From: Candidatus Nomurabacteria bacterium RIFCSPLOWO2_01_FULL_33_24 | GTDB taxonomy: Bacteria > Patescibacteriota > Minisyncoccia > Phycocordibacterales > MFUP01 | Assembly: GCA_001785735.1 (NCBI GenBank) | Contig: MFUP01000014.1 | Span: forward strand, 1 to 56,554 | Length of the DNA: 56,554 nucleotides | Direction: 5' to 3' | Shown here: in pieces, positions 1 through 56,554 of the stretch | Numbering within the stretch: the first letter of the stretch is position 1 | Layout: each line of letters opens with the position of its first letter | Program-made: the position numbers and the translations under genes | Notes under the pieces: generated by a model | What the model saw: the letters and a program-made list of their open reading frames with translations, nothing else | Told to the model about the DNA's origin: nothing | The model's database searches: none

Positions 1-704
1 TGGGTTTCTTTTAGTATGATTATTTCTTTTGGACTAATTGAAATAGAATTATGAACAACAGGACAAAGAACAATTTCTCCCAAATTAGTATCGCTGGAAC
101 AAATTGGAATTAGTTCTAAAGATGAATTAAGATGTTGTAAACTGTTTATTTTAGTAATCCCAAAAACATTAAGTTTGGCATAAAACTCCTGCAGAGGTGC
201 CTCTCCTCCGCCTGGAGGTGCCTCTCCTCCACCTGCTTCTTCGCCCCTTCCCGGTCCTTGAGCTAAAACTGTCGGGGTTTTAATTAATTTTTTTGAAAAA
301 AAAGTCAGAATATTTTTCCCAATATTTGGATATTGAAAAGCGGTATTATTTTGTTGACTTTCCTGATACTCACCTTGTTGCTCTTGTCCCGGAATTGGAA
401 TCCCCGGATAACTTTGGGCACTTAAGGAGGGATCGCCAACAACTACCACGTCATTCGTCCCGACAGACAGCCAAGTATTATAATAAGTAGCCAAACTACC
501 TAACTCTAAACCACCATTCTTTGTTTGGTCAGTTGGACCAATATTTAAAGGGGTTGGCGTATTATTAGCTGGGGGGATTACTCCTATGGGTGGCCCATTC
601 CAGGCATGCAAATAACTAAAACCAATACTCAAAACAAAACCTATTAAAGCAATCTTTGCTATGGTCATTAAATCTTTTTTTATATTTTTGGTATTCATTC
701 TCAT
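1..704 (-). CDS. hypothetical membrane-anchored protein, partial (3' end beyond left window edge)
   Basis: Absent from the supplied ORF track because it is edge-truncated. Manual minus-strand translation from ATG at 704 (MRMNTKNIKKDLMTIAKIALIGFVLSIGFSYLHAWNGPP...) stays open to base 3. It has one N-terminal hydrophobic helix, then a Pro/Gly-rich region with tandem GGGEAP-PGGGEAP (about nt 190-240). It starts 19 nt after the stop of the giant gene, on the same strand. Confidence 0.55.
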   Translation of the reverse strand, partial: MRMNTKNIKKDLMTIAKIALIGFVLSIGFSYLHAWNGPPIGVIPPANNTPTPLNIGPTDQTKNGGLELGSLATYYNTWLSVGTNDVVVVGDPSLSAQSYPGIPIPGQEQQGEYQESQQNNTAFQYPNIGKNILTFFSKKLIKTPTVLAQGPGRGEEAGGGEAPPGGGEAPLQEFYAKLNVFGITKINSLQHLNSSLELIPICSSDTNLGEIVLCPVVHNSISISPKEIIILKET

Positions 705-723
705 GACTAATTTTACTATAAAT

Positions 724-3700
724 CTATATTTCTTCAAAGATTATCTCTGGTAGTGGATTAATAGGGCTATTATTTGTAAGAATCACTGAGTCAGAAACAT
801 AGACAGAAGGATCAATCTCGCTCTGACAAGTAATAGTGAGAGTAACGGGTCCAGGATAAGGACTAACAATAACGCTAGTCTTTGTCCCAGAAGTTGCAAA
901 ATTAGTGTCAGTATTCCAAACAGGAGCACCAAAAGAACTTGTGGCATTACAACTATTAGCTAATAAATTATTCCCAGACCAGCGTAAATCAACTGTCCCC
1001 GGAATCATATCTTGAGGAGGAACATTGGCAGGATCAGGAATAAAATTACTATAAGTTAAGTTTACTGTTGGAGTTAAAATTTGTTGAGAAACAACTTCTG
1101 TATCAAAGAAATGATTATTAGAAGAATCAAGACAATCTATTACATAAACGGTTGGGTTCTCTGGGGTTTCTACTTCAAGAACTGGCCCCAAAGGACTATT
1201 AGAAGTATTAGGGATAGCAATCGCTGTTCCTGTCCCAGCAGGATCCCAGTTAGCAGTTGTAATTTTCCCAGAATAATTAGAGATATCCGAGGAAGGAAGA
1301 AGGGCAGAAATTCTTGGAATAAAACTATTGTCAAAACTGTAAGCTAAACAGCTGTTGAGGTCACCAGGAGCAAAAGTATTCGTTCCCCACCTAAGACCAG
1401 TTTCATATTTTAAACTAGCAGGATTGAAAGGAGCCGGAGTTAATCCAGACAAAGCTTGAAGGTAAAGATTCCCTTCGGGATTATATTCACATGGCAAAGG
1501 CGAACCTGTGTTGGTAGCTAAAGGATCACTACAATAACCAGACATATAAATACAATCACCGTCAGAATTAATAGTCATTCCGGCTGGTAAACTATTTTGA
1601 GTTCCTAGAATATTAGGACACCAGTCTGGACCAGGATCAGGAAGACAATTACCATCAACTAAATTAAATCCAAGGGGAACAACTAATTGAATATTTGGGA
1701 TATTTGGACAAACATCTTCTGGTGGCAAAATTGTGATGGTGGTGGTATCAGCCACAATATTTTCATTTCTTATTTTATTATCAGGACTTGAGGAGGTAAT
1801 TATCTTAAATCCTGTCGTCTCTGACCATAAAATAATTGTTCGGTTAGTTGAATCTCTTGGATCAACTACCGCAGTAATATTAAATATTCCATTAGGAGAA
1901 TTATCGGGATGGGAATTAATATCATCTGTTATTTCAGCAACAATTGTAGAAATACTTGTCCAAAATCCCTTTCGTTTAGTGATTAAGATACCGTTGATAG
2001 TTATTTCATAATCAATTGTTCCTCCTGTTTCAAATATTATTTTAGAAATCAAAGTATCGGCATTAGGATCATTTCTCAGACACTCAATATCATACTCTTT
2101 TACCACTGAGGTATTATTAGTATTTGTATTTACTAAATCTGTTTGGAGAATTGTTTCGCGCCCGGTTGGATCAACTAATAAACTATAATTCCAATCTACT
2201 CCGAGAGCGGAACAACTGCCGGGTTTGGTGTCAGAACCAGTCCATTCAAGAACAGCATCTGCTCCGGGAGCAGAAGGAACAGTAATATCATCATAATAAT
2301 TTCCGGCTGGGAGAGGATCGGTGGCTTCGGTATTTTTAGCTTTAATATCTATATTAGCTCCGAGTAAAACTGGAACACTGTCATTGACTGTTCCTCCAAA
2401 TTCATCATCACAAGTAATAGTGAAAGTAGCTGATTGAGTAAGATTTATACCAACAAAAGCTAAGCCACTTCCTGGGGTTGGAGCATTATCAGAAAGACTT
2501 TGCCCATTATACCACATAGGGATGCCAGCATTAGATGGAACAACCGAGGCAACACAACTTCCTGAAACAATATTTCTTGTTTTCCAAGTTAGTTTTATTA
2601 ACCCACCAGTAGCAGGTAAACTCAAAGAATTTTTTCCATCTGCCCTAATATCAACAATAGGAACTGTGGGAGGAAGAACATTAACATAAGCTTTTTGGTC
2701 GGCTGTCTTTTCTGTTGCTTCTGTTGCTAACCCGGAAACTCCTTGACAAGAAGTTTGGTAAACAAAAACTTTAGTTCCTATTAATGTTTGAACATCTCCA
2801 GTCGTCCCATAGTTAGTAATAATAAATTTAGAATTATTTGTATTTTTAATATCTAAGGTAATAGTAATAGTGTTATTTCCGTTCCAAACAGCGGTTACTC
2901 CTGAAGAATATTTTTTGTAATTAATCTCATTTGTCAATGTTTCAGCGTCAGCTACTAAATCTCCAGAATAAGTGACACTATCAATAGTTGCTCCATTGAG
3001 TTCAACCTTAAAACGACCTCCAAAAATAGAATTTTCTGTTAAAGTAATAATTCTACTAAAAATTGAGTTGGTTGGAGAGAAAGTAGAACGAAAAGTAGGA
3101 AAACCCATACTATCTCTACTTAAGTCTTTTACCGGGAAAGAGTTAATAAGAACTGTTTCATTCTTGGCCATCGCCACTACCTCATTTGAAACATTATTAT
3201 TAGGATCGTTGATTTCATTGGCTAGATTAATAGCGGAATTACTTAATGGAACAATTAAGGGAGTACTGATTGGATTATTATTGATAGCTAAACCGAAAGT
3301 GCCACTATTTCCACTCAAAACAACTCCCGCTAAATTGGTGTAAGATGATTGAATAATAATTTTAGCGTTATCTCCATAAACAATATTATTGGTCATATCC
3401 TCTATGGTAAATTGAGAATTTGAATAAACAGTAATTATATTTCCTGATGAGATGGCATTGATGCCAGTAGTGCCAGAATTTGAATTAATCAACGAAACTA
3501 AATTTGAAGCGGATAAGGTAAGATTATTATTAACTGTTTTATCATAAGTATTACTATTAATTTTTAGATGAAAAGTTCCGCTAGTTCCATATAATTGAGC
3601 ACTGGCTGATAAAGTATTAGAAGCAATGGTTCCGCTATTATTTAAGACTCCTGTGGTATTAAGCCCTGGACCAGGATGAAGCGGATTTTGGGTCGCGTGC

Positions 3701-6700
3701 CAACTTGGATCAGTCCAATTCCAATCACTACTAGAACCATAATTATTTGTGGATACGCAAGTGCTATAATCAACATTTCCACCCCACCACCTAATATCAA
3801 CTTCACTTCCAGAAGGAACATTGATAAGAGTATCTGGTCCAGAGGGTGTCTTTTCAACAGTTAAATTAACATAAGGATCTGGGAGAACATCAACAGTAAC
3901 TTCTTTAGGAGTCCCATCACAAGTAAGAATATATTTATAAGTATCAATTAAGGCAATGGTCATATTGGCAGGATTATATGAGTCTGTATAGAAACCATTA
4001 TTTAATTCAAAATTATCAGCCCCATCAGTAATAGAAAATGGCGTTGGTGAAGTAATTACAATTTTTGAACCAAAAGCTGTTGCTGTTAAGTTTGGAACAG
4101 TTGTTTGAATATCATTTATAAACAAAGCTATTAATTCTGCATCACTATCTGTGTCACCTGAGGCTAAAAATGGCCCAAAATGATTACCATTAATAACCAA
4201 CCAAAATTGATCATTAGTTCCAAGATCAATCCCCTCAATTCCTCCTGATAAAGTAACAATTGCTTTTTTGGTATAGGCTTGAGTACCATCATTAATTAAA
4301 GGACCTTGTGTTTCTTGACCTCCTAAAGGATTTTTATTTCCACTCCAGTTTCCAGTAGCTAGACAGCTAGACATATCTGTCGCTTCCCAAGTTAGTTCTG
4401 CCTCTGCTCCTGAAGGAATAACAATGCTGTCTGTTGGAGTATTCGGACTTGGTTTGGTATCTGGATCATCGCTTTTTACATCAAAAGTTATTCCTGAAGT
4501 ATCTTCCTCCTCTGGAAGAACAGTCACATATACTTCTTTTTTATCTATCATTCCTCCGGTTCCCGGAACTCCTTCGCATTGAACTTCGTAGGCTTTAACT
4601 ACTGTCCCTAAAGTCAGTTTTGGAGAAGAAGTTGTAATATCAAAAGTACCAGCCTGAGTAGCAACACTCTCAAGATTTACTTTAATGGTCTTGCCATTTG
4701 GAATAGCAATAATGCCAGGAATAGTATTTAATTTGGTTGATAAGCCAGAGGCATCATTTACTAAGTTTGAAGGATCAGAGGGATTTTGATATTTTGTTAT
4801 TCCATTTACTTCTATTCCCCAAGTATCTCCAGAACCTGTTGCGTTTCCAGACAAAGTAAGCATTTTTGTATAGGCATCAATAGTACTAACTGAAATTGAA
4901 TTAATGCTACTGGAAGTAGTATCTTTAGTTGGGAATGAATTAATAATAACAACATTATTTTTAGAAATTGCGGTTACTAATTCAGAAACAATCGGATCAG
5001 AGTTTATGGCATCTCTTAGGGCATTAGCAATTGCTGATTTTGTGCTCTCAGAAGCAGAGATTGGAGATCCATCAATTTCAATTTCATAAGTTCCTCCGAT
5101 ATCATCAATTGTTACTGTCGCTAATTGAACAGAGGATGTCCCAGCCCCATTGTTCTTCAGGAAATTATTTGTTTCTGCTGATCCTGCCCCTAATCCAAAA
5201 GGAGGTAAAACTTTGGTAGCATGATACCCGGGACCTTGCCAAATCCAATTAGAATCTCCGTCATTGTTGCGCGCCCTGCAATTATTAGTATCATATTTAA
5301 CATTATTTCCCCACCATTTTAGCCTGACTCGTTCTCCCGCTGAATTAGGACTAATAGAAACAACTGAACTTGGACCAACATTAGTAATAGTTCCTTCAAC
5401 AGTAAGTCCAACTTCTGGCTCTGGCAAAACAGTGACTGTAACACTTTCAGGATAATTATTTCCAGCAACATCCTGACAAGTTAAGATATATTCATAAGTA
5501 TCAACTAGGGCAATATTGATAATTAGATTTCCTCCGATTGTTCCTTCGTAACCATAATAACTTCCGGGATTAGGATTAGGTCTTTTTTCAGTAATTGTAA
5601 ACCACGAAGAAGAACTAGAAACTTCTATGGTATTTGTCCCGGTAGAAACAGCTGTTATATATCCCGGAAATGTGTCGTTAATTTTATTAATTAAAGCAGT
5701 ATAAGAATCAGTAAAATTATTATTAAAGGGAACTTCAACGGCTGTTCCTTCAATAATGACTCCAAAATAATTTCCAGAATTTCCCGATAAAGTCAAGATT
5801 GCTTTTTTGGTGACAGTTTGAGTGCCATTATTAATTAATATTCCTGTTGATTCCCCTTCTGTCCAAGGATCATTAAGATTAACTCTGGTTGGGGTGCTAG
5901 TTAAAACATCTGGAGTAATTCCCATTCCAGACAAAGTTACAATTTCGCCATTAGCAATGGCGTTAATGTTTGGCAAAGAATCCCAATCACTAGCAAAAGC
6001 GTGAGCTGCTTGAGCTGATGATGCGAAAGATTTAGTAACATAACCCTGCCCCGGAAGATTAATCTTAATTCTAAATTGTCCAGATCCAGAAAAAATAATA
6101 TCTCTCTGGAAAGTGGAAGAGATCCCTCTAGGACCTGTTCCCATAGGAGCGGCCCAATCTCCGCTGGCTTGACAACTGGTCATGTCCCCCATAGACCATT
6201 TTAATAAGGCTTCCGCTCCCGAAGGAATAATAATATCGGGATAGGCGACGGGAGAAGGAGAAGGTTGAGTATTTGGATTATCACTTTCTACGGTAAATAT
6301 TCCCGACGAAGACCCAATTTCAACTCCGGTTGGAAAAACAGAAACAAAAGCGCTATCAAAAACTTCAGAATCAGAATTAGGAACTCCTCCACAATAAAGA
6401 TCGTATTCATGAACAACCGTTCCAACAACAAAATCTCCGCTGGTAGTAATATCTTTTTGAAGTTTAAAATAAGAACCATTATAATTTGTATCAATTGAGT
6501 TGAGAGTGATATAAATATCCGCTCCCTCCGCTTTAGCCGTAAAGTATTTATTAAGGCTATTATCATTATTTATTTTATTTGCCAAATCTTGAGCATAATC
6601 AGAAAATGGAAGAATTGGGGTCTGCCAAGATAAAGAAGATATTGAGATACCGTTAATTTCAATGCCATATTTTTGAGAACCATTAGTTAAACTATTGGTA

Positions 6701-9700
6701 ATAGTTACTTTCCTCGCCCTAGAAGAAGAAATGGGGTTTATTGTTATTTTATTTGAAAGACTGGACTTATCAACAATCCGAAGGGAAGAAATAATTATTT
6801 CTCCATCCACTACCGTTGCAACCACCTCTTGATTAACAGATGAATTATTATTTATATTTGTAGCTAGAGTTGAAGTATCGCTCCCCGTAATTACCGTTCC
6901 ATTAATTTCCACTCCGGCTGTTCCTGAATTAACCACAACCGATCCAAGTTGAGTCTGAACAGGTTGGATAATTAATTTTACATCTCCAGAACTATTATCT
7001 AAAACATTAAGAAAATTACCGCTATCTTTTCTAATAATAATTTGTGATCCACTTACTGAAGCTGAGTATTGCGAATGGGAATCAATAGCATCACTTAATT
7101 CAGCTATTGGATCAGGAACACTAGATAAAACTGAGAAATTATTACTAAAATCAACCGTTAATTTAAAAGTTCCAGTAGCTCCTGTGGATTTTGACAAGGC
7201 AACGCTCATAATATTCATATCGCTCTTAATTAAACCTCCATCACCAGTATTTTCCACGGGAACATTAAGATTTCCTCCCGGGCCAGGTGGCGATAATAAG
7301 GGTTGAGTAGCGTGAAAACCGGCGCTTGTCCATTGCCAATCTCCGGGGGGAGTATTTCTTGCATCATAATTATTCTTAGCCCAACAAGTGTCATAATTGA
7401 CATTATGAGCCCACCATTGAATATCAATCGTTTCTCCGTCAGAAACTGCTTCTGCTTTTCTATAAACTAGGTCTGATGATTTCTTCACGGATAAATCATT
7501 GTCTGCTTCAGGAAGAACATTCACAATAACTTTTTCAGATGGGGTAATCGGAGTCCCACTTGAATCATTACAACTTAATTCATATTCAAAAGTTTTAACT
7601 AAGGCTATTGCCAAATTTGCGATTCCGGTTGAATCAACCGCTTGTCTAATTGTAAAAGGAGAAGAAGAGATTATCTCTATTAATGGAGCGGAGGGGTCTG
7701 GTTGAGAGGCGATAAGATTAGGTATTCCCAAATTATTAATTTCTATCACAATGAAACCAGTATCGACTTTTTTATCAAAAGAAGAAGTAACAAGGTTTGT
7801 TGTATAATCTGTTCCTCCTATTCCAAAAATAATTTTATATTCTCCGCCCGTCGTGCTTGGTTCTACGGTTAAAATTGCTTTTTCGGTGTCAGTCGCTGTT
7901 CCGTCATTGATTAAAGGCCCCTCTGTTTCACTGCCAGAATCAGCTTTACTGCCAGTAGTAGTCCAATCACCAGAAGCAAGACAAGATCCCGGATCAATAT
8001 CGGTAGCGACCCATTCCAAATCAATTTCCGCTCCCGAGGGAATAATAATATCGGAATAGGCGGCGGGAGAAGGAGAAGGTTGAGTATTTGGATTATCGCT
8101 TTCTACTGTTAGAGTTATTCCGGTTTGAGGTTCGATTCCTATCGGCAAAACAGTCACATAGGCCTCTTCATAAGCGGTAGTTCCATCCACTCCCAAACAA
8201 TTAAGATTGTATTCTCTAACTTTTGTCCCCACCGTGACATCTCCAGTCATCGTTGAACTCTTAGTTAAAGTAAAGGCAGAAGCAGTATTACTATTATTAG
8301 AGGCATTGAGAGTAATAGTAATTTTATTTCCATCTAAGGTGGTGGTTGTGCCAGCTATAGATATTAGATTAAAAATTTCAAGAGCGGCCTCAGTAGCTGT
8401 TTCTCCCGGACCAAGAGGATAAGAATAAGAGGATCCATTAATCTCAACCTTAAAAGTGTCTCCTGAACTTCCTCCGGTGAAGGTGATTGTTTTTGTTCTA
8501 GTTGTCGGATCAGAAAGAGAAGAAACTGTTGTTGTGGCTGGATTATTTGGTCCAAAATCAATGTGGCCAACAACACTAAGGGCGGTAATTATTACGGTAG
8601 TTCCTTCTCGGTGAGCAATTACTTTTTTGTTAACAGAAGTATTTGTATTTATGGCAATAGCCAGATTTTTAGCTATTTTCCCTTCAGATAAAGCTGGGGA
8701 AAAAGCAACACTAATCGGAGTCCCGTTAATAATCGCTCCATAGAAGGCAAGATTAATACTATTATTTACTGTAATTGACCCTAACTTTGTAGCAATTGAT
8801 TCAATCATAATGTGAGCATTGCCACCAGAGGTAGAGGAGGAATCAATATTAAATAAAGTTGAAGAACTTAAAGTAATTACTGGACCATTTTGAGTGGTAG
8901 TTAAACCAGTAATCGCCAATGAATCAATTTCATTCTTTAAACTAAGAGCATCGGCTGTAAGATCTCCAGTGGCCGAGACATTAATAGGTTGGGAATTAAT
9001 TTTTATTTCAAAAGTGCCAGCGGTTCCTGATAAAGTAGCCGAAGCCACAGTCGTATTAGCGGTTAATCCATCATTTTCTAATTGAAAAGTTGCTTGAGTT
9101 CCTATCCCTGAAGGATCAAGGGGTGGTTTGGTGGCGTGAAAACTAGGAAAACCATTAAACCACCAATCAGAGAAGGACCCATAATTATTAGCGCCATAAC
9201 ATTGGTTGTATTTTACATTATGAGCCCACCATTTAAGAATCACATCATCCCCGTCATAAACAACAGCTGTCGATGGACTAGCAGAAAATGGGTCATCAAC
9301 TATCAAGCTAACTGATGGTTTTGGAAGAACAGTGACGGTGACACTTTCTGGATAATCATTTCCACCAGCATCATGACAAGTTAAGATATATTCGTAAGTA
9401 TCAACTAAGGCAATATCAATATTCCCGTCTCTGTATGCGTCACTTGTATTAAAATCGGTAACAGAGAAAGGTCCGCTAACTGATTCTAAAATCATGACAT
9501 ATGGATTTAACGGGTCTTTGCTGGCAAGAACAATTGGGCTTAAAACTGGATCAGCATTTATATATAAAACCATGGCATCAACGGCTAAATCGGCAGTGGT
9601 GGAAGAACTTTTTATGACTGAGTAGATGTTATTGATAGTAATTTCAAAAGTACTGTCATAGCCTGAGAAAGTTAGAATTGCTTTTTCGGTGTCAGTAGCT

Positions 9701-12700
9701 ATCCCGTTATTGATTAAGGGAGAAGTTAATTGAAAACCTGAAGTATTAATCGCATTGCTCCAATCTCCGGAAGCATCACAGCTGGTCATATCGGTTGTTG
9801 ACCAAACTAATTTAGCTATCTCTCCTGAATTAATAGTAATATCAGAAGCGGAAGCAGGAGGATTAGGATCTCTCTCAACGGTGAAAGTTAAACTAGGGTT
9901 AATTCGTTTTCCAGCCGGGAGAATAGTGACATAACTATAATCTTCTGTTGAAAAATTGGTAGAAGAAATCCCCTCACAAGAAAGCTGATAACTATGGACA
10001 GTTGTTCCGATGGTGATGGCCCCGACGGTAGAACCGCCATCAATAATTTCAAAGAGGGGAGCATCGGAATTATTTATCTCTGAAGTCAGAGTAATAACAT
10101 TGTATTTGGAGGAAAAATCTACATCACTGTGACTCTGAGTCAAATTACTACCTAAATTATGGGCTTCCTGATGAAGAGTTTTGGTATTGATTGTCTCTGA
10201 AACCGGAGAAGGACTGGTAAATGATAATTTATTTAGGGAAGCCTTAAAAGACCCGGTAACAAGATTACTGGTCTTATCTAAGAAAATCTTTTTTTCTCTG
10301 GCAGAAATTGAACTAATTGAAATATCGGCACCAGAAAGAGGAAGAATATCTTTTTTGATTTCTGTTTTAAAAGAGTTTATAATGACTACATTTTGTTCGG
10401 CAGTTGCCCCAACACTAGAAACAAAAGTGGAATTAGAAACCGAGGGAGCAGAACCACTATTATCTTCATTTATTTTTTCTGCTAAATCTTGGGCTGTGGT
10501 ATTTTTATCTGTATTCCAAGGAACGGAAGAAGTGATTCCGTTAATTTCAACAACCACTGTTCCACTAGTTCCATTTATGGTAATGGTTGCCAGTCGAGTA
10601 GTAATTGATTCAACAGAAATAAAAGCATCTCCCCCAGAAGTATCTAAGGCGTCAATATTAAAAGAATTGGTGTCATCATAAATATCACTATTAGATTTAA
10701 TTGTTATTATCTCATCAACCGCCGTGGCCGAAACGCCAGCAATATCAGCGGTTATTAATCTTGCTAATTCTGTAGCGACTTGAGCTAAAGTTGGATAGGT
10801 TGAACCAAGAGTAACACTTTTAGTTATTCCCTTAATCTTTATTTTAAATTCTCCTCCAATATTGCTTCCGGACAAGATGGCGGTAGCAGCGGTAGTAAAA
10901 ATTAAGCTCCCGTCATTAACCGCCTCTGTTGGGATAATTTGAGTAGTTCCCGATGATCCATCATCTCCTATATTAAACAAAGAACCTGTTGAGGAACTTG
11001 TAATTATTATTGTTTTACCATCTGCATCTGTAGGATCAATGGAAGCGGTAACAAAGAAAGCTTCACCATTGGTAGCAATATTGTTTATCTTGTCTTTTAA
11101 TTTATCGGCTGTTATCTTTAAAGAAGTATCAAATAACTGAATAATCGATTGATCATTAATTCTAATATTAAAATTATTACCAATAATGCCACTAACAAGT
11201 TTTATTTTAACTTCTTTAAGAGTTCCAATTCCCTGTTTTCCTGCTACCGGAGTCAAAGACCCTTTATGTCCATGATAACTAGGATCTGACCAATCCCACT
11301 CTCTTCCTTGAAAAGAATTTTCTGTGTAACTATTTTCAGCTTGGCAAGAACTGTAATCTACATTATGACCCCACCATTTGAGGCGTCCCCAATCATCACC
11401 GCCCATCCAGTCAGGAAGAACAGAATAATCTGCTCCGGAGACAACACTGACCGCCGGTAAAAAGCCCCCTCCGGTATTTTTAGTTCTAGCAGTTAAATCA
11501 GAAGTTGGTTCTGGTAAAATTGTAATTGTGGCTGTTTCAGTAAAAATATTATTGTCAACATTGGTACAAATTAAGGTATACTTTTTAACAATTGTGTACC
11601 CAATCTCAATATTAGGTGGAGAATTACTATTGACATCTTTTTCTGTCCCTTCGTCTGTGATAGTGAATGGAGTTGTAGAAATAATAATTATTTCTGATGT
11701 ACCCGGTTCTCGTGATACTGTCATCCCAGAAGCATAGTTATCAATATAAGAAGAAATATAGCTTACCAACATTTGAGCAGTACTTTCGGGACTTGATTGA
11801 GCAAAAATGGGACCAATTGGATTTCCATCAATCTTAAGACCAAATTTATCAGAAGAACCAGAAGTGCCTCCCGAGACAGTAAGAATTGCTTTTTCAGTAC
11901 TAGTAGCTGTTCCGTCATTAATTAAAATTCCCGTGGTTTCTCCTTCGGTTTTTCCAAGAGACATATTTCCTGTCCCAGAGATACTAACGGTAAAAGAAGT
12001 AGAGCCGCTAGAATCAATAAAAACTTTAGACGATAAGTTTGACCCGTTATGGGCAGTAGCTTTAATAGCGCTAACCCCGGCAGAATTTATTGCTTGGGCT
12101 AAATTATCGGCAGTGGTTGATAAATTAGTATCATAATTTTCGGAGACAGAAATAGAATTTAGAGTGGTATCAGTAGGAATAATATTAAGATTAAAAGTAC
12201 CAGAAGTTCCAGTTAATGTTACTTCTTGAGAAAGAACAATGGCTGGGTTTGGAGAGTAAGGATTGCGACTGGTTCCCAACCCAAGTCCAATGTTTCCACC
12301 GGCCCAATCACTACCAACGCCAGAAGAGGCTGATTCACAGATAAGGGAATCGTCATCGCTGTCCCAAGTTAAAATTGCTTCCGCCCCAGAAGGAACAGTA
12401 AGATCAGTAGTTTTCCCAGAGGGATAAGCGTAAGGATCATCACTTTCAGCTTTTAACCCGAGAGAAAAAACATAATCAAGAACTCCCGCATAGACTGTTC
12501 TGCTGATACTACTAATAGACCCTAAAGTAGGACAAGAAAGGGTATATTTTCTTACGGTACTGATAACATCCATTTCTCCTGCATCCCCAGTAGTGGAATT
12601 AGAAACAGTGAATGAATTTCCTGTTTTTGTTTCAATTAAAATAATACTAATACCAAGGATCTCATCATATAAATGTTTAACTTCTACCAAAGAATTAAGA

Positions 12701-14430
12701 GTTGGATTATTTTCAATTCTTTCTTTTATATCATCAGTTGTTCCATAGGAAGAATTTTTCCAAGTTGTATTAATGGTTTCTGTCCCAATTGTTATTCCAA
12801 AATTTGATGGAAGCCAATGTCCAGCATTCCCCCGGACAGCAATTAATGCCAAATCCGTAGTATTAGAACCAGAACTCAAAAGCGAACCGGTTGATTCTCC
12901 TGTTTCAAAAATAGGATCCCCTACTATGGAAAATGATGTGGAATTTGTTGGAATTTTTGGAATAATGGAAACAGTGGTCGCTGGTTTGAATATATTTGCG
13001 GCTGCTCCTAACCAAGAATCATAATAACGAGCATAAATAATTAAATCACTACCCTGAGTTTCAGCAAAATATAATGTCTTCAAGGAACCACTATTAATCT
13101 TATTAGCTAAATCAATAACTACATTATTTATATTATTATTGTTAGTTGAAGAGATTGATACTCCGCTTAGAGAAAGATTAAAGGTACTTTTTTCGGGATT
13201 AAGGAGATCAATTGGAGCAAAAAAAGTTATTTTCTGTTTTAAGTTTGTTGGGGAAACAATTGCTGTCGCGCCCCCATTGGTGCTCATAGTTACTTGAATA
13301 TCAACATTTGGATAAAAAGAGGATAAAATTATATCTCCCCTAATTGAAGAAGCGCAAACATAACTAGGACACCACACATCATTAACTTGCTTAGCTAAAG
13401 ATTTAGCCGCGTCATTCGCCGATAAGGCCGGGTTATTAGAAGAAAGAGGGGCCTTATATATCCAAGGATTGGAACCACCATAAAAATCATAAAGATATTT
13501 CCAAAGTTCCAAGGAAAAATAACCAGTACCGTCAAGTTCAACTTTTGTAGTGATTCTCCGGCCAGACGAACTTCGTCTATTCCCGGGATTTGGCCAATCA
13601 GCTTGAGCCGTACAAGCATCATAATTTGATTGTTTAGCAAGATCCCTCCCCCTCCAATTAAGAACAGCTTGATTCCCAGTTTCAACAACAACAACATTTG
13701 CTGGGCCAAAAGGAGGAGGAAGAAGATTCTGATCTTTCTCTATCGTAAGATCTAAAAAAGGTATTCTGAGTTTGGCTTTTACTCCCTGACTTCCGCTAAA
13801 AAAATTAATCCACCCAAAAACATTTGATCCCCAGGCATTCCCGATAAAAGAATTTTCATTTGTTGAGCTTCCTGAATTTTTATAAATATGTTTATAAGTA
13901 ACCCCGCCATTACCAGTTCCATCAGGAGAAGAATGATTAGCTCCCGAAAGTTCAATCCAACCATCCCAGCCACCAAGTTTGGCTCCTGTTAAACTTTCAG
14001 TAGCCCCGCTACAACCAGTTAAATAGACTTTGCAAGCCCGAATCCAACCAGTTACTTTCCCAAAATTGACATTATTTATTGGAGGAGTTAATTCAACTTT
14101 AGCCTTGCAATCATTAGGATCAGTTGGTTGATCAGGACAAATATCCACAGAAAAATCTGGATTAAAATTAATCCAACCAATATTATCTGACCAAGCCATT
14201 CCAGAGAGTTCCCCTGTCATATCGTCCATGGCCACTTCCCATCCGGAACCAACACAAGAAGAATCATTTAAACAAGAAAAACTGATCCAACCGATATTAT
14301 CAGACCAAGCATAACCTCTTAGGGTTCCATACGCCCCGGCCGCCAAGGTTTGATTAGTAAAAAGAGAAAAACCAAAAATAAACAAAAAAATAAAAATGAC
14401 TAAATATGAGATTATATACTTTTTACTCAT
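724..14430 (-). CDS. giant modular secreted/cell-surface protein (4,568 aa), function unknown
   Basis: Single uninterrupted minus-strand frame. I place the start at ATG 14430 (MSKKYIISYLVIFIFLFIFGFSLFTNQTLAAG, signal/anchor-like). The 14431-14613 extension overlaps the upstream small ORF in another frame. The body has N-terminal W-x-DNIGWI-F repeats, five super-repeats marked by WW[AG]xNVxY..C, and many ~80-100 aa units with a central IN dipeptide. Repeated Cys-containing beta-sandwich-like modules end in Y.L.C....V.VLP, and the C-terminus has Cys-bracketed CPNI..G.Q...P.G repeats. Confidence 0.85.
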   Translation of the reverse strand: MSKKYIISYLVIFIFLFIFGFSLFTNQTLAAGAYGTLRGYAWSDNIGWISFSCLNDSSCVGSGWEVAMDDMTGELSGMAWSDNIGWINFNPDFSVDICPDQPTDPNDCKAKVELTPPINNVNFGKVTGWIRACKVYLTGCSGATESLTGAKLGGWDGWIELSGANHSSPDGTGNGGVTYKHIYKNSGSSTNENSFIGNAWGSNVFGWINFFSGSQGVKAKLRIPFLDLTIEKDQNLLPPPFGPANVVVVETGNQAVLNWRGRDLAKQSNYDACTAQADWPNPGNRRSSSGRRITTKVELDGTGYFSLELWKYLYDFYGGSNPWIYKAPLSSNNPALSANDAAKSLAKQVNDVWCPSYVCASSIRGDIILSSFYPNVDIQVTMSTNGGATAIVSPTNLKQKITFFAPIDLLNPEKSTFNLSLSGVSISSTNNNNINNVVIDLANKINSGSLKTLYFAETQGSDLIIYARYYDSWLGAAANIFKPATTVSIIPKIPTNSTSFSIVGDPIFETGESTGSLLSSGSNTTDLALIAVRGNAGHWLPSNFGITIGTETINTTWKNSSYGTTDDIKERIENNPTLNSLVEVKHLYDEILGISIILIETKTGNSFTVSNSTTGDAGEMDVISTVRKYTLSCPTLGSISSISRTVYAGVLDYVFSLGLKAESDDPYAYPSGKTTDLTVPSGAEAILTWDSDDDSLICESASSGVGSDWAGGNIGLGLGTSRNPYSPNPAIVLSQEVTLTGTSGTFNLNIIPTDTTLNSISVSENYDTNLSTTADNLAQAINSAGVSAIKATAHNGSNLSSKVFIDSSGSTSFTVSISGTGNMSLGKTEGETTGILINDGTATSTEKAILTVSGGTSGSSDKFGLKIDGNPIGPIFAQSSPESTAQMLVSYISSYIDNYASGMTVSREPGTSEIIIISTTPFTITDEGTEKDVNSNSPPNIEIGYTIVKKYTLICTNVDNNIFTETATITILPEPTSDLTARTKNTGGGFLPAVSVVSGADYSVLPDWMGGDDWGRLKWWGHNVDYSSCQAENSYTENSFQGREWDWSDPSYHGHKGSLTPVAGKQGIGTLKEVKIKLVSGIIGNNFNIRINDQSIIQLFDTSLKITADKLKDKINNIATNGEAFFVTASIDPTDADGKTIIITSSSTGSLFNIGDDGSSGTTQIIPTEAVNDGSLIFTTAATAILSGSNIGGEFKIKIKGITKSVTLGSTYPTLAQVATELARLITADIAGVSATAVDEIITIKSNSDIYDDTNSFNIDALDTSGGDAFISVESITTRLATITINGTSGTVVVEINGITSSVPWNTDKNTTAQDLAEKINEDNSGSAPSVSNSTFVSSVGATAEQNVVIINSFKTEIKKDILPLSGADISISSISAREKKIFLDKTSNLVTGSFKASLNKLSFTSPSPVSETINTKTLHQEAHNLGSNLTQSHSDVDFSSKYNVITLTSEINNSDAPLFEIIDGGSTVGAITIGTTVHSYQLSCEGISSTNFSTEDYSYVTILPAGKRINPSLTFTVERDPNPPASASDITINSGEIAKLVWSTTDMTSCDASGDWSNAINTSGFQLTSPLINNGIATDTEKAILTFSGYDSTFEITINNIYSVIKSSSTTADLAVDAMVLYINADPVLSPIVLASKDPLNPYVMILESVSGPFSVTDFNTSDAYRDGNIDIALVDTYEYILTCHDAGGNDYPESVTVTVLPKPSVSLIVDDPFSASPSTAVVYDGDDVILKWWAHNVKYNQCYGANNYGSFSDWWFNGFPSFHATKPPLDPSGIGTQATFQLENDGLTANTTVASATLSGTAGTFEIKINSQPINVSATGDLTADALSLKNEIDSLAITGLTTTQNGPVITLSSSTLFNIDSSSTSGGNAHIMIESIATKLGSITVNNSINLAFYGAIINGTPISVAFSPALSEGKIAKNLAIAINTNTSVNKKVIAHREGTTVIITALSVVGHIDFGPNNPATTTVSSLSDPTTRTKTITFTGGSSGDTFKVEINGSSYSYPLGPGETATEAALEIFNLISIAGTTTTLDGNKITITLNASNNSNTASAFTLTKSSTMTGDVTVGTKVREYNLNCLGVDGTTAYEEAYVTVLPIGIEPQTGITLTVESDNPNTQPSPSPAAYSDIIIPSGAEIDLEWVATDIDPGSCLASGDWTTTGSKADSGSETEGPLINDGTATDTEKAILTVEPSTTGGEYKIIFGIGGTDYTTNLVTSSFDKKVDTGFIVIEINNLGIPNLIASQPDPSAPLIEIISSSPFTIRQAVDSTGIANLAIALVKTFEYELSCNDSSGTPITPSEKVIVNVLPEADNDLSVKKSSDLVYRKAEAVSDGETIDIQWWAHNVNYDTCWAKNNYDARNTPPGDWQWTSAGFHATQPLLSPPGPGGNLNVPVENTGDGGLIKSDMNIMSVALSKSTGATGTFKLTVDFSNNFSVLSSVPDPIAELSDAIDSHSQYSASVSGSQIIIRKDSGNFLNVLDNSSGDVKLIIQPVQTQLGSVVVNSGTAGVEINGTVITGSDTSTLATNINNNSSVNQEVVATVVDGEIIISSLRIVDKSSLSNKITINPISSSRARKVTITNSLTNGSQKYGIEINGISISSLSWQTPILPFSDYAQDLANKINNDNSLNKYFTAKAEGADIYITLNSIDTNYNGSYFKLQKDITTSGDFVVGTVVHEYDLYCGGVPNSDSEVFDSAFVSVFPTGVEIGSSSGIFTVESDNPNTQPSPSPVAYPDIIIPSGAEALLKWSMGDMTSCQASGDWAAPMGTGPRGISSTFQRDIIFSGSGQFRIKINLPGQGYVTKSFASSAQAAHAFASDWDSLPNINAIANGEIVTLSGMGITPDVLTSTPTRVNLNDPWTEGESTGILINNGTQTVTKKAILTLSGNSGNYFGVIIEGTAVEVPFNNNFTDSYTALINKINDTFPGYITAVSTGTNTIEVSSSSSWFTITEKRPNPNPGSYYGYEGTIGGNLIINIALVDTYEYILTCQDVAGNNYPESVTVTVLPEPEVGLTVEGTITNVGPSSVVSISPNSAGERVRLKWWGNNVKYDTNNCRARNNDGDSNWIWQGPGYHATKVLPPFGLGAGSAETNNFLKNNGAGTSSVQLATVTIDDIGGTYEIEIDGSPISASESTKSAIANALRDAINSDPIVSELVTAISKNNVVIINSFPTKDTTSSSINSISVSTIDAYTKMLTLSGNATGSGDTWGIEVNGITKYQNPSDPSNLVNDASGLSTKLNTIPGIIAIPNGKTIKVNLESVATQAGTFDITTSSPKLTLGTVVKAYEVQCEGVPGTGGMIDKKEVYVTVLPEEEDTSGITFDVKSDDPDTKPSPNTPTDSIVIPSGAEAELTWEATDMSSCLATGNWSGNKNPLGGQETQGPLINDGTQAYTKKAIVTLSGGIEGIDLGTNDQFWLVINGNHFGPFLASGDTDSDAELIALFINDIQTTVPNLTATAFGSKIVITSPTPFSITDGADNFELNNGFYTDSYNPANMTIALIDTYKYILTCDGTPKEVTVDVLPDPYVNLTVEKTPSGPDTLINVPSGSEVDIRWWGGNVDYSTCVSTNNYGSSSDWNWTDPSWHATQNPLHPGPGLNTTGVLNNSGTIASNTLSASAQLYGTSGTFHLKINSNTYDKTVNNNLTLSASNLVSLINSNSGTTGINAISSGNIITVYSNSQFTIEDMTNNIVYGDNAKIIIQSSYTNLAGVVLSGNSGTFGLAINNNPISTPLIVPLSNSAINLANEINDPNNNVSNEVVAMAKNETVLINSFPVKDLSRDSMGFPTFRSTFSPTNSIFSRIITLTENSIFGGRFKVELNGATIDSVTYSGDLVADAETLTNEINYKKYSSGVTAVWNGNNTITITLDIKNTNNSKFIITNYGTTGDVQTLIGTKVFVYQTSCQGVSGLATEATEKTADQKAYVNVLPPTVPIVDIRADGKNSLSLPATGGLIKLTWKTRNIVSGSCVASVVPSNAGIPMWYNGQSLSDNAPTPGSGLAFVGINLTQSATFTITCDDEFGGTVNDSVPVLLGANIDIKAKNTEATDPLPAGNYYDDITVPSAPGADAVLEWTGSDTKPGSCSALGVDWNYSLLVDPTGRETILQTDLVNTNTNNTSVVKEYDIECLRNDPNADTLISKIIFETGGTIDYEITINGILITKRKGFWTSISTIVAEITDDINSHPDNSPNGIFNITAVVDPRDSTNRTIILWSETTGFKIITSSSPDNKIRNENIVADTTTITILPPEDVCPNIPNIQLVVPLGFNLVDGNCLPDPGPDWCPNILGTQNSLPAGMTINSDGDCIYMSGYCSDPLATNTGSPLPCEYNPEGNLYLQALSGLTPAPFNPASLKYETGLRWGTNTFAPGDLNSCLAYSFDNSFIPRISALLPSSDISNYSGKITTANWDPAGTGTAIAIPNTSNSPLGPVLEVETPENPTVYVIDCLDSSNNHFFDTEVVSQQILTPTVNLTYSNFIPDPANVPPQDMIPGTVDLRWSGNNLLANSCNATSSFGAPVWNTDTNFATSGTKTSVIVSPYPGPVTLTITCQSEIDPSVYVSDSVILTNNSPINPLPEIIFEEI

Positions 14431-14732
14431 TGAGATAAGCTGTCTAAAATTTCTTGTTTTTGTTCTAAAGAATAGGTGTCTTCTGATGGGAATTCTTCCA
14501 TTATTTTTATCATTTCTTTTTCGGACAATTCTCTTTGATCCAAAAAACGATTGAAGCCAATGAGAGCCATAACTATTAAAATAACAAGAATAGTAATTAA
14601 AAAAAACTTCCATTTATTTTTTGGGGTTTTTGAAATGATAGCAACTGGTTTTTCAGAATAAGAATAAGAATCTGTTTTTTTGTTTTGATTTTGAAGACTA
14701 AAATCTTGAAATTGATTTTTATTTTCTTCCAT
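14427..14732 (-). CDS. small single-pass membrane protein, translationally coupled to the giant gene
   Basis: 101-aa ORF with one clear TM helix (WKFFLITILVILIVMALIGF). Its stop overlaps the ATG of the giant gene (ATGA at 14427-14430). Confidence 0.6.
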   Translation of the reverse strand: MEENKNQFQDFSLQNQNKKTDSYSYSEKPVAIISKTPKNKWKFFLITILVILIVMALIGFNRFLDQRELSEKEMIKIMEEFPSEDTYSLEQKQEILDSLSQ

Positions 14733-14822
14733 AAATATGCCACTATTATACCACCAAGAGTATTTAAAAACAAAAGATAATAATTAAAATATTAATGTGG
14801 ATAAAACAGCGACTAAATAAGA

Positions 14823-14851
14823 TTGACTTTTTTATTAGAACAACTTAATAT
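14823..14851 (+). promoter_or_regulatory. sigma70-like promoter candidate upstream of nusA (TTGACT-17 nt-TAATAT)
   Basis: TTGACT at 14823-14828 and TAATAT at 14846-14851, 17-nt spacer. Chance matches are likely in AT-rich DNA. Confidence 0.3.
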
Positions 14852-14859
14852 TAAGTAAT

Positions 14860-14889
14860 AAGTCCGTCTCGAAACGGACTTTCGTTTTT
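14860..14889 (+). terminator. intrinsic-terminator-like hairpin in the nusA 5' leader (possible attenuator)
   Basis: The 8-bp stem aagtccgt/acggactt with 6-nt loop is followed by tcgttttt. It lies between divergent genes, so it terminates no upstream + strand gene. Confidence 0.4.
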
Positions 14890-14914
14890 ATAAAGTTAGT
14901 TTAAAATAAATTAT

Positions 14915-16144
14915 ATGTTGGACTTAAAAGTAATGAGATCGGCGTTGGAACAATTAGAAGAAGAAAGAAAAATTCCCAAAGAAAAAATAATTGAAGCAAT
15001 AGAACAAGCTTTGGCGGCTGCCTATAAAAAGGATTATGGAAAAAAAGATCAAATTATTAGAGCTCATTTTGATCTTGATACTGGAAAAACTGATTTTTAC
15101 CAAGTAAAAATTGTTGTTGATGAATCAACCACCAGAATAGAAGAAGATAACGACTCGGAAGAAGAGGAGACAGGGATTGACGAAATGAATGAAGATAAAA
15201 AAAGAGCAAGATATAATACAGAGAGACATATTCTCTTAGCAGATGCAAAGAAAATTAAAAGTGGTATTAAATTAGATGATGAAATAACTTTTCCCCTAGA
15301 AGCTAAGGATGATTATGGGAGAATTGCTGCCCAAACAGCTAAACAAGTTATTATTCAACGTATTCGGGAAGCCGAAAGAAGTTCCATTATTAGCGAATAT
15401 GGGGAAAAAGAAGAAGAAATTGTTAGCGGAATTGTTCAAAAAATTGAAAGGGGGAATGTTTTTGTTGATTTTAATCGAGTGACAGGAATTCTTCCCTACA
15501 ACGAACAAATTCCTGGGGAACATTATCGCCAAGGACAAAGAGTTAGAGCTTTTCTTTATTCAGTTGAAGAAACTCCTAGAGGAATTAATTTAAAATTATC
15601 CAGAACCCACCCCAGATTCTTGGAAAAATTATTTGAAATGGAAGTTCCAGAAATTGCTAATAATGTCGTTGAAATAAAAAGTATTGCCCGAGAAGCTGGT
15701 TCTCGTTCTAAAATAGCTGTTATGTCTAATGACGAACAAATTGATCCTGTTGGGTCTTGTGTTGGCCAAAAAGGAATTAGAGTAACAACTGTTATGGGTG
15801 AGTTAGGGGGAGAAAAAATTGATATTATTGAATGGTCTGAAGATCCAGCTGAATTTGTAATTAGCGCTCTTTCTCCTGCTAAAATTCTTGATATTAACAT
15901 TGAAGAAAAAGAAAGAAAAGCAATTATTGAGGTAGCTGAGGATCAACTTTCTTTAGCTATTGGAAAAGGTGGACAAAATGTCCGTCTGGCGGCTAAATTA
16001 ACTGGGTGGCGAATTGATATTCGTGGAGTGGAAGGGGAAAAAGTTACCTCTTCAGAGGAAGAACTTAATGGGGAAGAAATTTCCAAGATGGAGGAAATCT
16101 CGACTTCCGATAATGAAAATAAGGAAATTAAGAAAAAAGAATAA
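14915..16144 (+). CDS. nusA: transcription termination/antitermination factor NusA
   Basis: N-terminal NusA domain (KIIEAIEQALAAAYKK), an S1-like segment and two KH segments (GSCVGQKGIRV, AIGKGGQNVRLAAKLTGWRIDI), plus an acidic tail. Confidence 0.92.
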   Translation: MLDLKVMRSALEQLEEERKIPKEKIIEAIEQALAAAYKKDYGKKDQIIRAHFDLDTGKTDFYQVKIVVDESTTRIEEDNDSEEEETGIDEMNEDKKRARYNTERHILLADAKKIKSGIKLDDEITFPLEAKDDYGRIAAQTAKQVIIQRIREAERSSIISEYGEKEEEIVSGIVQKIERGNVFVDFNRVTGILPYNEQIPGEHYRQGQRVRAFLYSVEETPRGINLKLSRTHPRFLEKLFEMEVPEIANNVVEIKSIAREAGSRSKIAVMSNDEQIDPVGSCVGQKGIRVTTVMGELGGEKIDIIEWSEDPAEFVISALSPAKILDINIEEKERKAIIEVAEDQLSLAIGKGGQNVRLAAKLTGWRIDIRGVEGEKVTSSEEELNGEEISKMEEISTSDNENKEIKKKE

Positions 16145-16179
16145 CAAATAATTATTAATTAATTTTACATAAATAAAAT

Positions 16180-18165
16180 ATGATTAACACATTTATTTTG
16201 GCTAGCGCAATATTAGCAATTGTTTATGGAATCGGATTGATTGGAAAAATTATGAAGCTTCCTGATGGAAACAACCGAATGAGAGAAATTGCTAAGGCTA
16301 TTCAGGAAGGAGCTAAGGCTTATCTTAATAGACAATATAAAACAATTGCCTTAGTGGCGATTATTCTTTTCATTATTATTGGTTTTGTTCCTTCTTTGGG
16401 ATGGATAACGGCTATTGGGTTTTTAATTGGAGCAATTTTGTCTGGGTTAGCGGGGTATATTGGCATGAATGTTTCTGTTAGAGCTAATGTTAGAACAGCT
16501 GAAGCTGCTCGGGGAGGAATAAAAAAAGCTTTAACAGTTGCTATTAATGGTGGAACTGTCACAGGAATGTTAGTAGTGGGATTAGCTCTTTTGGGAACCG
16601 CCAGTTTTTATCTGATAACAAAAGACTTAAATGCTTTGATTGGGTTAGCTTTTGGAGGATCTTTAATTTCTATTTTTGCTCGATTGGGTGGGGGTATTTT
16701 TACCAAAGCAGCTGATGTGGGAGCTGATCTGGTTGGAAAGGTTGAGGCTGGTATCCCAGAAGATGATCCTCGTAATCCGGCTGTCATTGCTGATAATGTT
16801 GGTGATAATGTTGGTGATTGCGCCGGGATGGCGGCTGATTTATTTGAAACCTATGCTGTTACTTCTATTGCTGGGATGGTTTTGGGTGGGTTATTAATTT
16901 CTGGTTTTGAGAATGCCATTATTTATCCTCTTGTTCTCGGAGCAGTTTCCATTCTAGCTTCTATTGTTGGATCTTTTTTTATTAGATTAGGAAAAAAGAA
17001 AAATATAATGGGAGCTCTTTATAAAGGATTGATTGCTTCTGGAATTTTGGCTGCTATTGGTTTTTATCCTGTCACTAATTTTATAATGTCTGGAAACGGA
17101 CAATTTAATGTTGTTAAAATTTATTTGGCTTCTTTGGTTGGTTTGGTTATTACTGCTCTTATGGTAATTATTACTGAATACTATACTTCAACTAAATATA
17201 AACCTGTTAGAGATATTGCCAAGTCTTCAGAAACAGGGCCTGGTACTAATATTATTACCGGCTTAGCTGTTTCTATGAAATCAACTGCTTGGCCAATTAT
17301 TGTTATTGTCGCTGGAATTTTAGGAGCTTATGCCTTGGCAGATCTTTATGGAATAGCTATTGCCGCCGTTTCTATGCTTTCTATGGCTGGAATGATTATC
17401 GCTATTGATTCTTATGGACCAATTACTGATAATGCTGGGGGAATTGCCGAAATGGCCGAGATGGGAGAAAATGTTCGGGCAGTAACGGATCCTTTAGACG
17501 CAGTTGGAAATACTACTAAAGCAGTCACTAAGGGATATGCTATTAGTTCTGCTGCTCTAGCCGCCTTAGTTTTATTTGCTGATTTTACTCATACTATTAA
17601 TGTAGATCTTCATTTTTCCATTAATAATCCTTATGTCTTGGCTGGTTTATTTATTGGTGGTTTACTCCCTTATTTGTTTGGGGCCATGGCTATGCAGGCC
17701 GTTGGTAAAACTGCCGGAGAAGTAGTAAAAGATGTCAGAAAACAATTTCAAGAAAAACCAGGGATTATGCAAGGAACGGAAAAACCAGATTATGGACGAA
17801 CAGTTGATATGGTTACTAGAGCTGGAATAAAAGAAATGATTATTCCTGCCTTAATCCCGGTTGTTGTGCCAATCGTAGTTGGGTTTGCTTTGGGGGTGGA
17901 AGCTTTGGGAGGATTATTGGTTGGAGCAATTATTACTGGAATCTTTGTCGCTATTTCTATGACTTCTGGTGGTGGAGCTTGGGATAATGCTAAAAAATAT
18001 ATTGAGGATGGAAACCATGGGGGAAAAGGTTCTGAGGCTCATAAAGCCGCCGTGACCGGTGATACAGTTGGTGATCCCTATAAAGATACCGCTGGTCCAG
18101 CCATAAATCCAATGATCAAAATTCTTAATATTGTTGCTTTATTAATAGTTGCGATGTTGCTATAA
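16180..18165 (+). CDS. hppA: membrane-bound proton/sodium-translocating inorganic pyrophosphatase
   Basis: Polytopic membrane protein with signature [53 protein letters not shown] and a C-terminal [17 protein letters not shown] motif. Confidence 0.93.
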
Positions 18166-18244
18166 TTAAAATATTAATAAATAACTTGTCCTGAGATTTT
18201 TATGGTGAGTTTACTAAATCAGTCGAAAGGATAAATATAATATC

Positions 18245-18586
18245 ATGAATGAAAATATAAATACTGGGGAACAAAATAGTCCTAATAATGAAATATTCAC
18301 AAAATCAAGAAATAAAAAAAATGGGTCCCCAATAGGAATAATTATTATTGTCATAATTTTAGTGATTGGTGGTTTCTTTTTATTAAAAGATGAAAATGAA
18401 AAAAATATTCCTAAAAATGAAGAAGCGATTGTTGATCAAGTTGAAGAAATTAGTACTCAAACAATTGATAATGAATTAACTGCCTTGGAAGATGAATTGA
18501 ATCTTGATGCTGAACTTCAAGTTATTGAGGATGATTTAAGTGATTTAAATAACATTAATCTAGATAATTTAGATTTGGGACTATAA
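18245..18586 (+). CDS. hypothetical single-pass membrane protein with acidic C-terminus
   Basis: 113-aa ORF with a TM helix (IGIIIIVIILVIGGFFLL) and an Asp/Glu/Leu-rich tail. Confidence 0.5.
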   Translation: MNENINTGEQNSPNNEIFTKSRNKKNGSPIGIIIIVIILVIGGFFLLKDENEKNIPKNEEAIVDQVEEISTQTIDNELTALEDELNLDAELQVIEDDLSDLNNINLDNLDLGL

Positions 18587-18595
18587 AAGATTGAT

Positions 18596-18640
18596 TGACA
18601 CTTAAAAAGAGTTCTTAAAAAGAACTCTTTTTAAGTGTCA
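18596..18640 (+). terminator. perfect 21-bp-stem hairpin (terminator or operator) between the 18245 ORF and the ECF sigma gene
   Basis: Arms tgacacttaaaaagagttctt / aagaactctttttaagtgtca with a 3-nt loop. No strong downstream U-tract. Confidence 0.45.
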
Positions 18641-18671
18641 CAAAATAAGTATAATAATCGTTATCTATGAA

Positions 18672-19223
18672 ATGAAAGAAGTACCAAGAAAAACCATAAA
18701 AGCTCTTTTTGAGGATGCTAGGAATGGGAATCAAAAAGCTTTTGAAATAATATATAAACAGCTTTATACTCCCCTGTTTCGTTTTATTTATTTTCGAATA
18801 AAAGAAGTCGATGAAACCAAAGATTTAACTCAAATAGTCTTTTTAAAAATCTTTAAATCAATAAATAATTTTAAAAATAGGGAAATAAATATTCTTCCTT
18901 ATTTTTTTGCTATTGCTCGTAATACCGTTATTGATTATTGGCGTCAGAAAAAAAATATTTTAATTAAAGAGGAGGAGATGGAAAAACATTTAAACGAAAC
19001 AATTAATCCTTTTCAACAAAAAGAAATAAAAGACGCAGTCCAAGTAGCTATCCAGATTTTACCTGAAAACCAACAAGAAATAATTATTTTAAAATTTATC
19101 AATGAATTAGAAAATAAAGAAATTAGTGCCATAACAAAAAAGTCTGAGGAAACTATCCGCCAACTCCAATCTCGTGGTTTAAAAAAATTAAGAAAATATT
19201 TTGAAGAAAATAATATTTTATGA
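18672..19223 (+). CDS. RNA polymerase ECF-type sigma-70 family factor
   Basis: Region 2-like (LTQIVFLKIF ... ARNTVIDYWRQKK) and region 4 HTH (ENKEISAITKKSEETIRQLQSRGLKKLRKY). Confidence 0.8.
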   Translation: MKEVPRKTIKALFEDARNGNQKAFEIIYKQLYTPLFRFIYFRIKEVDETKDLTQIVFLKIFKSINNFKNREINILPYFFAIARNTVIDYWRQKKNILIKEEEMEKHLNETINPFQQKEIKDAVQVAIQILPENQQEIIILKFINELENKEISAITKKSEETIRQLQSRGLKKLRKYFEENNIL

Positions 19224-19612
19224 AAGAAAAAAGAATAATTGAATTACTGACTCAAGCCAAAAACCAAATTGTTCCGGAAAAAGTTTGGCTCAATCAAATT
19301 TTAGATTCCGATTTTAAGAAAAAAGAAGGTCGATTTTTTATCAATATTAACAATTTAATTGATCAGATTAGATTTAAATTTATTTTGCCAACCGGGGTTG
19401 CTTTAGTTGCTTTAGTATTAATCTTTTTCAATATTCAAGTTGAGGTGAGAATAGCCAGACAGGCTGACGCTTTAACTTCAGAATTAATAGAGACAATCAT
19501 TTTAGATGATAATTATTTCCAACAAATTGAAGAAGAGGATCTAATAATGGCCACCGGCAATAGCGAGGATTTACATTCTTTTGATCAATTTTATGATGAA
19601 AATGATATTTAA
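19220..19612 (+). CDS. putative anti-sigma factor / single-pass membrane protein
   Basis: ATGA overlap with the sigma gene stop. One TM helix (FILPTGVALVALVLIFF). The call rests on position only. Confidence 0.4.
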   Translation: MKEKRIIELLTQAKNQIVPEKVWLNQILDSDFKKKEGRFFININNLIDQIRFKFILPTGVALVALVLIFFNIQVEVRIARQADALTSELIETIILDDNYFQQIEEEDLIMATGNSEDLHSFDQFYDENDI

Positions 19613-20450
19613 AAAATTAGTCGGTGGAATAGTTGCTGGATTAATGGCTTTTAGTTTTTTATCACCAATGTTTGTTCTTGCCGAAGGTGAGACTCCTCAA
19701 AAAATAAGAGGGGAGGAAAGTTCTGAGGTAAAAACAACTTCAATTACCGAACAAAGAAAAGTTGATTTCTGTGAAAATTTTTCAGCTACCAGAGAGAAAA
19801 TAAATAATAGAATTTCTTCTCGAGATAGTGAGTTTAAGGAAAAGAAGGATGAAAGAAAATCAGAAAGAGACCAAAAGTGGGGAGAAAGACGCAATAAATT
19901 AGATGAGAAGAGAGATGAGATAAACTCTAGATTAGAAGATTATTTTTCCGCCTTAGAAAAAAAAGCTAAAACCGGTGAAGAAAAAGAGTCCGTAAACAAT
20001 TTCAAAACAGCAGTCAAAGAAGCTATTACTGTTCGTCATGAAGCAATAAAAACTGCTATTGAAGAATATAGGATTGGAGTAGAGGAAATTATTATCAACA
20101 GAAAAACTTCCAATGAAGAAATGATTTCTTCTTTTAAGAGTGCTGTTGAAAAAGCCAATGCTCAAGCTAAAATTGATTGTGATAATGGAATAGCTCCTTC
20201 AGAAATTAAAGCTGATCTCAAAGAAGCTTTAGAAAATGCCAAGGAACAACTTCATCAAGTTAAGGATTCAAGTGATGATATTAAAGAAGCCATTCATGTT
20301 TTGATTGAAGCCAAAAAATTATCTATTGAAAAAGCTCAAGAAATTTTTGAAGAAGCAATGAAAATAGCCAAAGAAAAATTTAAGGCTACTCTTCTAAAGA
20401 ATGACAAGGAAGATGATGATAGTAATGAAACAACTAACGAAGAAAACTAG
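19593..20450 (+). CDS. secreted Lys/Glu-rich coiled-coil protein
   Basis: Signal-like MMKMIFKKLVGGIVAGLMAFSFLSPMFVLAEG, then charged helical sequence. The start is chosen at the first ATG (19593); the track gives TTG at 19581. Confidence 0.5.
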   Translation: MMKMIFKKLVGGIVAGLMAFSFLSPMFVLAEGETPQKIRGEESSEVKTTSITEQRKVDFCENFSATREKINNRISSRDSEFKEKKDERKSERDQKWGERRNKLDEKRDEINSRLEDYFSALEKKAKTGEEKESVNNFKTAVKEAITVRHEAIKTAIEEYRIGVEEIIINRKTSNEEMISSFKSAVEKANAQAKIDCDNGIAPSEIKADLKEALENAKEQLHQVKDSSDDIKEAIHVLIEAKKLSIEKAQEIFEEAMKIAKEKFKATLLKNDKEDDDSNETTNEEN

Positions 20451-20475
20451 AAATAATTTGTTTCACAAACTATTT

Positions 20476-20509
20476 AAAAATAAGCTCCATGTTAATGGAG
20501 CTTATTTTT
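20476..20509 (+). terminator. rho-independent terminator
   Basis: aaaaataagctccat / atggagcttattttt with loop gtta and a T-run, directly after the 20450 stop. Confidence 0.7.
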
Positions 20510-20532
20510 AAAATATGAAACATTTATAAATA

Positions 20533-20561
20533 AAAAGCCTAGTTATCATAACTAGGCTTTT
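20533..20561 (-). terminator. rho-independent terminator of the prs-like gene
   Basis: aaaagcctagtt / aactaggctttt hairpin 19 nt past the minus-strand stop, followed by U-rich sequence on the minus strand. Confidence 0.65.
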
Positions 20562-20579
20562 AAATTTAGGGAGAGATCT

Positions 20580-21635
20580 TTATTTGGATTTTGCTTCTTG
20601 TTCAGTATCAAACATAATGTTTAATAGTTCTGAAGCAATAACTGCTGACATAAAGACATCAGTTATTTTACCTCCTGTCCTTTTTTCATAAGGACGAGGA
20701 ATAGTGTTTCCAAAAAATATTCTTGAAAAAGGAGTTTCGTCAATAAATTTTCTTTTCCAACCTGATACACAAACCGGATGAGTAGCACAAAAAATAATAT
20801 CTCTTGCTTTCTTTTTTTTTAAATCTGACCCAGTTAGTTTAGCTGTCCCCCCCGTAGAAAGTTCATCCTCGATGATAACCACAGTTGAATCTTTAATTAA
20901 TTCATCTGTGGCTAATAAAAGCTGGCAACCATATTTTTTACTAATGGTTTTTACTTTTTCTTTGCTGTTGATTATGACTGTTTCCCCTTCATGTTTCCTA
21001 TTTTTCAAACTAAGAATAACTTCTACCCCTAATATTTTAGCCACATTGATTGCCCTAATAACCGAGCCTTCGTCAGGCGAGAAGATATAAAATTTTTGTC
21101 CCTGCTTTTTGGTTATGTGCAAAATTGGCTTAAGGCGGTCAGCAAAAGGACCGGCGCCAGAAACATTAAATGCTTCAATTCCTGCTTCTTTACAGTTTTC
21201 TAAAGTCGCCTTAGAGTGAATATCTAATAACAATAATTTATCAATTCCATTTTTTTTCATCTCATAACAAGCTCTTCGGTTTCTGTTAATTTCGTTTTTT
21301 TTATTCCCTTGATCTTGTCGACGATAATGCATAAATGGCTGAACAGCAATTATTGTTTTTGCTTCATATTGATATTTTATTGCCCAGCTTAATTCCAAAA
21401 ACTGGTTCCATAAATGATCTGAATAGGTGCTTTCAAGTAAAACAACAATTTTGTTTTTTAATTCGCCGTAATTCTCAATTCTGCGATCAGATTCTCCGTC
21501 AGGGAAATCATCAAAATTAATATTGAAAAATTTAAAATTAGTTCCAGCGGTATCATTTATCCAGGCAATAACATGCTTGTCTAAGTCATGATTACCGGTA
21601 CCACCGACAATAGCAAACTTTGATTGAGTAATCAT
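20580..21635 (-). CDS. ribose-phosphate pyrophosphokinase (PRPP synthetase) family protein
   Basis: Family pattern: FPDGESDRRIE, PFMHYRRQD, LLLLDIHS, FSPDEGSVIRA, and the PRPP-binding loop VVIIEDELSTGGT. Confidence 0.6.
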   Translation of the reverse strand: MITQSKFAIVGGTGNHDLDKHVIAWINDTAGTNFKFFNINFDDFPDGESDRRIENYGELKNKIVVLLESTYSDHLWNQFLELSWAIKYQYEAKTIIAVQPFMHYRRQDQGNKKNEINRNRRACYEMKKNGIDKLLLLDIHSKATLENCKEAGIEAFNVSGAGPFADRLKPILHITKKQGQKFYIFSPDEGSVIRAINVAKILGVEVILSLKNRKHEGETVIINSKEKVKTISKKYGCQLLLATDELIKDSTVVIIEDELSTGGTAKLTGSDLKKKKARDIIFCATHPVCVSGWKRKFIDETPFSRIFFGNTIPRPYEKRTGGKITDVFMSAVIASELLNIMFDTEQEAKSK

Positions 21636-21840
21636 TTTTTTCCTTTTTAAATTTAAAAAACATATTTTCTAAGTTTACCCTATCTCTTTTCATATTAATT
21701 GTCAACTTTTCAAAAATGATTAGGTAATCTTCTAACTACTTCTAACTATGTTCAATTAAGTATTTTTGGTGTTCCATAAGAACACTATGGGAACACCAAA
21801 TGTTTACATCTAGTGTTTTTATGATAAACTAGTGAACATT

Positions 21841-22884
21841 ATGAAAACAGAAATAAAAGAACTAGAGAACAGCGAGATAGAGATAGTTGGAGAAATTCCA
21901 ATAGGGGATCTTGATAAGTATCAAAAAGAGGCGCTAAAAAAATTAGGAGAAAATACTAAGATGCCAGGATTTAGAAAAGGACATATTCCTGAAAATATTT
22001 TAATTAAACAAATTGGAGATCAAAAATTATTAGAAGAAACTGCTCAAGTAGCTTTAAAAAAAACATATCCCGAAATTATTAAAAAAAATAAAATTGAAGC
22101 TATCGGCCTACCGGAAATAACTATTACCAAAATTGCCAAAGGAAATCCTTTGGGTTTCAAAATAAAAACTGCCATTATCCCCAAAATAGAAATACCCAAC
22201 CATAGAAAAATAGCCAAAGAGATTGGTTCTCCTTCAGAGAAGATAGAAATAAAAGTTGATGAAAAAGAAATAGAGAATACAATTCTCCAAATTAGAAAAA
22301 TGAGAGCCCAAACCTCAACACCCTCCAATGATGGGAAAACTAAAGAAGATATCCCCGAACTAGATGATGAGTTTGTCAGATTATTGGGTAATTTTAAAGA
22401 TGTTAAAGATTTTAGAGAAAAACTTAAAGAAAATATAAAAGTAGAAAAACGGTTGAAGATCCGAGACAAAAATAGATTGAAGATTATGGAAAAAATAATT
22501 GAAGAAACAAAAATTGAACTTCCTCGAATTTTAATTGATATTGAAATTAATAAAATGATACACCAACTTAAACATGATCTTTCTCATGCCGGAATGGAGC
22601 TTGAAGATTATCTAAAAAATATTAAAAAAACAGAAGAGGATATCAGAAAAGAATGGACAGAGGATGCCAAAAAGAGATCTAAGCTTCAATTAATTGCTTA
22701 CCAAATTGCTAAAGACGAAGAAATAAAAGTTTCCGAGGAAGAAATACAGAAACAAGTTAATTTAATTATGGATACCCACAAAGAAGCGGATCCGGACCGC
22801 GCCCGAGCTTATATAGAAAATGTTCTCACTAATGAAAAAGTTTTCCAACTTTTAGAAAACCAGGCACTAGAAAACCAAAAATAG
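21841..22884 (+). CDS. tig: trigger factor, apparently lacking the FKBP/PPIase domain
   Basis: The N-terminal ribosome-binding domain has GFRKGHIP. The C-terminal arm domain follows directly after the linker. ATG 21841 is preferred over the track's GTG 21832. Confidence 0.8.
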   Translation: MKTEIKELENSEIEIVGEIPIGDLDKYQKEALKKLGENTKMPGFRKGHIPENILIKQIGDQKLLEETAQVALKKTYPEIIKKNKIEAIGLPEITITKIAKGNPLGFKIKTAIIPKIEIPNHRKIAKEIGSPSEKIEIKVDEKEIENTILQIRKMRAQTSTPSNDGKTKEDIPELDDEFVRLLGNFKDVKDFREKLKENIKVEKRLKIRDKNRLKIMEKIIEETKIELPRILIDIEINKMIHQLKHDLSHAGMELEDYLKNIKKTEEDIRKEWTEDAKKRSKLQLIAYQIAKDEEIKVSEEEIQKQVNLIMDTHKEADPDRARAYIENVLTNEKVFQLLENQALENQK

Positions 22885-22902
22885 TTTTGTTATACTACTA
22901 AT

Positions 22903-23514
22903 ATGTTAATACCAACAGTTATAGAAAAAACACAATTTGGGGAACGAGCTTATGATATTTATTCTCGTCTTTTAAAAGAGCGGATTATTTTTCTTGGATC
23001 AGGAATTGATGACAATGTGGCTAATAGTGTTATTGCCCAATTATTATTTTTAGAATCGGAAGATCCTAAAAAAGATATCAGTCTTTATATAAATTCTCCA
23101 GGCGGATCAGTGACAGCCGGCATGGCTATTTACGATACAATGCAACATATTAAACCTGATATTCAAACAATTTGTATTGGCATGGCCGCTTCCATGGGTT
23201 CCATTCTTTTAGCTGGCGGAGCGAAAGGAAAAAGATTCGCTTTACCAAATGCCGATGTTATGATTCACCAAGTTAGTGCTGGCTTCCAGGGGCAAGCTTC
23301 TGATATTGAAAGAAGTGCTAGATATATTCTCAGATTAAAGCAAAAACTGAATGAAATTTTGGCCAAGCATACTGGAAAACCAATATCTAAGATTGAGGAA
23401 GATTCTGATAGGGATTATTTTATGACCGCCGAAGAAGCAAAAAAATATGGCATTATTGATGAAATTATGATAAAAAACTCTTCTTTAAAACCAAAAACTA
23501 AAAACGGGAATTAG
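22903..23514 (+). CDS. clpP: ATP-dependent Clp protease proteolytic subunit
   Basis: [30 protein letters not shown], catalytic GMAASMGS and MIHQ motifs. Confidence 0.95.
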
Positions 23515-23760
23515 AAAAAAATGAAAACTGGACTTTTTATTTCTATTTTGCTAAAATGGAATTGTTCGGTTTTATAAAAGTAATTAAACTTCAGGAATAT
23601 ACTTTTTTAGTCTTGATTATCCGTTATTTAATGAATATTAAACTTACAAAATTCGAAAACAAATTTTTCAAAAAAATAACTAATATCTCAAATATTAGGT
23701 CTATTTGGGGATAAAAATTCCAAGACAATTTGGTATGTTCTTGTAAGTACTTAGACACTT

Positions 23761-25287
23761 ATGAGTACAACAACAATTTTACTAACTATAATAGGTTTGG
23801 CAACAGGAATAGGATTAGGTTATTATCTCCGTCTTATAATTTCTCTTGGGAAAAAAGGTTCAATTGAACTTGAAACAAAGAAAATGCTAGTTTCCGCCAA
23901 GGAAAATGCTCAATTTATTTTAGACAAAGCTAAAATTGAAGCGGAAAAACGGGAAAAAGAAATAAATCAGAAAGAGAAAGAAAGAGATTTAGAGTTTAAA
24001 AAAACAGAAGAGCGCCTTATCAAAAAGGAGGGTTTTCTTGATATTCGTCAAGTTGAGATAGGAAAAGAGGTTGAAAATATAAGGATAAAAACAGAGGAGG
24101 TAAAAAAAATACGGGAGGAGACCAAAAAATTGGAAGAAGAAAAACAAAAAGCTCTTGAGAAAGTAGCTAGGTTATCACAAGAAGAAGCAAGGGAAGATCT
24201 TTTTAATCAAGTCCAAAAAAACTCCGAGGAAGATCTCCTTGTTCGAATGCAGAAATTAGAAATTGGTAATTCCGAAAAACTAGACAGACGAGCAAAAGAC
24301 ATTTTAGCTACTTCAATTCAACGACTATCATCTTCTACCGCGGCTGAATTAATGACCACCATTGTTTCTATCCCCTCTGACGACATTAAGGGAAAAATAA
24401 TTGGAAAAGAGGGGAGAAATATTAGAGCTTTTGAAAGAGAAGCGGGGGTTGAATTAATTGTGGATGACACCCCAGAATCAATTATTATTTCTTCTTTTGA
24501 TCCTGTTAGGAGACAAGTGGCTAGGGTAGCTTTAGAAAATCTAATTTTAGATGGAAGAATTCAACCGGCCAAAATTGAGGAGATGGTTGCTAAAGCCAAA
24601 GACGATATAAATAAAATTATAAAAGATAAGGGAGAACAAGCTGTTTTTGAGTGTGGCATTTTAAACCTAGACCCAAGAATTATCGCTATTTTAGGACGAT
24701 TATATTTTAGAACTAGTTATGGACAAAATGTTTTGCAACATTCAATTGAAATGTCTCATATTGCTGGCATGTTGGCCGAAGAACTTGAAGCTGATGTAAA
24801 CATTGCTAAGGCTGGGGCCTTAGTTCATGATATCGGGAAAGCCTTGGATCACGAAGTCCAAGGAACTCATGTTGATATTGGTGTTCGGATTCTTAATAAA
24901 TTTGGAGCTAATGAAAAAATTGTTCAAGCTATGAAATCTCACCATGAAGATTATCCTTATGAAACAATTGAATCAATTATTGTTCAAGTAGCTGACTCAA
25001 TTTCTGGCGGGCGACCAGGAGCCAGAAGAGATACTGCAGAAAATTATTTAAAACGATTAAAAGAATTAGAAACCATTGTTAACGCTTTTGAAGGAGTAGA
25101 AAAATCATTTGCTCTTCAGGCTGGACGAGAAATACGGATTTTTGTTACTCCTGATAAAGTATCCGATATTCAAGCCAAAAGTATGGCTAGGGAAATTGCT
25201 ATTAAAATTGAACAGGATCTTAAATACCCTGGTGAAATTAAGGTAACTCTTATTAGAGAGAATAGAATCACAGATTATGCACGGTAA
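23761..25287 (+). CDS. rny: ribonuclease Y
   Basis: N-terminal TM helix, coiled-coil, KH domain (GKIIGKEGRNIRAFE), and HD domain (HSIEMSHIAGMLA...VHDIGKA). Confidence 0.92.
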   Translation: MSTTTILLTIIGLATGIGLGYYLRLIISLGKKGSIELETKKMLVSAKENAQFILDKAKIEAEKREKEINQKEKERDLEFKKTEERLIKKEGFLDIRQVEIGKEVENIRIKTEEVKKIREETKKLEEEKQKALEKVARLSQEEAREDLFNQVQKNSEEDLLVRMQKLEIGNSEKLDRRAKDILATSIQRLSSSTAAELMTTIVSIPSDDIKGKIIGKEGRNIRAFEREAGVELIVDDTPESIIISSFDPVRRQVARVALENLILDGRIQPAKIEEMVAKAKDDINKIIKDKGEQAVFECGILNLDPRIIAILGRLYFRTSYGQNVLQHSIEMSHIAGMLAEELEADVNIAKAGALVHDIGKALDHEVQGTHVDIGVRILNKFGANEKIVQAMKSHHEDYPYETIESIIVQVADSISGGRPGARRDTAENYLKRLKELETIVNAFEGVEKSFALQAGREIRIFVTPDKVSDIQAKSMAREIAIKIEQDLKYPGEIKVTLIRENRITDYAR

Positions 25288-25347
25288 TCTAATGATCTAA
25301 AAAAGAAAAAGCTAAAAAACAGATTTCCCCAAACAATACTAGATAAG

Positions 25348-25375
25348 TTGCATTGAAATTAGCTTGATATATAAT
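25348..25375 (+). promoter_or_regulatory. sigma70-like promoter candidate upstream of hup (TTGCAT-16 nt-TATAAT)
   Basis: TTGCAT at 25348-25353 and TATAAT at 25370-25375. Confidence 0.3.
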
Positions 25376-25464
25376 AAGGAAATAACTCCTCTTTGTTTAA
25401 AGGGGAATAAATAAGGTAAAAATAAGGTCGAGGTATTACCAAACCTAAATATCTAAAAAATATT

Positions 25465-25737
25465 ATGAACAAACAAGCAATTGCTGATATGGTTCATGGA
25501 CAAATTGGTGGAACTAAAGCTCAAGCGGAAAGGGTTGTTGATGGAATTTTCGACACTATCACCAATACAATAAAAAAAGGAGGGGAGGTTTCTATTGCTG
25601 GTTTTGGAATTTTCTCTTCAAAGAATCGAGCAGCCCGAATGGCTAGAAACCCAAAAACTGGAGCAGCCGTAAGTGTCCCCGCCACTAGAGTTCCAAAATT
25701 TAGAGCTTCCAAGGCCCTGAAAGACGCGGTCAAATAA
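25465..25737 (+). CDS. hup: DNA-binding protein HU
   Basis: 90 aa; GFGIFSSKNRAARMARNPKTGAAVSVPATRVPKFRASKALKDAV is the classic HU/IHF arm. Confidence 0.93.
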   Translation: MNKQAIADMVHGQIGGTKAQAERVVDGIFDTITNTIKKGGEVSIAGFGIFSSKNRAARMARNPKTGAAVSVPATRVPKFRASKALKDAVK

Positions 25738-25850
25738 TAAATTTTTTACTCAACAAAAAACCCCTTATCAGAGGGATTTTTTGTATTTAATAAAATTAAT
25801 AAATAAAAAATAAAATAGGAAAGGGCCCAATAAATTGAGCCCTTTGAATT

Positions 25851-27065
25851 TTAAATTAATCGTCTTAATACCGTTTGATAAAAATCTTTTGGAATTGAAA
25901 TCTCATCCTTAACACAACCATTATTAAATTTATTGATTTTATAATTTTTGCTTCCAAGCCAAATATCTAACAAACTACTGTTACGAATATTCCCATGAAC
26001 TACAAAGCGAGCGGTGTCATTGCCCGGACATCTCCAAACCTCGCCATCGTAATGAATATACAAACCATGAGTTAATTGATTGCAAGGAGCAATTCCTACG
26101 TAAGGAGAAACTTTCTCTTGTTTTAATTCATCAATGGTCTTAGCTTCTTTATTAATGAGAAATAAATAAATTTCTACAGCAAGATCTTTATACTTACGTT
26201 CAAATTCTAGTCCTTGGTGACTTTTGACCAGCTTGTGTCCCTTTCCGCTAACCATTGTGGTTGTAATAAGTACAGGGATATTTCTGTCACATCCCCATTT
26301 GAAAATTTCTGAGACACCATCAATTGTTTCTGGCCCAACCGGACTAGTGATAATAGCCAGTCTTTGTTTTTCCTGGTCACTATTCATTCCAGCTTGACAT
26401 AACCTTTCAATGGCAATGTTTCGAGACTCGTGGTAATTAAAAGCATCACGAAGCTTTGGGGTTTTTGTTGGAATATATTTGTTTTCAATTTCTGAATCAA
26501 AAGAGCGACTACCAACCAAAAAAGTTATATTATTGTAATTTGTTAATTTATTAACAAATTCTTGAGAATTAATACCATGATACATCTGTGATAAAACATC
26601 TGACCCCATAATAGCTCCTTTGGTAAAAATCCCAACAATAATATTCCTTTTTTGCAAATCATCTAAAATTTGGAATAAATTCGGATTTGCCAATAATTCG
26701 CCAGGTCCAAGAAATTTTATTGATTCTAATCCTAATTTAAGACCTTGATCAATAATATTTACAACTTCTGCATAAGTCATAATTGTATTTTTGACTACCG
26801 TATTATTGAAACAACCTGGACATGAATGTGGACAAGGATAATTCTTTGCAAAAACTTTTTTAACATCACTTAAAGAAGAACTGTTAACTATACTAGCAAA
26901 TTTAGAATCGGAAATATTAATGTCTAAAGTTAGAAGCTTTTTAATATCTTTACCATTAATAATAATCTTCTCACCAATACGATTTTTTGGAAAATGCCAA
27001 CCCCAAATAGCGAGCTTTTTGGGAATAAAGTTAACTGGCTGAACATTTGGAAACTTATTTTTCAT
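25851..27065 (-). CDS. radical SAM protein with Cys-containing C-terminal (SPASM/twitch-like) region
   Basis: CX3CX2C motif (CPHSCPGC). C-terminal cysteines in PCNQ...WRCPGN...NNGCV. Confidence 0.7.
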   Translation of the reverse strand: MKNKFPNVQPVNFIPKKLAIWGWHFPKNRIGEKIIINGKDIKKLLTLDINISDSKFASIVNSSSLSDVKKVFAKNYPCPHSCPGCFNNTVVKNTIMTYAEVVNIIDQGLKLGLESIKFLGPGELLANPNLFQILDDLQKRNIIVGIFTKGAIMGSDVLSQMYHGINSQEFVNKLTNYNNITFLVGSRSFDSEIENKYIPTKTPKLRDAFNYHESRNIAIERLCQAGMNSDQEKQRLAIITSPVGPETIDGVSEIFKWGCDRNIPVLITTTMVSGKGHKLVKSHQGLEFERKYKDLAVEIYLFLINKEAKTIDELKQEKVSPYVGIAPCNQLTHGLYIHYDGEVWRCPGNDTARFVVHGNIRNSSLLDIWLGSKNYKINKFNNGCVKDEISIPKDFYQTVLRRLI

Positions 27066-27107
27066 AATTTATATTTTTTGTTATAAAATATTTAAACGAA
27101 CAAGTTA

Positions 27108-27135
27108 TTGACTTATAAATATAATATCTTATAAT
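27108..27135 (+). promoter_or_regulatory. sigma70-like promoter candidate in the divergent rSAM/TrmB intergenic region (TTGACT-16 nt-TATAAT)
   Basis: TTGACT at 27108-27113 and TATAAT at 27130-27135. Confidence 0.3.
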
Positions 27136-27252
27136 GTAAAATATTGTCGGCATATATAAAAAAAGTTATAAAATATACTATAATAATCCTTATTTTATAA
27201 TAAAAAATGTGTTATATATTTTTCCACAACAATATGATATTATAAACAATAT

Positions 27253-28008
27253 ATGATTGAAAAAATCCTAAAACAATTAAATTTCTCGTCAAAAGAAATA
27301 GAAGTTTATTTAATAATAACAAAAATTGACCAAGCCTCAGTATCATTAATATCAAAAGAAACAAATATAAATCGAACTACTATATACGATATTCTGGAAA
27401 ATCTTATGTCAAAAGGTATTGTTTCAAAAATTAAAAAATCAAGTAAATCCTTTTTTTATGCATTACCTCCTAGTAGACTTACTGATTATCTTGAAAGAGA
27501 AAGACGAGAATATAATCTAAAAATAGATATTCAGAAAGAAAGAATAGAAAAAATAATGCCTGAATTAATTTCTTTACAAAATTTGCATTCAAAGAATAAA
27601 CCCAGGGTTCATTTCTTTAGCGGGGAAAAAGGGATGAGGGAAGCCTATGAAGATTCCTTAACGGCTGAAGGAACGATCCGCGCTTATGCAAATGTAGAAG
27701 AAATGCATAAGGGATTGCCTAATTTTTTTCCTGAATATTATAAAAGAAGAACTCAGGCAAATATTCATATCAAAGCGATAATCCCCCAAAATGAGATTTC
27801 AAAAAGTAGAGTGCAAAAAAATAGTGAAGAAATGAGAACAACAAAATTTTTGCCAGAAGAAAAAATGACATTTAGTCCGGAAATTAATATTTATAATGAT
27901 AAAGTTCTTCTTGTTTCTTGGAGGGAATCAATGGCCATCATCATCCAATCAAAAGAATTGGCTGATTTTCATAAATTGACCTATGACCTATTGTGGGATA
28001 ATTTATAA
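27253..28008 (+). CDS. TrmB-family winged-helix transcriptional regulator
   Basis: N-terminal LNFSSKEIEVYLIITKIDQASVSLISKETNINRTTIYDILENLMSKGIVSKIKK matches the TrmB-type HTH pattern. Confidence 0.6.
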   Translation: MIEKILKQLNFSSKEIEVYLIITKIDQASVSLISKETNINRTTIYDILENLMSKGIVSKIKKSSKSFFYALPPSRLTDYLERERREYNLKIDIQKERIEKIMPELISLQNLHSKNKPRVHFFSGEKGMREAYEDSLTAEGTIRAYANVEEMHKGLPNFFPEYYKRRTQANIHIKAIIPQNEISKSRVQKNSEEMRTTKFLPEEKMTFSPEINIYNDKVLLVSWRESMAIIIQSKELADFHKLTYDLLWDNL

Positions 28009-28623
28009 TTTTTTAACACTACAACCCTTGGCTTTGTGGGCATCATTTCTTATTCCTCTCATCCCATAACCGTCAAAATAAAAACCAAGTACTTTTCTGG
28101 TTCCATAAACATTTGAAACGATTGTTCTTCCTTTTGATTTTCTTATTTCTCTAGGAATTCTTACCATCCCTGTGGTTAAATTTCCATCATCGGCTATTTT
28201 ATCAATCATTTCTGCCTCTTTTGTTGAAACACCATCAACAACAAGGGTGGGGATAGCATTGTTTCCTCCAATAAATTCCCAGTGGTAAGTTTTTTTCCAT
28301 TTATTTTTAGGCCAAGCATTTAAATAAGGACCATTCCAACCCTTGGCGGGCCTATTTCCTTTATAAGAAAAATTTCCTGAAACAAACATGGCTGTTTCGC
28401 AGACATCACCCCAATTAGCATCGTAACCGGGAAGCTCTTGGACATCATTAATATACGCGATGATAGCTTGATTCATTTCGCTAGCTTGGGCAATAGTGGC
28501 CACCACTCTTGCTCTTGTCCGGGCAGAATTAAGAGGAATCATTACAATACTAACTAAAAGACTCATTATGGCAATAACGACAAGCAATTCAATTAGGGTA
28601 AATCCCCGCTTATTATTCATCAT
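28003..28623 (-). CDS. type IV pilin / pseudopilin (prepilin N-terminal cleavage-methylation domain)
   Basis: KRGFTLIELLVVIAIMSLLVSIV class-III signal peptide. Confidence 0.85.
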   Translation of the reverse strand: MMNNKRGFTLIELLVVIAIMSLLVSIVMIPLNSARTRARVVATIAQASEMNQAIIAYINDVQELPGYDANWGDVCETAMFVSGNFSYKGNRPAKGWNGPYLNAWPKNKWKKTYHWEFIGGNNAIPTLVVDGVSTKEAEMIDKIADDGNLTTGMVRIPREIRKSKGRTIVSNVYGTRKVLGFYFDGYGMRGIRNDAHKAKGCSVKKL

Positions 28624-28891
28624 ACTCTAAGGTAATCATTTCTGGATTATCATTAATAAACTCTTCGGAATAATACTGATTATCTTTTTGTTGAAACCAG
28701 CCAAAAGAAAGGAAAAAGGCAACAAGAAAACAAAAAACAACCAGCCCGATCAAAAAATAATTTGCCTGTTTTTCATTTTTTATAAAACCACCAAAATGCT
28801 TTAGGACCCATTGGGTCATTTTTGATTCATAAAACCTATTTTCATGTTTTTTAATTTCTGGTTGATTTAAAAATTCAATATCATCAGACAT
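28613..28891 (-). CDS. small membrane protein upstream of the pilin gene
   Basis: 92-aa ORF with one TM helix (YFLIGLVVFCFLVAFFLSFGWF). It overlaps the pilin start by 11 nt. Confidence 0.45.
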   Translation of the reverse strand: MSDDIEFLNQPEIKKHENRFYESKMTQWVLKHFGGFIKNEKQANYFLIGLVVFCFLVAFFLSFGWFQQKDNQYYSEEFINDNPEMITLEYDE

Positions 28892-28921
28892 CGTTTATAT
28901 AATTGAAATTGTAACATGCTA

Positions 28922-29012
28922 TGCAGTATTCTTGAATTAGTCCGAGCGCATTTCGCCGCCTGCGGCGGCGACGGCCAGCCCACCAAAATTTGAGCGGCTT
29001 CGCCGCGCTCTT
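28922..29012. repeat. left terminal inverted repeat of the GC-rich island
   Basis: Positions 28932-29005 match the reverse complement of 30486-30559 with 3 mismatches over 74 nt. Weaker similarity extends to about 91 nt. It contains an internal GC hairpin, cgccgcc-tgc-ggcggcg. Confidence 0.8.
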
Positions 29013-29077
29013 TGACAATTTCAAGTTTTTCTATGAGTTAATCATAACTCATCACAGTAAATTTTCTAGCACCTTTA

Positions 29078-29117
29078 CAAAAAGAAAAAGGGTTCGCCAC
29101 CTTGCGATAGCGAACCC
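29078..29117 (-). terminator. rho-independent terminator of the PurM-like gene
   Basis: On the minus strand, gggttcgc-(12 nt)-gcgaaccc followed by tttttcttttt, 22 nt after the stop. Confidence 0.7.
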
Positions 29118-29138
29118 ATGAGTTTTGGAGTTTGTGAG

Positions 29139-30254
29139 TCATCGGACTCCGAGCGTTGCGCCAGGGTATTCAAGTCCTTTCGGCTTGATGATGACTTTCT
29201 TGTCGTCGCTTCGTTCGATGTATCCGGCGCGAAGCGCAACAAGTTTGTGCGAAGAGGCGATTTCGGCAACTACATCCGCGTCGGCTTCCGAAACATAGAG
29301 TGCGAAACCCGCACCCATGTTGAAGTTGCCATACGCCTCCATGTCGTCCACCGGACCGTGCTTCTGCAAGAAGTCGAAGATCGGAAGTTGTTTCGGCAAA
29401 CGCTCGATGATGTAGGCAAACGATTGCGTTGCTCGCATGAGCTTGCGCCAGCCGTGCCCCGTGACGTTCACTGTGTAGTGGATGTTCACGCCACGGTTAA
29501 GGCAATCTTCGACAAGAGCAACGTAGATGTGCGTAGGGTCGAGCAGTGTCTCGCCGTAGGTTCGACCATCGTTGAGCCGAGTCAGATAGCCGTCAGACAA
29601 CCTATCGGCGATCTTCCGTGCCATTGTGAGGCCGTTCGCATGGATACCGGAACTCTCGACGAGAACGATCTCGTCGCCATGTTGGATGTTGTCCGCAGTG
29701 ATGAGCCGCTCTTTCGGCTTCACGAGGCCCATCGCCGAACCGGAAAGAACAATCGCATACGGCACGACAACACCCTTAAGCGTCGGAGTTTCGCCGCCAC
29801 CCCAAACGCAACGCGCAAGGTTGCAAGCGTTCTTCCAACCTTCGACAAGATCACGACGTCGTTTCTCATCGTCGAACCAGTTGGAGTCGCCGACGGCGAG
29901 GTGCATCGCCACTGAAAGCGGGAGTGCGCCAAGCGTAATCATGTCGTTCACGATCATCGCCACAGTGTCCTGCGCGATGTGGTCGTAATACGATTTGCCG
30001 GTAAGACGATACATCGCGTCGGCGACAAGATTTTTCGTGCCAAGTCCTTCCTCAACGTGCGCGAAATAGCTCTCGGCCGCCTCGATGAGGTACGCGCTCT
30101 CGCCACGACTCATCTCGACTTCTCGAAATTCGCCATTGTTGAGACGATTGATATTTGCGGCAGTCTCACAACCCGCGAGTTGCGCCATGCGCTTGAATGG
30201 GTCCATTGCGTCGTAACTCACGCCAACTCCAGCATAGGTCATCTTTTCTGTCAT
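29139..30254 (-). CDS. AIR-synthase (PurM/ThiL/HypE/SelD) superfamily protein, PurM-like
   Basis: PurM-like landmarks: GLGTKNLVAD, DTVAMIVNDMITLGA, GGGETP, ESSGIHANGLTMARK, PTHIYV, VTGHGWRKL, NFNMGAGFALYV. The start at 30254 (MTEKMTYAGVG) sits 7 nt after AAGGAGGA. Confidence 0.75.
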   Translation of the reverse strand: MTEKMTYAGVGVSYDAMDPFKRMAQLAGCETAANINRLNNGEFREVEMSRGESAYLIEAAESYFAHVEEGLGTKNLVADAMYRLTGKSYYDHIAQDTVAMIVNDMITLGALPLSVAMHLAVGDSNWFDDEKRRRDLVEGWKNACNLARCVWGGGETPTLKGVVVPYAIVLSGSAMGLVKPKERLITADNIQHGDEIVLVESSGIHANGLTMARKIADRLSDGYLTRLNDGRTYGETLLDPTHIYVALVEDCLNRGVNIHYTVNVTGHGWRKLMRATQSFAYIIERLPKQLPIFDFLQKHGPVDDMEAYGNFNMGAGFALYVSEADADVVAEIASSHKLVALRAGYIERSDDKKVIIKPKGLEYPGATLGVR

Positions 30255-30478
30255 GTTCTTTCCTCCTTTTCCGTTTTTTGAGTTTTCAGGGTACAAATTA
30301 AGCCAAGCACTAGCTTGATCTCCTATGATGTAAATTACAACAAAACAAGATAGAAAGCAAGGTCAAAAAATAAAAAAAGAAATTCCTATGAATTTCTAAA
30401 TCAAATGAGTATGAAAAAATTTTCTTTTACAAAATATGGTTCGAGCCGATATTTTTATCAGGTTCTTTGGCAGCTTTT

Positions 30479-30569
30479 AAGATCGCGACGAAGCCGCTCA
30501 AATTTTGGGGGGCTGGCCGTCGCCGCCGCAGGCGGCGAAATGCGTTCGGACTAATTCAAAAATACAACA
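30479..30569. repeat. right terminal inverted repeat of the GC-rich island
   Basis: Reverse complement of the left IR (see 28922-29012). Confidence 0.8.
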
Positions 30570-30625
30570 CCAGCAAGGAATTTGCAAGCGATTTGGGTTC
30601 GCCTCGCTTGCAAATTCCTTGCTGG
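30557..30625 (-). terminator. terminator hairpin of the tRNA-Pro/tRNA-Gly unit
   Basis: Perfect 22-bp arms: ccagcaaggaatttgcaagcga (30570-30591) and tcgcttgcaaattccttgctgg (30604-30625). On the minus strand the hairpin begins within the CCA end of tRNA-Gly and is followed by tgttgtattttt, which lies inside the island IR. Confidence 0.65.
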
Positions 30626-30696
30626 TGCGGGTAGAGAGAATCGAACTCTCGTCTACTGCTTGGAAGGCAGTTATTCTACCACTAAACCATACCCGC
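30623..30696 (-). tRNA. tRNA-Gly (anticodon TCC), CCA encoded
   Basis: Manual cloverleaf: acceptor GCGGGTA/TACCCGC, anticodon arm ACTGC-CTTCCAA-GCAGT, T arm GAGAG-TTCGATT-CTCTC, then ACCA. Confidence 0.9.
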
Positions 30697-30700
30697 TATA

Positions 30701-30773
30701 TCGGGGTGCCGGGATTCGAACCCGGAGTCACTTGATCCCAAATCAAGCATGTTAGCCGTTACACCACACCCCG
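30701..30773 (-). tRNA. tRNA-Pro (anticodon TGG)
   Basis: Acceptor CGGGGTG/CACCCCG, anticodon arm CTTGA-TTTGGGA-TCAAG, T arm CCGGG-TTCGAAT-CCCGG. No encoded CCA. Confidence 0.9.
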
Positions 30774-30818
30774 TCTATTAAATAATATAAAAATACTATC
30801 ACATTTAAGCCAAAAATA

Positions 30819-30846
30819 AAAAGCTTATTCAAAAGAATAAGCTTTT
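30819..30846 (-). terminator. rho-independent terminator after the 30871 ORF
   Basis: aaaagcttattc / gaataagctttt with loop aaaa. A T-run follows on the minus strand. Confidence 0.6.
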
Positions 30847-30870
30847 CAAAAAATTTAAAAATTTTGATTT

Positions 30871-31074
30871 TTAATCTTCTGGAAGAAATTCTTTACTGGC
30901 TTCAAAACCAGGACCATCATAATTTTTTTCCAAAATTGTTACACAATCTATAATTCCCTCGTCACCAACTGAAACTTCGGGACCTTCATTAATTTGAAAA
31001 TCATAAGGATCTCTCTTTTGATTACAAAGAGCTATTGTACGATTTTCTTCTGGTACAAATTTTTTCTTCCCCAT
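30871..31074 (-). CDS. hypothetical small acidic protein (67 aa)
   Basis: ORF only. It has its own terminator. No motif recognised. Confidence 0.4.
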   Translation of the reverse strand: MGKKKFVPEENRTIALCNQKRDPYDFQINEGPEVSVGDEGIIDCVTILEKNYDGPGFEASKEFLPED

Positions 31075-31155
31075 TTATTGATTATTTTAAAAGTCAACAA
31101 AAAAAACATATCCTTGTTATTATACATTATTTTTCAAAAAAATAAAAGAATTTTT

Positions 31156-31566
31156 TTATAAAATAATATTTTCTATAAATTTGACTCTAGCTAATTTTTT
31201 GGCTGTATCTAAAAAAACAATTATTACATCAAATTGCCATTCTTGGTTATCAGAAACATTTATCCTTAATAAATAAGATTGGATAACTCGTGAGAGTCTT
31301 TTTAATTTCCACGAGTGAAGGTTATCTTCTGGTTGGTAATTATTAAATGTTTCTTTTTCTGCTTTATTATTTAAATCTTTAGACACAGATTTTACTTCAA
31401 TAAAATGCAAAACATTTTTCTTCTCAGAAATTATATCTATCTCTCCATATCTCTTTGTATAATTTTTTTCTTTAATGACAAAACCCTGTTTCATAAGAAA
31501 CTTACAAGCGATATTTTCACCTATTTCTCCTATTTTTTGATTATCAGAAGTAAATTTCTTCATCAT
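31156..31566 (-). CDS. YraN-family (UPF0102) endonuclease-like protein
   Basis: IGEIGENIACKFLMKQGFVIKEKNYTKRYGEIDIISEKKNVLHFIEVKS matches the YraN pattern. The start is moved to MMKKF (31566); the track's longer start adds a non-conserved hydrophobic extension. Confidence 0.7.
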   Translation of the reverse strand: MMKKFTSDNQKIGEIGENIACKFLMKQGFVIKEKNYTKRYGEIDIISEKKNVLHFIEVKSVSKDLNNKAEKETFNNYQPEDNLHSWKLKRLSRVIQSYLLRINVSDNQEWQFDVIIVFLDTAKKLARVKFIENIIL

Positions 31567-31684
31567 TTTAATTATTTTAATTGTTTTTGTTTCATGTGAA
31601 ACTATAACTGTGGATAAATCTGTTGATAATGTGTATAAAGGACATAAAAACAATTTGTCTTATAAGATGTCTGTTAAATTTATG

Positions 31685-31756
31685 CGCTCCTGGAGGGATT
31701 CGAACCCCCAACGACGGTTCCGAAGACCGTTATGATATCCATTTCACCACAGGAGC
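31685..31756 (-). tRNA. tRNA-Arg (anticodon TCG)
   Basis: Acceptor GCTCCTG/CAGGAGC, anticodon arm ACGGT-CTTCGGA-ACCGT, T arm GGGGG-TTCGAAT-CCCTC (one G:U pair). No encoded CCA. Confidence 0.85.
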
Positions 31757-31846
31757 TTTAAGAGTTTTAGTATTATACCCTAAATTGATCATCAATGAAA
31801 ATTAAGATATAATAGAAAATTATTATAAATAATAAATAAATAGTCT

Positions 31847-31917
31847 GCGGATATGGTTTAGTGGTAGAACACGTCCTTGCCAAGGATGAGACGGGAGTCC
31901 GATTCTCCCTATCCGCA
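31847..31917 (+). tRNA. tRNA-Gly (anticodon GCC)
   Basis: Acceptor GCGGATA/TATCCGC, anticodon arm CGTCC-TTGCCAA-GGATG, T arm GGGAG-TCCGATT-CTCCC (slightly non-canonical T loop). No encoded CCA. Confidence 0.85.
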
Positions 31918-31930
31918 CAAAAACAATAAT

Positions 31931-33403
31931 ATGGATTATCATTTTGAAATCCCCAAAGAAATTTCTAACATAACAAAAACACTTGAGGAAGGTGGTTTTG
32001 AAGCTTATTTAGTTGGTGGGTGTGTTCGTGATTTATTTAGAAAAGACAAGCCTAAAGATTGGGATGTAACAACTAATGCCAACCCTGAACAGATAATGAA
32101 ACTTTTTGAAAAATCAGTTTATGAAAATAATTTTGGAACAGTAGCTGTCATAAACGAAAATATAAATGATCAAACACTTAAGGTGGTTGAAATAACCCCT
32201 TATAGATTAGAAGCAAAATATTCTGATCACCGGCATCCCGATTCAATTATTTTTGGTAACAAATTAGAAGATGATTTAAAGAGACGAGATTTTACCATTA
32301 ACGCCATTGCTTATAATGTTTCCAAGAAACAAGTTATTGATCTTTGTAACGGACAACAAGATATAAAGGACATGATTATAAGGACAGTCGGAAAACCCAG
32401 GGAAAGATTCTCAGAAGATGCTTTAAGAATGTTAAGAGGAATAAGATTAGCAACCCAACTAGGTTTCATGATTAACGCTGATACTGAAAAAGCTATATTA
32501 ATGATGGGAAGTTTCATGAATAACATCTCTGCTGAAAGAATTCAGGATGAATTTGTAAAAATAATTATGTCTGACGAACCAATGAAAGGATTAATTACAG
32601 CTAATAAACTTGGAATACTAAAATATATAGTTCCGGAACTTGAGACTGGAATTGGTATTAAACAAAATAAAGATCATATTTATGAAGTTTGGGAACATCT
32701 TCTTAGAAGTATTCAGCATTCAGCCAAAAGAAGTTGGCCATTACACGTGAGACTTTCTGCTCTTTTCCATGACATTGCTAAACCAAAAACAAGATTTTGG
32801 ATGGACGAAAAGAAGGATTATACTTTTTACGGACATGATGTTGTGGGAGCAAGAATAGCTAATGAAATCATGGTCAGATTGAAGTTTTCTAAAAAAATGA
32901 TTGAAACTGTCACAAAATTGGTTAGAAACCATATGTTCTTTTCTGATATAGATCAAATTACTCTTTCAGCAGTGAGAAGACTAGTTTCACGTGTTGGACC
33001 TGAAAATGTTTGGGATCTTATGAGGGTTAGAGCTTGTGACAGAATTGGTATGGGAAAACCAAAAGAAACTCCTTATCGATTAAGAAAATATGAATCAATG
33101 ATTGAAGAAGCAATGCGAGCTCCAGTTTCTGTGGGAATGTTAAAGATTGATGGAATTAAAATAATGGATGTTATTCATGAAACACCTAGCCCTAGAATTG
33201 GATACATTCTTCATGCTCTTTTGGAAGAAGTTTTAGAAAATCCTAGTTTGAACACAACTGAATATTTAGAAAAGAAAACCAAAGAATTAGCTCAATTTCC
33301 TGAAAAAGATTTAAAAAATCTAGGTAAGGCGGGAAAAGAAAAAAGAGATGAGGAAGAAGAAAAAGAGCTCTCCATAATCCGCCAGAGGCACGGGGTGAAA
33401 TAA
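31931..33403 (+). CDS. cca: CCA-adding tRNA nucleotidyltransferase with HD domain
   Basis: GGCVRDLFR..KDWDVTT, RRDFTINAIAY, and an HD region (LSALFHDIAKP). The start is moved to ATG 31931 because the track's TTG 31877 lies inside tRNA-Gly. Confidence 0.85.
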   Translation: MDYHFEIPKEISNITKTLEEGGFEAYLVGGCVRDLFRKDKPKDWDVTTNANPEQIMKLFEKSVYENNFGTVAVINENINDQTLKVVEITPYRLEAKYSDHRHPDSIIFGNKLEDDLKRRDFTINAIAYNVSKKQVIDLCNGQQDIKDMIIRTVGKPRERFSEDALRMLRGIRLATQLGFMINADTEKAILMMGSFMNNISAERIQDEFVKIIMSDEPMKGLITANKLGILKYIVPELETGIGIKQNKDHIYEVWEHLLRSIQHSAKRSWPLHVRLSALFHDIAKPKTRFWMDEKKDYTFYGHDVVGARIANEIMVRLKFSKKMIETVTKLVRNHMFFSDIDQITLSAVRRLVSRVGPENVWDLMRVRACDRIGMGKPKETPYRLRKYESMIEEAMRAPVSVGMLKIDGIKIMDVIHETPSPRIGYILHALLEEVLENPSLNTTEYLEKKTKELAQFPEKDLKNLGKAGKEKRDEEEEKELSIIRQRHGVK

Positions 33404-33494
33404 TTCTGGGTATTATCGAAAGATGAAATAAAAAAGGCCATTTCTTAAAGAAAAGCTTGTTATTTTATGAAATAAACCCATAAAAATTTATTAT

Positions 33495-33842
33495 TTGTTA
33501 AGCTTTAAGGCAAACAAGACTGTTCAATTGTTCTCCTCTCCTGTTTCTCGAGCGATAGAAAGCGCTGAAATTATTAGCCATATCACGGGACTGGATTACA
33601 ATTTTCTTGAAGAATTAGGATTAAATTGTTCAGATGGAGATAAAATAAAAAATGTTATTTTAGATAAAATTTTAACTTTAACAAATGGCGAAATAGTAGT
33701 AATGGTTTCTCATTTACCAAATATATCAGGAGTTATTGTGTCTTTTGACTGTGGAAAACCAGAGATTAGGTGGATTGGAACCGGGGAAGCAATAGTTCTA
33801 AACTTTGGGGGTAAAAAGGTTGTGCGAGCACATAAATTATAA
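33495..33842 (+). pseudogene. histidine phosphatase (SixA-like) family fragment lacking the catalytic RHG N-terminus
   Basis: LFSSPVSRAIESAEII and VVMVSHLPNISGV resemble the middle and C-terminal part of SixA-type phosphatases. No in-frame N-terminal RHG segment is present: in-frame stop at 33468, and only a TTG start. Confidence 0.35.
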
Positions 33843-33858
33843 TGTCTTTTTTTGTTAT

Positions 33859-33886
33859 AAAACCCAACTAAATTTAGTTGGGTTTT
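33859..33886. terminator. bidirectional terminator hairpin between convergent genes
   Basis: Perfect palindrome aaaacccaactaaa/tttagttgggtttt, flanked by A-runs and T-runs. Confidence 0.7.
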
Positions 33887-34659
33887 TATTTTATCTTAAT
33901 ATTTATTTCAATCGGACAATGATCGGAACCATAAATATCCTTTAGGATTGTAGTTGATTTTATTTTTCTAATTAGATCAGCGCTAATAAAAAAATAATCT
34001 ATCCGCCAACCAACATTTCTATCACGAGCTCTAGTTTTTAAATCCCAATAAGTATAAGTATCTTTTTTGTTTGGAAAAAAATGACGAAAGACATCAACAT
34101 ATCCCGAGGCAATTATTTCATCTAACCAAGCTCTTTCTTCGGGCAGAAAACCAGTATTCTGCTCGTTCGCTTTTGGCCGAGCAAGATCAATCTCTTCGTG
34201 AGCAGTATTGATATCCCCACAAAAGATTATTTTATAACCCTTTTTTCTTAGTTTGTTAATAAATTTTAGAAAAGCATCATAAAATTCAAGTTTATATTCT
34301 AATCTTTCTGGGCTCATTCCTCCGTTCGGGAAATAAATATTTAGCAGAACAAAACCATCAAAATAACTAACAATGATTCTTCCTTCTTGATCAAATTTTT
34401 TTATTCCAATTCCGTACTCAACTTTTTTTGGTTTAACTTTTGAATACAAAGCCACTCCGCTATATCCTTTTTTAATTTCCGACGAAGAAAAAAAAGATAA
34501 GTATCCCTTTGGTAATTTAACTTCTTCTGAAAGCTGGTCGGGGTGCGCTTTGGTTTCTTGTAAACAAAAAATATCAGGATTCTTTTTTAAAATATTTCCC
34601 CAATATCCTTGACGCTCAAGCGCCCGTAAACCATTAACATTCCAAGATATAATTTTCAT
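33886..34659 (-). CDS. xth: exodeoxyribonuclease III
   Basis: MKIISWNVNGLRA, CLQETK, GDINTAH, WDLKTRARDRNVGWRIDYF, GSDHCPI. Confidence 0.92.
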   Translation of the reverse strand: MKIISWNVNGLRALERQGYWGNILKKNPDIFCLQETKAHPDQLSEEVKLPKGYLSFFSSSEIKKGYSGVALYSKVKPKKVEYGIGIKKFDQEGRIIVSYFDGFVLLNIYFPNGGMSPERLEYKLEFYDAFLKFINKLRKKGYKIIFCGDINTAHEEIDLARPKANEQNTGFLPEERAWLDEIIASGYVDVFRHFFPNKKDTYTYWDLKTRARDRNVGWRIDYFFISADLIRKIKSTTILKDIYGSDHCPIEINIKIK

Positions 34660-34676
34660 AGTTGAATTATAACATA

Positions 34677-35564
34677 CTACCTTTTGCCCTTATTATGAAA
34701 GGATTTATGAACATTTTTTAACTGCCGGTCAGTGATGTGTGTATAAATTTGAGTGGTGGAAATATTTGTATGTCCAAGCATCATTTGAACTGAACGAATA
34801 TCGGCTCCGTTTTGAAGTAAATCAGTAGCAAAAGAGTGACGAATAATATGGGGGGTAACTTTTTTTGAAATCCCAGCTTTAATCGCATAATGCTTTACAA
34901 TTCTTTCTATTGATCTTGGGGTCAATCTTATTTCGTTATTTTCATTTTTACTTTTTACTAATCGCAAAAACAGTGATTCTTCCATGTCTGTTCTTTTGTC
35001 TAAATATTTTTTGATAGCTGTTTTGGCCGTTTCTGATAAAAAAACCAAACGAATTTTTTCTCCTTTCCCTCTAATAGAAAATTCATCTTTTTTTAAATCA
35101 ATATCTCTATTAAGCGAAGCTAATTCTGACACCCGCAGGCCAGTAGAAAAGAAAAGTTCCAAAATAGCCTTATCTCTTAAAGATTTTTCGTCACTTCCTT
35201 CTGGGGCCAGAAGGAGTCTTTCTAGTTCATCAGTGCTTATTAAATCTAAACTTCTTTCTTTTATTTTAGCTAACTCAATTTTGTCGGGTGATAAAACCTT
35301 TACATTTCTTTTCATTAAGTATCGCAAAAAAGACCGTAGAGATATTAAATAATAATTTTGAGTATTTTTTTTAAGATCTTGTCTGTTTAAATACAAACGA
35401 AACTCTCTGACTTTGTCATCATTAATTTCAATAATATTTTTTATCTTAGAAAATTCAAAAAACTTATTTAGATAACGCTCATAATTTTCAATCGTTTTTA
35501 AGCTATATCCTTTTTCTATTTCTAAATATTCTAAAAATTGCCTTTTAAGTTTTTGGGTGTCCAT
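34677..35564 (-). CDS. tyrosine recombinase, XerC/XerD type
   Basis: N-terminal SAM-like domain and a catalytic domain with RVSELASL, HIIRHSFATDLL, LGHTNISTTQIYTH. Confidence 0.88.
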   Translation of the reverse strand: MDTQKLKRQFLEYLEIEKGYSLKTIENYERYLNKFFEFSKIKNIIEINDDKVREFRLYLNRQDLKKNTQNYYLISLRSFLRYLMKRNVKVLSPDKIELAKIKERSLDLISTDELERLLLAPEGSDEKSLRDKAILELFFSTGLRVSELASLNRDIDLKKDEFSIRGKGEKIRLVFLSETAKTAIKKYLDKRTDMEESLFLRLVKSKNENNEIRLTPRSIERIVKHYAIKAGISKKVTPHIIRHSFATDLLQNGADIRSVQMMLGHTNISTTQIYTHITDRQLKNVHKSFHNKGKR

Positions 35565-35675
35565 TCTTATATCCTATTATTCTATCACAATGTCGCACAA
35601 TAAATGTTCTCTAAAAAATATTTAGTCATAAAGACCCTTGCAAATGAAAGAAATTTATGATAAGATAACAAAACA

Positions 35676-35939
35676 ATGTTAAAAGCAAAAAAAAAACAAG
35701 GAATTATCAAGAAATCCCAAATTCATGATAAAGATACTGGATCATCTCAAGTGCAGATTGGTGTTTTGTCTGAGAGAATTAATGAACTTTCAACCCACCT
35801 AAAAAAACATAAAAAAGACCATCACTCCAGAAGAGGTTTAATAAAAATGGTGAGCGACCGCCGAAAACATTTAAAATACTTAGAAAAAAAAGATTCTAAG
35901 GAATATATAAAAGCACTTAAAACAATAAAAGAAAAATAA
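35676..35939 (+). CDS. rpsO: 30S ribosomal protein S15
   Basis: [50 protein letters not shown]. Confidence 0.95.
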
Positions 35940-35993
35940 AAATTAATTTATTTATATATACATAAATTCCCGAAAGGATGTTATTATAAAAAT

Positions 35994-36500
35994 ATGCCGA
36001 TAATTAAACAAAAAGAACAAAGGGTAGGAATTTTTATTGATACTCAAAATCTTTATCATAGCGCTAAAAACCTTTATAAAAGAAAGGTTAATTTTGGAGC
36101 AATTGTCAAAGAAGCTCTAGCTGGACGAAAATTAGTTCGAGCCATTGCTTATGTTATTACCACTGAGGCCGGTGAAGAGAAAGGATTTTTTGATGCTTTA
36201 GAAAAATTGGGGATTGAAACTAAGACAAAAGATTTACAAATCTTTTTTGGTGGAGCCAAAAAAGGGGATTGGGATGTCGGCTTGGCGATTGATTCTATTA
36301 AATTAGCTCCTAAATTAGATGCGGTAGTTATTGTTTCTGGTGATGGTGATTTTGTCCCGTTGGTAGAATACTTAAAGACCAGCACCCAGGTTGAAGTTAT
36401 GTCTTTTGGAAAATCATCTTCTTCTAAGTTAAAAGAAATAGTGGATGACTTCATTGATCTCTCCGAAAATCCAAAAAAATACCTTATTGGGTATAAATAA
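35994..36500 (+). CDS. NYN-domain (LabA/DUF88-like) protein
   Basis: VGIFIDTQNLYHSAK ... DWDVGLAIDS ... VVIVSGDGDFVPLVEYLK pattern. Confidence 0.7.
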   Translation: MPIIKQKEQRVGIFIDTQNLYHSAKNLYKRKVNFGAIVKEALAGRKLVRAIAYVITTEAGEEKGFFDALEKLGIETKTKDLQIFFGGAKKGDWDVGLAIDSIKLAPKLDAVVIVSGDGDFVPLVEYLKTSTQVEVMSFGKSSSSKLKEIVDDFIDLSENPKKYLIGYK

Positions 36501-36662
36501 AAAAGGTGTTATAGTAGAACCAGTTTATAAAGTCGAGGAGAAAATTATAAAGTTATAAGGTGAAAGAGTAGTCTTTAGACGAGTAGGGTTGTACCTTCTC
36601 TCGACAAAGCTCGAGACAAGTTAGGACAACTTTAAGGTCTGGGGGTTACTCCTAAAAACAAA

Positions 36663-38834
36663 ATGAAAACAAAAGAATATTCCGTTGAGATTGGTGGTAA
36701 AAAAATTATCGCTCAATTTACAGATTTAGCTGACCAGGCCGATGGTTCAGTTATTTTAAAATCTGAAGACACGGTGGTTTTTGCTTCGGCGGTAATGTCA
36801 AAAAAGAAGGAAGATCTTGGTTTTTTCAACTTAACTGTTGAATATATGGAAAAATTTTACGCCGCCGGCGAAATATTAGGAAGCCGGTTTACCAGAAGAG
36901 AAGGCCGTCCCTCAAATGAAGCCATTATCACCAGCCGAATGATTGATCGAACTATTCGCCCATTGTTTGAAAAACATATAAAATATGGAGTCCAAATAAT
37001 TGTAATGGTTCTTTCGGTCGGGAAACAAGACCCAGGAATATTAGCTATTAATGCCTCTTCTTTGGCCTTAGGAACCTCTAGTATTCCTTGGGATGGACCA
37101 ATTGGGGCTGTTCAGGTTGGAAAATTAAAAGGAGAGAAGGAATTAAAAATAAATTCTAATCTTTCAATAAAAACTGATACTTCCCAAGATATTGTTTCTA
37201 CTCATGATGTAAATTTGGTTGTTTGCGGAAAAGATGGAAATATAAACATGATAGAAGCAATGGCTTTTGAGTCTCCAGAAGAAGAAATAGGAAAAGCATT
37301 TAATTTAGCTTCAATAGAAATAACTAAGTGGGAAAAATTTCAAAAAGAAATAATCAATGAAACAGGAAAAGAAAAAATAATAATAGAAAAACCAGAAATT
37401 CCTCGTGAAATAATTGATCTCTTTAAGAAAAATCTTGAAGAAAAGGCAAAAAACTATATCTTTAGCGACTCCAAAAAGACAGATCAGTTAAATAAATTTG
37501 GAATAGAAGAATTAGAAAATGAATGGGAAAAACTTATTGAAAATAAATATCCAGAAGATGAGGATCTAAAATCATTAGCTAAAGATTTTATTTATCATAA
37601 AGTTGACGAGATCCTTCATGAAGAAGTTCTTAAAAACAACAAGAGAGCTGACGGGAGAGAGCTAGATGAAGTTAGGCTTATTTATGCTCAAGCTGGAAAT
37701 ATTTCTCCAATCTTGCACGGATCGGGAATATTTTATCGGGGAGCAACTCATGTTTTTTCCGCCTTAACTTTAGGAGGTCCGGAAGATGCTTTCCTGTCTG
37801 ATGGGATAGAAGTTAGGGGAGAAAAAAGATTTATGCATCATTATAATTTTCCTCCGTTTTCCTCTGGAGAAACTGGAAGGGTAGGCGGATTAAACAGGAG
37901 AGAAATTGGTCATGGGACTTTAGCAGAAAAAGCTTTAATCCCAGTTATTCCTTCAAAAGAAGACTTTCCTTACACTATTCGTTTAGTTTCTGAATCGATG
38001 GCCTCAAATGGATCAACTTCTCAAGCTTCAATTTGCGCTAGCACTATTGCTTTAATGGATGGAGGAGTGCCAATAAAAGCCCCCGTCGCTGGTATTGCGA
38101 TAGGTTTAATGATGAGCAAAGTGAAGTCCGCCTCTGGAGAATTAGATTACAAAATCTTAACTGATATTCAGGGACCAGAAGACCATCATGGAGATATGGA
38201 TTTTAAAGTAGCTGGAACTAGGGAGGGGGTAACTGCTATTCAACTGGATATAAAAGTTGGCGGTATCCCAATTAAAATCTTAGAAGAAGGGTTGAGACAA
38301 GCTAAGAAAGCTCGTTTAGAAATTTTAGATATCATTGAAAAAGAAATAGAGAAACCAAGATTAAATATTTCTTCTAATGCTCCAAAAATTCTTATTACTA
38401 AAATTAAAACAGATCAAATTGGTCTTCTGATTGGACCTGGAGGAAAAACTATTAATGGCATAAAAGATAGGACCGGGGCTGATATTAAAGTAGAAGACGA
38501 TGGATCTGTTTATCTAACTGGGAAAAATGGTTCCGCGGAAGAAGCCTTAAAAATAGTTGAAGAATTAACTCATGAATATAAAATTGGTGATACTGCTGAG
38601 GGGGTAGTAGTAAAAGTGCTAGATTTTGGAGCTTTTGTTAAAATTAGTCCTACTACTGAAGGATTGGTTCATATTTCTGAGCTTGCTTCGTTTAGGGTGG
38701 ACGATATTTTTAAAATCATAAAGGAAGGAGAAAAAGTCCCAGTAAAAATTATAAAAGTTGATAATGGAAAATTGGGATTATCAATAAAAGCAATTAAACC
38801 AGACTTTTTTCCAAAACCTTTTATAAAAAAATAA
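36663..38834 (+). CDS. pnp: polyribonucleotide nucleotidyltransferase (PNPase)
   Basis: Two RNase PH-like domains (FTRREGRPS, RADGR, GHGTLAEKAL, DHHGDMDFKVAGT), a KH domain (LIGPGGKTINGI) and an S1 domain (GAFVKISPTTEGLVHISEL). Confidence 0.95.
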   Translation: MKTKEYSVEIGGKKIIAQFTDLADQADGSVILKSEDTVVFASAVMSKKKEDLGFFNLTVEYMEKFYAAGEILGSRFTRREGRPSNEAIITSRMIDRTIRPLFEKHIKYGVQIIVMVLSVGKQDPGILAINASSLALGTSSIPWDGPIGAVQVGKLKGEKELKINSNLSIKTDTSQDIVSTHDVNLVVCGKDGNINMIEAMAFESPEEEIGKAFNLASIEITKWEKFQKEIINETGKEKIIIEKPEIPREIIDLFKKNLEEKAKNYIFSDSKKTDQLNKFGIEELENEWEKLIENKYPEDEDLKSLAKDFIYHKVDEILHEEVLKNNKRADGRELDEVRLIYAQAGNISPILHGSGIFYRGATHVFSALTLGGPEDAFLSDGIEVRGEKRFMHHYNFPPFSSGETGRVGGLNRREIGHGTLAEKALIPVIPSKEDFPYTIRLVSESMASNGSTSQASICASTIALMDGGVPIKAPVAGIAIGLMMSKVKSASGELDYKILTDIQGPEDHHGDMDFKVAGTREGVTAIQLDIKVGGIPIKILEEGLRQAKKARLEILDIIEKEIEKPRLNISSNAPKILITKIKTDQIGLLIGPGGKTINGIKDRTGADIKVEDDGSVYLTGKNGSAEEALKIVEELTHEYKIGDTAEGVVVKVLDFGAFVKISPTTEGLVHISELASFRVDDIFKIIKEGEKVPVKIIKVDNGKLGLSIKAIKPDFFPKPFIKK

Positions 38835-38859
38835 TCTCATTAGAATAAAACAATTTGAT

Positions 38860-39723
38860 ATGAATCTAGGTTCAATTCAAAAAAATAATAAAGAAGAAAA
38901 AAACAGAAGATATATTGTTAGAACTTATACCTCTGATATAGAAGAAGCTTTGCGTAAAGAAAATGGTTCTGTGGTAAAAATTGCGATTGATGAACAGAAA
39001 AAAAAAGATTATCTTTCTTTAGAACCTAAAAAAAATAGATTTTGGGTGATTATTAGCATTGTTTTGTTTGTGATTGGATTAGGAGTTATTATTATTTTAT
39101 TAATTCCAAAAAAAGAAACGGGGGGCGTCTTAAAAAACACACCAATAATTAAACCAATTATTGCTTCAGAGATAATTAAAAATATAGATATTGCTGGGGT
39201 TGATAAAGACAGAATTATGAGATTTATCGCTGACGAATTAAATAATAATACTCTTCGTTTGGATGTTGTTGAAAATATTAATCTTGTTGAAAATATCTCT
39301 TTAGGAGAACAACCGATCGAAACTAGCAGATTTCTTCACTTAATTGGAAGCCGGGTTCCCCCTCCTTTACTTAGATCTTTGGATGATTATTTTATGATCG
39401 GACTTTATGCTTTTGACGGTAATAATTTGTTTGTTTTGTTTAAAACAAGTTCATATGAAAATACTTTTGCTGGAATGCTGGACTGGGAGAGCGAAATATT
39501 TGGTGAGTTTTATCAAATGTTTAATATTGATGTTTCGGGAGAAAGATCAGAATTATTTAATAAAAAATTTAAGGATATCTTTGTAAGAAACAGAGATGCC
39601 CGAGCTATTATAGATGAAAACGGGGAAATTGTTTTGATGTATTTATTTATTAATAAAAATACAATTATTATCACTCGGGACGAGAATTCTTTATTGGAAG
39701 TAATAACTAGGCTAGGAAATTAA
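38860..39723 (+). CDS. hypothetical single-pass membrane protein with N-terminal RT[YF]xSD motif
   Basis: 287-aa ORF with motif IVRTYTSDIEEAL and a TM helix (FWVIISIVLFVIGLGVIIILLI). Confidence 0.55.
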   Translation: MNLGSIQKNNKEEKNRRYIVRTYTSDIEEALRKENGSVVKIAIDEQKKKDYLSLEPKKNRFWVIISIVLFVIGLGVIIILLIPKKETGGVLKNTPIIKPIIASEIIKNIDIAGVDKDRIMRFIADELNNNTLRLDVVENINLVENISLGEQPIETSRFLHLIGSRVPPPLLRSLDDYFMIGLYAFDGNNLFVLFKTSSYENTFAGMLDWESEIFGEFYQMFNIDVSGERSELFNKKFKDIFVRNRDARAIIDENGEIVLMYLFINKNTIIITRDENSLLEVITRLGN

Positions 39724-39748
39724 AGTTAAAAAATGCTATTATATAGAA

Positions 39749-40108
39749 ATGAGTAAATTAAATCTAGAATATTATAAGAAAAATTTAGAGGAAGAAAAAA
39801 CACTTTTGGAAGGTCAGCTTTCTGAATTGGGAGTTGTTGATCCAAAAAGTAATGACTGGGGAGCAATTCTTCCAGGTAAAGATGATCAAGCAGATCCTAG
39901 TATTGCCGCTGATCGCTTGGAAGATTTTGGCGAGAGAAGCGCTACTTTGGGGGAATTAGAGATAAGATATAAAAGTATTTTGGAAGCCTTAAAAAAAATA
40001 GAAATAGGAGGGTATGGGGTTTGCAAAATTTGTAAAGAGATAATTGAAACCAAAAGACTAGAAGCTAATCCTTCTTCTAATACCTGTATTAAACACAAAG
40101 AAGAGTAA
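39749..40108 (+). CDS. DksA/TraR-family C4 zinc-finger protein
   Basis: C-terminal GVCKICKEIIETKRLEANPSSNTCIKH four-Cys finger after a coiled-coil region. Confidence 0.75.
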   Translation: MSKLNLEYYKKNLEEEKTLLEGQLSELGVVDPKSNDWGAILPGKDDQADPSIAADRLEDFGERSATLGELEIRYKSILEALKKIEIGGYGVCKICKEIIETKRLEANPSSNTCIKHKEE

Positions 40109-40109
40109 A

Positions 40110-41651
40110 ATGGCTTTCTCGCGTGTTTATTCTGCTCAAACTAATTTATTAAAAGGACAAATTATTACTATTGAAACAGACCTTTCCCGAGGACTGCATT
40201 CATTTAATATTGTTGGTCTCCCAGACAAAGCGGTTGAGGAATCAAAAGACAGAGTTAGTTCAGCTATAAAAAATTCTGGTTATAAATCACCCAAAAGTAC
40301 TAATCAAAAAATAATTGTTTCTCTCGCTCCGGCTGATTTCAAAAAAGAGGGCCCTTTTTTTGATTTAGCAGTTGCTTTGGGCTATCTTTTATCTTCTGGG
40401 GAGATAAACTTTGCCCCGGAGAAAAAAATTTTTTTAGGGGAACTTTCCTTAAATGGGGAATTACAAAGTATCCGAGGAGCTCTTCCGTTGGTAGAAGAGG
40501 CAAAAAATAATGGATTTGAAGAAATTTTTTTACCTAAGCAAAATACTAAAGAGGCGGCTTTAATTGATGGCGTTAAAATTTTTGGAGCTAGTAATTTAAA
40601 AGAAGTAATTAATCATTTAAATTTAAAACAAGAAACAGATATTAATAAAAATTTTAAACTTTCTCCGGAAGAAAAAACTATTATTAAAAAGGGGATAAAA
40701 AAATATAACATAGATTTTTCTGATATTAGGGGACAAGAGGGGGCTAAAAGGGGATTGGAAATTGCGGCCGCTGGTGGCCACAATATTGCTATGACTGGAC
40801 CGGCAGGAACAGGAAAAACAATGTTGGCGAGAGTTTTTTCTCAGATTTTACCGGAATTAGATAACAACGAGATTTTAGAAATTACCAGCATCCACTCAAT
40901 AGCAGGAACCCTGAAAGATAATTTATTAACGGAGCCACCTTTTAGAGCTCCTCATCATACTGCTTCTCATGTTTCTATTGTTGGAGGAGGAGTTTACCCT
41001 AAACCAGGGGAAATAACTTTGGCTCATCGAGGAGTTCTTTTCTTGGATGAGTTCCCGGAGTTTGAAAAAAGAGTAATTGAATCACTTCGTCAACCATTAG
41101 AAGATAATATTGTTAATATTTCTCGAGCCAAAGGATCAGCTGTCTTCCCGTCAAATTTTATTTTAATCGCGGCCATGAATCCATGCCCTTGTGGCAATCT
41201 CGGATCTGAAAATAAAGAATGTATTTGTCGACCAAGCGATTTAGCTCGCTATCAAAGAAAACTCTCTGGACCAATTATGGATCGGATTGATATTTGGGTT
41301 CAAGTAGGAAATGTTGATTATCAAAAATTAGGAGGGGAGAGTTCTGGGGAAAAAACAAGAACAATTAAAAAAAGAGTGGCTGGGGCGCGGCAAAGACAAG
41401 AAAAGAGATTTAAAAAATTTAGACGAAATATAAAAAATAATAGCGCCATGAATGTTAAAGACATTACTAAAATTACTCCTCTTGGTATTGAAGTTAGAGA
41501 ACTTTTAAACCAAAGTGCGGAAAAATTAAGTTTGTCGGCTCGCGCTTATCACCGAGTGATAAAACTAGCTCGGACTATTGCTGATTTGGAAGAATCTGAA
41601 GAAATTAAAACCTCTCATCTTCTAGAAGCCTTACAATACCGCCCCCGATAG
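40110..41651 (+). CDS. YifB/ComM-family Mg-chelatase-like ATPase
   Basis: Lon-like N-domain, Walker A (GPAGTGKTMLA), Walker B (VLFLDEFPEF), and a C-terminal LSARAYHRVIKLARTIADLE segment. Confidence 0.88.
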   Translation: MAFSRVYSAQTNLLKGQIITIETDLSRGLHSFNIVGLPDKAVEESKDRVSSAIKNSGYKSPKSTNQKIIVSLAPADFKKEGPFFDLAVALGYLLSSGEINFAPEKKIFLGELSLNGELQSIRGALPLVEEAKNNGFEEIFLPKQNTKEAALIDGVKIFGASNLKEVINHLNLKQETDINKNFKLSPEEKTIIKKGIKKYNIDFSDIRGQEGAKRGLEIAAAGGHNIAMTGPAGTGKTMLARVFSQILPELDNNEILEITSIHSIAGTLKDNLLTEPPFRAPHHTASHVSIVGGGVYPKPGEITLAHRGVLFLDEFPEFEKRVIESLRQPLEDNIVNISRAKGSAVFPSNFILIAAMNPCPCGNLGSENKECICRPSDLARYQRKLSGPIMDRIDIWVQVGNVDYQKLGGESSGEKTRTIKKRVAGARQRQEKRFKKFRRNIKNNSAMNVKDITKITPLGIEVRELLNQSAEKLSLSARAYHRVIKLARTIADLEESEEIKTSHLLEALQYRPR

Positions 41652-41704
41652 GTAAATAGTTATAAATTATAATTTTAGAAGCCTAAAAATTTTATCTTTT
41701 ATCT

Positions 41705-42757
41705 CTATTGTGCCCAAGAGTTGTCTATTTCTGGATTTTTGGCGCCTCTAACCTCAAAGTGAAGATGTGGTCCGGTTGAGCGTCCGGTATTACCAGAATA
41801 ACCAACCACTTGCCCTTGGACAACATTAACTCCTTGGTTAATGGCGGTACTATTCAGGTGGGCATAGAGAGTTTTTGTTCCATTGTCATGATCAATCACT
41901 ATGTATTTACCATAACCACCATTATATCCTCTATCTCTGACTAAATTAACCTTTCCGGAGGCCGAAGCGACAACTGGGGTTCCAGTACTAACAGCAAGGT
42001 CAACAGCATTAAACCCATGAATTCCTTGTGATCTTCTTCCTCCAGAAACTGGACGAATATAATAATCAGAATATTCAAGACCTCCGCCCCAAGAAGATCC
42101 TTTTTTATTGGAAGCCTTAGTTGTCGTGCTAGACGCGCTTTTCACAGTAATTTTTACTCCTCCCGGGATAAAGATCTCTTCGCCAACAACCAAAGCTTTG
42201 GGATTAATATCATTAAAAATAGATATTTCTTCTATCCCTTCTTCGCTTACTTTAAAATTTTTAATAATACTCCCCAAAGTATCTCCTTTTTTGATTGTAT
42301 ATTTAACACCGTCAACAGGCGGGATTTCAAGTATCTGTCCTATTTTAATAGATCCTTTAGAACTAAGGTCGTTGGCCCAAAAAATCGTATTTTCTTTAAG
42401 ATCAAAGGCTTGAGCAATTTGAGAAATGGTATCTCCTTCTCTCACAATATAAAAATTTATTTTCCCCGGAGAGAAAGTTTCAGATTCTAAATCAGCAATT
42501 GTTCCTAATGGGCCACTAAATGGAATCAGGGTTGAATCAATAATAACAATATCTCCGCCACCAAAAGGCGCTATCATGTTTGGTATTTCTGTATCAAGTA
42601 AAAGAATTGACTGAGAATTAAAACTAATTTCTTCTGTGATTCTATTTTTTTTATCAAAATTAAAAATATTAACAGCCGAGGAAAAAAAGACCGCACTAAC
42701 CCCAAAAGGAATAATAATAATCAGGATCAAAACAAGAAAGCCCAAAGACGATCTCAT
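41705..42757 (-). CDS. LysM-domain M23 metallopeptidase (peptidoglycan hydrolase)
   Basis: N-terminal TM helix, two LysM-like repeats (YIVREGDTISQIAQAF; YTIKKGDTLGSII), and M23 motifs HGFNAVDLA and GPHLHFEVR. Confidence 0.88.
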   Translation of the reverse strand: MRSSLGFLVLILIIIIPFGVSAVFFSSAVNIFNFDKKNRITEEISFNSQSILLLDTEIPNMIAPFGGGDIVIIDSTLIPFSGPLGTIADLESETFSPGKINFYIVREGDTISQIAQAFDLKENTIFWANDLSSKGSIKIGQILEIPPVDGVKYTIKKGDTLGSIIKNFKVSEEGIEEISIFNDINPKALVVGEEIFIPGGVKITVKSASSTTTKASNKKGSSWGGGLEYSDYYIRPVSGGRRSQGIHGFNAVDLAVSTGTPVVASASGKVNLVRDRGYNGGYGKYIVIDHDNGTKTLYAHLNSTAINQGVNVVQGQVVGYSGNTGRSTGPHLHFEVRGAKNPEIDNSWAQ

Positions 42758-43002
42758 TGATTGAAACTTGATATAAAAGTAATTTGTCGCCCGACTATCA
42801 ATATCTGATTTGGAACCATCGGGGTCCTGTTTATTAGGTTTGATAAGCCAAAAAATGTTATTTTAACGGTCTTTTCAGACAAAACTCCTTTACAGAAACA
42901 AGCCCTAAGGCCTCACTTTAGAAAGCATATCTCAAAAAGAGGAGGGGGTCAATGGGACTGTGGAAATCTTTCTAACTCCCCCAAAAATGCTAAAATAGAA
43001 AA

Positions 43003-43794
43003 ATGAAAGCAAAGAAATCACTTGGGCAACATTTTTTAACATCCTTAAAAGTAGTGGGCGATATTGTTAGAGCTGGGAATATCAAAAAAGGTGATCTTGT
43101 CCTAGAAATTGGCCCGGGAAAGGGAGTTTTAACCAGGAAACTTCTTTTTTTGGCCAAGAAAGTAATAGCCATAGATAAGGATAGGGAATTAGTTTTTTTC
43201 CTTCAAGAAAAATTTAAAGGAGAAATAGAATCAAAAAGGCTAAAATTAATTCATCAAGACATATTAAATTACTCCCCGCCAAGTTACCCTTACAAACTAG
43301 TAGCCAACATTCCTTATTACATTACTGGTGAAATATTTAGAAAATTCCTTTCTTCTAATCACCAACCAAAAAGCATGATTTTATTGGTCCAGAAAGAAGT
43401 AGCCAGAAGGATAATGGCTCATGATGGCAAAGAAAGCATTTTATCTATTAGTATCAAGGCTTATGGCCAACCAAAATATCTGGGAGTAGTAAAAGCTAAA
43501 AATTTTAAACCAGAACCTAAAGTGGATTCAGCTATTTTATTAATAGACAAAATATCAAAAGATTTTTTTCAGAAGATGGGTGAACAAAAATTCTTTAGTA
43601 TTTTAAAAATAGGCTTCGCTCACAAAAGAAAAATGCTAATTGGAAATTTAGGGAAGATTGCTTCAAGAAAAAAACTAGAAGAAATATTTGAGAAATGCAA
43701 TCTTCCAAAAAAAATCAGGGCCGAAGATTTAAGCCCTGAAAATTGGAAGAGTTTGTTTCTTAATATTTTTACCAGGGGGAAGTCCCAAACATAG
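43003..43794 (+). CDS. rsmA: 16S rRNA (adenine1518/1519-N6)-dimethyltransferase
   Basis: KSLGQHFL, VLEIGPGKGVLT, LVANIPYYITGEI. Confidence 0.9.
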   Translation: MKAKKSLGQHFLTSLKVVGDIVRAGNIKKGDLVLEIGPGKGVLTRKLLFLAKKVIAIDKDRELVFFLQEKFKGEIESKRLKLIHQDILNYSPPSYPYKLVANIPYYITGEIFRKFLSSNHQPKSMILLVQKEVARRIMAHDGKESILSISIKAYGQPKYLGVVKAKNFKPEPKVDSAILLIDKISKDFFQKMGEQKFFSILKIGFAHKRKMLIGNLGKIASRKKLEEIFEKCNLPKKIRAEDLSPENWKSLFLNIFTRGKSQT

Positions 43795-44308
43795 TGACCT
43801 GGGTTAAATTAATAATGACTGGCGACACTGTTACTTCTGATGCTGGACCAACGCCATTTGTACAAGTACAAATACCTATTTGCGTTGGGGTTGAGGAAGA
43901 GTAAAGTCCTAATATCCATCTGTTAATGGCAATTGAGGGAATCCGTCGAGTTTTATCATCTGCTGAAGCGGGAATACAATAACCCTCTGAAGCAGTGGTT
44001 AATTTTAGTTTCGGCAAATCTGGTTTTAAGTTAAAAGTTCCAAGACCACATGAGACATCTACGGTAGGCTCCCAAAAAACTCCTTCGTTTCCACCACAAA
44101 TCAAAAGGGTCTCGCATTGTATTTTTTTTTCTTCTAAAATTAGGGCTGGTTTCATAATTATCTTCCCTCCAAATGGTGAGTTTCCTAAAGATCCTAACCC
44201 AGCGATAACATTATTTGTTCCTAAATTACTATTAGGGATAATAAAAACTAAAATTAATAATAGAACAACAGCGGGAATTAAAAAAAGAAATTTAAAATTT
44301 TTTTTCAT
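43769..44308 (-). CDS. hypothetical secreted Cys-rich protein
   Basis: Signal/anchor MKKNFKFLFLIPAVVLLLILVFII and eight Cys residues. The 3' end overlaps the rsmA 3' end by 26 nt (convergent). Confidence 0.5.
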   Translation of the reverse strand: MKKNFKFLFLIPAVVLLLILVFIIPNSNLGTNNVIAGLGSLGNSPFGGKIIMKPALILEEKKIQCETLLICGGNEGVFWEPTVDVSCGLGTFNLKPDLPKLKLTTASEGYCIPASADDKTRRIPSIAINRWILGLYSSSTPTQIGICTCTNGVGPASEVTVSPVIINLTQVTMFGTSPW

Positions 44309-44386
44309 ATTTATATTAACATTATAAATTAAAATTGCTCTAAAATCTAGTAAAAATGTGGTAGATTATATTATATAACCAATATA

Positions 44387-45304
44387 ATGAATAAATATTT
44401 ACCAAGTAAAAAATTTATTGTCATTTTAAGTATTTTGATTGTTCTAAGTTTATTTTTTTTAATCATCAGTTATCAATCAGCAGGAAAGGTTAACTTTAAA
44501 AAGAAAAATCCAAGCAAAGAAATGTTGGCCATCCAGGGAAGGCCACTACCAATAAATATCACTCAGATAGACACCGATGGAGACGGAATAAAAGATTGGG
44601 AAGAATCTTTGTGGGGAACAAATCCTAAAAACAAAGATTCTGACGGAGATGGAATTTCTGACAATGAAGAAGTTGAAATAAAAAGAAAAGGGTTGGAAAT
44701 AAATTTAAATGAGGAAGGGGAAATTGAGAATTTGAATGAAACTGAAATATTTTCTCGTGAATTTTTTGCAACAGTTGTTGCTCTAAGTGAGTCTGGAAAT
44801 TTAAATGAAATAACAATTAATGAATTAGCAAATACTTTTGGTGAATCAATAATAAAACAAGAAATACCCGATACTTTCTATTCATCCGATTTAAAATTAA
44901 TTGGGGCGGGTCCCCTTGGAGCAAAAACATATTATAACCAAATAAAAACAATTACCGATAAATATAATAGCGAGGGAATTGGTTCAGAGTTAGAAATAGT
45001 TTCCCAAGCTTTATCTTCTCAAAATGTTCTTGTCCTTGAGAAACTTAAAGATATTAGTTTAGCTTATAAATCATTTGCTCAAGATGCCAGTAAAATAAGT
45101 ATTCCTTCTGATTTATTAAATACTCATTTAAGTTTAATAAATAATTATCAAAAAATTAGTCAGTCTATTAATGGAATGGGGTCTTTATTAGATAATCCAA
45201 TTATTGGATTATCTAATTTGAGGCAATACAAACAATATTACAGAGAACTTGAGAAGGTGGTTCTGGAATTAGAAGAATATTTTATTAAAAATGGTATAAT
45301 TTAG
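44387..45304 (+). CDS. membrane-anchored protein with thrombospondin-type-3-like Asp-rich calcium-binding repeats
   Basis: TM helix FIVILSILIVLSLFFLII, then DTDGDGIKDWEE...NPKNKDSDGDGISDNEE. First gene of the co-directional operon. Confidence 0.55.
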   Translation: MNKYLPSKKFIVILSILIVLSLFFLIISYQSAGKVNFKKKNPSKEMLAIQGRPLPINITQIDTDGDGIKDWEESLWGTNPKNKDSDGDGISDNEEVEIKRKGLEINLNEEGEIENLNETEIFSREFFATVVALSESGNLNEITINELANTFGESIIKQEIPDTFYSSDLKLIGAGPLGAKTYYNQIKTITDKYNSEGIGSELEIVSQALSSQNVLVLEKLKDISLAYKSFAQDASKISIPSDLLNTHLSLINNYQKISQSINGMGSLLDNPIIGLSNLRQYKQYYRELEKVVLELEEYFIKNGII

Positions 45305-45337
45305 GTAAGGCAGAAAGTTAATCTGTGATTTTTTGGT

Positions 45338-47305
45338 ATGTTAAATAAATTTAAAAAACAATTTTCAAAAAAGATAACTTTCCTGATTGTTATTTTTACT
45401 ATTTTTTTATTAGTATCTTTTCCAATCGCTCAAACCCCAAAGGTTCAAGCTCAAAGTGATACGGTTCCGGCGATTGGAACTATTACTTATTCGGACAAAA
45501 CCAACGAATCAGCTGTTTTGCTTGGATCCTGGGATAGTGGCGATAACGAAGATACTGAAATGAAAACTTATTTTGAATGGGGGCTAAGTGATGATTATGG
45601 CGAAAGAACTAATGAAATTTATCAAGGTCCCGGTTCGGGAATAGTTGGAACTACTATTATTGGACTCCATTCAAATCGCCCTTATCATTTTAGACTAGTG
45701 GGAGAAGTAGTTAACCAGGGGTCTTATGCCAACCAAACTTTCTATGGAGAGGATGTTTCTTTTGTTACTAATCAATATATTGGAGGGGGGGGGAAAAAAC
45801 CAGAAATTATTACTTTGGACACCGATTATATCAGCGATACTGCGGGAAATCTTAATGCTCATTTTGAGGATGAGAATTCTGGCCTTGATACTAATATTTA
45901 TTTTGAATATGGAACAAGCGATTCTTTCGGTAATATTACTGGAACAAATACTATGAGTGATCAAAGTGGCACAACCGCAATATATATCGAAAACTTACAT
46001 CCTGATAATCAGTATTATTTTAGAGCCGTTGGTTATAACGATAATGGGATAACTATTGGAAATACTTTAATTTTTATTACTTATAAGGCTGGCGATGAAG
46101 GAAGCGGAAGACCTCCATCAGAAAATGGAAGAGTCTATGTGGAAGGATCAGGAAATATCTTCAGACAAAAAACATACTCCGGGGGTATTGGCGATCCCTC
46201 AAGCACAGGAGCAAAGACTGTTGGGGGAATTGCTTTAGCTATTGCCAGCTGTGCCGGAGTAGGAGATATGATTGCCGATTTTATTGGTGGAATTGGTAAA
46301 GAAGCGGCAGATAAAGTGGGAAATGAATTGAAAGAAAAGACAAAAACAACAGTAGAAGATAAAGTGGGGAGTGAATTAACTACTCCGGCTGTCCCGACAA
46401 AAGAGGTGTCAAGCAGTGAAATATCAAAAGACACAGAAAAAAATAAAAAGGAAAATAAGGCATTAAATCAAAAGGAAAAATGTTTGGATGCCATTGCTTA
46501 TGAAGCCGCTCATCAGGTCCTTGATAAGTTAACCGCCAATACTGTTAATTGGATTAATTCTGGTTTTCAAGGAGGCGCTTTTTTCCAAAACCCAGATAAT
46601 TATTTTTCCGATTTGGCTGAAAGAGAACTTAATTATTTTATAAATATAATCGGGTATAACAATCAAGATTATCCTTTTGGAAGACGGTTGGCTGAAAATC
46701 TCGCTCGTAATGTTAGGAGAGGATTTGAACAAAATGCTAAATTTACCCTTCAGCAAGCAATGAGGGATAATCGTTCTTATACTGATTTTTACACTGATTT
46801 TTCTGCTGGTGGCTGGGATGCTTGGCTGATGATGACCCAATTACCCCAAAATAATCCTGTTGGTTTTAAAATAATAACTGACGAAGAATTGCAAAAACGA
46901 TTTGCCGGTCATTATGAATCTCCTTTTAATGCTATTAGAGAAAGTCTTAGAATAAACGGAGGTTTCTTCAACCAACAAAAATGCGTTGACCCGGTAGATT
47001 TTGAGGAATTAGATAAAAATAATTTTACAAAGGAAGACTTATCGTATGTTCAAAAAATAGCTTATGCTGGTAGCTCAAGCGAAGACCAAAAAAAGGCGGC
47101 TAGAGAAGATATTAGAAAACACACTTGCCTGCGATGGGAAACAAGGACTCCGGGGAATATGATCTCTGATGGGCTTAGTAATGCTTTGGGTTCAGATTTT
47201 AAACAAATGGAATTAGCCGATGAATTAAACGAATCAATCGCGGCGATAATGGATGCTTTGATTTACCGGGTTGTTGATGAAGGATTAAGTGAAATTAATT
47301 TGTAA
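45338..47305 (+). CDS. secreted protein with two FN3-like repeats and a C-terminal domain of unknown function
   Basis: Signal peptide ending in VQAQ. Repeated YFEWG/YFEYG ... L(H)xxxxYxFR(L/A)VG units, and a Gly-rich hydrophobic segment (VGGIALAIASCAGVGDMIADFIGGIG). Contains a G9 tract. Confidence 0.6.
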   Translation: MLNKFKKQFSKKITFLIVIFTIFLLVSFPIAQTPKVQAQSDTVPAIGTITYSDKTNESAVLLGSWDSGDNEDTEMKTYFEWGLSDDYGERTNEIYQGPGSGIVGTTIIGLHSNRPYHFRLVGEVVNQGSYANQTFYGEDVSFVTNQYIGGGGKKPEIITLDTDYISDTAGNLNAHFEDENSGLDTNIYFEYGTSDSFGNITGTNTMSDQSGTTAIYIENLHPDNQYYFRAVGYNDNGITIGNTLIFITYKAGDEGSGRPPSENGRVYVEGSGNIFRQKTYSGGIGDPSSTGAKTVGGIALAIASCAGVGDMIADFIGGIGKEAADKVGNELKEKTKTTVEDKVGSELTTPAVPTKEVSSSEISKDTEKNKKENKALNQKEKCLDAIAYEAAHQVLDKLTANTVNWINSGFQGGAFFQNPDNYFSDLAERELNYFINIIGYNNQDYPFGRRLAENLARNVRRGFEQNAKFTLQQAMRDNRSYTDFYTDFSAGGWDAWLMMTQLPQNNPVGFKIITDEELQKRFAGHYESPFNAIRESLRINGGFFNQQKCVDPVDFEELDKNNFTKEDLSYVQKIAYAGSSSEDQKKAAREDIRKHTCLRWETRTPGNMISDGLSNALGSDFKQMELADELNESIAAIMDALIYRVVDEGLSEINL

Positions 47306-49929
47306 TGAAAAAATTTTTAATACCAATATTAATAATCACAATTTTTCTAGGGGGAGTTTTGGTCCCGATTGGTTTTAAATTTGATTCTCAAAACAAAATT
47401 GCTGTTGAAAAAAATATCGCTTGGGCTTTTCTAGCCGATATAACTGATATTACTGTTTCAGAAACGGGGGCTTCGGCAGTAATAACGGGGGAATTCACCA
47501 CTGCTCCTCGTTCTTATTTTGTGAAAGTGCGTAATACTACCACGAATGATGAAAAAAAATATCCTCTTAGTGTTACTAATTTAAAATTTTTAATAACAGT
47601 TACATTAACTCAAGGCCAGTCATATGAAGCGGATGTGTGGCAAGTAGATAATGCCCAAGGGGGGGCTTCGAGAGCAAGTCATTCTGTTCAATTTGAGGCA
47701 GTTTATTCAACCCCCGAAGAAAAAGCGACCCAAAGAGCAAATAATTTCATCGGGGACGAATTAGATTGTGGTTACACAACAATCTTTACAGATTGTCTAG
47801 TGCTTGGACTTTATAATATAGTTTATGTTCCTTCTTCTTGGATATTGGCCGGGGGAGGAAAAATATTTGATGTTTTTGCCAGTATCTCTTTAGATTCAAG
47901 AATGTATGGGGATTCTACTTTTGTGGAAGAGGGGTGGAAAATTGTTAGAGATATCGCTAACATCTTTTTTATTTTTGGTCTTCTTTGGATTGCCATTAAC
48001 ATTATTTTGGGGTTAAGTTCTCAGGTGAATCCTAAAAAATTATTACCTACTTTAATTATTGTCGCTCTTTTAATAAATTTTAGTTTATTTTTTTCTAAAG
48101 TAATTATAGATTCCTCCAATATTATTGCCAAAATTTTTTATAATCGGATTGAGGTTACTGGAGCCGTCGGAGATAGTTTTACCTCGGCTGGAGAACAAAG
48201 TTTATCTCTGGGAATTACCAAAGGATTGGGAGTCCAAAAAATTTTTTCGCCTGAGACAATAGAAGCCCTAAAAGCTGATCCCAAAATGAATACTGATGGG
48301 GATATTAGTTTGGGAGCGCTGGCTCTTATTATTATTTTGGGAATATTTGTTAATCTTTCAGCTGCTTGGACGCTTATTATTGCCGGCGTCTTATTCTTAA
48401 GCCGAATATTAAGTTTGTGGATAGTAATGATCTTCTCTCCTTTGGCTTTTGCTTCTTACGCTGTTCCGGGAATAAGTTCAATGATGGAGGAGGTGGGACA
48501 CCAAAAATGGTGGACTAATCTTATTAACCTTTCTTTTCTGGCTCCCATTTTTATCTTCTTTATTTACTTAATTATCCTGATGATTAATAGCGACTTTCTA
48601 TCTGGTTTGTTAAATACAGGAGGAGATTTTACTTACATAATGGTTATTATTCTTTTACAATTCTTATTCATTCTCTTTTTATTAAAAATGGCCAAGCAAA
48701 CAGCGGAAAAATTAGCCGGGGAAATGGGATCAACTTTTGTAAAAGCAGCCAAAGCTGTTGGGGGGGTAGCCCTGGGAGCAGCTACCGGCGGAGCCGCTTT
48801 AATGGGAAGAGCTAGTCTTGGAAGAGTGGGAAGTATGCTTGCTAAAAGCGAAAGACTCAAAAGATTTGCTTCTGGAACAGACAAGGAAGGCAATGAAGTC
48901 AAACGTGGTGCTTTTGGGAAACTAGCTCAATTTGGCGCTAAAGGACTTAGAAAAACATCTATTGCTTCCGCCAAAGGAAGTTGGGATATCCGTCGAACAG
49001 CTGTGGGGGGAGAATTGTCTAAACAAACAGGATTGAATCTTGACAATAAAATTGTCAGTGGGGTTGGTTTAGGGACCAAAACAACCACCGGCGGTTGGAC
49101 AGAGGCAACAAAAAGAAAAGCCCAAAAAATAAAGGAGGAACAAAAATCATATGGGATGGGAAAGGGAGCGGCAACAGGACAAGATAAAAAGGTTAGTCAA
49201 TGGAAAAATGAAAAACAATCAACTGATGATGCTCGGGAGGAAGAGAAAAAAGAGAAAAAAGATAAATACGAAGAAGAATATAATAAAGCTCGAGAAGAAG
49301 AAAAAAGAGATGTTGTTTATGACCCTGATAGAGAATATAACGAGGAAGAGTTTAGGAAAAAATATGAATCTGAACATGGAAAAGCTGATAGTTGGGAAGA
49401 AAAAGACGAGGAACAATTTAAACAAAAATATGAAACTGGCGGTAAAACATATATTGGAGAAACTAGCGCCAGGCCGAAAACTTCCAAGGAAATTAATGAA
49501 GCTCGGAGAGAAAGTTTTACCAAGCAACAAACCGGTGATATCTATGATAAAAGCGGAAAAATAATCCCGGGAAAAGCTTTTAAGGAATTTGGTAAAGACT
49601 TAATAAAAGAAACCTTAAAAGGGATGGCTCTGGGGGCGGCTGTTGGAACAGTTATTCCAGGAGCAGGAACTATGGTTGGCGGTGCTTTTGGCGCGGGAGC
49701 AGGATTTTTGAAAGGATTAAAAGATTTACTAATTAATCCGTCTGGGAGAGAACGAGAAGTAATTGACGCTCTTGAAAGTGAAGATAGCGATTCAAAAAAA
49801 ATTCTTGATGATTTAAAGAAAAAAATAAAGGAAGAAGAAAAAGAGAAAAAAGAAGAAAAAGAAGAAAAAGAAGAAAAAGAGAAAAAAGAAGAAAAAGAAG
49901 AAAATAATAAAAATGAAAACATTAATTAA
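47305..49929 (+). CDS. VirB6/TrbL-like polytopic membrane protein with Gly-rich and Lys/Glu-rich C-terminal tail
   Basis: Several TM helices in the central ~300 aa. The start overlaps the upstream stop (TAATG). The call rests on topology and on neighbouring PrgI-like and VirB4-like genes. Confidence 0.5.
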   Translation: MKKFLIPILIITIFLGGVLVPIGFKFDSQNKIAVEKNIAWAFLADITDITVSETGASAVITGEFTTAPRSYFVKVRNTTTNDEKKYPLSVTNLKFLITVTLTQGQSYEADVWQVDNAQGGASRASHSVQFEAVYSTPEEKATQRANNFIGDELDCGYTTIFTDCLVLGLYNIVYVPSSWILAGGGKIFDVFASISLDSRMYGDSTFVEEGWKIVRDIANIFFIFGLLWIAINIILGLSSQVNPKKLLPTLIIVALLINFSLFFSKVIIDSSNIIAKIFYNRIEVTGAVGDSFTSAGEQSLSLGITKGLGVQKIFSPETIEALKADPKMNTDGDISLGALALIIILGIFVNLSAAWTLIIAGVLFLSRILSLWIVMIFSPLAFASYAVPGISSMMEEVGHQKWWTNLINLSFLAPIFIFFIYLIILMINSDFLSGLLNTGGDFTYIMVIILLQFLFILFLLKMAKQTAEKLAGEMGSTFVKAAKAVGGVALGAATGGAALMGRASLGRVGSMLAKSERLKRFASGTDKEGNEVKRGAFGKLAQFGAKGLRKTSIASAKGSWDIRRTAVGGELSKQTGLNLDNKIVSGVGLGTKTTTGGWTEATKRKAQKIKEEQKSYGMGKGAATGQDKKVSQWKNEKQSTDDAREEEKKEKKDKYEEEYNKAREEEKRDVVYDPDREYNEEEFRKKYESEHGKADSWEEKDEEQFKQKYETGGKTYIGETSARPKTSKEINEARRESFTKQQTGDIYDKSGKIIPGKAFKEFGKDLIKETLKGMALGAAVGTVIPGAGTMVGGAFGAGAGFLKGLKDLLINPSGREREVIDALESEDSDSKKILDDLKKKIKEEEKEKKEEKEEKEEKEKKEEKEENNKNENIN
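49827..49904 (+). repeat. 78-nt pure polypurine tract, (GAAGAAAAA)-type, encoding (EEK)n
   Basis: No pyrimidine on the + strand between t49826 and t49905. Confidence 0.9.
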
Positions 49930-49942
49930 TAATTAAAAAGAT

Positions 49943-50635
49943 ATGAATAATCAAATTGCCCAAGCTATAAAACAAAGATATGATAATATGCCAGAGGATA
50001 TAAAACAAATTATTGTTTCATCTGATTATCAAGATGGTTTAGTCAATATTAGTAAAAAATTTAAATTAAACATTGAACAACTTGGTGTTTTAGAAATAAA
50101 TACTACTATGGTTTTATTAGGAATCATTAACCCGAATAAACTTCAAGAAGAACTTGAAAAAGAACTAAACATTAATAGTGAAAAAACTAAAGGTATTACT
50201 AAGGAAATTAATGATCAGATTTTTCATAAAGTTAAATGGTCATTAGAAAAAATATTTAACAATTCTGAAGATAAGATATCTAAAGAATCTTTAATAGAAA
50301 AAAATAAACAAAAAAATCAACCTCCTGTTAATTTACCCGTTGGAGAACCGGGTAAGACAATTAATATTTTAGAAAAAGATTTGGCTCATCAGGTGAAAAC
50401 TGATGAAGATTTAGAAGAGAGGGAAGAAATATTAAGAAGAATAGAGGATTCTCCAATTGATAAAAAAGAAAAGTGGGATAAAAACTTTGAAATTAAAAAC
50501 AAAGAAGAATCTGGCATTATTGAAGAAAAAATGAAAAGTTTATTTAGGGTCCCAAGCCAAGAAACAGATTATTCAAAGGATAATAAAAAAGATATTTATA
50601 AGGGGAAAGATCCTTATAAAGAAACTATAAAGTAA
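49943..50635 (+). CDS. hypothetical charged protein
   Basis: 230-aa ORF tightly packed in the operon. No motif recognised. Confidence 0.5.
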   Translation: MNNQIAQAIKQRYDNMPEDIKQIIVSSDYQDGLVNISKKFKLNIEQLGVLEINTTMVLLGIINPNKLQEELEKELNINSEKTKGITKEINDQIFHKVKWSLEKIFNNSEDKISKESLIEKNKQKNQPPVNLPVGEPGKTINILEKDLAHQVKTDEDLEEREEILRRIEDSPIDKKEKWDKNFEIKNKEESGIIEEKMKSLFRVPSQETDYSKDNKKDIYKGKDPYKETIK

Positions 50636-50636
50636 A

Positions 50637-51050
50637 ATGCGATTTAGAGTGCCACAATTTATTGATATTGAAGACAAGGTTTTTGGTCCTTTTAGCTTTA
50701 AACAATTTGTTTATTTAGCTGGTGGAGGAGGTCTTTCTTATGTTATTTTTAAAATTTTGCCACTTTTTATTGCTATCTTTCTTATTTTGCCGGTGATAGC
50801 TTTATCTTTGGCCCTAACATTTTATAAAGTAAACAATAAACCATTTATTGCTGTTTTGGAATCTTATTTTAAATATCTTATTCAGGGAAAATTATATATT
50901 TGGAGAAAAGAAAGAAAAATAACAAAAAAGAAAGAGGTTGATAAAATTTCAAAAGAAACATCTCAAGTCCCCGGATTATCTGGAAGTAAGTTGAAAGAAA
51001 TTTCTTGGAGTTTAGATGTTTTAGATATCAATGAAGATAATAACCAATAA
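50637..51050 (+). CDS. PrgI-family / VirB3-like small membrane protein
   Basis: MRFRVPQFIDIEDKVFGPFSFKQFVYLAGG, then two TM helices. This matches the PrgI-family pattern from Gram-positive conjugation systems (recalled from memory) and sits directly upstream of VirB4-like genes. Confidence 0.6.
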   Translation: MRFRVPQFIDIEDKVFGPFSFKQFVYLAGGGGLSYVIFKILPLFIAIFLILPVIALSLALTFYKVNNKPFIAVLESYFKYLIQGKLYIWRKERKITKKKEVDKISKETSQVPGLSGSKLKEISWSLDVLDINEDNNQ

Positions 51051-51053
51051 TTT

Positions 51054-51689
51054 ATGGCTTTAGGATCTAAAACAACTCAAAATTTTGTTCCTATTAAAGA
51101 GGTCCGAGGGGGAATTATTATTTTAAAAGATGGAGGAATGAGAACTATCTTAATGGCCTCTTCTACTAATCTGGCCCTTAAGTCAGAGGAGGAACAAAAA
51201 GCAATTATTTCCCAATTCCAAGCTTTTCTTAATTCTCTCGATTTTTCGACTCAAATTGTTATTCAATCAAAAAAATTAGATATAAAACCATATTTAATTT
51301 TATTAGAAAATAGAATGAAAGAACAAGAAGAGCCTCTTCTAAAAATTCAAACTAGAGAATATATTGAATTTATTCGAAGTTTTACGGAAGAAGTAAATAT
51401 TATGACAAAAAACTTTTATGTTGTTGTTCCCTATACCTTGGCCCCGTTTAATAAGGGAGGTGGCTTAAGAGAAAAATTTCTAGGTAGTTCCCAAAAAAAT
51501 AATCTTGGGGAAAAAATTTCTAGTTTTGAGGAGAGCAGAAGCCAGCTAGAACAAAGAATGGAGGTTATTCAACAAGGTCTTTCTAGGGTGGGAATTCAAA
51601 CAATCCGATTAGGAACAGAGGAGGTGGTTGAATTATTTTATAAAATATTTAACCCCGGCGACACCACTCAATCAATAAAAATAGAGTAA
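51054..51689 (+). CDS. VirB4/TraE N-terminal-domain-like protein (separate ORF)
   Basis: QNFVPIKEVRGGIIILKDGGMRTILMASSTNLALKSEEEQKAIISQFQAFLNSLDFSTQIVIQSKK resembles the extreme N-terminus of Firmicutes VirB4-type conjugation ATPases (from memory). Confidence 0.5.
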   Translation: MALGSKTTQNFVPIKEVRGGIIILKDGGMRTILMASSTNLALKSEEEQKAIISQFQAFLNSLDFSTQIVIQSKKLDIKPYLILLENRMKEQEEPLLKIQTREYIEFIRSFTEEVNIMTKNFYVVVPYTLAPFNKGGGLREKFLGSSQKNNLGEKISSFEESRSQLEQRMEVIQQGLSRVGIQTIRLGTEEVVELFYKIFNPGDTTQSIKIE

Positions 51690-51691
51690 TT

Positions 51692-53740
51692 ATGAATATT
51701 CTTGATAAATTATTTAAAAAAAATGCAGGCAAGGATGAAGATTCTATTTCTCCGGTTCTTCCTCAAGAAATATATGAAGCGGCCACTCTTGAACTTCAAG
51801 ATATTATTGCCCCTTCAGCTTTAAAAATAGAAGCTAAATCAATCAATCTTGGAGAAAAACTCGCTAGAACTTTTTTTGTTATTTCTTACCCAAGATATTT
51901 AACCGATAATTGGTTCTCTCCAATTATTAATTTGGATAAGATTTTTGATGTTTCTATTTTTATTCATCCAATTGAAACATCAAAAATCTTGCGTCAATTT
52001 CAAAAAAAAGTAGCGGAGGTTCAGAGTCAAATTAACGTCCGAGAAGGAAAAGGGTTGGTTCGCGACCCCAAACTTGATACTGCTTATCAAGACTTAGAAT
52101 CTCTTCGGGATCAGCTTCAGCAAGCCACGGAAAAAATGTTTGAGGTTGGACTTTATATTACAATTTATGCCGAAAATGAATCTGAGCTTTATAAAACTGA
52201 AACTGAAATTAAATCTATTTTGGAAGCTAAATTAGTTTATATCAAACCAGCTCTTTTTCAACAAGAAGAAGGATTTAAAAGTACTATTCCGATTGGAACT
52301 GATCTTCTTAGGGTAAACCAAAAATTAAATTCGGAACCGTTGTCTAGTCTTTTCCCTTTTATTTCTTTTGATCTTACTTCGGATAAAGGGATTCTTTATG
52401 GGGTCAACCGACATAATTCAAGTTTAGTAATTTTTGATCGGTTTTCACTTCCCAATTTTAATTCGATTATTCTCGCCACCGCGGGAGCGGGAAAATCATA
52501 CGCAACCAAGTTGGAAATTTTAAGAACCTTAATGTTTGATACTGAAGTTATTGTGATTGACCCAGAAAGAGAGTATGAATACTTGGCAGAAGCAATTGGG
52601 GGTCGTTATTTTAATATTTCTCTTTCTTCTGATCATCATATTAATCCATTTGATTTAGCAATTCCTCGGGAAGACGAGACTGCTTCAGATGTTTTGAGAT
52701 CAAATATTATTAATTTAGTCGGTCTTTTTAGGATTATGTTAGGAGGGTTAACCCCCGAAGAAGATTCCCTAATTGACAGAGCAATCTCTGAAACCTATGC
52801 CATAAAAGATATTACCGTTGATTCAGATTTTTCTGATATTGAACCACCTCTTTTGTCTGATTTTGAAATGGTTTTATCGGGGATGGAGGGAACAGAATCT
52901 ATTATTCAAAGACTTTCCAAATATACTAGGGGAAGTTGGAAAACCTTTATTAACCAACCAAGCAATATTGATATTAATAAAAAATTTGTTGTTTTTTCAG
53001 TTAGAGATATGGAGGATGAATTGAAGCCGGTGGCGATGTATATAGTTACTCATTATATTTGGACAGCCATTAGAAAAGAATTGAAAAAAAGATTATTGGT
53101 GGTTGACGAGGCTTGGTGGATGATGAAATCGGAAGATACTGCTTCTTTTCTTTACGGGATTGCTAAAAGAGGTAGAAAATATTATTTAGGTTTAGCAACT
53201 ATTACTCAAGATGTTGGTGATTTTATGGAATCACCTTATGGTATTCCGATTATTACCAACTCGTCTATTCAAGTTCTTCTTAAACAATCTCCTAGCACCA
53301 TTGATGTTCTTCAAAAAACATTTAATTTAACCGATGAAGAAAAATATCTTATTTTGGAAGCTGGTCTTGGAGAAGGAATTTTCTTTGCCGGCCTGAAACA
53401 TATCGCCATAAAAACCATTGCTTCTTATACAGAAGATCAAATTATTACTTCGGACCCATCTCAAATTTTAGCAATTGAGAAAGCAAAAAAAGAACTGGAA
53501 AGAAATGAGGAAATATCAAATTCAGACTCAGAAAGGTTGCCAGCTGGTCAAACATGGATTAACGAACCAACCCCGGCTATTGAAGAAAAAACTATCAAAA
53601 AAGAACCTGAAAAACCCGAAGAAATACCTAAACCAAAGGATGAAAAACCAATCGTCAATCCAAGTAGAACCTCAAAATTAGAAGAGACCAAGAAAGGAAT
53701 AGAGGAGGAGTTAAAAATTCTTGAAGAAAAGTTTAAGTAG
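51692..53740 (+). CDS. VirB4/TraC-like type IV secretion ATPase
   Basis: IAPSALKIE...ARTFFVISYPRYL..WFSPIINLD segment, Walker A (ATAGAGKSYATK), Walker B (LLVVDEAWWMM), and ATITQDVGDF. Confidence 0.8.
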   Translation: MNILDKLFKKNAGKDEDSISPVLPQEIYEAATLELQDIIAPSALKIEAKSINLGEKLARTFFVISYPRYLTDNWFSPIINLDKIFDVSIFIHPIETSKILRQFQKKVAEVQSQINVREGKGLVRDPKLDTAYQDLESLRDQLQQATEKMFEVGLYITIYAENESELYKTETEIKSILEAKLVYIKPALFQQEEGFKSTIPIGTDLLRVNQKLNSEPLSSLFPFISFDLTSDKGILYGVNRHNSSLVIFDRFSLPNFNSIILATAGAGKSYATKLEILRTLMFDTEVIVIDPEREYEYLAEAIGGRYFNISLSSDHHINPFDLAIPREDETASDVLRSNIINLVGLFRIMLGGLTPEEDSLIDRAISETYAIKDITVDSDFSDIEPPLLSDFEMVLSGMEGTESIIQRLSKYTRGSWKTFINQPSNIDINKKFVVFSVRDMEDELKPVAMYIVTHYIWTAIRKELKKRLLVVDEAWWMMKSEDTASFLYGIAKRGRKYYLGLATITQDVGDFMESPYGIPIITNSSIQVLLKQSPSTIDVLQKTFNLTDEEKYLILEAGLGEGIFFAGLKHIAIKTIASYTEDQIITSDPSQILAIEKAKKELERNEEISNSDSERLPAGQTWINEPTPAIEEKTIKKEPEKPEEIPKPKDEKPIVNPSRTSKLEETKKGIEEELKILEEKFK

Positions 53741-53786
53741 AGAGGAAAATGGTGTTTTAATAATGTTATAATATATAATAATTGTA

Positions 53787-54584
53787 ATGATTGAAGATAA
53801 AAATAAAAAAAATACAAAGGGAGAGGAAAAAAACGAAAAAAAAGTGAAGACTATTAGAACTTTTGCCTCTGATATGGCTAAGGCTGTGGAAAATCAGAAA
53901 CGAGACTTAAAAAAAACAACCATAGATACTTTATCTGCTAATAATGTGGTTTCTTCTTTTTCCCAAACACCAGAATCAGCAACAACTTCTTCGCCGTCAG
54001 TTGTTAATAATATTTCTAATCAATCATTTGATAGCGAGGAACAAAAAAAAGAAAATGAAAAAATTTTGAAAAATTCCGGGATAGAGGTAATTAATCAAGA
54101 AATAGATAAACCACCTCAAGAAACAAAAATTACTGCTCCTTTTATAAAAAAAGTCCCGGCGGGAGAAACAAAAGAGAAAATAAAAGAATTTAAAAAAGCC
54201 AAAGAAAATATTGGGGAAGAAATAAAACAACTAGAAGAGGAGTTTAATAAAGAAATTGGGGAAAACAAAAAAACAACAAAGTCGCCTAAAAAAGATGAGT
54301 CTGTTAGTTTGGAAGAAAAAGCCAAGGAACTAAAAAGAACTAAGGATAAAATTGAGGAAGAAATAAAAAGTCTTGAAGAAAATGCCAAGAAAGAATTAAC
54401 TGGGTTAAAAGAAACAAAGAAAAAAATTGAGGGGGCCATAAATAAAATAAAAGAATTAGAGAAAAATAAAAATAAAATTGAGGAAGAAATAAATAAAATA
54501 AAAGAATTAGAGGAAAATAAAAAGAAAATTGAGGAAGAAATAAAAAGCCTTGAGGGGGGTTTAGGAGGGGTTTTTGATGATTAA
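53787..54584 (+). CDS. Lys/Glu-rich coiled-coil protein with N-terminal RT[YF]xSD motif
   Basis: TIRTFASDMAKAV motif near the N-terminus, and repeated KIEEEIKSLEE-type heptads. Confidence 0.55.
   Translation: MIEDKNKKNTKGEEKNEKKVKTIRTFASDMAKAVENQKRDLKKTTIDTLSANNVVSSFSQTPESATTSSPSVVNNISNQSFDSEEQKKENEKILKNSGIEVINQEIDKPPQETKITAPFIKKVPAGETKEKIKEFKKAKENIGEEIKQLEEEFNKEIGENKKTTKSPKKDESVSLEEKAKELKRTKDKIEEEIKSLEENAKKELTGLKETKKKIEGAINKIKELEKNKNKIEEEINKIKELEENKKKIEEEIKSLEGGLGGVFDD
54438..54539 (+). repeat. 51-nt tandem duplication (2 copies) inside the coiled-coil gene
   Basis: ataaataaaataaaagaattagag(a/g)aaaataaaaa(t/g)aaaattgaggaagaa repeated head-to-tail. Encodes INKIKELE(K/E)NK(N/K)KIEEE. Confidence 0.85.
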
Positions 54585-54589
54585 AAATA

Positions 54590-55597
54590 ATGATTAAATT
54601 AATAAAAAATAATTTAAAAATTAATATTATAAGAGAATTATTAATAATTTCTATTGGTGTTTTTATATTATTAGCAATCCCTGTTAGGGCCCAATATGAA
54701 TCAGATATTCCAATTAAAATGACCCCCGAAATCCCAGGAGCTTATGAAAGAACAACTTTAAAAATAGAGAGTTATTTAATTGATACTGAGACTACTAAAA
54801 TATCGTGGTCTCAGGACGGAAAACTTAAACTTTCTGGAATAGGAGAAGAGAGTTTTTCTTTTACCACAGGAGAAGTTGGCTCAAAAACAACCATAAAAAC
54901 CGTGGTGGCCACTAGCGGTGGTTCAATAAGTAAAACAACTATTATCCAGCCAGCTGAGATTGATTTACTTTGGCAAGCAACTGATTCTTATGTTCCCCCT
55001 TTTTATAAAGGAAAGGCTCTCCCTTCGTCAGAGGCAAAAATTAAGGTTGTCGCTATCCCAAACGTTAAAGTTAATAATCGTGGTTTGGGGGTAAATGATT
55101 TTGTTTTTAATTGGAAAAAAAATTACAACATTATGCCGGGATCTTCTGGTTTTGGTAAAGATTCTTTCAACTTAACAAGTAATATTTTAAATGATGCTGA
55201 AAAAATCACCTTAAAAATAGCTTCTCTTGACGGGAAGTATGGGGCTCAAAACAATATTTCTATAAAAACAACGGATCCTAAAATTGTTTTTTATGAGAAT
55301 AATCCTATTCGTGGAATAAATTATGATAATGCTTTAAATAACGGTTTTTCTATGACCAGCGAAGAAACTACTATTGTGGCTGAACCTTATTTTTTCTCTC
55401 CTTCCGATATTTATCTTCGTGATTATAAATATCAGTGGTTAATTAATAACCAAACAATAGAAATCCCTAGTCCTCAAAATATATTGACTGTTCGTAGAGG
55501 AGAAGGGGGAGGGGGGGTAACAACTATTTCTTTATCAATGGAAAATATGATGAAACTTTTTCAATCAGCTAAAGCCTTTATGTCAATTAATTTGTAA
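54590..55597 (+). CDS. hypothetical membrane-anchored or secreted protein
   Basis: 335-aa ORF with an N-terminal TM helix (LLIISIGVFILLAIPV) and a beta-rich body. Contains a G5-A-G7 tract. Confidence 0.55.
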   Translation: MIKLIKNNLKINIIRELLIISIGVFILLAIPVRAQYESDIPIKMTPEIPGAYERTTLKIESYLIDTETTKISWSQDGKLKLSGIGEESFSFTTGEVGSKTTIKTVVATSGGSISKTTIIQPAEIDLLWQATDSYVPPFYKGKALPSSEAKIKVVAIPNVKVNNRGLGVNDFVFNWKKNYNIMPGSSGFGKDSFNLTSNILNDAEKITLKIASLDGKYGAQNNISIKTTDPKIVFYENNPIRGINYDNALNNGFSMTSEETTIVAEPYFFSPSDIYLRDYKYQWLINNQTIEIPSPQNILTVRRGEGGGGVTTISLSMENMMKLFQSAKAFMSINL

Positions 55598-55600
55598 AAA

Positions 55601-56554
55601 ATGAAAATATTTAATTTACAACTGAAAAATATTTTTATTATGATTGTTTTAGTGGTTATCTTAAGTGGTAGTTTTTTAATTCCATCAACTTTTGCCCAAA
55701 TCGCAAGAACCATAACACTTAATTCTGAAACTATCACTATTGTAGCCGGGCTTCCTAGGGTTACTATTTCAGGAACAATAACTGGATCTGACCCTCAAAA
55801 CTTAACTTTAATATTAACTTATTCTACCTCTTATTCTTATTCTTATCCTTCTTCTATTGTTAGTTTGACCCCTGACACCAGCGGAGTGTTTAGTCATTCT
55901 ATTACCAGTGGTTTGGCTTTAGGAACAACATATTATTATAAAATAGAAACAGCTGGATTTTCAAAAAATGATACATTTCACACCCTTGGAGGGGGAACAC
56001 CTCCTCCTCCTCATGCTGATGTTTACCAACTCTTAGCTCCCCTTCCTGATGTAAGTGGTGGTTTAGAAGAAATAGACACAAATGACCCGGCTGCTCTTGG
56101 AAAATATTTTAATCTTATTTTTAGTCTCTTTATTGGGGTCGCTTCTGTTTTGGCAGTTATCATGATTGTTATTGCTGGTATTCAATATATGTCTACTGAC
56201 GCTGTTACTGGTAAGGAGGAAGGGAAAAAAAAGATTCAAGACGCTATTTTGGGGTTAGTTCTTATTTTGGGAGCTTGGCTGATTTTACACACCATTAATC
56301 CAGATTTAGTCAATTTAAGTTTAGGGGTAGAGGGGGTAAGTATCGAAGTTGACGACACCCCTCAAGTGGCAATTGGCGGTCAATATTGCAGAAAAAGTGG
56401 TGGCCCTTATCAAGAGGGGTCTTCATGGACAAACACCCGTGGACTCATCCCAATATTACCAACAAGAGTTACTTTAAACCACGGAGGAGAAACAATTGGA
56501 GGAAATTGTACTACGGTTGGACAACCAAGTTGTACAAGCACGATAGGATTAGAC
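55601..56554 (+). CDS. multidomain protein containing a VirB2/TrbC-like T4SS pilin domain, partial (3' end beyond right window edge)
   Basis: Absent from the ORF track because it is edge-truncated. Manual translation from ATG 55601 is open to the last base (318 codons). It has a signal peptide and an FN3-like domain (TTYYYKIET). Then comes YQLLAPLP...LGKYFNLIFSLFIGVASVLAVIMIVIAGIQYMSTDAVTGKEEGKKKIQDAILGLVLILGAWLILHTINPDLV: two hydrophobic helices around a charged loop, as in CPR-type T4SS pilins (from memory). A Cys-containing extension follows. Confidence 0.65.
   Translation, partial: MKIFNLQLKNIFIMIVLVVILSGSFLIPSTFAQIARTITLNSETITIVAGLPRVTISGTITGSDPQNLTLILTYSTSYSYSYPSSIVSLTPDTSGVFSHSITSGLALGTTYYYKIETAGFSKNDTFHTLGGGTPPPPHADVYQLLAPLPDVSGGLEEIDTNDPAALGKYFNLIFSLFIGVASVLAVIMIVIAGIQYMSTDAVTGKEEGKKKIQDAILGLVLILGAWLILHTINPDLVNLSLGVEGVSIEVDDTPQVAIGGQYCRKSGGPYQEGSSWTNTRGLIPILPTRVTLNHGGETIGGNCTTVGQPSCTSTIGLD

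Follow-up and report, generated by a model that had tools for sequence, protein, structure and literature searches.

How does an ultrasmall bacterium come to carry a single gene of 4,568 codons, and what would its product do? The gene lies in the window, by which we mean the whole stretch of 56,554 nucleotides analysed here, which stems from Candidatus Nomurabacteria (Patescibacteria/CPR), an uncultivated ultrasmall bacterium. An earlier note, made from the sequence alone, had presumed a reduced low-GC genome, and this was borne out: the genome is of the CPR type, with a NusA that is at most 74% identical to that of Ca. Nomurabacteria MAGs. Large beta-rich repeat 'adhesins' in Parcubacteria are already known, given that unique proteins with beta-rich repeats, each exceeding 1,500 aa in length, were described there as 'indicative of adhesins' (PMC4508563). 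We propose that the giant is probably a Sec-exported surface fibril or adhesin and an extremely expanded, lineage-specific member of a family found across the Patescibacteria. Its relatives are a widespread, unnamed surface-protein family which, judged from its sequences, is defined by an N-terminal aromatic beta-hairpin domain (the N-domain), a middle part that varies and a short tag at the C-terminus.

Integrity of the reading frame

By far the largest gene of its neighbourhood, the giant occupies positions 724..14430 of the minus strand as a single intact frame of 4,568 codons plus a stop codon (724-726) in the ORF list. It is accompanied by the following features:

14745..14753, minus strand: putative promoter, extended -10-like TGgTATAAT, read directly from the sequence
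14427..14732, minus strand: 101-aa single-pass membrane protein (sequence, homologue alignment and HMM matches)
1..704, minus strand: third ORF, running past the left edge of the window (234 aa or more)

The listed minus-strand frame spans 724..14613, and the ATG at 14430, which yields 4,568 aa, overlaps the stop codon (TGA) of the 101-aa ORF within an ATGA, as the earlier note had read it. An alternative in-frame ATG at 14613, adding 61 residues, was rejected; starting there, the frame would share 186 nt with the small ORF and lack a signal peptide. Other, independent gene calls give 4,568 or 4,569 aa, the longer variant reflecting one in-frame codon insertion among the assemblies compared. 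The third ORF starts with an ATG at 704 on the same strand, so that the 19-nt gap to the stop codon of the giant, also noted earlier, is confirmed. The TGgTATAAT element ends 12 nt 5' of the ATG of the small ORF and, if it is a promoter, would possibly give rise to a nearly leaderless transcript; it was missed by a consensus scan because a -35 hexamer is absent.

The uninterrupted frame is confirmed by the ORF list and by independent assemblies. Over up to 21 kb, contigs from ERZ28563625, ERZ4903072, ERZ27254767 and JGI 3300025317 are 99.85-99.995% identical to the window, and no stop was found across the 3,172 giant codons covered by these four metagenome assemblies, a comparison that reaches up to the last 4.2 kb (3' end) of the gene. 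The longest intragenic DNA repeats measure 84 nt (94% identity) and 126 nt (82%), and the repeats of the protein share only 25-50% identity, which is too diverged for collapse during assembly. An assembly artefact is unlikely because independent contigs agree, DNA repeats are short and protein repeats are diverged.

That the gene is an artefact, a pseudogene or mobile cargo, such as what is left of a tail or fibre module from a prophage, is an explanation already largely refuted, and we give it hardly any credence. It could draw on the relatives that the internal modules have in phage tail sheaths, on relatives of the third ORF with Peptidase_S74 or collagen repeats typical of phage fibres, and on the fact that every contig stops 690-830 nt past the giant gene. 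However, apart from the intact frame, the concordant assemblies and the diverged repeats, the gene is flanked by the core genes nusA, H+-PPase, tig, clpP and rny, a PHROG search gave zero matches, and the family is found at a fixed chromosomal position across many genomes. The giant body itself is kept next to nusA in none of 80 related genomes.

Domain anatomy of the giant protein

The protein can be divided as follows (all on the minus strand):

14338..14430, residues 1-31: Sec-type signal peptide (sequence; equivalent N-termini in homologues)
13726..14337, residues 32-235: N-domain (homologue search and AlphaFold2 model)
12514..13725, residues 236-639: first PKD/Ig-like domain (Cys273...Cys633)
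9949..12513, residues 640-1494: super-repeat 1, Ig-A with 2 nested modules, Ig-B with 3-4
8146..9948, residues 1495-2095: super-repeat 2, Ig-A with 1 nested module, Ig-B with 3
6334..8145, residues 2096-2699: super-repeat 3, Ig-A with 1 nested module, Ig-B with 3
4534..6333, residues 2700-3299: super-repeat 4, Ig-A with 2 nested modules, Ig-B with 2
2716..4533, residues 3300-3905: super-repeat 5, Ig-A with 1 nested module, Ig-B with 3
751..2715, residues 3906-4560: post-repeat region, four more Ig-like domains, one with one module
727..750, residues 4561-4568: C-terminal tag PEIIFEEI, family-wide hydrophobic-x-E-F/I at the carboxyl end

The view of a secreted, modular protein held up, with a signal-peptide-like N-terminus followed by arrays of beta-sandwich domains. 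The signal peptide consists of MSKK, a 20-residue hydrophobic core and a T-L-A|A-G site typical of signal peptidase I, where it is presumably cleaved. The N-domain comprises about 200 aa with four aromatic beta-hairpin repeats (G-x-AWS-x-N-x-GWI-x-F). At E<=1e-3 it has at least 847 homologues, each of them either patescibacterial or unnamed, and mostly it follows directly after their signal peptide. No Pfam family covers it, and its all-beta AlphaFold2 model (pLDDT 80, pTM 0.78) found no relative in PDB or BFVD. It is also fused to prepilin N_methyl domains (P0018, P0041, P0086) and occurs in proteins with PG_binding_1 or LysM, associations that fit a surface-exposed binding module; since no structural relative was found, this binding role is a guess.

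The body contains about 15 PKD/Ig-like domains, 12 of which are split by 22-25 nested Flagellin_IN-like modules, and includes five super-repeats of about 600 aa with a mutual identity of about 36%. At least two modules, at residues 407-469 and 528-613, interrupt the first Ig-like domain. Homologues of the host domain are contiguous over about 90 aa and align to residues 2105-2168 and 2280-2312, which flank the module at 2185-2264, and every split domain retains exactly two cysteines, those invariant in the contiguous homologues. The structure model of a super-repeat (residues of super-repeat 3) is of low confidence (pLDDT 49), so the beta-sandwich assignment of the host domain rests on weak PKD-like matches (best E=4.4e-4) and on the sequence pattern. 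Within the post-repeat region, a six-Cys segment (residues 4241-4314) shows repeats of the C-P-N-I-x-G-x-Q...G-x-C type, and a short family member in L069 matches it with its C-terminal part.

The nested module of about 75 aa was detected 22 times at E<=1e-11. Its profile matches flagellin in the PDB (E=1.2e-5) and phage tail-sheath proteins (E=0.0018-0.046), and the super-repeat profile matches a tandem module array in P0165 (E=1.8e-21), a true flagellin with Flagellin_N and Flagellin_C. In the model, the modules match tail-sheath outer domains locally with a probability of 1.0 (about 100 columns, rmsd about 4 A). Taken singly, the modules stayed below the Pfam threshold for Flagellin_IN (best E=0.013, 3 of 22 modules). 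The giant had zero matches in Pfam, NCBIfam and PHROGs, and no ligand-binding family was recognised. The repeated modules can nevertheless be given a name, as Flagellin_IN-like modules nested in PKD/Ig-like domains.

The earlier note, which could name no sorting motif, is corrected here, since the protein has one of the sorting type. The C-terminal tag, which in the giant has no transmembrane segment behind it and a proline at -8 (consensus -6), is enriched in the family (39 of 120 members versus 23 of 1,003 background ORFs, p=2.5e-25), and most of 23 relatives in nusA-anchored loci end in it or in a close variant. It tracks signal-peptide-like N-termini in these genomes (23/369 with versus 5/706 without, p=2e-7), and secreted proteins without an N-domain also bear it.

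Two conserved ends around a variable middle could also belong to a surface layer or envelope scaffold, in which the giant would lie along the cell as a coat and both ends would self-assemble, for example by docking of a tag, its own or that of another protein, into the next N-domain in a cohesin-dockerin or strand-exchange fashion. We consider this improbable. The tags on secreted proteins lacking the N-domain would suit it, as would the flagellin/tail-sheath 'IN' modules, usually an outward-facing decoration of polymers; however, SLH or another known S-layer module is absent from the giant, and close relatives differ strongly in size (280-4,568 aa) and domain arrays, variation that one would not usually see in a protein forming a lattice.

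The gene trio and the type IV pilus

The suspected tie of the giant to the small membrane protein was confirmed, and it is conserved. In the 101-aa protein, a basic N-terminus is followed by a single transmembrane helix and then by an external tail with E/K-rich repeats ('L-S/T-x-E-E-K-x-x-I-L-x-x-L'). A homologous single-pass protein of 97-181 aa adjoins the N-domain gene in 15 of 24 nusA-anchored loci, in 7 of these 15 immediately 5' of it with a gap of at most 4 nt (window counted in both cases); of 6 loci sampled independently, 4 have it in one cluster with the N-domain gene. The third ORF, a member of a conserved partner family, carries a signal peptide or anchor followed by W-N-G-P-P...P-P-A-N-N...P-L-N-I-G...Q-T-K-N-G-G-L, a conserved mature N-terminus; each of the 23 ORFs with this motif has an N-domain gene at a distance of 0-4 kb, and the relatives are fibre-like proteins with collagen repeats or a Peptidase_S74 chaperone domain. 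Synteny of the three genes, raised as a check by the earlier note, was found in relatives with shorter N-domain proteins (280-1,570 aa), which retain the small membrane protein, the N-domain protein and the fibre-like protein, often with nusA on one side and the type IV pilus operon (pilB-pilC-pilins) on the other. Among the independently sampled loci, type IV pilus genes were near the N-domain gene in only 3 of 6.

The giant occupies the position that heads the type IV pilus operon in relatives, and host binding in cultivated Patescibacteria is mediated by type IV pili, according to PMC11623550. It is conceivable, albeit rather unlikely, that the N-domain proteins including the giant are non-pilin accessory adhesins shown on or docked to the pilus, in the manner of PilY1/PilC tip adhesins or modular pilins, with the small membrane and fibre proteins as pilus machinery. 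In 45 relatives pilB lies 5' of nusA, and where the two are 1-9 kb apart, the space between them often holds the N-domain module on the strand of pilB-pilC-pilins; the closest N-domain homologues (P0009, P0011, P0013) also adjoin these genes, and the prepilin N_methyl fusions to AWS-NIGWI repeats are natural ones. However, the trio also occurs without pilus genes within 8 kb (L088 and L092), the signal peptide is of the ordinary Sec type and not a class III prepilin signal, a PilY1 or PilC domain was not found in the giant, and there is no pilB within the window, which ends before pilB could show.

For the expanded surface fibril, which we prefer, the following course is suggested. The variable middle of this protein of roughly 0.5 MDa would have grown by duplication of the super-repeat into a stalk of disulfide-stapled domains with decoration modules in the loops. 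The giant would be co-transcribed and translationally coupled with the small membrane protein, a putative dedicated assembly or retention partner, with the fibre-type protein next. After export, one conserved end would tether it at the cell surface, more likely the C-terminal tag, since unrelated secreted proteins carry it, as one would expect if it served sorting or retention in general. The stalk would then present the N-domain, the more likely ligand- or glycan-binding end, resulting in attachment to a host or partner cell or a substrate.

Comparison with known systems

Giant Ig-array adhesins include SiiE of Salmonella, a 7,651-aa adhesin of Mobiluncus mulieris and stalks of the Ebh/SasG type. 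Like such giant fibrillar adhesins, the protein described here is a huge single polypeptide with an N-terminal export signal, a beta-sandwich stalk and conserved end modules; unlike them, it lacks an LPXTG/sortase signal, a T1SS signal and a BIg, Cadherin or Big Pfam domain, it has alpha/beta modules nested within its host domains, and its end modules are CPR-specific. The comparison also draws on PMC10619420 and PMC6272769. The large Parcubacteria/OD1 proteins of Nelson & Stegen 2015 (PMC4508563) share the lineage and the general description, but no domain anatomy is given for them there. A protein of this type, P0181 (2,618 aa), shares the N-domain, both Ig types and the tag with the giant; its Ig-like domains, as those of other matches, are uninterrupted, and no protein that joins Ig-like domains with IN-type modules was found among the best 150 of 1.84 billion representatives.

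Modular type IV pilins and PilY1/PilC adhesins resemble the family in that the genes of relatives adjoin pilB-pilC-pilins and N-domain repeats are grafted onto prepilins, which parallels the modular-pilin concept (PMC8179133); the giant differs by having neither a prepilin signal nor a PilY1 domain, and the trio exists away from pilus genes. As in LPXTG, PEP-CTERM, PGF-CTERM, GlyGly-CTERM and MYXO-CTERM, a short C-terminal motif is placed on many unrelated signal-peptide proteins of one lineage, but here the tag is the carboxyl end itself, without a transmembrane helix or basic tail behind it, and the NCBIfam sorting-domain models did not match the giant. With Flagellin_IN (PF07196) of flagellin variable regions and the outer domains of contractile-phage tail sheaths, the modules have in common a beta-beta-alpha-beta-beta unit of about 75 aa with the signature G-x-F-x-I-x-I-N-G...T-A-x-x-L-A-x-x-I-N...V-x-A...I-x-I, the homology at profile level extending to PDB flagellin, the sheaths 8kee and 9cb9, and P0165. 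No flagellar genes are present within the window, and in contrast to flagellin and sheath proteins, the modules of the giant are inserted into loops of its Ig-like domains, and the protein is secreted by the Sec route.

Gene layout and integrity of the reading frame

The giant gene was found as a single open frame on the minus strand (14613 to 724), in which the ATG at 14430 gives 4,568 codons and the stop lies at 724-726. It is flanked closely on both sides:

1-704, minus strand: third ORF, starting at 704, 19 nt past the giant stop, and running off the window edge
724-14430, minus strand: giant gene, 4,568 aa
14427-14732, minus strand: ORF for a 101-aa membrane protein, whose TGA overlaps the giant start (ATGA, 14427-14430)

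The uninterrupted frame, the overlap taken to indicate translational coupling and the closely following third ORF had all been described in an earlier note on this DNA and were recovered here. A longer start at ATG 14613 (4,629 aa) was rejected, as it overlaps the small ORF by 186 nt and places 61 non-hydrophobic residues before an otherwise typical signal peptide, so that the product would have no N-terminal signal peptide. Gene calls made independently on four other assemblies also chose the shorter start (4,568 or 4,569 aa). Exact look-up of the 4,568-aa and 4,629-aa products returned no record, and the window variant is thus at least one residue away from the recorded ones.

Contigs from three ENA assemblies and one JGI metagenome are 99.85-99.995% identical to the window over up to 21 kb and cover 3,172 codons of the giant gene, with zero stops and one in-frame codon insertion. 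The longest intragenic DNA repeats are 84 nt at 94% and 126 nt at 82% identity, and the repeats of the protein are 25-50% identical to each other. Since the repeats have diverged and the assemblies agree with an intact frame, a collapsed repeat or a chimeric frame, the mis-assembly that the earlier note had considered, is an improbable origin of the giant ORF. All retrievable contigs carrying the giant gene (L001-L003) stop 690-830 nt beyond its stop codon, within the third ORF, and the breaks lie near a 21-nt tandem repeat encoding GGGEAPPGGGEAP (window 188-236). A repeat or strain-variable stretch at this place would explain why short-read assemblies break there.

The other strand encodes NusA, a membrane H+-pyrophosphatase, an ECF sigma factor, PRPP synthase, trigger factor, ClpP and RNase Y. 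Compared with species representatives, NusA reaches no more than 74% identity, with Candidatus Nomurabacteria/Paceibacteria MAGs as top matches; these matches and the gene neighbourhood therefore identify the window as chromosomal DNA of an uncultivated species of the Patescibacteria (CPR). A sigma-70 promoter scan yielded 59 sites vs 48 +/- 8 in shuffled sequence, i.e. no excess. A strong terminator-like hairpin (eight pairs followed by a T-run; 14860-14881, plus strand) is located shortly before the nusA start at 14915, with no gene ahead of it on the plus strand, and might serve the nusA operon as a leader or attenuator. The GC content of the window is 29-39%, save one 45% segment. This segment (28000-30300; GC 0.45 vs about 0.33 around it) lies over an AIR-synthase-related gene (29139-30296, minus strand) and is followed by a cluster of tRNAs for Gly, Pro, Arg and Gly (30623-31918) and, about 2.8 kb past the last tRNA, by a tyrosine recombinase of XerC/D or phage-integrase type (34677-35564). 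Genes for membrane or secreted proteins, most of them unannotated, form a co-oriented cluster at 44387-55597 (plus strand). Its products include a TSP3-repeat protein, two unknown proteins (655 and 874 aa) and a VirB4/TraG-like P-loop ATPase (51692-53740), and the cluster resembles a conjugation module of Gram-positive type or a type IV secretion-like one.

Ig-like super-repeats and nested Flagellin_IN-like modules

The body of the giant protein is composed of five super-repeats of about 600 aa with about 36% identity, starting near residues 640, 1495, 2096, 2700 and 3300, and a related first unit. Each super-repeat contains two kinds of domain of about 90 aa, here called Ig-A (...L-x-W...S-C-x-A-S-G-D-W...Y-x-L-x-C...V-x-V-x-V-L-P) and Ig-B (...W-W-x-H-N-V-x-Y-x-x-C...H-A-T-K-P-P...Y-x-L-x-C-x-G...). 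An exhaustive search of the super-repeat profile against 1.84 billion representatives gave 645 matches, nearly all of them to the Ig part alone, present in tandem and without interruptions in large proteins from many bacteria. Of these contiguous copies, 5 of 14 resemble K319L-like_PKD weakly (best E=4.4e-4), and a match to titin Ig came out at E=0.3. As the matches to curated families are weak, PKD/Ig-like is used as an informed label and not as proven membership.

A second repeated unit of about 75 aa, resembling Flagellin_IN, was detected with an iterated HMM in 22 strong and 3 weak copies (consensus ...G-x-F-x-I-x-I-N-G...T-A-x-x-L-A-x-x-I-N...V-x-A...I-x-I...). Its profile matches a flagellin in the PDB (6b5b_F, E=1.2e-5) and phage tail-sheath proteins (8kee_A, E=0.0018; Phi92 gp130, E=0.046). 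The whole giant protein does not reach the gathering threshold of Flagellin_IN (Pfam PF07196), which is weakly matched by 3 of the 22 single modules (best E=0.013). The super-repeat profile also retrieved P0165, a true flagellin with Flagellin_N and Flagellin_C, through its tandem module array (E=1.8e-21), in which the module HMM finds 8 copies. The profile matches argue for homology of the giant's modules to variable-region modules of true flagellins.

The modules are inserted into the Ig-like domains, as domains within domains. A contiguous homologue from P0121 aligns to residues 2105-2168 and 2280-2312, which flank the module at 2185-2264, and the uninterrupted Ig-B of P0181 can be aligned to the N-part of its counterpart in the giant. 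In total, 12 of about 15 Ig-like domains carry one to four modules. Every split domain has exactly two cysteines, one per part (698/955, 1029/1485, 1551/1685, 1744/2078, 2150/2287, 2349/2680, and others), and the same two positions are invariant in the contiguous Ig homologues. Since the cysteines of the split domains are these invariant ones, a disulfide that staples the two halves of each split domain would be the natural expectation. This nesting was absent from the best 150 of the 645 representative matches.

An AlphaFold2 model of a full super-repeat, built from the five paralogues only, was poor (pLDDT 49), with the Ig-like parts below pLDDT 50. The modules within it were modelled as beta-beta-alpha-beta-beta units at pLDDT 60-77 and can be overlaid locally on the outer domains of tail sheaths (probability 1.0, about 100 columns, rmsd about 4 A); Foldseek matches of this model were used solely where sequence-profile matches agree.

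Differences between strains cluster at residues 475-500 and 589-594 (window 12940-13010 and 12645-12665), that is in the first two modules, and include the one-codon insertion; outside these clusters, the compared residues (of 3,172) are almost invariant. In the three sequences compared, this clustering would fit an exposed part under diversifying pressure.

Conserved ends of the protein and its genomic partners

Residues 1-31 consist of MSKK, a 20-residue hydrophobic core and T-L-A|A-G, and look like a Sec signal peptide with a putative signal peptidase I site, the first of the two options (signal peptide or anchor) considered before. They are followed by the N-domain (residues 32-235), in which a hairpin motif, G-x-AWS-x-N-x-GWI-x-F, occurs in four copies. 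A database search found 847 proteins matching the N-domain at E<=1e-3, and among the 120 matches listed every named lineage belongs to the Patescibacteria. The giant protein is recovered by a family HMM built from 92 homologues (E=1.3e-55), and the domain is not covered by any Pfam family. AlphaFold2, run on 92 sequences, gave a confident, all-beta model (pLDDT 80, pTM 0.78). No relative of the model was found with Foldseek in the PDB (best E=0.18, TM below 0.2) or in BFVD (best E=0.058), nor of the sequence profile in the PDB.

In the majority of homologues, the N-domain comes straight after a signal peptide. Others carry it after a prepilin N_methyl domain (P0018, P0041, P0086) or together with PG_binding_1, LysM or GIY-YIG domains. 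Three homologues (P0059, P0117, P0120) show an odd architecture that combines a cytoplasmic-type GIY-YIG nuclease domain, a membrane segment, AWS-NIGWI repeats and PG_binding_1.

At the other end, the super-repeats give way to more Ig-like domains and a repeat segment with six Cys; a match to this segment was also seen in the C-terminal part of a short family member from a relative (L069). The final residues, ...PEIIFEEI, contain a tag of the form F-E-E-I. In its strict form (hydrophobic-x-[E/D]-hydrophobic), this tag ends 39 of 120 N-domain homologues vs 23 of 1,003 background ORFs (odds ratio 20, p=2.5e-25). The background carriers are mostly signal-peptide proteins too, and in 1.4 Mb of related DNA the tag occurs in 23 of 369 proteins with signal-peptide-like N-termini vs 5 of 706 others (p=2e-7). 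The consensus is P(-6)-x-[F/Y/V/I/W](-4)-x-E(-2)-[F/I](-1), with the proline of the giant at -8 instead of -6. Only 3 of the 150 best representative matches, from many kinds of bacteria, carry it. The earlier note could name no sorting motif; the hydrophobic-x-E-F/I tag that ends the giant and family members is a sorting-type candidate. It is not followed by a transmembrane segment, and it matches none of the NCBIfam sorting models. A sortase LPXTG protein was rejected, given a C-terminus (...NSPINPLPEIIFEEI) without a hydrophobic segment and the unmatched NCBIfam sorting models. In one relative (L092), an HtrA-type protease with PDZ domains is encoded at 11917-13212, about 2.8 kb downstream of the genes for a small membrane protein, an N-domain protein and a fibre-like protein, termed the trio below. 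Hydrophobic C-terminal peptides are ligands of PDZ domains, so proteases of this class are candidates for reading the tag, on a single anecdotal case.

The body of the giant protein was absent beside nusA in all 80 related genomes anchored on this gene, 23 of which encode an N-domain protein of 280-1,570 aa no more than 10 kb upstream of nusA, in every case on the strand that the window shows. Most of these 23 proteins close with the tag or a near variant. A single-pass membrane protein of 97-181 aa adjoins the N-domain gene in 15 of 24 nusA-anchored loci (window counted). As in the window, its homologues have a basic N-terminus, a transmembrane helix and two or three L-S/T-x-E-E-K-x-x-I-L-x-x-L repeats, and in six relatives its gene lies immediately upstream with a 2-4 nt gap, matching the ATGA overlap. 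The mature N-terminus of the third ORF carries the motif W-T/S-x-P...P-P-x-x-N...P-L/I-N-V...Q-x-K-x-G-x-L, which was found in 23 of 5,354 ORFs, all within 0-4 kb of an N-domain gene and on the same strand. Some of these proteins contain collagen repeats or a Peptidase_S74 intramolecular chaperone, both of which mark trimeric fibres. In the window, the small single-pass protein and the fibre-motif protein both lie beside the giant gene. The synteny proposed for comparison with relatives is therefore conserved for the trio and not for the giant body.

In 45 loci, pilB is located upstream of nusA. It is adjacent (79-442 nt) in about 16, and in many others a gap of 1-9 kb between the two genes houses the N-domain module; pilC and N_methyl pilins follow pilB. 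Among six loci sampled via N-domain matches and not via nusA, three have the pilB-pilC-pilin neighbourhood and three do not, the small protein is within the cluster in four, and a fibre-motif protein is present in two loci without pilus genes. Because the independently sampled loci include ones without pilus genes, the core unit is the trio, which is often, though not obligatorily, coupled to type IV pili. This link is read from the relatives; in the present genome, the window and all retrievable contigs with the giant gene break off within the third ORF. A 206-aa prepilin-type protein (N_methyl, E=6e-10) is encoded at 28003-28623 (minus strand), far from the giant gene, and the genome therefore has type IV pilins. 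The giant, the small ORF and the third ORF gave no match to PF07963 (N_methyl, class III signal peptide G|F-T-L-I-E), and their identity as type IV pilins or pseudopilins was rejected for lack of a class III signal.

Proposed role and comparison with known adhesins

The gene encodes a very long, modular, beta-rich exported protein with conserved ends, and is co-oriented and closely coupled with genes for a conserved membrane protein and a fibre-type protein. We consider it likely that the product is a surface fibril or adhesin. Of the attachment or surface-layer role suggested earlier, the secreted, modular architecture is well supported, and the adhesive function is argued from sequence. A polymorphic toxin, RHS, CDI or RTX adhesin was rejected, as there was no Pfam or NCBIfam match at E<=1 and no match in a PDB sequence search. 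The readings as an S-layer (SLH) protein and as a prophage product were set aside, each with no family match.

Placed end to end, some 15 beta-sandwich domains could reach a length of several tens of nanometres. The IN-type modules, which form lateral decorations on flagellar filaments and phage sheaths, would decorate this stalk laterally. The tag may act as a cell-proximal retention signal, since unrelated secreted proteins carry it too, and the N-domain may be the distal binding module, since it is also grafted onto pilins, as is known for adhesive modules of modular pilins (PMC8179133). Both points make the opposite polarity, with the N-domain near the cell and the tag distal, the less likely arrangement, and head-to-tail docking of the tag into the N-domain is likewise less likely. 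It is conceivable, though we regard it as rather unlikely, that the N-domain, the tag (P-x-hydrophobic-x-E-F/I), the 'EEK-IL' membrane protein and the fibre proteins (W-T-x-P...P-x-N...Q-x-K-x-G-x-L) constitute an undescribed, Patescibacteria-specific system for surface display or fibre assembly, often coupled to pili. If so, the tag would be a new sorting or docking signal needing no transmembrane segment, and the giant would be the largest cargo, with a rare architecture of flagellin-type modules in disulfide-stapled Ig-like domains.

CPR bacteria are ultrasmall episymbionts, and to our knowledge the way in which they recognize and hold their hosts is largely unexplained outside a few cultivated Saccharibacteria. 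The locus offers testable parts: a phylum-wide N-domain, a candidate C-terminal retention signal and a three-gene module often heading a pilus operon. The giant represents this module inflated about ten-fold by super-repeat duplication, and is a clear instance from nature of domains inserted repeatedly into other domains. Should the tag and its partners turn out to form a display system, prediction of the surface proteome would be aided for thousands of uncultivated genomes.

Large beta-rich repeat proteins 'indicative of adhesins' have been reported for Parcubacteria (PMC4508563), and this kind of protein is therefore already known. Our literature searches gave no description of the N-domain family, the tag, the trio and its placement at the pilus operon or the nested modules, and as far as our searches reach, the N-domain family, the C-terminal tag, the trio with its pilus-operon placement and the repeated nesting of modules are new. 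Unlike SiiE, the 7,651-aa adhesin of Mobiluncus and SasG/Ebh, the giant has no LPXTG motif, T1SS signal or recognised Big or cadherin domain and belongs to none of these characterised families, a match to which the earlier note had envisaged; its likeness to them would be that of a functionally akin giant Ig-repeat adhesin.

Follow-up and report, generated by a model that had tools for sequence, protein, structure and literature searches.

The window analysed here, a 56,554-nucleotide stretch of a contig from Candidatus Nomurabacteria bacterium RIFCSPLOWO2_01_FULL_33_24, carries a giant gene on its minus strand (724..14430) whose 4,568-aa product starts at M62 of an enclosing ORF of 4,629 aa (724..14613) and is 100% identical to the catalogued protein P0002, which has the same start. 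The TGA stop of an upstream 101-aa ORF shares bases with the ATG of the giant gene (ATGA), and a downstream ORF, coding for an anchor helix at the N-terminus and a segment rich in Pro, begins 19 nt past its stop. The flanking genes include the housekeeping genes for nusA and an H+-pyrophosphatase (H+-PPase), and otherwise code for small membrane or surface proteins. A Pfam and NCBIfam search with the whole giant protein returned zero matches. The features below were mapped using an Ig HMM built from seven intact 80-aa domains of same-order genomes and an iterated HMM of a repeated unit, which recovered 24–26 unit cores of ~93 aa each in the whole protein.

14427..14732, minus strand: 101-aa ORF with one hydrophobic helix, upstream of the giant gene; no Pfam match
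724..14430, minus strand: gene for the giant, putative surface protein (ORF and identity to P0002); aa 62-90 are the sole hydrophobic segment in a hydropathy scan
14338..14430, minus strand: probable N-terminal signal peptide or signal anchor, MSKKYIISYLVIFIFLFIFGFSLFTNQTLAA (hydropathy scan and sequence)
13729..14337, minus strand: Trp-rich region of W-x-(D/S)N-(I/V)-GWI-x-F repeats, containing Cys (translation; no match in a family search)
12442..13728, minus strand: probable extra split Ig module, Z0, with three degenerate units (13246-13530, 12955-13233, 12574-12849; unit HMM aa 389-432, 476-528, 604-648) and weak Ig HMM matches (N-half aa 309-355, iE 0.004; C-half aa 673-708, iE 0.1); Cys 334 and 694
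11458..12441, minus strand: module A1, predicted split Ig domain of A type, one unit in each of two different loops (11938-12234, 11605-11892); its only Cys are 759 and 1016
9868..11457, minus strand: module B1, predicted split Ig domain of B type, WW at 11371-11376, three clear units (10924-11223, 10621-10896, 10300-10605) and a degenerate fourth (10024-10296); Cys 1090 and 1546 only
9298..9867, minus strand: module A2, predicted split A type, one unit (9439-9699); Ig HMM N-half aa 1588-1634 (iE 1.8e-14), C-half aa 1736-1767 (iE 4e-4); Cys 1612 and 1746
8083..9297, minus strand: module B2, predicted split B type, WW at 9226-9231, three units (8791-9060, 8506-8793, 8236-8502); Cys 1805 and 2139
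7486..8082, minus strand: module A3, predicted split A type, one unit (7624-7890); Ig HMM N-half aa 2189-2239 (iE 3.4e-9), C-half aa 2337-2371 (iE 0.007); Cys 2211 and 2348
6268..7485, minus strand: module B3, predicted split B type, WW at 7411-7416, three units (6964-7218, 6712-6996, 6430-6720); Cys 2410 and 2741
5398..6267, minus strand: module A4, predicted split A type, two units in two loops (5854-6126, 5542-5817); Ig HMM N-half iE 1.1e-6, C-half iE 2e-5; Cys 2814 and 3046
4459..5397, minus strand: module B4, predicted split B type, WW at 5311-5316, two units (4864-5136, 4600-4869); Cys 3112 and 3346
3856..4458, minus strand: module A5, predicted split A type, one unit (3976-4254); Ig HMM N-half aa 3395-3444 (iE 2.4e-14), C-half aa 3555-3579 (iE 0.12); Cys 3417 and 3565
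2629..3855, minus strand: module B5, predicted split B type, WW at 3784-3789, three units (3349-3621, 3067-3345, 2782-3060); Cys 3619 and 3956
2344..2628, minus strand: Ig-like domain of the kind seen in the modules above, but intact (unsplit); Ig HMM aa 4002-4023 and 4049-4086 (iE 6.6e-7); Cys 4020 and 4068
1714..2316, minus strand: probable Ig-like domain whose single unit (1759-2061) occupies a third insertion site, between ...YDIEC and ...TTTITILPP in the apparent F-G loop; weak unit HMM match aa 4201-4264, weak Ig N-half aa 4117-4141; Cys 4134 and 4178
727..1716, minus strand: C-terminal region of short Cys-rich CPNI-type repeats, then more Ig-like domains (Ig HMM aa 4540-4611; translation, Cys positions)
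3..704, minus strand: ORF truncated by the window edge (233 aa or more), downstream of the giant gene; no Pfam match

A regular expression for WW[AG].NV.Y matched exactly five times (aa 1080, 1795, 2400, 3100 and 3609), with the WW codon pairs at low coordinates 11371, 9226, 7411, 5311 and 3784 and spacings of 2145, 1815, 2100 and 1527 nt; this reproduces exactly the markers by which a preliminary description, made from the sequence alone, had recognized five super-repeats. A repeat finder, the kind of tool that the description had proposed as a check on periodicity, was applied to the DNA and independently recovered the same spacings in a 5-copy and a 4-copy family (D1, D2), and a six-frame search agreed that the super-repeats are real, aligning the last with the others at E 7e-70, 2e-50, 5e-28 and 1e-27 (36-40% identity). 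The three unit sequences quoted in it were located at aa 838, 1984 and 3797. The extent it had given, 3784-11376, is repetitive, but the repeat body is wider, from about 12441 to 2629, and units also lie outside that body at 12574-13530 and 1759-2061. Likewise, its count of 25 or more units holds for the whole protein but not for the interval from the first to the last WW, which contains ~16-17. Two further motifs recur: PSGAE..L.W..C.ASG.W in four exact copies (aa 741, 2192, 2797 and 3400) and one variant, NSGEIAKLVW...C.ASGDW (aa ~1596), and Y.Y.L.C...V.VLP in nine copies by regular expression, with a tenth at aa ~1009-1037 picked up by the Ig profile and on visual inspection.

The pieces bearing these motifs had been described as Ig-like modules interleaved with the units. 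Their motifs and Ig kinship stand, but on the sequence evidence the PSGAE, Y.Y.L.C and WW pieces appear to be not separate modules but the N- and C-terminal halves of two Ig-like domain types, A and B, split by nested units. The A-type N-halves match the Ig HMM at positions 3-53 (iE 1e-14 to 1e-6) and the C-halves at positions 47-79, 100-200 aa beyond the N-halves; with their inserts removed, the A-type modules align in hhalign with an intact Ig domain (98%, E 2.8e-13) over template columns 5-79 of 80. At the level of profile comparison, these alignments demonstrate that the A-type domain is split by units. The B-type aligns with the A-type over the same splice point (E 6.8e-9), and its N-half, with the WW motif, matches the Ig profile weakly (iE 0.04-0.9). 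Exactly 20 Cys occur in aa 725-3995, two per module, one in each half, and zero in the units; therefore, the units look like nested loop insertions. An AF2 model of a whole A-type module (A5) gave pLDDT 70-85 over the unit part and < 50 over the Ig part, so the reunion of the Ig halves is not confirmed structurally.

In flagellins, FliD and hook proteins the IN-motif domain makes up the outer parts that lie exposed, and related decoration domains occur on phage sheaths, baseplates and tails. The units had been likened to this motif, with a Pfam search and a structure prediction suggested as checks. No single unit reaches the Pfam gathering score of Flagellin_IN (PF07196; 22.7 bits), the best scoring 20.9 bits; however, this is the sole Pfam family matched repeatedly by single units (3/17, E 4e-4 to 1e-2), the sub-threshold matches being co-linear over positions 3-52 of 55, and the unit consensus matches it at E 0.036. 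Among PDB sequences the unit profile has as its top match the Legionella flagellin 6b5b_F (E 9.8e-5, 74/90 positions), and the segment concerned scores as a true Flagellin_IN match in its own right (39.4 bits). Among 1.84 billion representative proteins the top match is P0003, a giant flagellin of 1,392 aa with 8 units (E 4.4e-66); both it and P0026 have Flagellin_N and Flagellin_C. In P0015, an over-threshold Pfam IN match (aa 442-479) coincides with a unit-profile match (aa 436-479). Conversely, a flagellin-only profile of 18 units from four flagellins, two with both Pfam termini and two judged by N-terminal sequence alone, finds 12 units of the giant protein, at E 2.6e-31 (Z = 1e6). The unit-profile matches to flagellin units span 70-85 of 90 positions and take in strands beyond the helix; other matches are to FlgE-type hook proteins and phage cement or minor capsid proteins.

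The predicted fold of the unit points the same way. An AF2 prediction for one unit (2782-3060) with 19 paralogues yielded a medium-confidence model (pLDDT 73) with the order beta-beta-beta-alpha-beta-beta-beta. Its Foldseek matches, all at E > 1e-3, are almost wholly outer domains of phage sheath, baseplate and tail proteins and of flagellins and FliD, including the cell-surface flagellin p5 (2zbi/3k8v), whose beta-domain bears the IN motif (PMC9751261); the best are phage outer insertion domains, with TM about 0.5-0.68. Of the suggested structural comparison, the unit part retrieves flagellin and FliD outer domains, whereas the Ig part gave the low-confidence model noted above. The sub-threshold Pfam scores, the two-way profile matches and the predicted fold together support the units being remote homologues of the flagellin/FliD IN-motif domain; since no unit reaches the cut-off and the whole protein has no Pfam match, this is homology and not family membership by the Pfam rule.

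We consider it quite probable that the protein as a whole is a surface fibre of serial Ig-like domains, each split by nested IN-type units. It would be secreted or N-terminally anchored in a non-flagellated CPR/Patescibacteria bacterium, and its body (aa ~725-3995) would comprise five old copies of a two-module super-repeat, that is, ten serial Ig-like domains of types A and B, of the two-cysteine kind that large proteins of related genomes often contain. In each, the chain would leave the Ig domain past the strand ending G-P-L-I-N-D-G-T, pass through 1-4 serial copies of the ~93-aa alpha/beta unit and re-enter for the last two strands (..Y-x-Y-x-L-x-C ... V-x-V-L-P), with an additional unit in an earlier loop in A1 and A4. 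The two conserved Cys flanking the insertion would probably form the disulfide of the domain and clamp the base of the loop. The Ig halves presumably reunite in three dimensions, and the unit arrays may form side clusters on the Ig backbone, so that the fibre would resemble a ‘bottle-brush’ with a length of some tens of nm. By analogy with the outer domains of flagellins and phages, such a fibre may attach the bacterium to a host cell or substrate, or decorate its surface.

It is unlikely that the chain is instead a linear string of compact Cys modules with the unit arrays between them as mere spacers; one such module could be a circularly permuted Ig-like domain that encloses the disulfide and is built from the F-G half of module n and the adjacent A-E half of n+1. 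Each C-half does precede the next N-half by about 25-40 aa, so the two Cys of such a pair would lie ~50-75 aa apart; this arrangement would also spare serial arrays of 2-4 units from joining their ends, and AF2 failed to reproduce the nested Ig. However, the intact, ancestral form of the domain runs A-E then F-G, as relatives and aa 4002-4086 of the giant protein show, and the insert-free A-type aligns with it end to end. Moreover, V-x-V-L-P is separated from the next conserved A strand (gItftVesD) by ~5-8 residues, the usual tandem-Ig linker, which from our reading of the sequence looks too short for the crossover of a permuted fold, and the placement of the A1 and A4 units in two N-part loops fits insertion into one domain and not a two-piece permutation.

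Still less probable is that the units are unrelated to the flagellin IN domain and represent another small alpha/beta fold, their likeness reflecting convergence or the compositional bias of beta-alpha-beta units that are rich in Ser/Thr/Asn/Ile and have I-N at the end of the helix. The sub-cut-off Pfam scores and weak Foldseek E-values are consistent with this, as are marginal matches of the unit profile to protein G B1 and a fibronectin-type domain and spurious LysM scores in some relatives; but the two-way matches to true flagellin units (E 4e-66 and E 2.6e-31) are strong and extend beyond the helix, the matched flagellin and P0015 segments are Pfam-significant Flagellin_IN, and the fold search returned almost wholly the flagellin/FliD/phage sheath class. 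It is barely credible that the gene product belongs to a flagellum or phage, for instance as an aberrant giant flagellin or hook protein or as the sheath or fibre of a prophage. The nearest relatives of the units do lie in flagellins, hook proteins and phage cement or capsid proteins, and another is a 2,906-aa protein with the source name ‘phage tail sheath gpL-like’. Yet the giant protein has an N-terminal signal or anchor and neither Flagellin_N, Flagellin_C nor any other Pfam match; a Flagellin_N search of its own genome and 60 relatives, in which positive controls were detected, found no flagellin gene; the flanks are of the cellular kind described above; and PHROGs gave weak matches, to the unit consensus alone.

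The surface-fibre reading places the protein among several known systems. With Flagellin_IN (e.g., the p5 beta-domain of Sphingomonas sp. A1, PMC9751261) the units share a ~55-aa core of beta hairpin, helix and beta strand with a central I-N, and insertion such that both ends return to the host domain; the host here is, however, an Ig-like domain of a non-flagellar protein; in axial flagellar proteins it is the D1 helices. Giant flagellins (Thomson et al. 2018, PMC6248924; P0003) likewise nest serial arrays of the same kind of unit in an ‘out-and-back’ host, but form filaments by polymerisation and have a single array, placed between the D0/D1 helices of the two termini, whereas here ten to twelve arrays would occupy the loops of successive Ig domains in one chain with a signal sequence. 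Serial arrays of 2-4 units within one loop require the array ends to meet, which counts against nesting; the same puzzle of tandem units folding inside an insertion has been stated for giant flagellins (PMC6248924). The phage outer domains that resemble the unit model most closely in structure (such as cyanophage A-1(L) sheath 8kee, the T4 gp11 finger domain and T7-like tail tubular protein B) are also loop-inserted, surface-exposed decorations, but at the level of sequence families the likeness is limited to the weak PHROGs matches, and the giant gene has no phage context. Giant Ig-repeat surface proteins and adhesins, including the two-cysteine proteins of CPR relatives, resemble it in an N-terminal signal or anchor, a long Ig-like series and a probable extracellular fibre; its type of Ig domain also occurs in same-order genomes. 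Unlike in these adhesins, nested arrays interrupt nearly every Ig domain, and searches of the giant protein found no T1SS signal, LPXTG sorting signal, RTX repeats or known adhesin Pfam domain, nor any sorting signal, TM helix or RTX motif in its C-terminal region.

Homologue searches found no close homologue of the nested Ig/unit layout. The IN motif as the main building block of a giant non-flagellar protein had been thought undescribed, which holds for the literature searched but not for the databases: these contain sequences 900-3,200 aa long that have 9-22 such units but lack flagellin termini, entered as ‘hypothetical protein’. The layout is, in this sense, an unusual arrangement of known parts and not a new kind of system. 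In the phylum itself the IN-like unit is rare, occurring in 2 of 401 genomes.

The giant gene occupies the minus strand of one end of the window. It and its immediate neighborhood comprise the following features, with residue numbers counted from the open-frame start at 14613.

Features of the giant gene and its neighborhood
724..14613, minus strand: giant gene ORF, a single open frame of 4,629 aa
724..14430, minus strand: giant protein on record, start M62, 4,568 aa
14427-14432 (overlap with giant gene), minus strand: upstream membrane-protein ORF, 101 aa, one hydrophobic helix
13729-14337 (aa 93-295), minus strand: Trp-rich repeat region (AWSDNIGWISF, AWSDNIGWINF, AWGSNVFGWINFF), directly following the signal sequence
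10181..10681, plus strand: antisense ORF within the giant gene, 166 aa
3-704, minus strand: downstream ORF, starting 19 nt past the giant gene's stop, with an N-terminal anchor helix; extends past the window edge

The true start of the gene probably differs from the mechanical ORF start at 14613. The TGA stop of the 101-aa upstream ORF overlaps the ATG of the giant gene (ATGA, 14427-14432), which suggests translational coupling of the two. Both this membrane protein and the downstream anchored protein may be partners of the giant protein. The latter had no match in Pfam, and its anchor helix is followed by W-N-G-P-P-I-G-V-I-P-P-A-N-N-T-P-T-P-L-N-I-G-P-T-D-Q-T-K-N-G-G-L. The other flank of the giant gene carries nusA and an H+-pyrophosphatase on the plus strand, and the antisense ORF is most likely a chance open frame. 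The genome assembly amounts to 398 kb at 67% completeness; relatives' genomes are 0.5-1.1 Mb in size.

The giant protein has one hydrophobic segment only, an N-terminal signal or anchor at aa 62-90, and a sequence scan found no LPXTG tail, RTX motif or second TM helix in it. Its sole LPATG is internal (aa 3999, in an Ig strand) and there is no C-terminal hydrophobic tail, so it does not qualify as a sortase-anchored protein; neither does it qualify as an RTX/LapA-type protein, having no GGxGxD motif and no Pfam match. Pfam and NCBIfam searches with the whole protein returned nothing even at E <= 1, PHROGs returned nothing for whole modules and only weak tail-protein matches for the consensus of its repeated units, and the Trp-rich repeat of aa 93-295 matched no family.

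Most of the protein is made up of five super-repeats, each consisting of one A-type module (A1-A5, typified by PSGAE) and one B-type module (B1-B5, typified by WW), which are accompanied by IN-like alpha/beta repeats of ~93 aa, hereafter units. A regular-expression search for the marker WW[AG].NV.Y gave exactly five matches at the codons assigned in the preliminary description (aa 1080, 1795, 2400, 3100 and 3609; 11371, 9226, 7411, 5311 and 3784 in the window; spacings of 2145, 1815, 2100 and 1527 nt), and the DNA repeat families D1 and D2 from a repeat finder recovered the same spacing. The other signatures reported there were also located: PSGAE...W...C.ASG.W in four copies and one variant, Y.Y.L.C...V.VLP in nine copies with a tenth recognized by eye and by the Ig profile at aa ~1009-1037, and all three quoted unit sequences. 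The extent of 3784-11376 needs widening, as the repeat body extends from about 12441 to 2629. With one unit as seed, an iterated HMM detected 24-26 unit cores. About 22 of these belong to the five super-repeats; a further three lie in a module upstream of them (aa 362-680), and one is close to the C-terminus (aa 4185-4285). Thus, the original count of 25 or more units holds for the whole protein, but not for the interval to which it was assigned, with ~16-17 between the first and last WW markers.

The Ig-like stretches had been described as separate modules interleaved with the units. HMM searches and spliced alignments argue instead that they are halves of Ig domains split by nested units, an N-half with strands A-E and a C-half with strands F-G. 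In a six-frame search of 60 genomes of the same order, only the ...PSGAE..L.W...C.ASG.W stretch, i.e., the Ig N-half, was matched, and in these relatives it makes up the first half of a two-cysteine Ig-like domain of ~80 aa that is contiguous (e.g., ...SGQSTTLSWNAVHVNSCTASGSWSGSKTTSGAVSTGPLTQDATYTITCVYEGGSVSDTVNV). No Pfam family was matched here for this two-cysteine domain of large CPR proteins. An Ig HMM built from seven intact ~80-aa domains of same-order genomes detected the N-halves of A2-A5 (HMM positions 3-53; iE 1.8e-14, 3.4e-9, 1.1e-6 and 2.4e-14) and, 100-200 residues downstream, their C-halves (positions 47-79; iE 4e-4, 7e-3, 2e-5 and 0.12). With the inserts cut out, hhalign aligns the five A-type modules end-to-end with the intact domain (98%, E 2.8e-13, template columns 5-79 of 80), covering the full length of the ~80-aa domain and including both conserved Cys. 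The insertion site lies between G-P-L-I-N-D-G-T and ..D-T-Y-x-Y-x-L-T-C; in A1 and A4, a further unit occupies an earlier loop, the one following ASGDW, and a probable Ig-like domain in the C-terminal part has a unit between ..YDIEC and ..TITILPP. The C-half and E strand of the B-type modules can be aligned with those of the A-type over the shared splice point (E 6.8e-9); their N-half bears only a weak resemblance to the canonical L-x-W-x-x-x-N-A-x-x-C and matches the Ig HMM only weakly (iE 0.04-0.9). These results suggest that the Ig modules are split Ig domains hosting nested units. In all, the giant protein contains about 14 Ig-like domains in series, of which 10-12 carry unit arrays.

Exactly 20 Cys occur across aa 725-3995 (3,271 residues), two per module and one per half, 134-456 residues apart, and the ~22 units are all devoid of Cys. 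Such a pattern is expected if each pair forms a disulfide within its own domain and so closes off the insertion at its base, and it is strict enough that it could be used as a search signature for such split Ig domains. An AlphaFold2 (AF2) model of A5 made with five paralogues had a pLDDT of 56 overall, with 70-85 for the unit and below 50 for the Ig part; a fold search with it was uninformative on the Ig fold, and the case for the nested fold is one made from sequence.

With regard to the units, their proposed resemblance to Flagellin_IN (PF07196) is supported as remote homology by profiles and by the predicted fold but does not extend to membership in the Pfam family, as the best score of 20.9 bits falls below the curated gathering score of 22.7 bits. 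When units were scanned singly, Flagellin_IN was the best family for 3 of 17 (20.9, 18.6 and 16.5 bits; co-linear, model positions 3-52 of 55) and no other Pfam family recurred; the unit consensus scored 14.7 bits against it, and a six-frame search with it reached 16.1 bits at best. In agreement with Flagellin_IN, Ile is conserved in at least 90% of the 19 aligned units and Asn is the majority residue. A 90-position profile built from these 19 units, when searched against all PDB sequences, had as its first match the Legionella flagellin chain 6b5b_F (E 9.8e-5, 74 positions aligned), and the matched segment by itself scores 39.4 bits against Flagellin_IN. From 1.84 billion representative proteins, the same profile retrieved 471 at E <= 1e-3. 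The best of these, P0003 (E 4.4e-66, eight units), has both Flagellin_N and Flagellin_C and is therefore a giant flagellin of 1,392 aa; P0026 is another giant flagellin, and in P0015 an over-threshold Flagellin_IN match (aa 442-479) coincides with the unit-profile match (aa 436-479). Among 73 smaller matches, a few are hook proteins, flagellins, or phage cement or minor capsid proteins, and most have no Pfam domain. Conversely, a profile of 18 units from four flagellins (P0003 and P0026, recognized as such by both Pfam termini, and P0036 and P0039, recognized by their N-terminal sequences only) recovered the giant protein with E 2.6e-31 (Z = 1e6), matching 12 units. On the strength of these reciprocal profile searches, the units can be regarded as homologs of the IN units of bona fide flagellar proteins.

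An AF2 model of one unit with 19 paralogues (pLDDT 73) predicts the order beta-beta-beta-helix-beta-beta-beta. Foldseek searches of PDB with this medium-confidence model (TMq 0.4-0.68, E 3.7e-3 or worse) returned a coherent list, including 5fhy, 8erm and 5h5t, with almost nothing outside two groups: the outer domains of phage sheath, baseplate and tail proteins, and those of flagellin/FliD, including the Sphingomonas sp. A1 cell-surface flagellin p5 (2zbi/3k8v), Pseudomonas aeruginosa FliD and FliC D2/D3. The IN-motif domain with a published structure is the beta-domain of p5, which has a known likeness to the finger domain of T4 gp11 (PMC9751261). The sequence and predicted-fold evidence on the unit thus agree, each being modest by itself.

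We consider it probable that the nested Ig architecture and the homology of the units to the IN domain both hold. The main alternative, which we deem improbable, is that a permuted domain is built from the F-G half of one module together with the A-E half of its successor, leaving the unit arrays as plain spacers. These two halves do adjoin in sequence, and with such a topology serial arrays would no longer need to close; however, the ancestral order is A-E followed by F-G, the spliced A-type modules align with the intact domain over its whole length, a short linker (~5-8 aa) joins V-x-V-L-P to the conserved A strand that follows, and the use of two different loops by A1 and A4 also speaks against it. 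As for closure, giant flagellins assemble in spite of the same difficulty (PMC6248924). Under the nested architecture, the Ig domains would constitute a backbone measuring a few tens of nm, with each looped-out unit array forming a side cluster, thereby giving rise to a decorated "bottle-brush" fibre. The clusters might act as binding or shielding surfaces, by analogy with the outer domains of flagellin, FliD and phages, which are exposed, variable and sometimes ligand-binding (PMC9751261). Of the conceivable roles, attachment of the episymbiotic CPR cell to its host or a substrate would be the most plausible, although we rate the specific adhesin role as somewhat less likely than not. Giant CPR surface proteins rank high among the proteins that may mediate host attachment, and hardly any of them has been assigned an architecture.

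More tentative still, and on balance unlikely, is the proposal that serial IN-type arrays fold as closed side-clusters in one loop of a host domain, and that a flagellum-less CPR lineage acquired and multiplied the IN domain to produce an undescribed fibre, which would have a disulfide-clamped Ig backbone with ten to twelve rosettes of 1-4 IN-type domains. Were the side-clusters closed in this manner, nature would have supplied in this protein a compact model for tandem outer-domain folding in giant flagellins, and the protein might be an organelle by which an episymbiont attaches to its host. Under the nested architecture favored above, the domain that decorates flagella and phage tails is a general loop-insertable block, used at least 22 times in the surface fibre of a flagellum-less bacterium. 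The layout, repeated ten to twelve times with its two-Cys signature, offers a test case both for the tolerance of nested insertions and for the folding of tandem outer domains in an "out-and-back" topology, the latter being a question raised for giant flagellins in PMC6248924.

The giant protein lacks the flagellin D0/D1 termini (PF00669, PF00700), and no Flagellin_N (PF00669) was found in its own genome (67% complete) or in the 60 same-order genomes, with flagellated controls being positive; it hence does not show the combination of both termini and a flagellar gene set that typifies flagellins and giant flagellins. Among 400 genomes sampled across the phylum, the unit profile matched one other (2 of 401 including its own). 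This sole match (L015, G258:C1:1079924-1080178) is a single unit, …DTFTVKITNDD…LTAAINADPTLSGFVTAAT…, in a 1,403-aa ORF encoding a large Thr/Ala-rich surface-type protein. Word-based searches recovered only the giant protein itself with residues 3390-3990 as query among candidates of 2.5-8.1 kaa, and nothing with a 1,409-aa piece among those of 0.77-2.45 kaa; thus, no close relative with its layout was found by such searches over 770-8,100 aa.

The further remark in the preliminary description, that the motif was not known to have been described as the main block of a giant non-flagellar protein, stands for the publications surveyed but not for the databases. Our survey of publications on Flagellin_IN (PF07196/IPR010810) returned a Sphingomonas flagellin review and unrelated papers, with no non-flagellar giant built of IN units. 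The metagenomic proteins P0004-P0012 and P0022, all matched by the unit profile, are 876-3,209 aa long with 9-22 units each, and the four of them scanned with Pfam (P0004, P0007, P0009 and P0012) are without flagellin termini. Those among such multi-unit proteins that bear a name at source are called "phage tail sheath gpL-like" or, in MAGs of Gemmatimonas and Sulfuritalea, "hypothetical protein"; since they are not rare in metagenomes, IN-type units as the bulk of a giant are not unique to the window. One with the latter name, P0008 (2,906 aa, JGI/IMG), has 16 unit-profile matches and, if truly a sheath protein, would be a giant sheath bearing a long array of decoration domains. The giant protein is a variant on known themes, namely giant Ig-repeat surface proteins and IN-type decoration domains, and does not represent a system of a new kind. 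What makes it of structural and evolutionary value is mainly that it shows domain-in-domain insertion, repeated many times, in a clean natural form, and that it provides evidence for the "flagellar" outer domain being a general surface module.

The last super-repeat matches the other four with E 7e-70 to 1e-27 at 36-40% identity; the super-repeats are old, diverged duplications and not an assembly artefact. Units have positional counterparts across super-repeats (for example, B2u1-B5u1, the first units of modules B2 and B5; B2u3-B5u3/B4u2; and A1u2-A5u1), indicating that the duplicated entity was the whole super-repeat with units already in place. A recursive ("matryoshka") nesting of the units was considered and rejected, as every unit is complete, with the same strand order and a ~93-aa period. 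Two pairs of DNA segments are far more alike than the rest of the super-repeats: 6211-6294 and 8026-8109 (84 nt, 94% alike), and 5396-5521 and 9296-9421 (126 nt, 82% alike). Both pairs sit at module junctions (…TVESDNPNTQPSPSP… and the A-type C-half), suggesting local gene conversion inside the giant gene.

Follow-up and report, generated by a model that had tools for sequence, protein, structure and literature searches.

How did a GC-rich, single-gene island bounded by inverted repeats come to lie beside a tRNA-Gly gene on an AT-rich contig of a patescibacterium? We analysed the locus within the whole available stretch of 56,554 nucleotides (the window; contig MFUP01000014.1 of Candidatus Nomurabacteria bacterium RIFCSPLOWO2_01_FULL_33_24). 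We consider it likely that the island is a single-gene purM cassette of a family of mobile elements that reside at tRNA 3′ ends and are linked to a large serine recombinase (LSR), and that the recombinase unit has been deleted from this copy. The family is apparently undescribed in CPR/Patescibacteria; our literature search on LSR or tRNA cassette elements in these bacteria found nothing specific.

The GC content reaches 0.52–0.58 over positions 29100–30200, compared to about 0.25–0.35 in the flanks. Only the gene and the two repeats, which we call arms, are GC-rich, and the spacers at 29013–29138 and 30255–30478 stay at 0.37 and 0.30, respectively. The GC3 of the gene is 0.645, compared to 0.231 ± 0.025 (maximum 0.286) in 27 host ORFs. 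The arms (28926–29012 and 30479–30565) measure 87 nt each, are 94% complementary and lie 1466 nt apart, and their 42-nt core occurs exactly twice in the window and in none of 100 shuffles. A preceding sequence-only reading had described the jump in GC content, the inverted repeats (in slightly narrower bounds), a GC hairpin in each of them (CGCCGCC-TGC-GGCGGCG), one PurM-like gene with its own terminator and a small palindrome upstream, all of which we recovered. The features of the island and its border are the following:

28923–29012, minus strand: D (gene-distal) arm, identified by the inverted repeat, the arm family in 48 loci and the motif spacing
29013–29075, minus strand: D-module, a conserved non-coding block kept across cassettes with different cargo
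29090–29117, minus strand: intrinsic terminator of purM (12-bp stem and T-run), its sequence conserved in homologous cassettes
29139–30254, minus strand: cargo gene, a divergent purM (AIR synthetase, 371 aa, GC 0.553), identified by family assignment, operon context of homologs and codon statistics
30255–30378, minus strand: promoter region and 5′ leader of the cassette, with a hairpin at 30303–30318
30379–30398, minus strand: terminator-like hairpin AGAAATTC-ATAG-GAATTTCT with a T-run, which insulates the cassette promoter
30405–30478, minus strand: U-module, relics of a recombinase gene with an internal deletion, identified by an intact-to-deleted series in L120
30479–30565, plus strand: U (promoter-side) arm, an inverted copy of the D arm
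30568–30627, no strand assigned: perfect 24-bp hairpin with a 12-nt loop (DNA fold z-score −9.7), homologous to a recombinase-flanking repeat (IR-a, below) and the recombinase 3′ end
30623–30696, minus strand: tRNA-Gly(TCC), the integration target

The protein carries the Pfam domains AIRS and AIRS_C. It scores 180.7 bits against TIGR00878, under the cutoff of 236.35, and its best PDB relatives are all PurM. The gene stands alone here; homologs of 62–74% identity are found in purF/purN/purL operons outside CPR. Its 5′ leader region has homologs in cassettes that carry other genes, where they likewise form the leader (L109, L134, L135), and the hairpin at 30379–30398 displays compensatory stem variants in other cassettes.

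The arm core was found in 48 metagenome loci, only four of which contain purM. At nine loci the arm is present as a pair, with the same relative orientation at each and a spacing of 0.84–2.9 kb, and the cargo between arm pairs consists of purD, pyrF and pyrE, thiC and serS, an SDR gene, an SPFH (Band_7) gene or unknowns. At least nine distinct cargos are bounded by the same arms, and two loci (L134, L136) contain tandem cassettes. The suggestion that the island is a repeat-bounded cargo element is thereby supported, as it is by a strain variant described below. The arms are not a general property of the purM family: paired arms are present at only three of 82 purM loci (the window, L001 and L009) and absent from 79, which counts against our model. 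No arms were found in the 5-kb flanks of 80 other loci, and the window contains only the two (whole genomes were outside the scope of the search). A coding role for the arms, which overlap arginine-rich ORFs at 28884–29024 and 30467–30634, was rejected because their G-run differs by 1–3 nt between copies. As a separate observation, a 27-nt direct repeat surrounds the L010-type cassette and is partly the cassette's own conserved end.

At 17 or more loci, GCACCA follows the promoter-side arm and precedes the gene of an LSR of 490–530 aa with the Pfam domains Resolvase, Recombinase and Zn_ribbon_recom. This gene is flanked by its own inverted repeats of ~98 nt (IR-a and IR-a′), and its 3′ end overlaps the 3′ end of a tRNA-Phe, Lys, Arg, Ile, Leu or Tyr gene. 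The junction between the tRNA and the LSR unit is identical in all cases (..GCACCA|GTAAGG), and the internal junction between the arm and the unit has the same sequence. A complete relative is composed of (i) the tRNA ending in ..GC|ACCA, the ~98-nt IR-a′, the LSR gene, whose 3′ end is IR-a′, and the LSR promoter, followed by (ii) the inverted IR-a, TGGT-GC, the arm-bounded cassette, GC-A(CCA) and the original tRNA-downstream sequence. The island itself, a self-expressing cassette, consists of an arm, a recombinase-derived module, the insulating hairpin, a promoter and leader, purM, its terminator, another recombinase-derived module and the inverted arm.

Three LSR loci identified without recourse to the arms display the same layout, with recombinase-flanking repeats 96–100% identical and arm pairs 88–95% identical. 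Among the relatives, the LSR is encoded in L101, L105, L109, L116, L119, L130, L131, L147, L148 and L150. A second LSR, 42% identical and with different flanking repeats, adjoins the same arms in L121, and the pairing of arms with recombinase is therefore not exclusive, a point against the model. Homologs of the LSR with at least 78% identity are named from Jorgensen-, Kuenen-, Moranbacteria and Parcubacteria. Carriage by phages was considered and rejected: the identity between the LSR and phage LSRs does not exceed 30%, and IMG/VR contained neither a purM homolog nor an arm.

The inner ends of the arms always adjoin invariant 16–18-mers that correspond to codons 41–46 and 47–53 of the recombinase, a region that surrounds a conserved hairpin in its gene. 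We found no dyad symmetry between these 16–18-mers. A simple model with crossover at the outer end does not account for the position of these 16–18-mers, which counts against it.

In the window, the D-module terminates in AAAACTTGAAATTGTC, which equals recombinase codons 41–46, and is preceded there by sequence similar to the recombinase 5′ leader; positions 29014–29035 match the recombinase gene in BLAST. In the U-module, 30459–30478 equals codons 47–53, and 30430–30456 equals codons 446–455 (KNIGSNHIL, 9/9 identical). The LSR gene itself is absent: a tblastn search found no homolog of it anywhere in the window, which bears out the earlier description of the island as non-autonomous. What is left is 60 nt of recombinase-unit ends and the short coding relics. 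Homology to recombinase-upstream sequence covers 30410–30609, and homology to the recombinase 3′ end covers 30568–30609. The hairpin at 30568–30627 had been taken for the terminator of tRNA-Gly; we read it instead as the outer ends of the deleted unit, putatively ~37 nt from the start of IR-a joined to ~20 nt from the end of IR-a′. The deletion would have run between the two repeats of the unit, across what is read as a TCGCTT microhomology, and left the 60-nt hairpin behind. In L151, a 97% identical purM cassette is still attached to a long IR-a. These comparisons establish the loss of the recombinase from the window, the architecture of the complete element and its recurrence with many cargos and tRNAs. 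The window copy is an immobilised relic, movable only by a recombinase acting in trans (recombinase activity is untested).

No target-site duplication was found at the window island, as already noted from its sequence, or at any of ten two-arm loci, and all junctions fall at the GC of ..GC|ACCA. The outer end of the D arm reads ..GAATACT-GC-A and is followed by the host flank; we infer that the GC at 28923–28924 is its junction dinucleotide. At the other end, where the U arm is slightly decayed (..AATACAACACCAG), the inferred crossover would lie at GC 30627–30628, positions 71–72 of tRNA-Gly. We infer that the element itself contributes the ACCA behind this GC, because the sequence is identical at all tRNA junctions compared. 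A GTTCRAN motif is found at a distance of 11 nt from the GC in 10/10 tRNA junctions and at 16 nt in 73 arm copies. The motif of the arms, GTTCGAA, is T-loop-like and is represented in the D arm by GCGCTCGGA, 16 nt from GC. In known LSRs, a zinc-ribbon-domain motif is shifted by 5 bp between attB and attP (PMC3783163), and, judged by sequence alone, the 5-nt offset between arms and tRNAs matches this shift. We also considered the recombinase-flanking repeats as att half-sites with a T-loop motif and rejected the idea, as the sequence of IR-a contains no such motif. The sites used by the enzyme therefore remain undetermined, which counts against the model.

We propose the following mechanism. 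The LSR would insert and exchange units by conservative recombination at the central GC dinucleotide, an inference from the junction sequences whose chemistry is untested and which would explain the lack of target-site duplication. The arms would represent attP-type half-sites in which the T-loop-like motif is 5 bp farther from the crossover than in the tRNA. A circular cassette would carry the palindromic site arm-GC-arm (..GAATACT-GC-AGTATTC..), and the palindromic nature of this inferred site may account for the long inverted repeats around the integrated cassette. The empty site of the window is predicted to read tRNA-Gly ..CCGC-A-TAGCATGTTAC, and IR-a′-TGGTGCACCA-IR-a is a candidate recombination site of the recombinase unit.

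Evidence for mobility comes from several comparisons. The window purM protein is 75–100% identical across many Patescibacteria lineages, and the same cargo is found beside at least five tRNA genes in different genomes (tRNA-Gly, Leu, Ala, His and Phe). Together with the foreign codon usage, these findings support the horizontal acquisition proposed from the sequence. The strain variant L146 has a different cargo at the very same chromosomal site. It emerged from a search for the empty site through the neighbouring 92-aa ORF; this route to an empty site had to be abandoned, as the neighbour is an ORFan confined to this population. The flank of the D arm in L101 corresponds to the native sequence that follows tRNA-Phe in L100. 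In L134, the tRNA is joined straight to the arm without a recombinase unit (tRNA..GC|AGTATTC), whereas L150 reads tRNA..GC|ACCAGTAAGG..rec..CCTTACTGGTGC|AGTATTC; the pair may stand for an empty and an occupied site of the recombinase unit. Neither a circular cassette junction nor a precisely empty site was recovered for the window's own locus, which counts against the model; evidence for the excised circle and the empty attB is indirect only (the other cargo in L146 and the tRNA–arm joint in L134).

Several other explanations have to be weighed. It is very unlikely that the island is an invertible segment of the Hin/Gin type, in which a recombinase flips the DNA between the arms and changes its expression. 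Such a segment would be expected to have inverted repeats with a serine recombinase gene directly beside one of them, as found here; variants specific to an element are common to both its arms, and the recombinase unit is seen in both orientations (L120, L098). However, a flip would have no obvious effect on a cassette that brings its own promoter and is closed by terminators at either end. Cassette and recombinase keep the same relative orientation in ~16/17 loci (L111, the exception, is compatible with a tandem junction), and the enzyme is an LSR of 490–530 aa rather than an invertase of ~190 aa. We give hardly any credence to a MITE-like or composite DDE transposon that moves purM by cut-and-paste with a transposase encoded elsewhere. 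Its long terminal inverted repeats, lack of an internal transposase and variable cargo within the same repeats are matched by the family, but ten two-arm loci without a target-site duplication, insertion only at tRNA 3′ ends with a fixed GC, recurrent linkage of the arms to no enzyme gene other than that of an LSR, and the lack of arms in the remainder of the window and in the 5-kb flanks examined all speak against it.

The possibility that the repeats act in RNA, for instance as a 5′/3′ stem that keeps the purM transcript stable, or insulate a vertically inherited gene, whose GC-richness would reflect selection on the gene, is equally remote. Purifying selection acts on the gene (115 synonymous versus 38 non-synonymous codon differences between the window and L001), and its GC content stays at ~55% in hosts of 33–50% GC. 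Yet the arms lie outside the terminator and promoter of the cassette and flank unrelated genes, their G-run varies, and purM lies in different surroundings from one genome to the next. Their fold z-scores (−1.7 and −2.0) are no better than those of shuffled sequences, by which we rejected them as structured RNA or DNA, and an Rfam search of the arms, the leader and the L087 flank returned only tRNAs above family thresholds. An integron-type cassette, recombined by a tyrosine integrase at attC-like palindromes, is scarcely credible: single-gene cassettes, tandem arrays with an arm|arm palindrome and a proximally placed recombinase gene are reminiscent of it, but the linked recombinase is a serine enzyme, the cassettes have their own promoters and a tRNA 3′ end takes the place of attI at the proximal site. 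As to an assembly chimera, in which GC-rich foreign DNA was joined to an AT-rich contig at a repeat, contigs L141, L142, L144 and L145 do break within arms and one assembly (L087) has a different right flank. Nevertheless, further samples and assemblers (L088, L089, L143) yield purM together with the arm pair and the left junction, and the same architecture is found on contigs of up to 257 kb, which leaves this explanation an almost negligible chance. The sequence-only reading had insisted that a chimera be excluded; the right junction to the tRNA still has weak independent support, as L089 extends only 18 nt beyond the arm.

The reading we prefer, an LSR-linked cassette at a tRNA 3′ end, gives a place to an element that could initially not be assigned to any known class. 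In a tRNA-targeting LSR system a target-site duplication is not expected. LSR integrative elements and transposons include serine-integrase prophages, Tn4451 with TnpX and Tn5397 with TndX. The family shares with them (i) a recombinase with Resolvase, Recombinase and zinc-ribbon domains, (ii) a fixed junction dinucleotide without target-site duplication, (iii) att-like half-sites with the 5-bp attP/attB motif offset, and (iv) a recombinase gene at the element end that overlaps the attachment site. Unlike these elements, the family is only 3–5 kb in size, comprising the recombinase and one or two metabolic genes; its target is the GCACCA end common to many tRNAs; it has two sets of long, near-perfect repeats (76–113 nt and ~98 nt) instead of imperfect dyads of ~25 bp; and its cassette appears separable from the recombinase unit. 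Its enzyme is also set apart from phage LSRs by the low identity given above.

Integration of SSV-type archaeal viruses, whose integrases are tyrosine recombinases, takes place at an attP within the integrase gene, and the gene is split upon integration into a tRNA. Similarly, the inner flanks of the cassette are two halves of a site in the recombinase gene (codons 41–46 and 47–53), here circularly permuted and beside a tRNA; in contrast to SSV, intact serine recombinase genes lie beside the cassette, and the recombinase fragments within it are short relics. Composites bounded by MITEs resemble the family in that two inverted copies of a short repeat bracket a cargo gene without its own enzyme, but the family shows no target-site duplication and is strictly tRNA-proximal, and no dispersed solo copies were seen in the window or in the flanks examined. 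With the tycheposons of Prochlorococcus it has in common cargo elements at tRNA genes of a streamlined genome, metabolic 'plug-in' genes and possible tandem arrangement. Tycheposons are similar in size to PICIs of 10–20 kb, carry mostly tyrosine recombinases and in a minority an LSR, and many have replication genes; their description makes no mention of long inverted-repeat arms or a shared expression platform (bioRxiv 10.1101/2020.12.28.424599).

The likeness to integron cassettes extends to single-gene cassettes, arrays beside a recombinase gene and palindromic sites between cassettes (L134); the differences are the serine enzyme, the cassettes' own promoter and terminators, the tRNA-end proximal site and arms that are not attC-like. 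We therefore raise, tentatively and as less probable than not, the idea that Patescibacteria possess a serine-recombinase counterpart of the integron, with cassette capture, tRNA-mimicking palindromes and an origin in a site of the recombinase gene. A tRNA-anchored LSR would then capture, stack and swap self-expressing single-gene cassettes with purM, purD, pyrE/F, thiC, serS and other genes, whose recombination sites would be long palindromes that mimic the tRNA T-arm at attP spacing. The ancestor would have been a circular element of recombinase and cargo that integrated via the hairpin at codons 46/47.

As the window copy is an immobilised relic, the interest of the locus rests on the family that it reveals. 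The genomes of Patescibacteria are tiny and their metabolism is patchy, and the ways in which individual metabolic genes enter and leave these genomes are poorly understood. The family is a concrete, sequence-defined vehicle, a 3–5-kb unit of one recombinase and a ready-to-express cassette, which is found in many lineages, targets an end common to many tRNA genes and has as its cargo genes of nucleotide and cofactor biosynthesis whose codon usage is foreign. It could help explain why near-identical metabolic genes occur in distant Patescibacteria, and why such genes appear on short contigs that break at repeats and are binned into the wrong genomes. The family also offers natural LSR sites whose unusual design imitates a tRNA and lends itself to in vitro tests. 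Should the serine counterpart of the integron prove true, these reduced, symbiotic bacteria would have a dedicated route for trading metabolic genes.

Between 29100 and 30200 the GC content is 0.52–0.58 compared to about 0.25–0.35 around it in this AT-rich Patescibacteria contig, and the GC3 of the one gene in the island is 0.645, compared to 0.231 ± 0.025 (maximum 0.286) for 27 host ORFs. The island is bounded by an inverted repeat in which 28926–29012 pairs with 30479–30565 (87 nt, 94% complementarity); a 42-nt core of this repeat has exactly two copies in the window and none in shuffled sequences. We call the two repeats arms, with the U arm on the promoter side and the D arm on the terminator side, and the gene with its own promoter and terminator between them a cassette. 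The GC-rich composition, the terminal repeats and the single PurM-like gene with its strong terminator and upstream palindrome agree with the sequence-only reading of this region. The features are as follows:

29139–30254, minus strand: purM-type gene, the sole gene between the arms, with AIRS and AIRS_C domains and a purM score below threshold
29117–29090: strong terminator of the cassette gene
30379–30398: palindrome within the AT-rich region upstream of purM
30568–30627: perfect 24-bp hairpin preceding tRNA-Gly(TCC)
30623–30696, minus strand: tRNA-Gly(TCC), adjoining the island

An assembly chimera, which the sequence-only reading held must be excluded, is very unlikely because the gene, both arms and the left junction recur in other assemblies (loci L088, L089 and L143), although independent support for the right junction, toward tRNA-Gly, is thin. 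On its other side the island adjoins a type IV pilin-like gene (28003–28623) whose product has a methylation motif at its N-terminus, and a 92-aa ORFan (28613–28891), whose promoter may lie partly inside the arm since its start codon is only 34 nt away.

The cassette protein has the same sequence as 'hypothetical protein A2995_01080' of Candidatus Nomurabacteria RIFCSPLOWO2_01_FULL_33_24, and its closest solved structures are all PurM (E-values from 5e-36). Because homologs of 62–74% identity adjoin purF, purN and purL in Vicinamibacterales, Syntrophaceae-like genomes and Saccharibacteria, the family is predicted to be a divergent yet genuine purM. The Patescibacteria copies encode proteins that are 75–100% identical across many named lineages, have a GC content of about 0.52–0.60 irrespective of that of the host (0.33–0.50), and stand beside genes that vary between genomes. 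As the window gene differs from that of locus L001 by 115 synonymous and 38 non-synonymous codons, we infer that purM is functional and has been mobile for some time. Paired flanking repeats are present in only 3 of 82 purM loci, and a lone downstream arm persists at further ones. Loci L006 (~310–590) and L008 (~4710–4990) have an extra ORF of ~95 aa (MTPEKV..) between the cassette promoter and purM. One purM cassette with a matching downstream flank is found in MAGs labelled Woesearchaeota archaeon (L010) and Moranbacteria bacterium (L015), which suggests either that short contigs bounded by repeats were mis-binned or that the cassette was transferred very recently; the sequence of L015 has no upstream flank, and the match covers the downstream side only.

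The arm core occurs at 48 loci in metagenome contigs, only four of which carry purM. Nine loci have two arms oriented as in the window, spaced 0.84 to 2.9 kb apart, and the cargo between paired arms comprises purD, pyrF with pyrE, thiC with seryl-tRNA synthetase, a short-chain dehydrogenase, an SPFH/Band_7 protein and small unknown proteins. Conserved sequence runs inward past the arms into two distinct blocks, the U-module on the promoter side and the D-module on the terminator side. Since an insulating hairpin, a promoter and a 5′ leader are common to the window cassette and to loci L109, L134 and L135 despite their unrelated proteins, the cassette is, as far as sequence comparison can tell, a common expression platform into which various genes are placed. 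Variants specific to one element occur in both of its arms, a pattern that would fit gene conversion between the arms or their pairing as a palindrome from time to time. Arms and cassettes, those with purM included, lie inside tRNA genes or tRNA clusters or next to them, and L134 and L136 contain tandem cassettes. In L101 (~1450–1800, minus strand), L104 and L127, a GC-rich conserved leader of ~250 nt (..GCCGCTTAAGCGGGTAGCGCCTTGGGTATC..), which may be a structured regulatory RNA, lies between the promoter and the gene for a 236-aa unknown protein.

At no fewer than 17 loci, GTAAGG... comes immediately after the outer end of the U arm (..GAATAGAGCACCA), and a gene pointing away from the cassette starts about 150 nt beyond this junction. 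Its product is a large serine recombinase (LSR) of 489–532 aa with Resolvase, Recombinase and zinc-ribbon domains. The LSR gene and a tRNA gene on the opposite strand (Phe, Lys, Arg, Ile, Leu or Tyr) always overlap at their 3′ ends, and these tRNAs all terminate in ..GCACCA/GTAAGG (slashes mark junctions). The gene ends with ~98 nt (IR-a′) that recur inverted upstream of the LSR promoter as IR-a with 96–100% identity, and the gene with these two repeats forms a recombinase unit. Three LSR loci found via protein homologs, without use of the arms, are laid out identically: the LSR gene overlaps a tRNA, a pair of repeats flanks the recombinase, and two arms of 76–113 nt enclose a small cargo. The LSR family is large (identity is at least 78% in the best 120 clusters, E ≤ 0.001 was reached by 7462 of 8000 scored candidates, and names among the homologs include Jorgensen-, Kuenen-, Moranbacteria and Parcubacteria), and its identity to phage enzymes is at most 30%. 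The LSR of L121 is 42% identical and has other flanking repeats, yet it lies beside the same arms. The recombinase unit is present in both orientations (L120, L098). Locus L148 (5967–9494) has a cluster of four tRNAs with a unit on either side; the two units point toward each other, share 80% identity over 1050 nt and overlap a different tRNA-Leu each.

Every junction lies at the GC of ..GC/ACCA, which corresponds to tRNA positions 71–72. The tRNA-Arg of L134 reads ..GGGCGC/AGTATTC(arm) without a recombinase unit, the tRNA of L150 reads ..GC/ACCAGTAAGG..rec..CCTTACTGGTGC/AGTATTC(arm), and the sequence just outside the D arm of L101 (GC/ACCACTAAATGG) corresponds to what natively follows tRNA-Phe in L100 (GC/ACACTAAGG). 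No target-site duplication was found, as the sequence-only reading had remarked. The distance to the GC is 16 nt for the motif GCGTTCGAA or GCGCTCGGA in the arms (73 arm copies) and 11 nt for the T-loop GGTTCGAA of the tRNAs (10 of 10 tRNAs); IR-a contains no T-loop-like motif. In LSR systems, the distal zinc-ribbon-domain motif is 5 bp further out in attP than in attB half-sites (PMC3783163). The arms would be attP-like because their motif is 5 bp further from the GC than that of the tRNAs. We propose that the LSR would swap strands at the GC and that insertion in either orientation would be possible, as TGGT-GC-ACCA is a perfect palindrome and GC a symmetric dinucleotide. In the excised cassette the two arms would form a symmetric site resembling attP (arm-GC-arm); inverted repeats would hence flank the cassette after integration.

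Locus L146 (1–285, ENA ERZ4903185; ~ window 29013–29200) has the 92-aa neighbour and D-arm junction of the window, and upstream of its D-module the cargo end is different and AT-rich, from which we infer that one chromosomal site underwent cassette replacement between strains. Locus L087 (1–83, ENA ERZ27254752) has a cassette copy 99.96% identical to that of the window, and beyond its U arm (~ window 30565) the hairpin and tRNA-Gly are replaced by another 79-nt sequence, a tRNA-like fragment with a 15-nt match to a tRNA-Leu 3′ end. Two tRNA-Phe genes that stand beside tRNA-Gly and bear no element (L100 ~990–1045, L110) end in ..GGCACA with CCA not encoded, whereas element-bearing tRNAs end in ..GCACCA (compared: L101 ~3460–3545); the element thus seems to supply the encoded discriminator and CCA.

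These properties disfavour several other origins of the repeats. The ends of a DDE-type MITE or composite transposon would not be expected to lack a target duplication, lie strictly at tRNA ends and have an LSR as their sole linked enzyme. An invertible switch is at odds with the constant orientation of the cassettes, their own promoter and terminators and the large size of the enzyme, and both the enzyme class, a serine recombinase, and the cassette promoters rule out an integron. A role of the arms at the RNA level is also disfavoured, since their location is outside the transcription signals, the genes they flank are unrelated, Rfam has no family that matches them, and they fold no better than shuffled sequences.

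No LSR is encoded anywhere in the 56.5 kb of the window, in keeping with the earlier observation that the island has no transposase or integrase. Window positions 30410–30609 are 92% identical to the U-module, U arm and IR-a start of L116, and 30568–30609 additionally match the recombinase 3′ end in reverse. The hairpin at 30568–30627 (DNA fold z-score −9.7), previously taken for the tRNA-Gly terminator, follows IR-a up to ..GCCTCGCTT and continues with the last 18–20 nt of IR-a′ (GCAAATTCCTTGCTGGTG), fusing the start of one repeat to the end of the other; TCGCTT is common to both. We infer that a microhomology deletion took out the recombinase gene together with its promoter and the greater part of each repeat, and that the hairpin is the putative scar of this deletion and not a tRNA terminator. 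Locus L151, a purM cassette of 97% identity from a different sample, is still attached to at least 58 nt of IR-a. The window U-module contains relics of recombinase codons 47–53 and 446–455, and the D-module ends with codons 41–46. Locus L120 is an intermediate, in which an internally deleted yet contiguous recombinase gene is followed by cargo and then by the D arm.

In all cassettes, the inner ends of the arms abut invariant AAAACTTGAAATTGTC and AAAAACTGCCAAAGAACC. In intact recombinase genes (L116 3698–5167; L091, L101, L105, L109, L119, L129, L130, L147, L148, L150), the same sequences flank a 17–21-nt perfect hairpin inside the coding sequence at codons 46/47, which has at least seven compensatory stem variants (for example, GCCTCGC-TTT-GCGAGGC, GCTTCC-TTTCA-GGAAGC and GGTCCGAC-TTTC-GTCGAGACC) and whose position is exactly that of the arms in cassettes. 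Viewed as a circle, the cassette resembles an element of recombinase and cargo that was opened at this hairpin, a configuration that recalls the splitting of SSV-type integrases. The arm pair could alternatively have arisen by expansion of the hairpin into a palindrome.

The individual parts of these elements, namely LSRs, integration at tRNA ends and cargo islands, are already known, and the tycheposon is the nearest functional analogue. We found no published description of such elements in Patescibacteria. What appears to be new is the combination of 3–5 kb units with two sets of long near-perfect inverted repeats, arms that mimic a tRNA at attP spacing, platform-sharing cassettes with different cargo, and cassettes that contain relics of a permuted recombinase gene. 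The window copy is an immobilised relic of this element family.

Follow-up and report, generated by a model that had tools for sequence, protein, structure and literature searches.

Does the gene cluster that closes this 56,554-nt window (the whole stretch of DNA that was analyzed) encode a secretion machine, and does that machine serve conjugation or another purpose? The original prediction was a chromosomal, non-conjugative machine resembling a type IV secretion system (T4SS) in a reduced, probably episymbiotic bacterium, which agrees with the conclusion published for Patescibacteria (PMC12102498, PMC10633639, PMC12857230). We find that the operon is almost certainly a relaxase-less chromosomal T4SS of the Patescibacteria type, and that the machine has its origin in MPF-FATA-class conjugation systems of single-membrane bacteria. 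Because the same machine has been published (Wang et al. 2023; Quinonero-Coronel et al. 2025), the reading is right and the discovery is not new. The complete account, a Paceibacteria/Nomurabacteria-like version of the Patescibacteria T4SS that lies beside the replication origin as a non-conjugative element, is likely.

Organization and conservation of the operon

The ORF listing of the window contains ten co-directional genes, all on the + strand, with nine complete ORFs followed by a tenth that starts at 55601 and runs past the window end. The coordinates agree with those originally given, and they bear out the predicted tight spacing, with neighbors that overlap by 1 nt at most and lie no more than 46 nt apart. 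The genes are as follows:

Gene 1, 44387..45304, + strand: 305 aa, membrane anchor and TSP3 repeats
Gene 2, 45338..47305, + strand: 655 aa, signal/anchor, weakly FN3-like
Gene 3, 47305..49929, + strand: 874 aa, polytopic membrane protein
Gene 4, 49943..50635, + strand: 230 aa, soluble (probably) charged protein
Gene 5, 50637..51050, + strand: 137 aa, PrgI/VirB3-like
Gene 6, 51054..51689, + strand: 211 aa, TrsD-like, putative VirB4 N-domain as its own ORF
Gene 7, 51692..53740, + strand: 682 aa, VirB4-family ATPase
Gene 8, 53787..54584, + strand: 265 aa, coiled-coil-like
Gene 9, 54590..55597, + strand: 335 aa, membrane helix and three Ig/FN3-like domains (modeled)
Gene 10, 55601..56554, + strand: first 318 of 410 aa, VirB2-like hairpin protein

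An eleventh gene lies downstream of the window end and was read on a longer contig (L001; 116 kb), in which VirB4 is identical and the called neighbors are equal in length except gene 3. Conservation across CPR genomes, which had been named as a check on the original prediction, is evident: the gene order is kept in 80 species-level Paceibacteria/Nomurabacteria genomes, drawn from 570 confirmed VirB4 relatives, with VirB4 70–84% identical. Of the 40 full-length loci, 37 have dnaA and yidC after the cluster and 23 have ksgA before it. The conserved order and the adjacency to dnaA argue for vertical chromosomal inheritance and against a mobile element.

The locus is not an ordinary conjugative element

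VirB4, PrgI and TrsD are families typically found in Gram-positive conjugative elements, and the window end falls within the operon, as would be the case for an ordinary ICE or integrated plasmid with its relaxase, coupling protein and integrase genes immediately beyond. However, on L001 the operon runs on into gene 11, jag, yidC, yidD, rnpA, dnaA, dnaN and a PBP, a synteny shared with the relatives described above, and 44 kb of housekeeping genes lie upstream. Relaxase and T4CP genes are absent from the window and from up to 10 kb downstream, and the window contains no replication gene. tblastn searches of the window, L001 and the 80 loci with pCF10 PcfC and PcfG, the Tn916 FtsK-like protein and MobT gave no match. 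The only tyrosine recombinase in the window (34677–35564) is Xer-sized and sits 9 kb upstream amid housekeeping genes. The GC content of the operon shows no contrast with its flanks, and all the inverted repeats found in the window are intragenic. The housekeeping flanks and the lack of relaxase, coupling ATPase and replication genes in the visible DNA were thus correctly predicted. As relaxase, coupling ATPase and integrase are absent downstream on L001, we reject the ICE alternative, whose probability is negligible, and consider the system very likely to be non-conjugative. The absence of a coupling ATPase refers to about 66 kb around the operon rather than to the whole genome; a VirD4-like gene elsewhere is likely, since such genes are found in most Patescibacteria genomes (PMC12102498).

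The secretion core

Gene 7 encodes the VirB4 ATPase, which matches the CD1110 family NF045971 with 372 bits (cut-off 325) and P-loop_TraG with 90 bits in HMM searches. Its Walker A (GAGKS at aa 265, about nt 52484) and Walker B (VVDEAW at aa 470, about nt 53099) motifs are intact. The protein is 26% identical to residues 227–772 of PrgJ from pCF10 (E 1e-42); the alignment begins only at PrgJ residue 227, which indicates that the usual VirB4 N-domain is missing from gene 7. The C-terminal tail (aa 604–682) is unconserved.

Judged from sequence, gene 6 is TrsD-like and the putative counterpart, on a separate ORF, of the N-terminal domain of full-length VirB4. Residues 4–200 align with positions 11–200 of the 201-position TrsD/TraD model NF041427 (E 2.5e-8), and positions 102–233 of VirB4_plasma (E 4.8e-14) and 2–119 of CD1110 (E 5e-7) are also matched, all three under the curated cut-offs; the precomputed annotation is PF26593 (TraC-like). 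Gene 6 is present in all 80 loci (51–66% identity). Gene 5, present in 76 of the 80 (44–66% identity), matches PrgI PF12666 (E 1e-10, 42.5 bits, cut-off 27) and TcpE (E 7e-4) and contains two hydrophobic segments within aa 27–65, as expected for a PrgI/VirB3-like protein with two membrane helices that tethers VirB4 to the membrane. The original assignments of genes 5, 6 and 7 as PrgI/VirB3-like protein, VirB4 N-domain and VirB4 ATPase are therefore upheld, that of gene 6 by sub-cut-off matches to NF041427 over its whole length and to VirB4 N-terminal models.

The polytopic and hairpin proteins

The hydropathy profile of gene 3 reveals an N-terminal signal/anchor, an extracytoplasmic domain and about seven hydrophobic segments at aa 164–460. 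These are followed by a tail of roughly 400 aa, rich in Gly-zippers and Lys/Glu, with a C-terminal (EEKEK)n repeat that differs in length from assembly to assembly. The gene lies upstream of prgI/virB4 in 64 of the 80 loci. Together with 40 relatives, it matches no Pfam family (including TrbL/VirB6) and no PDB sequence, and hhalign detected nothing against pCF10 PrgH and a weak similarity to the VirB6-like Orf15 of Tn916 (E 1.3e-3, probability 19%, 155 columns). The predicted polytopic nature thus holds, while the VirB6/TrbL identity finds no HMM support; position, topology and the one weak profile match suggest a candidate "extended VirB6" channel subunit.

Gene 10, read to its full length on L001, has a VirB2-like two-helix hairpin at aa 166–234 (nt 56096–56302). 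It matches T4SS_pilin PF18895 with 32.3 bits (cut-off 26.6) and, weakly, TrbC PF04956 (E 0.004), so that the pilin-domain assignment, like those of VirB4 and PrgI, stands above the curated threshold. The hairpin is preceded by a signal peptide, a low-confidence Ig/FN3-like domain, a Pro-rich linker and a conserved YxLLAPLP motif, and followed by a Cys/His-rich domain of roughly 155 aa (from about nt 56363) with invariant H, D, E, HxH and four Cys. In an AlphaFold2 model of a relative that is 97% identical (P0001), helices 167–200 and 204–234 have pLDDT near or above 90 and the C-terminal domain mostly 85–97. The hydrophobic hairpin resembles that of Gram-negative VirB2/TrbC pilins; in contrast to these proteins of about 100 residues, the 410-aa product carries bulky domains at both ends, and for this reason may not polymerize in the VirB2 manner.

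A single hairpin gene occurs in 69 of 73 loci. Among the orthologues the C-terminal domain is swapped between at least 17 unrelated types, which do not track with VirB4 relatedness. Many are peptidoglycan enzymes (NlpC/P60, VanY, YkuD, SLT, amidase), a link to the cell wall that is likewise foreign to VirB2/TrbC pilins; for the C-terminal domain of gene 10 itself no link to an enzyme family was found. A modular hairpin protein with a swapped C-terminal domain was not found in the searched literature on Patescibacteria T4SS.

Accessory proteins

Gene 1 combines a single hydrophobic segment (aa 10–28), its N-terminal membrane anchor, with calcium-binding repeats at aa 59–98 (TSP3_bac, 41 bits, cut-off 25) and a C-terminal domain; its profile matches nothing among PDB sequences. 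Orthologues, always first in order, occur in 38 of the 80 loci, a count that includes many loci ending before the gene 1 position. Gene 2 begins with a signal/anchor and an N-terminal region that weakly resembles FN3; a charged linker then leads to a conserved C-terminal domain, in which the orthologue alignment shows conserved Cys, Trp and Gly columns. Orthologues of 356 to 1094 aa occupy the same position in 46 of the 80 loci, and no PDB sequence matches. Gene 4 (44 of 80 loci) is 28% Lys+Glu, has no predicted hydrophobic segment and is, on this basis, probably cytoplasmic and soluble. It ends in a conserved DPY motif with invariant D223 and Y225 and matches neither PDB sequences nor pCF10 PrgF.

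Gene 8 is Lys/Glu-rich (39%), gives only weak coiled-coil-type HMM matches and contains a 51-nt tandem repeat at 54423–54544. It has a homologue in one of the 80 loci, and elsewhere virB4 is directly followed by gene 9; gene 8 is a lineage-specific insertion and no conserved component. Gene 9, by comparison present in 77 of the 80 loci, was modeled by AlphaFold2 (mean pLDDT 92, pTM 0.78) with one helix at aa 3–27 followed by all-beta domains. Foldseek against the PDB retrieved Ig/FN3 tandems (sidekick, the SiiE adhesin, fibronectin) down to E 6e-9. The model thus points to a membrane helix with three tandem Ig/FN3-like beta-sandwiches, possibly an extracytoplasmic stalk or adhesin-like component.

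Among the predictions for these genes, the Ca-binding-repeat anchor protein (gene 1), the charged protein (gene 4) and the anchored beta-rich protein (gene 9) proved accurate. For gene 2, the predicted FN3 repeats are weak (fn3 E 0.015, below threshold); for gene 8, the coiled-coil character holds, if weakly.

Gene 9 was also considered as VirB8 and ruled out by its Ig-like fold. No VirB8-like component was found, and a pCF10 PrgL query had no match.

Comparison with known systems

The published Patescibacteria T4SS comprises VirB4, TrsD, PrgI/VirB3, VirB6 and VirB2-like components and lacks a relaxase, and in Paceibacteria it lies near dnaA/dnaN/rnpA/ksgA (PMC12102498). The operon shares this chromosomal location, the proximity of VirB4 to TrsD-like, PrgI/VirB3-like and VirB2-like genes, and the absence of relaxase and T4CP from the cluster (PMC12102498, PMC10633639). 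It differs in its hairpin protein, a single multi-domain one in this clade instead of an array of small pilins, and in accessory genes 1, 2, 4, 9 and 11, for which there are no named counterparts. Southlakia epibionticum requires the homologous cluster SEML1_0006-0019 for epibiotic growth (Wang et al. 2023, PMC10633639), an essentiality demonstrated in Saccharimonadia only.

Like Prg/Pcf of Enterococcus faecalis pCF10, the MPF-FATA prototype, the operon has a PrgI-like gene directly before a CD1110-family VirB4 related to PrgJ, and a single-membrane architecture without an outer-membrane core. In contrast, PcfC (VirD4), the PcfG relaxase, the PrgK hydrolase, PrgL (VirB8-like) and the PrgB adhesin are undetected here, pCF10 has no pilin, and PrgJ retains its N-domain within the same polypeptide. 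Staphylococcal Trs (pGO1/pSK41) likewise encodes the TrsD-type counterpart of the VirB4 N-domain (NF041427) on a separate ORF. The hairpin protein and gene 7 match the Mycoplasma ICE families Mbov_0395 (pilin-like; E 5e-7) and Mbov_0397 (VirB4), with scores under the equivalog cut-offs (29 versus 40 and 263 versus 590 bits, respectively). However, both Trs and the Mycoplasma ICE are mobile conjugative elements with relaxases.

Proposed role

By analogy with homologous systems, we propose that the VirB4 protein and its separate N-domain would dock to the membrane through gene 5 and onto gene 3, a possible stand-in for VirB6 as membrane channel. ATP hydrolysis would then extract the hairpin protein and assemble it into a short conduit or pilus that crosses the wall of the cell itself, and the enzyme-like C-terminal domain of the hairpin protein might cut or remodel peptidoglycan locally. 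An extracellular scaffold that touches the host cell could be formed by the anchored or secreted products of genes 1 (TSP3), 2 (FN3-like), 9 (three Ig domains) and 11. We lean toward a machine that acts at the host interface. Because relaxase and coupling ATPase are absent, the substrate is probably not self-DNA. Most likely, the machine would either export proteins to the host or import host macromolecules (nucleic acids), in support of epibiotic life.

Import of nucleic acids, by which host nucleotides would reach a cell unable to make them, has been proposed in reviews on the grounds that comEC is dispensable and the T4SS essential in S. epibionticum. The lack of relaxase and T4CP, which makes export of self-DNA unlikely, fits this role; a T4SS core that works without a relaxase is shared with H. 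pylori ComB and Sulfolobales (archaeal) Ced. A 2026 preprint connects VirB4 and PNPase with the use of host RNA as food and describes tubes at the interface with the host, and genes for PNPase and ComM lie 2–8 kb upstream of the operon. However, the weak match to the CedB model (E 4e-8) reflects generic VirB4 similarity (32 bits, cut-off 700), HMM searches recognize no DNA-binding or nuclease component among the operon products, and the LysM-M23 neighbor is not syntenic in relatives. We hold import as a tentative option.

Export of effectors that manipulate or damage the host is, in our estimate, equally tentative. Protein translocators without a T4CP have precedent in Bordetella Ptl and Brucella VirB, which lack VirD4; Wang et al. 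favor export of proteins, or some other capacity, for the Saccharibacteria system (PMC10633639), and the cell-wall enzyme domains on hairpin-protein orthologues could target the host. By contrast, candidate effector genes are not recognizable in or beside the operon, and all extracytoplasmic operon products have a Sec-type signal or anchor of their own at the N-terminus, so that the T4SS would not be needed to export them.

A surface filament or adhesion structure that serves host attachment only and transports no substrate is less probable than either. Anchored surface proteins of the Ig, FN3 and TSP3 kinds abound in the operon, classical systems use VirB4 as a pilus-biogenesis ATPase, and tubular structures were observed in a cultured relative (the 2026 preprint). 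However, Patescibacteria already attach by type IV pili, and the window encodes a prepilin-type N_methyl protein. That the polytopic protein is large and channel-like and VirB4 extremely conserved also suggests more than an adhesin.

Layout of the operon and its chromosomal position

The operon comprises nine complete ORFs on the + strand and a tenth that continues past the window end, with neighboring genes overlapping by at most 1 nt and lying at most 46 nt apart. The ORF listing agrees with the original prediction of ten co-directional genes, which are numbered here 5´ to 3´, and the start of gene 10 is set at 55601. The sequence past the window end is supplied by L001, a 116-kb metagenomic scaffold with an identical VirB4, on which the neighbors of virB4 have the same gene lengths as in the window, gene 3 excepted.

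Features of the cluster
43003-43794: ksgA
44387-56554, + strand: operon of genes 1 to 10
53787-54584, + strand: gene 8
55601 to past the window end, + strand: gene 10
L001 15157-16464, beyond the window end, co-directional: gene 11 (435 aa)

On L001, gene 10 is followed by this eleventh gene, then by jag, yidC, yidD and rnpA on the opposite strand and, further downstream of rnpA, by dnaA, dnaN and a gene for a penicillin-binding protein; the operon therefore adjoins the chromosomal replication origin. The 44 kb upstream consist mostly of housekeeping genes, which include those for NusA, an H+-pyrophosphatase, a sigma factor, Prs, trigger factor, ClpP, RNase Y, HU, the CCA-adding enzyme, a Xer-sized recombinase, S15, PNPase, ComM, a LysM-M23 peptidase and KsgA. 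The housekeeping nature of the flanks, as first described, thus holds on both sides.

Core machinery

Gene 7 is VirB4, with 372 bits to NF045971 (CD1110 family; cut-off 325) and 90 bits to P-loop_TraG, and its nucleotide-binding motifs are intact (Walker A GAGKS at aa 265 and Walker B VVDEAW at aa 470). Gene 5 is PrgI/VirB3-like, with 42.5 bits to PF12666 (cut-off 27) and two predicted hydrophobic segments, so that both initial assignments exceed their HMM cut-offs. The alignment of gene 7 with PrgJ of pCF10 (26% identity, E 1e-42) begins at PrgJ residue 227, which indicates that the N-domain is absent from gene 7. Gene 6, immediately 5´ of virB4, matches TrsD/TraD (NF041427) over its full length (E 2.5e-8), with a score of 34 that lies below the NCBIfam curated cut-off of 200. 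A further match, to the N-terminal regions of VirB4 models (E 4.8e-14, likewise below the curated cut-offs), is in line with its earlier description as VirB4 N-domain-like, and gene 6 plausibly supplies the N-domain that gene 7 is missing.

Conserved synteny and the absence of relaxase and coupling genes near the operon

A scan of one genome per species yielded 570 confirmed relatives of VirB4, the best 80 of which were examined. These best 80 loci derive from Paceibacteria, Nomurabacteria and Parcubacteria MAGs, a few of them deposited only as ‘bacterium’, and include the complete RAAC4_OD1_1 genome; their VirB4 proteins are 70-84% identical to that of the window, in contrast to 26% for PrgJ. 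The order 1-2-3-4-5-6-7-9-10-11 recurs across these 80 species-level genomes. The lower counts for the distal genes are largely due to the many incomplete loci.

Loci with a match to each gene, out of 80
Gene 6: 80
Gene 7: 80
Gene 9: 77
Gene 5: 76
Gene 10: 71
Gene 11: 67
Gene 3: 64
Gene 2: 46
Gene 4: 44
Gene 1: 38

Where both flanks are complete (40 loci), yidC, dnaA and dnaN lie after the cluster in 37 and ksgA lies before it in 23. This conserved synteny indicates a vertically inherited core system rather than a mobile element.

The alternative, that the operon is part of an ICE, was rejected on the downstream context and the conserved synteny. The rightward extension contains no relaxase, coupling protein or integrase, and neither a relaxase nor a coupling protein is present among the Pfam-annotated genes within 44 kb upstream and 10 kb downstream of the operon. 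No match was obtained by tblastn against the window, L001 and all 80 loci with PcfC (VirD4) and the PcfG relaxase of pCF10, the Tn916 FtsK-like coupling protein, MobT, PrgK or PrgL, and a search for oriT-like inverted repeats found short repeats within genes only. Annotation, tblastn and inverted-repeat searches all agree with the original observation that no relaxase, coupling ATPase or oriT-like repeat is visible in the 12 kb of the operon. The cluster is bordered by ksgA and jag-yidC-rnpA-dnaA, not by an integrase, and occupies the same place in the 80 species-level genomes.

Relation to the known Patescibacteria system

Quinonero-Coronel et al. 2025 (PMC12102498) described a monophyletic Patescibacteria VirB4 clade nested in MPF-FATA, in which virB4 is accompanied nearby by TrsD, PrgI/VirB3, VirB6 and VirB2-like genes, relaxases are hardly ever found, and most VirD4-like genes are distant from virB4; the Paceibacteria cluster lies close to dnaA, dnaN, rnpA, ksgA and rpmH. 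Likewise, the window has VirB4, TrsD-like, PrgI/VirB3-like and VirB2-like genes together, in a cluster without an adjacent relaxase or T4CP and near dnaA, dnaN, rnpA and ksgA. The window operon is this already known system. The initial reading of a chromosomal, non-conjugative T4SS is supported by context and synteny, and the match to this and related work shows that it is correct and already in print.

A homologous cluster in Southlakia epibionticum, in which the authors noted pilins and the absence of coupling and relaxase proteins, was found by Tn-seq to be essential for epibiotic growth (Wang et al., 2023; PMC10633639). Two ideas are favored in reviews, namely effector delivery and the import of nucleotides or DNA (PMC11665869, PMC12857230). 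In a 2026 preprint, tubes are reported at the host interface of a cultured relative, and host RNA is proposed as its food, a use to which PNPase and VirB4 are linked. A large part of bacterial diversity lies in the Patescibacteria, most of which seem to be attached to other microbes; the chromosomal T4SS is among the few machines shown to be essential for this lifestyle, in one cultured species. The window adds a well-preserved example and independently confirms the relaxase absence and the origin-side position.

Accessory proteins

Gene 1 matches the bacterial TSP3 calcium-binding repeat at 41 bits (cut-off 25), which confirms the Ca-binding repeats proposed for it. The FN3 repeats proposed for gene 2 were recovered as a weak match (E 0.015). 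The gene 3 product has about eight hydrophobic segments and a long hydrophilic tail. No TrbL/VirB6 match was found for gene 3 and 40 relatives in Pfam or PDB sequences, and hhalign of the gene 3 profile was negative with PrgH (2% probability) and weak with the VirB6-like Orf15 of Tn916 (E 1.3e-3, 19% probability). Precomputed PF19590 flags on a few relatives were not reproduced at E<=10. The VirB6/TrbL identity first given to gene 3 is therefore without HMM support, and the VirB6 role is argued from position, hydrophobic segments and hydrophilic tail. The 3´ end of gene 3 (49816-49917) contains a 9-nt (EEKEK)n repeat with in-frame copy-number differences between same-population assemblies; the product measures 874, 871, 868 or 862 aa across assemblies of one population.

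Gene 8 is a Lys/Glu-rich coiled-coil ORF with an internal 51-nt tandem repeat at 54423-54544. Its homologue is detectable in only 1 of the 80 loci, which indicates a lineage-specific insertion; elsewhere, virB4 directly precedes gene 9. The AlphaFold2 model of gene 9 (pLDDT 92) contains one membrane helix and three tandem Ig/FN3-like sandwiches, as its earlier description as anchored and beta-rich implied, and the protein is accordingly modeled as a surface stalk or adhesin-like protein. Gene 9, by position the best candidate for the missing VirB8/TcpC-like component, was ruled out, since its modeled fold is Ig-like, not NTF2; PrgL was negative by tblastn, and these searches, together with the PDB profile searches of genes 1, 4 and 11, found no VirB8-like (NTF2-fold) component of the PrgL, TraM or TcpC kind. 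The gene 11 product is membrane-anchored, contains a conserved domain in which W, C, D and G residues are invariant, and has no Pfam match. Profiles of genes 1, 2, 4 and 11 gave no match to PDB sequences, nor did gene 4 match PrgF.

Gene 10 encodes a hairpin protein with flanking domains

The full-length gene 10 product (410 aa, from L001) scores 32.3 bits with T4SS_pilin (PF18895; cut-off 26.6), which upholds its assignment as a pilin-domain protein. Its structure was modeled on P0001, a 97% identical relative. The model contains a two-helix hairpin (residues 167–200 and 204–234) with pLDDT near or above 90 and a C-terminal domain mostly at pLDDT 85–97, while the N-terminal Ig-like region is of low confidence. 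The two-helix hairpin is common to VirB2/TrbC pilins; unlike those pilins, however, which are small processed proteins that are little more than the hairpin and polymerize into a pilus, the gene 10 protein has extra domains that flank the hairpin on both sides.

The C-terminal domain contains invariant H, D, E, HxH and four Cys. Its H..D, E and HxH motifs raised the idea of a LAS/M15 (VanY-like) zinc peptidase (criterion, H-x-D plus E-x-x-H), which was rejected as a motif-level resemblance that the searches do not support: phmmer and profile searches of PDB sequences, hhalign against VanY and M15_4 tails, and Foldseek of the whole model against PDB and BFVD returned nothing significant. The domain belongs to a large unannotated family, for which a screen of 1.84 billion representatives yielded 1778 clusters at E<=1e-3, and in this screen it was nearly always found after a pilin hairpin.

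A Y-x-L-L-A-P-L-P motif lies just before the hairpin (gene 10 aa 142–149, window about 56024-56047). The motif is near-invariant in the alignment of the 71 orthologues (A7), with L145 invariant and the domains on either side variable, and could be a processing or docking site.

T4SS_pilin is matched in 64 of the 71 syntenic gene 10 orthologues, many of which bear a recognized peptidoglycan enzyme domain.

Enzyme domains in the 71 gene 10 orthologues
NlpC/P60: 11
VanY: 8
YkuD: 5
Amidase_5: 4
SLT variants: 4
Peptidase_M15_4: 3
Amidase_2: 1
Extensin-like_C: 1

Clustering of the regions that follow the hairpin (the tails) gave at least 17 unrelated types, the largest of which, with 14 members, is the unannotated Cys/His domain of the window. 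The nearest VirB4 neighbor has the same tail type in 10 of 57 cases, where chance alone would give 6.1. Pairs of like and of unlike tail type have the same mean VirB4 identity, 0.820, and unlike types are found at up to 94.9% VirB4 identity. Tail type thus does not appear to track VirB4 relatedness, although VirB4 at about 82% identity resolves phylogeny poorly. A single hairpin gene is present in 69 of 73 loci, so paralogue confusion is not the cause of the tail variety.

These data raise the tentative and still doubtful idea that the single "pilin" of this Paceibacteria clade is not a plain pilus subunit but a modular host-contact protein, composed of an Ig-like N-domain, a VirB2 hairpin and an exchangeable cassette. 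The exchange of cassettes would be akin to the way modules are shuffled in phage lysins or polymorphic toxins. If the interchangeable cell-wall enzyme domains are real, they point to breaching or remodeling of the wall at the contact site, and the T4SS may present host-wall-specific cutting heads that help to set host range. Fusions of this type are not mentioned in PMC12102498, and none were found in further full-text literature searches; the modular hairpin protein is therefore one new, modest lead that is absent from the papers searched.

A possible mechanism

In the proposed mechanism, VirB4 and the TrsD-like protein would form the motor, which the PrgI/VirB3-like protein and the polytopic product of gene 3 would anchor to the membrane. 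From the hairpin protein the motor would build a short pilus or conduit across the cell wall, and the anchored TSP3, FN3-like and Ig proteins, together with the gene 11 product, would form the extracellular part that meets the host. The C-terminal cassette of the hairpin protein may act on the peptidoglycan of the cell itself or of the host. Because no relaxase or adjacent coupling ATPase is present, the cargo is probably not self-DNA; the machine may export proteins or import host macromolecules, with neither favored.

Other features of the window

Further observations concern the surroundings of the operon. Rfam identified only four tRNAs in the window, all away from the operon, and promoter and terminator scans gave counts no higher than chance and were uninformative.

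724-14613, - strand: single 4629-aa ORF
28003-28623, - strand: 205-aa protein with a prepilin-type N-terminal methylation motif (PF07963)
36663-38834, PNPase; 40110-41651, ComM; 41705-42757, LysM-M23 peptidase (- strand): 2-8 kb upstream of the operon
43769-44308, - strand: 179-aa ORF between ksgA and gene 1

The LysM-M23 gene is syntenic in 0 of 40 loci. The 179-aa ORF shares 26 nt with the 3´ end of ksgA and encodes an N-terminal hydrophobic segment and six Cys; it has no Pfam match, and a homologue was found in 1 of the 80 loci. The 4629-aa ORF, which matched nothing in Pfam at E<=0.01, encodes a giant orphan protein of a type often met in CPR genomes. The PF07963 protein indicates that the vicinity also encodes type IV pilus or T2SS-like components.
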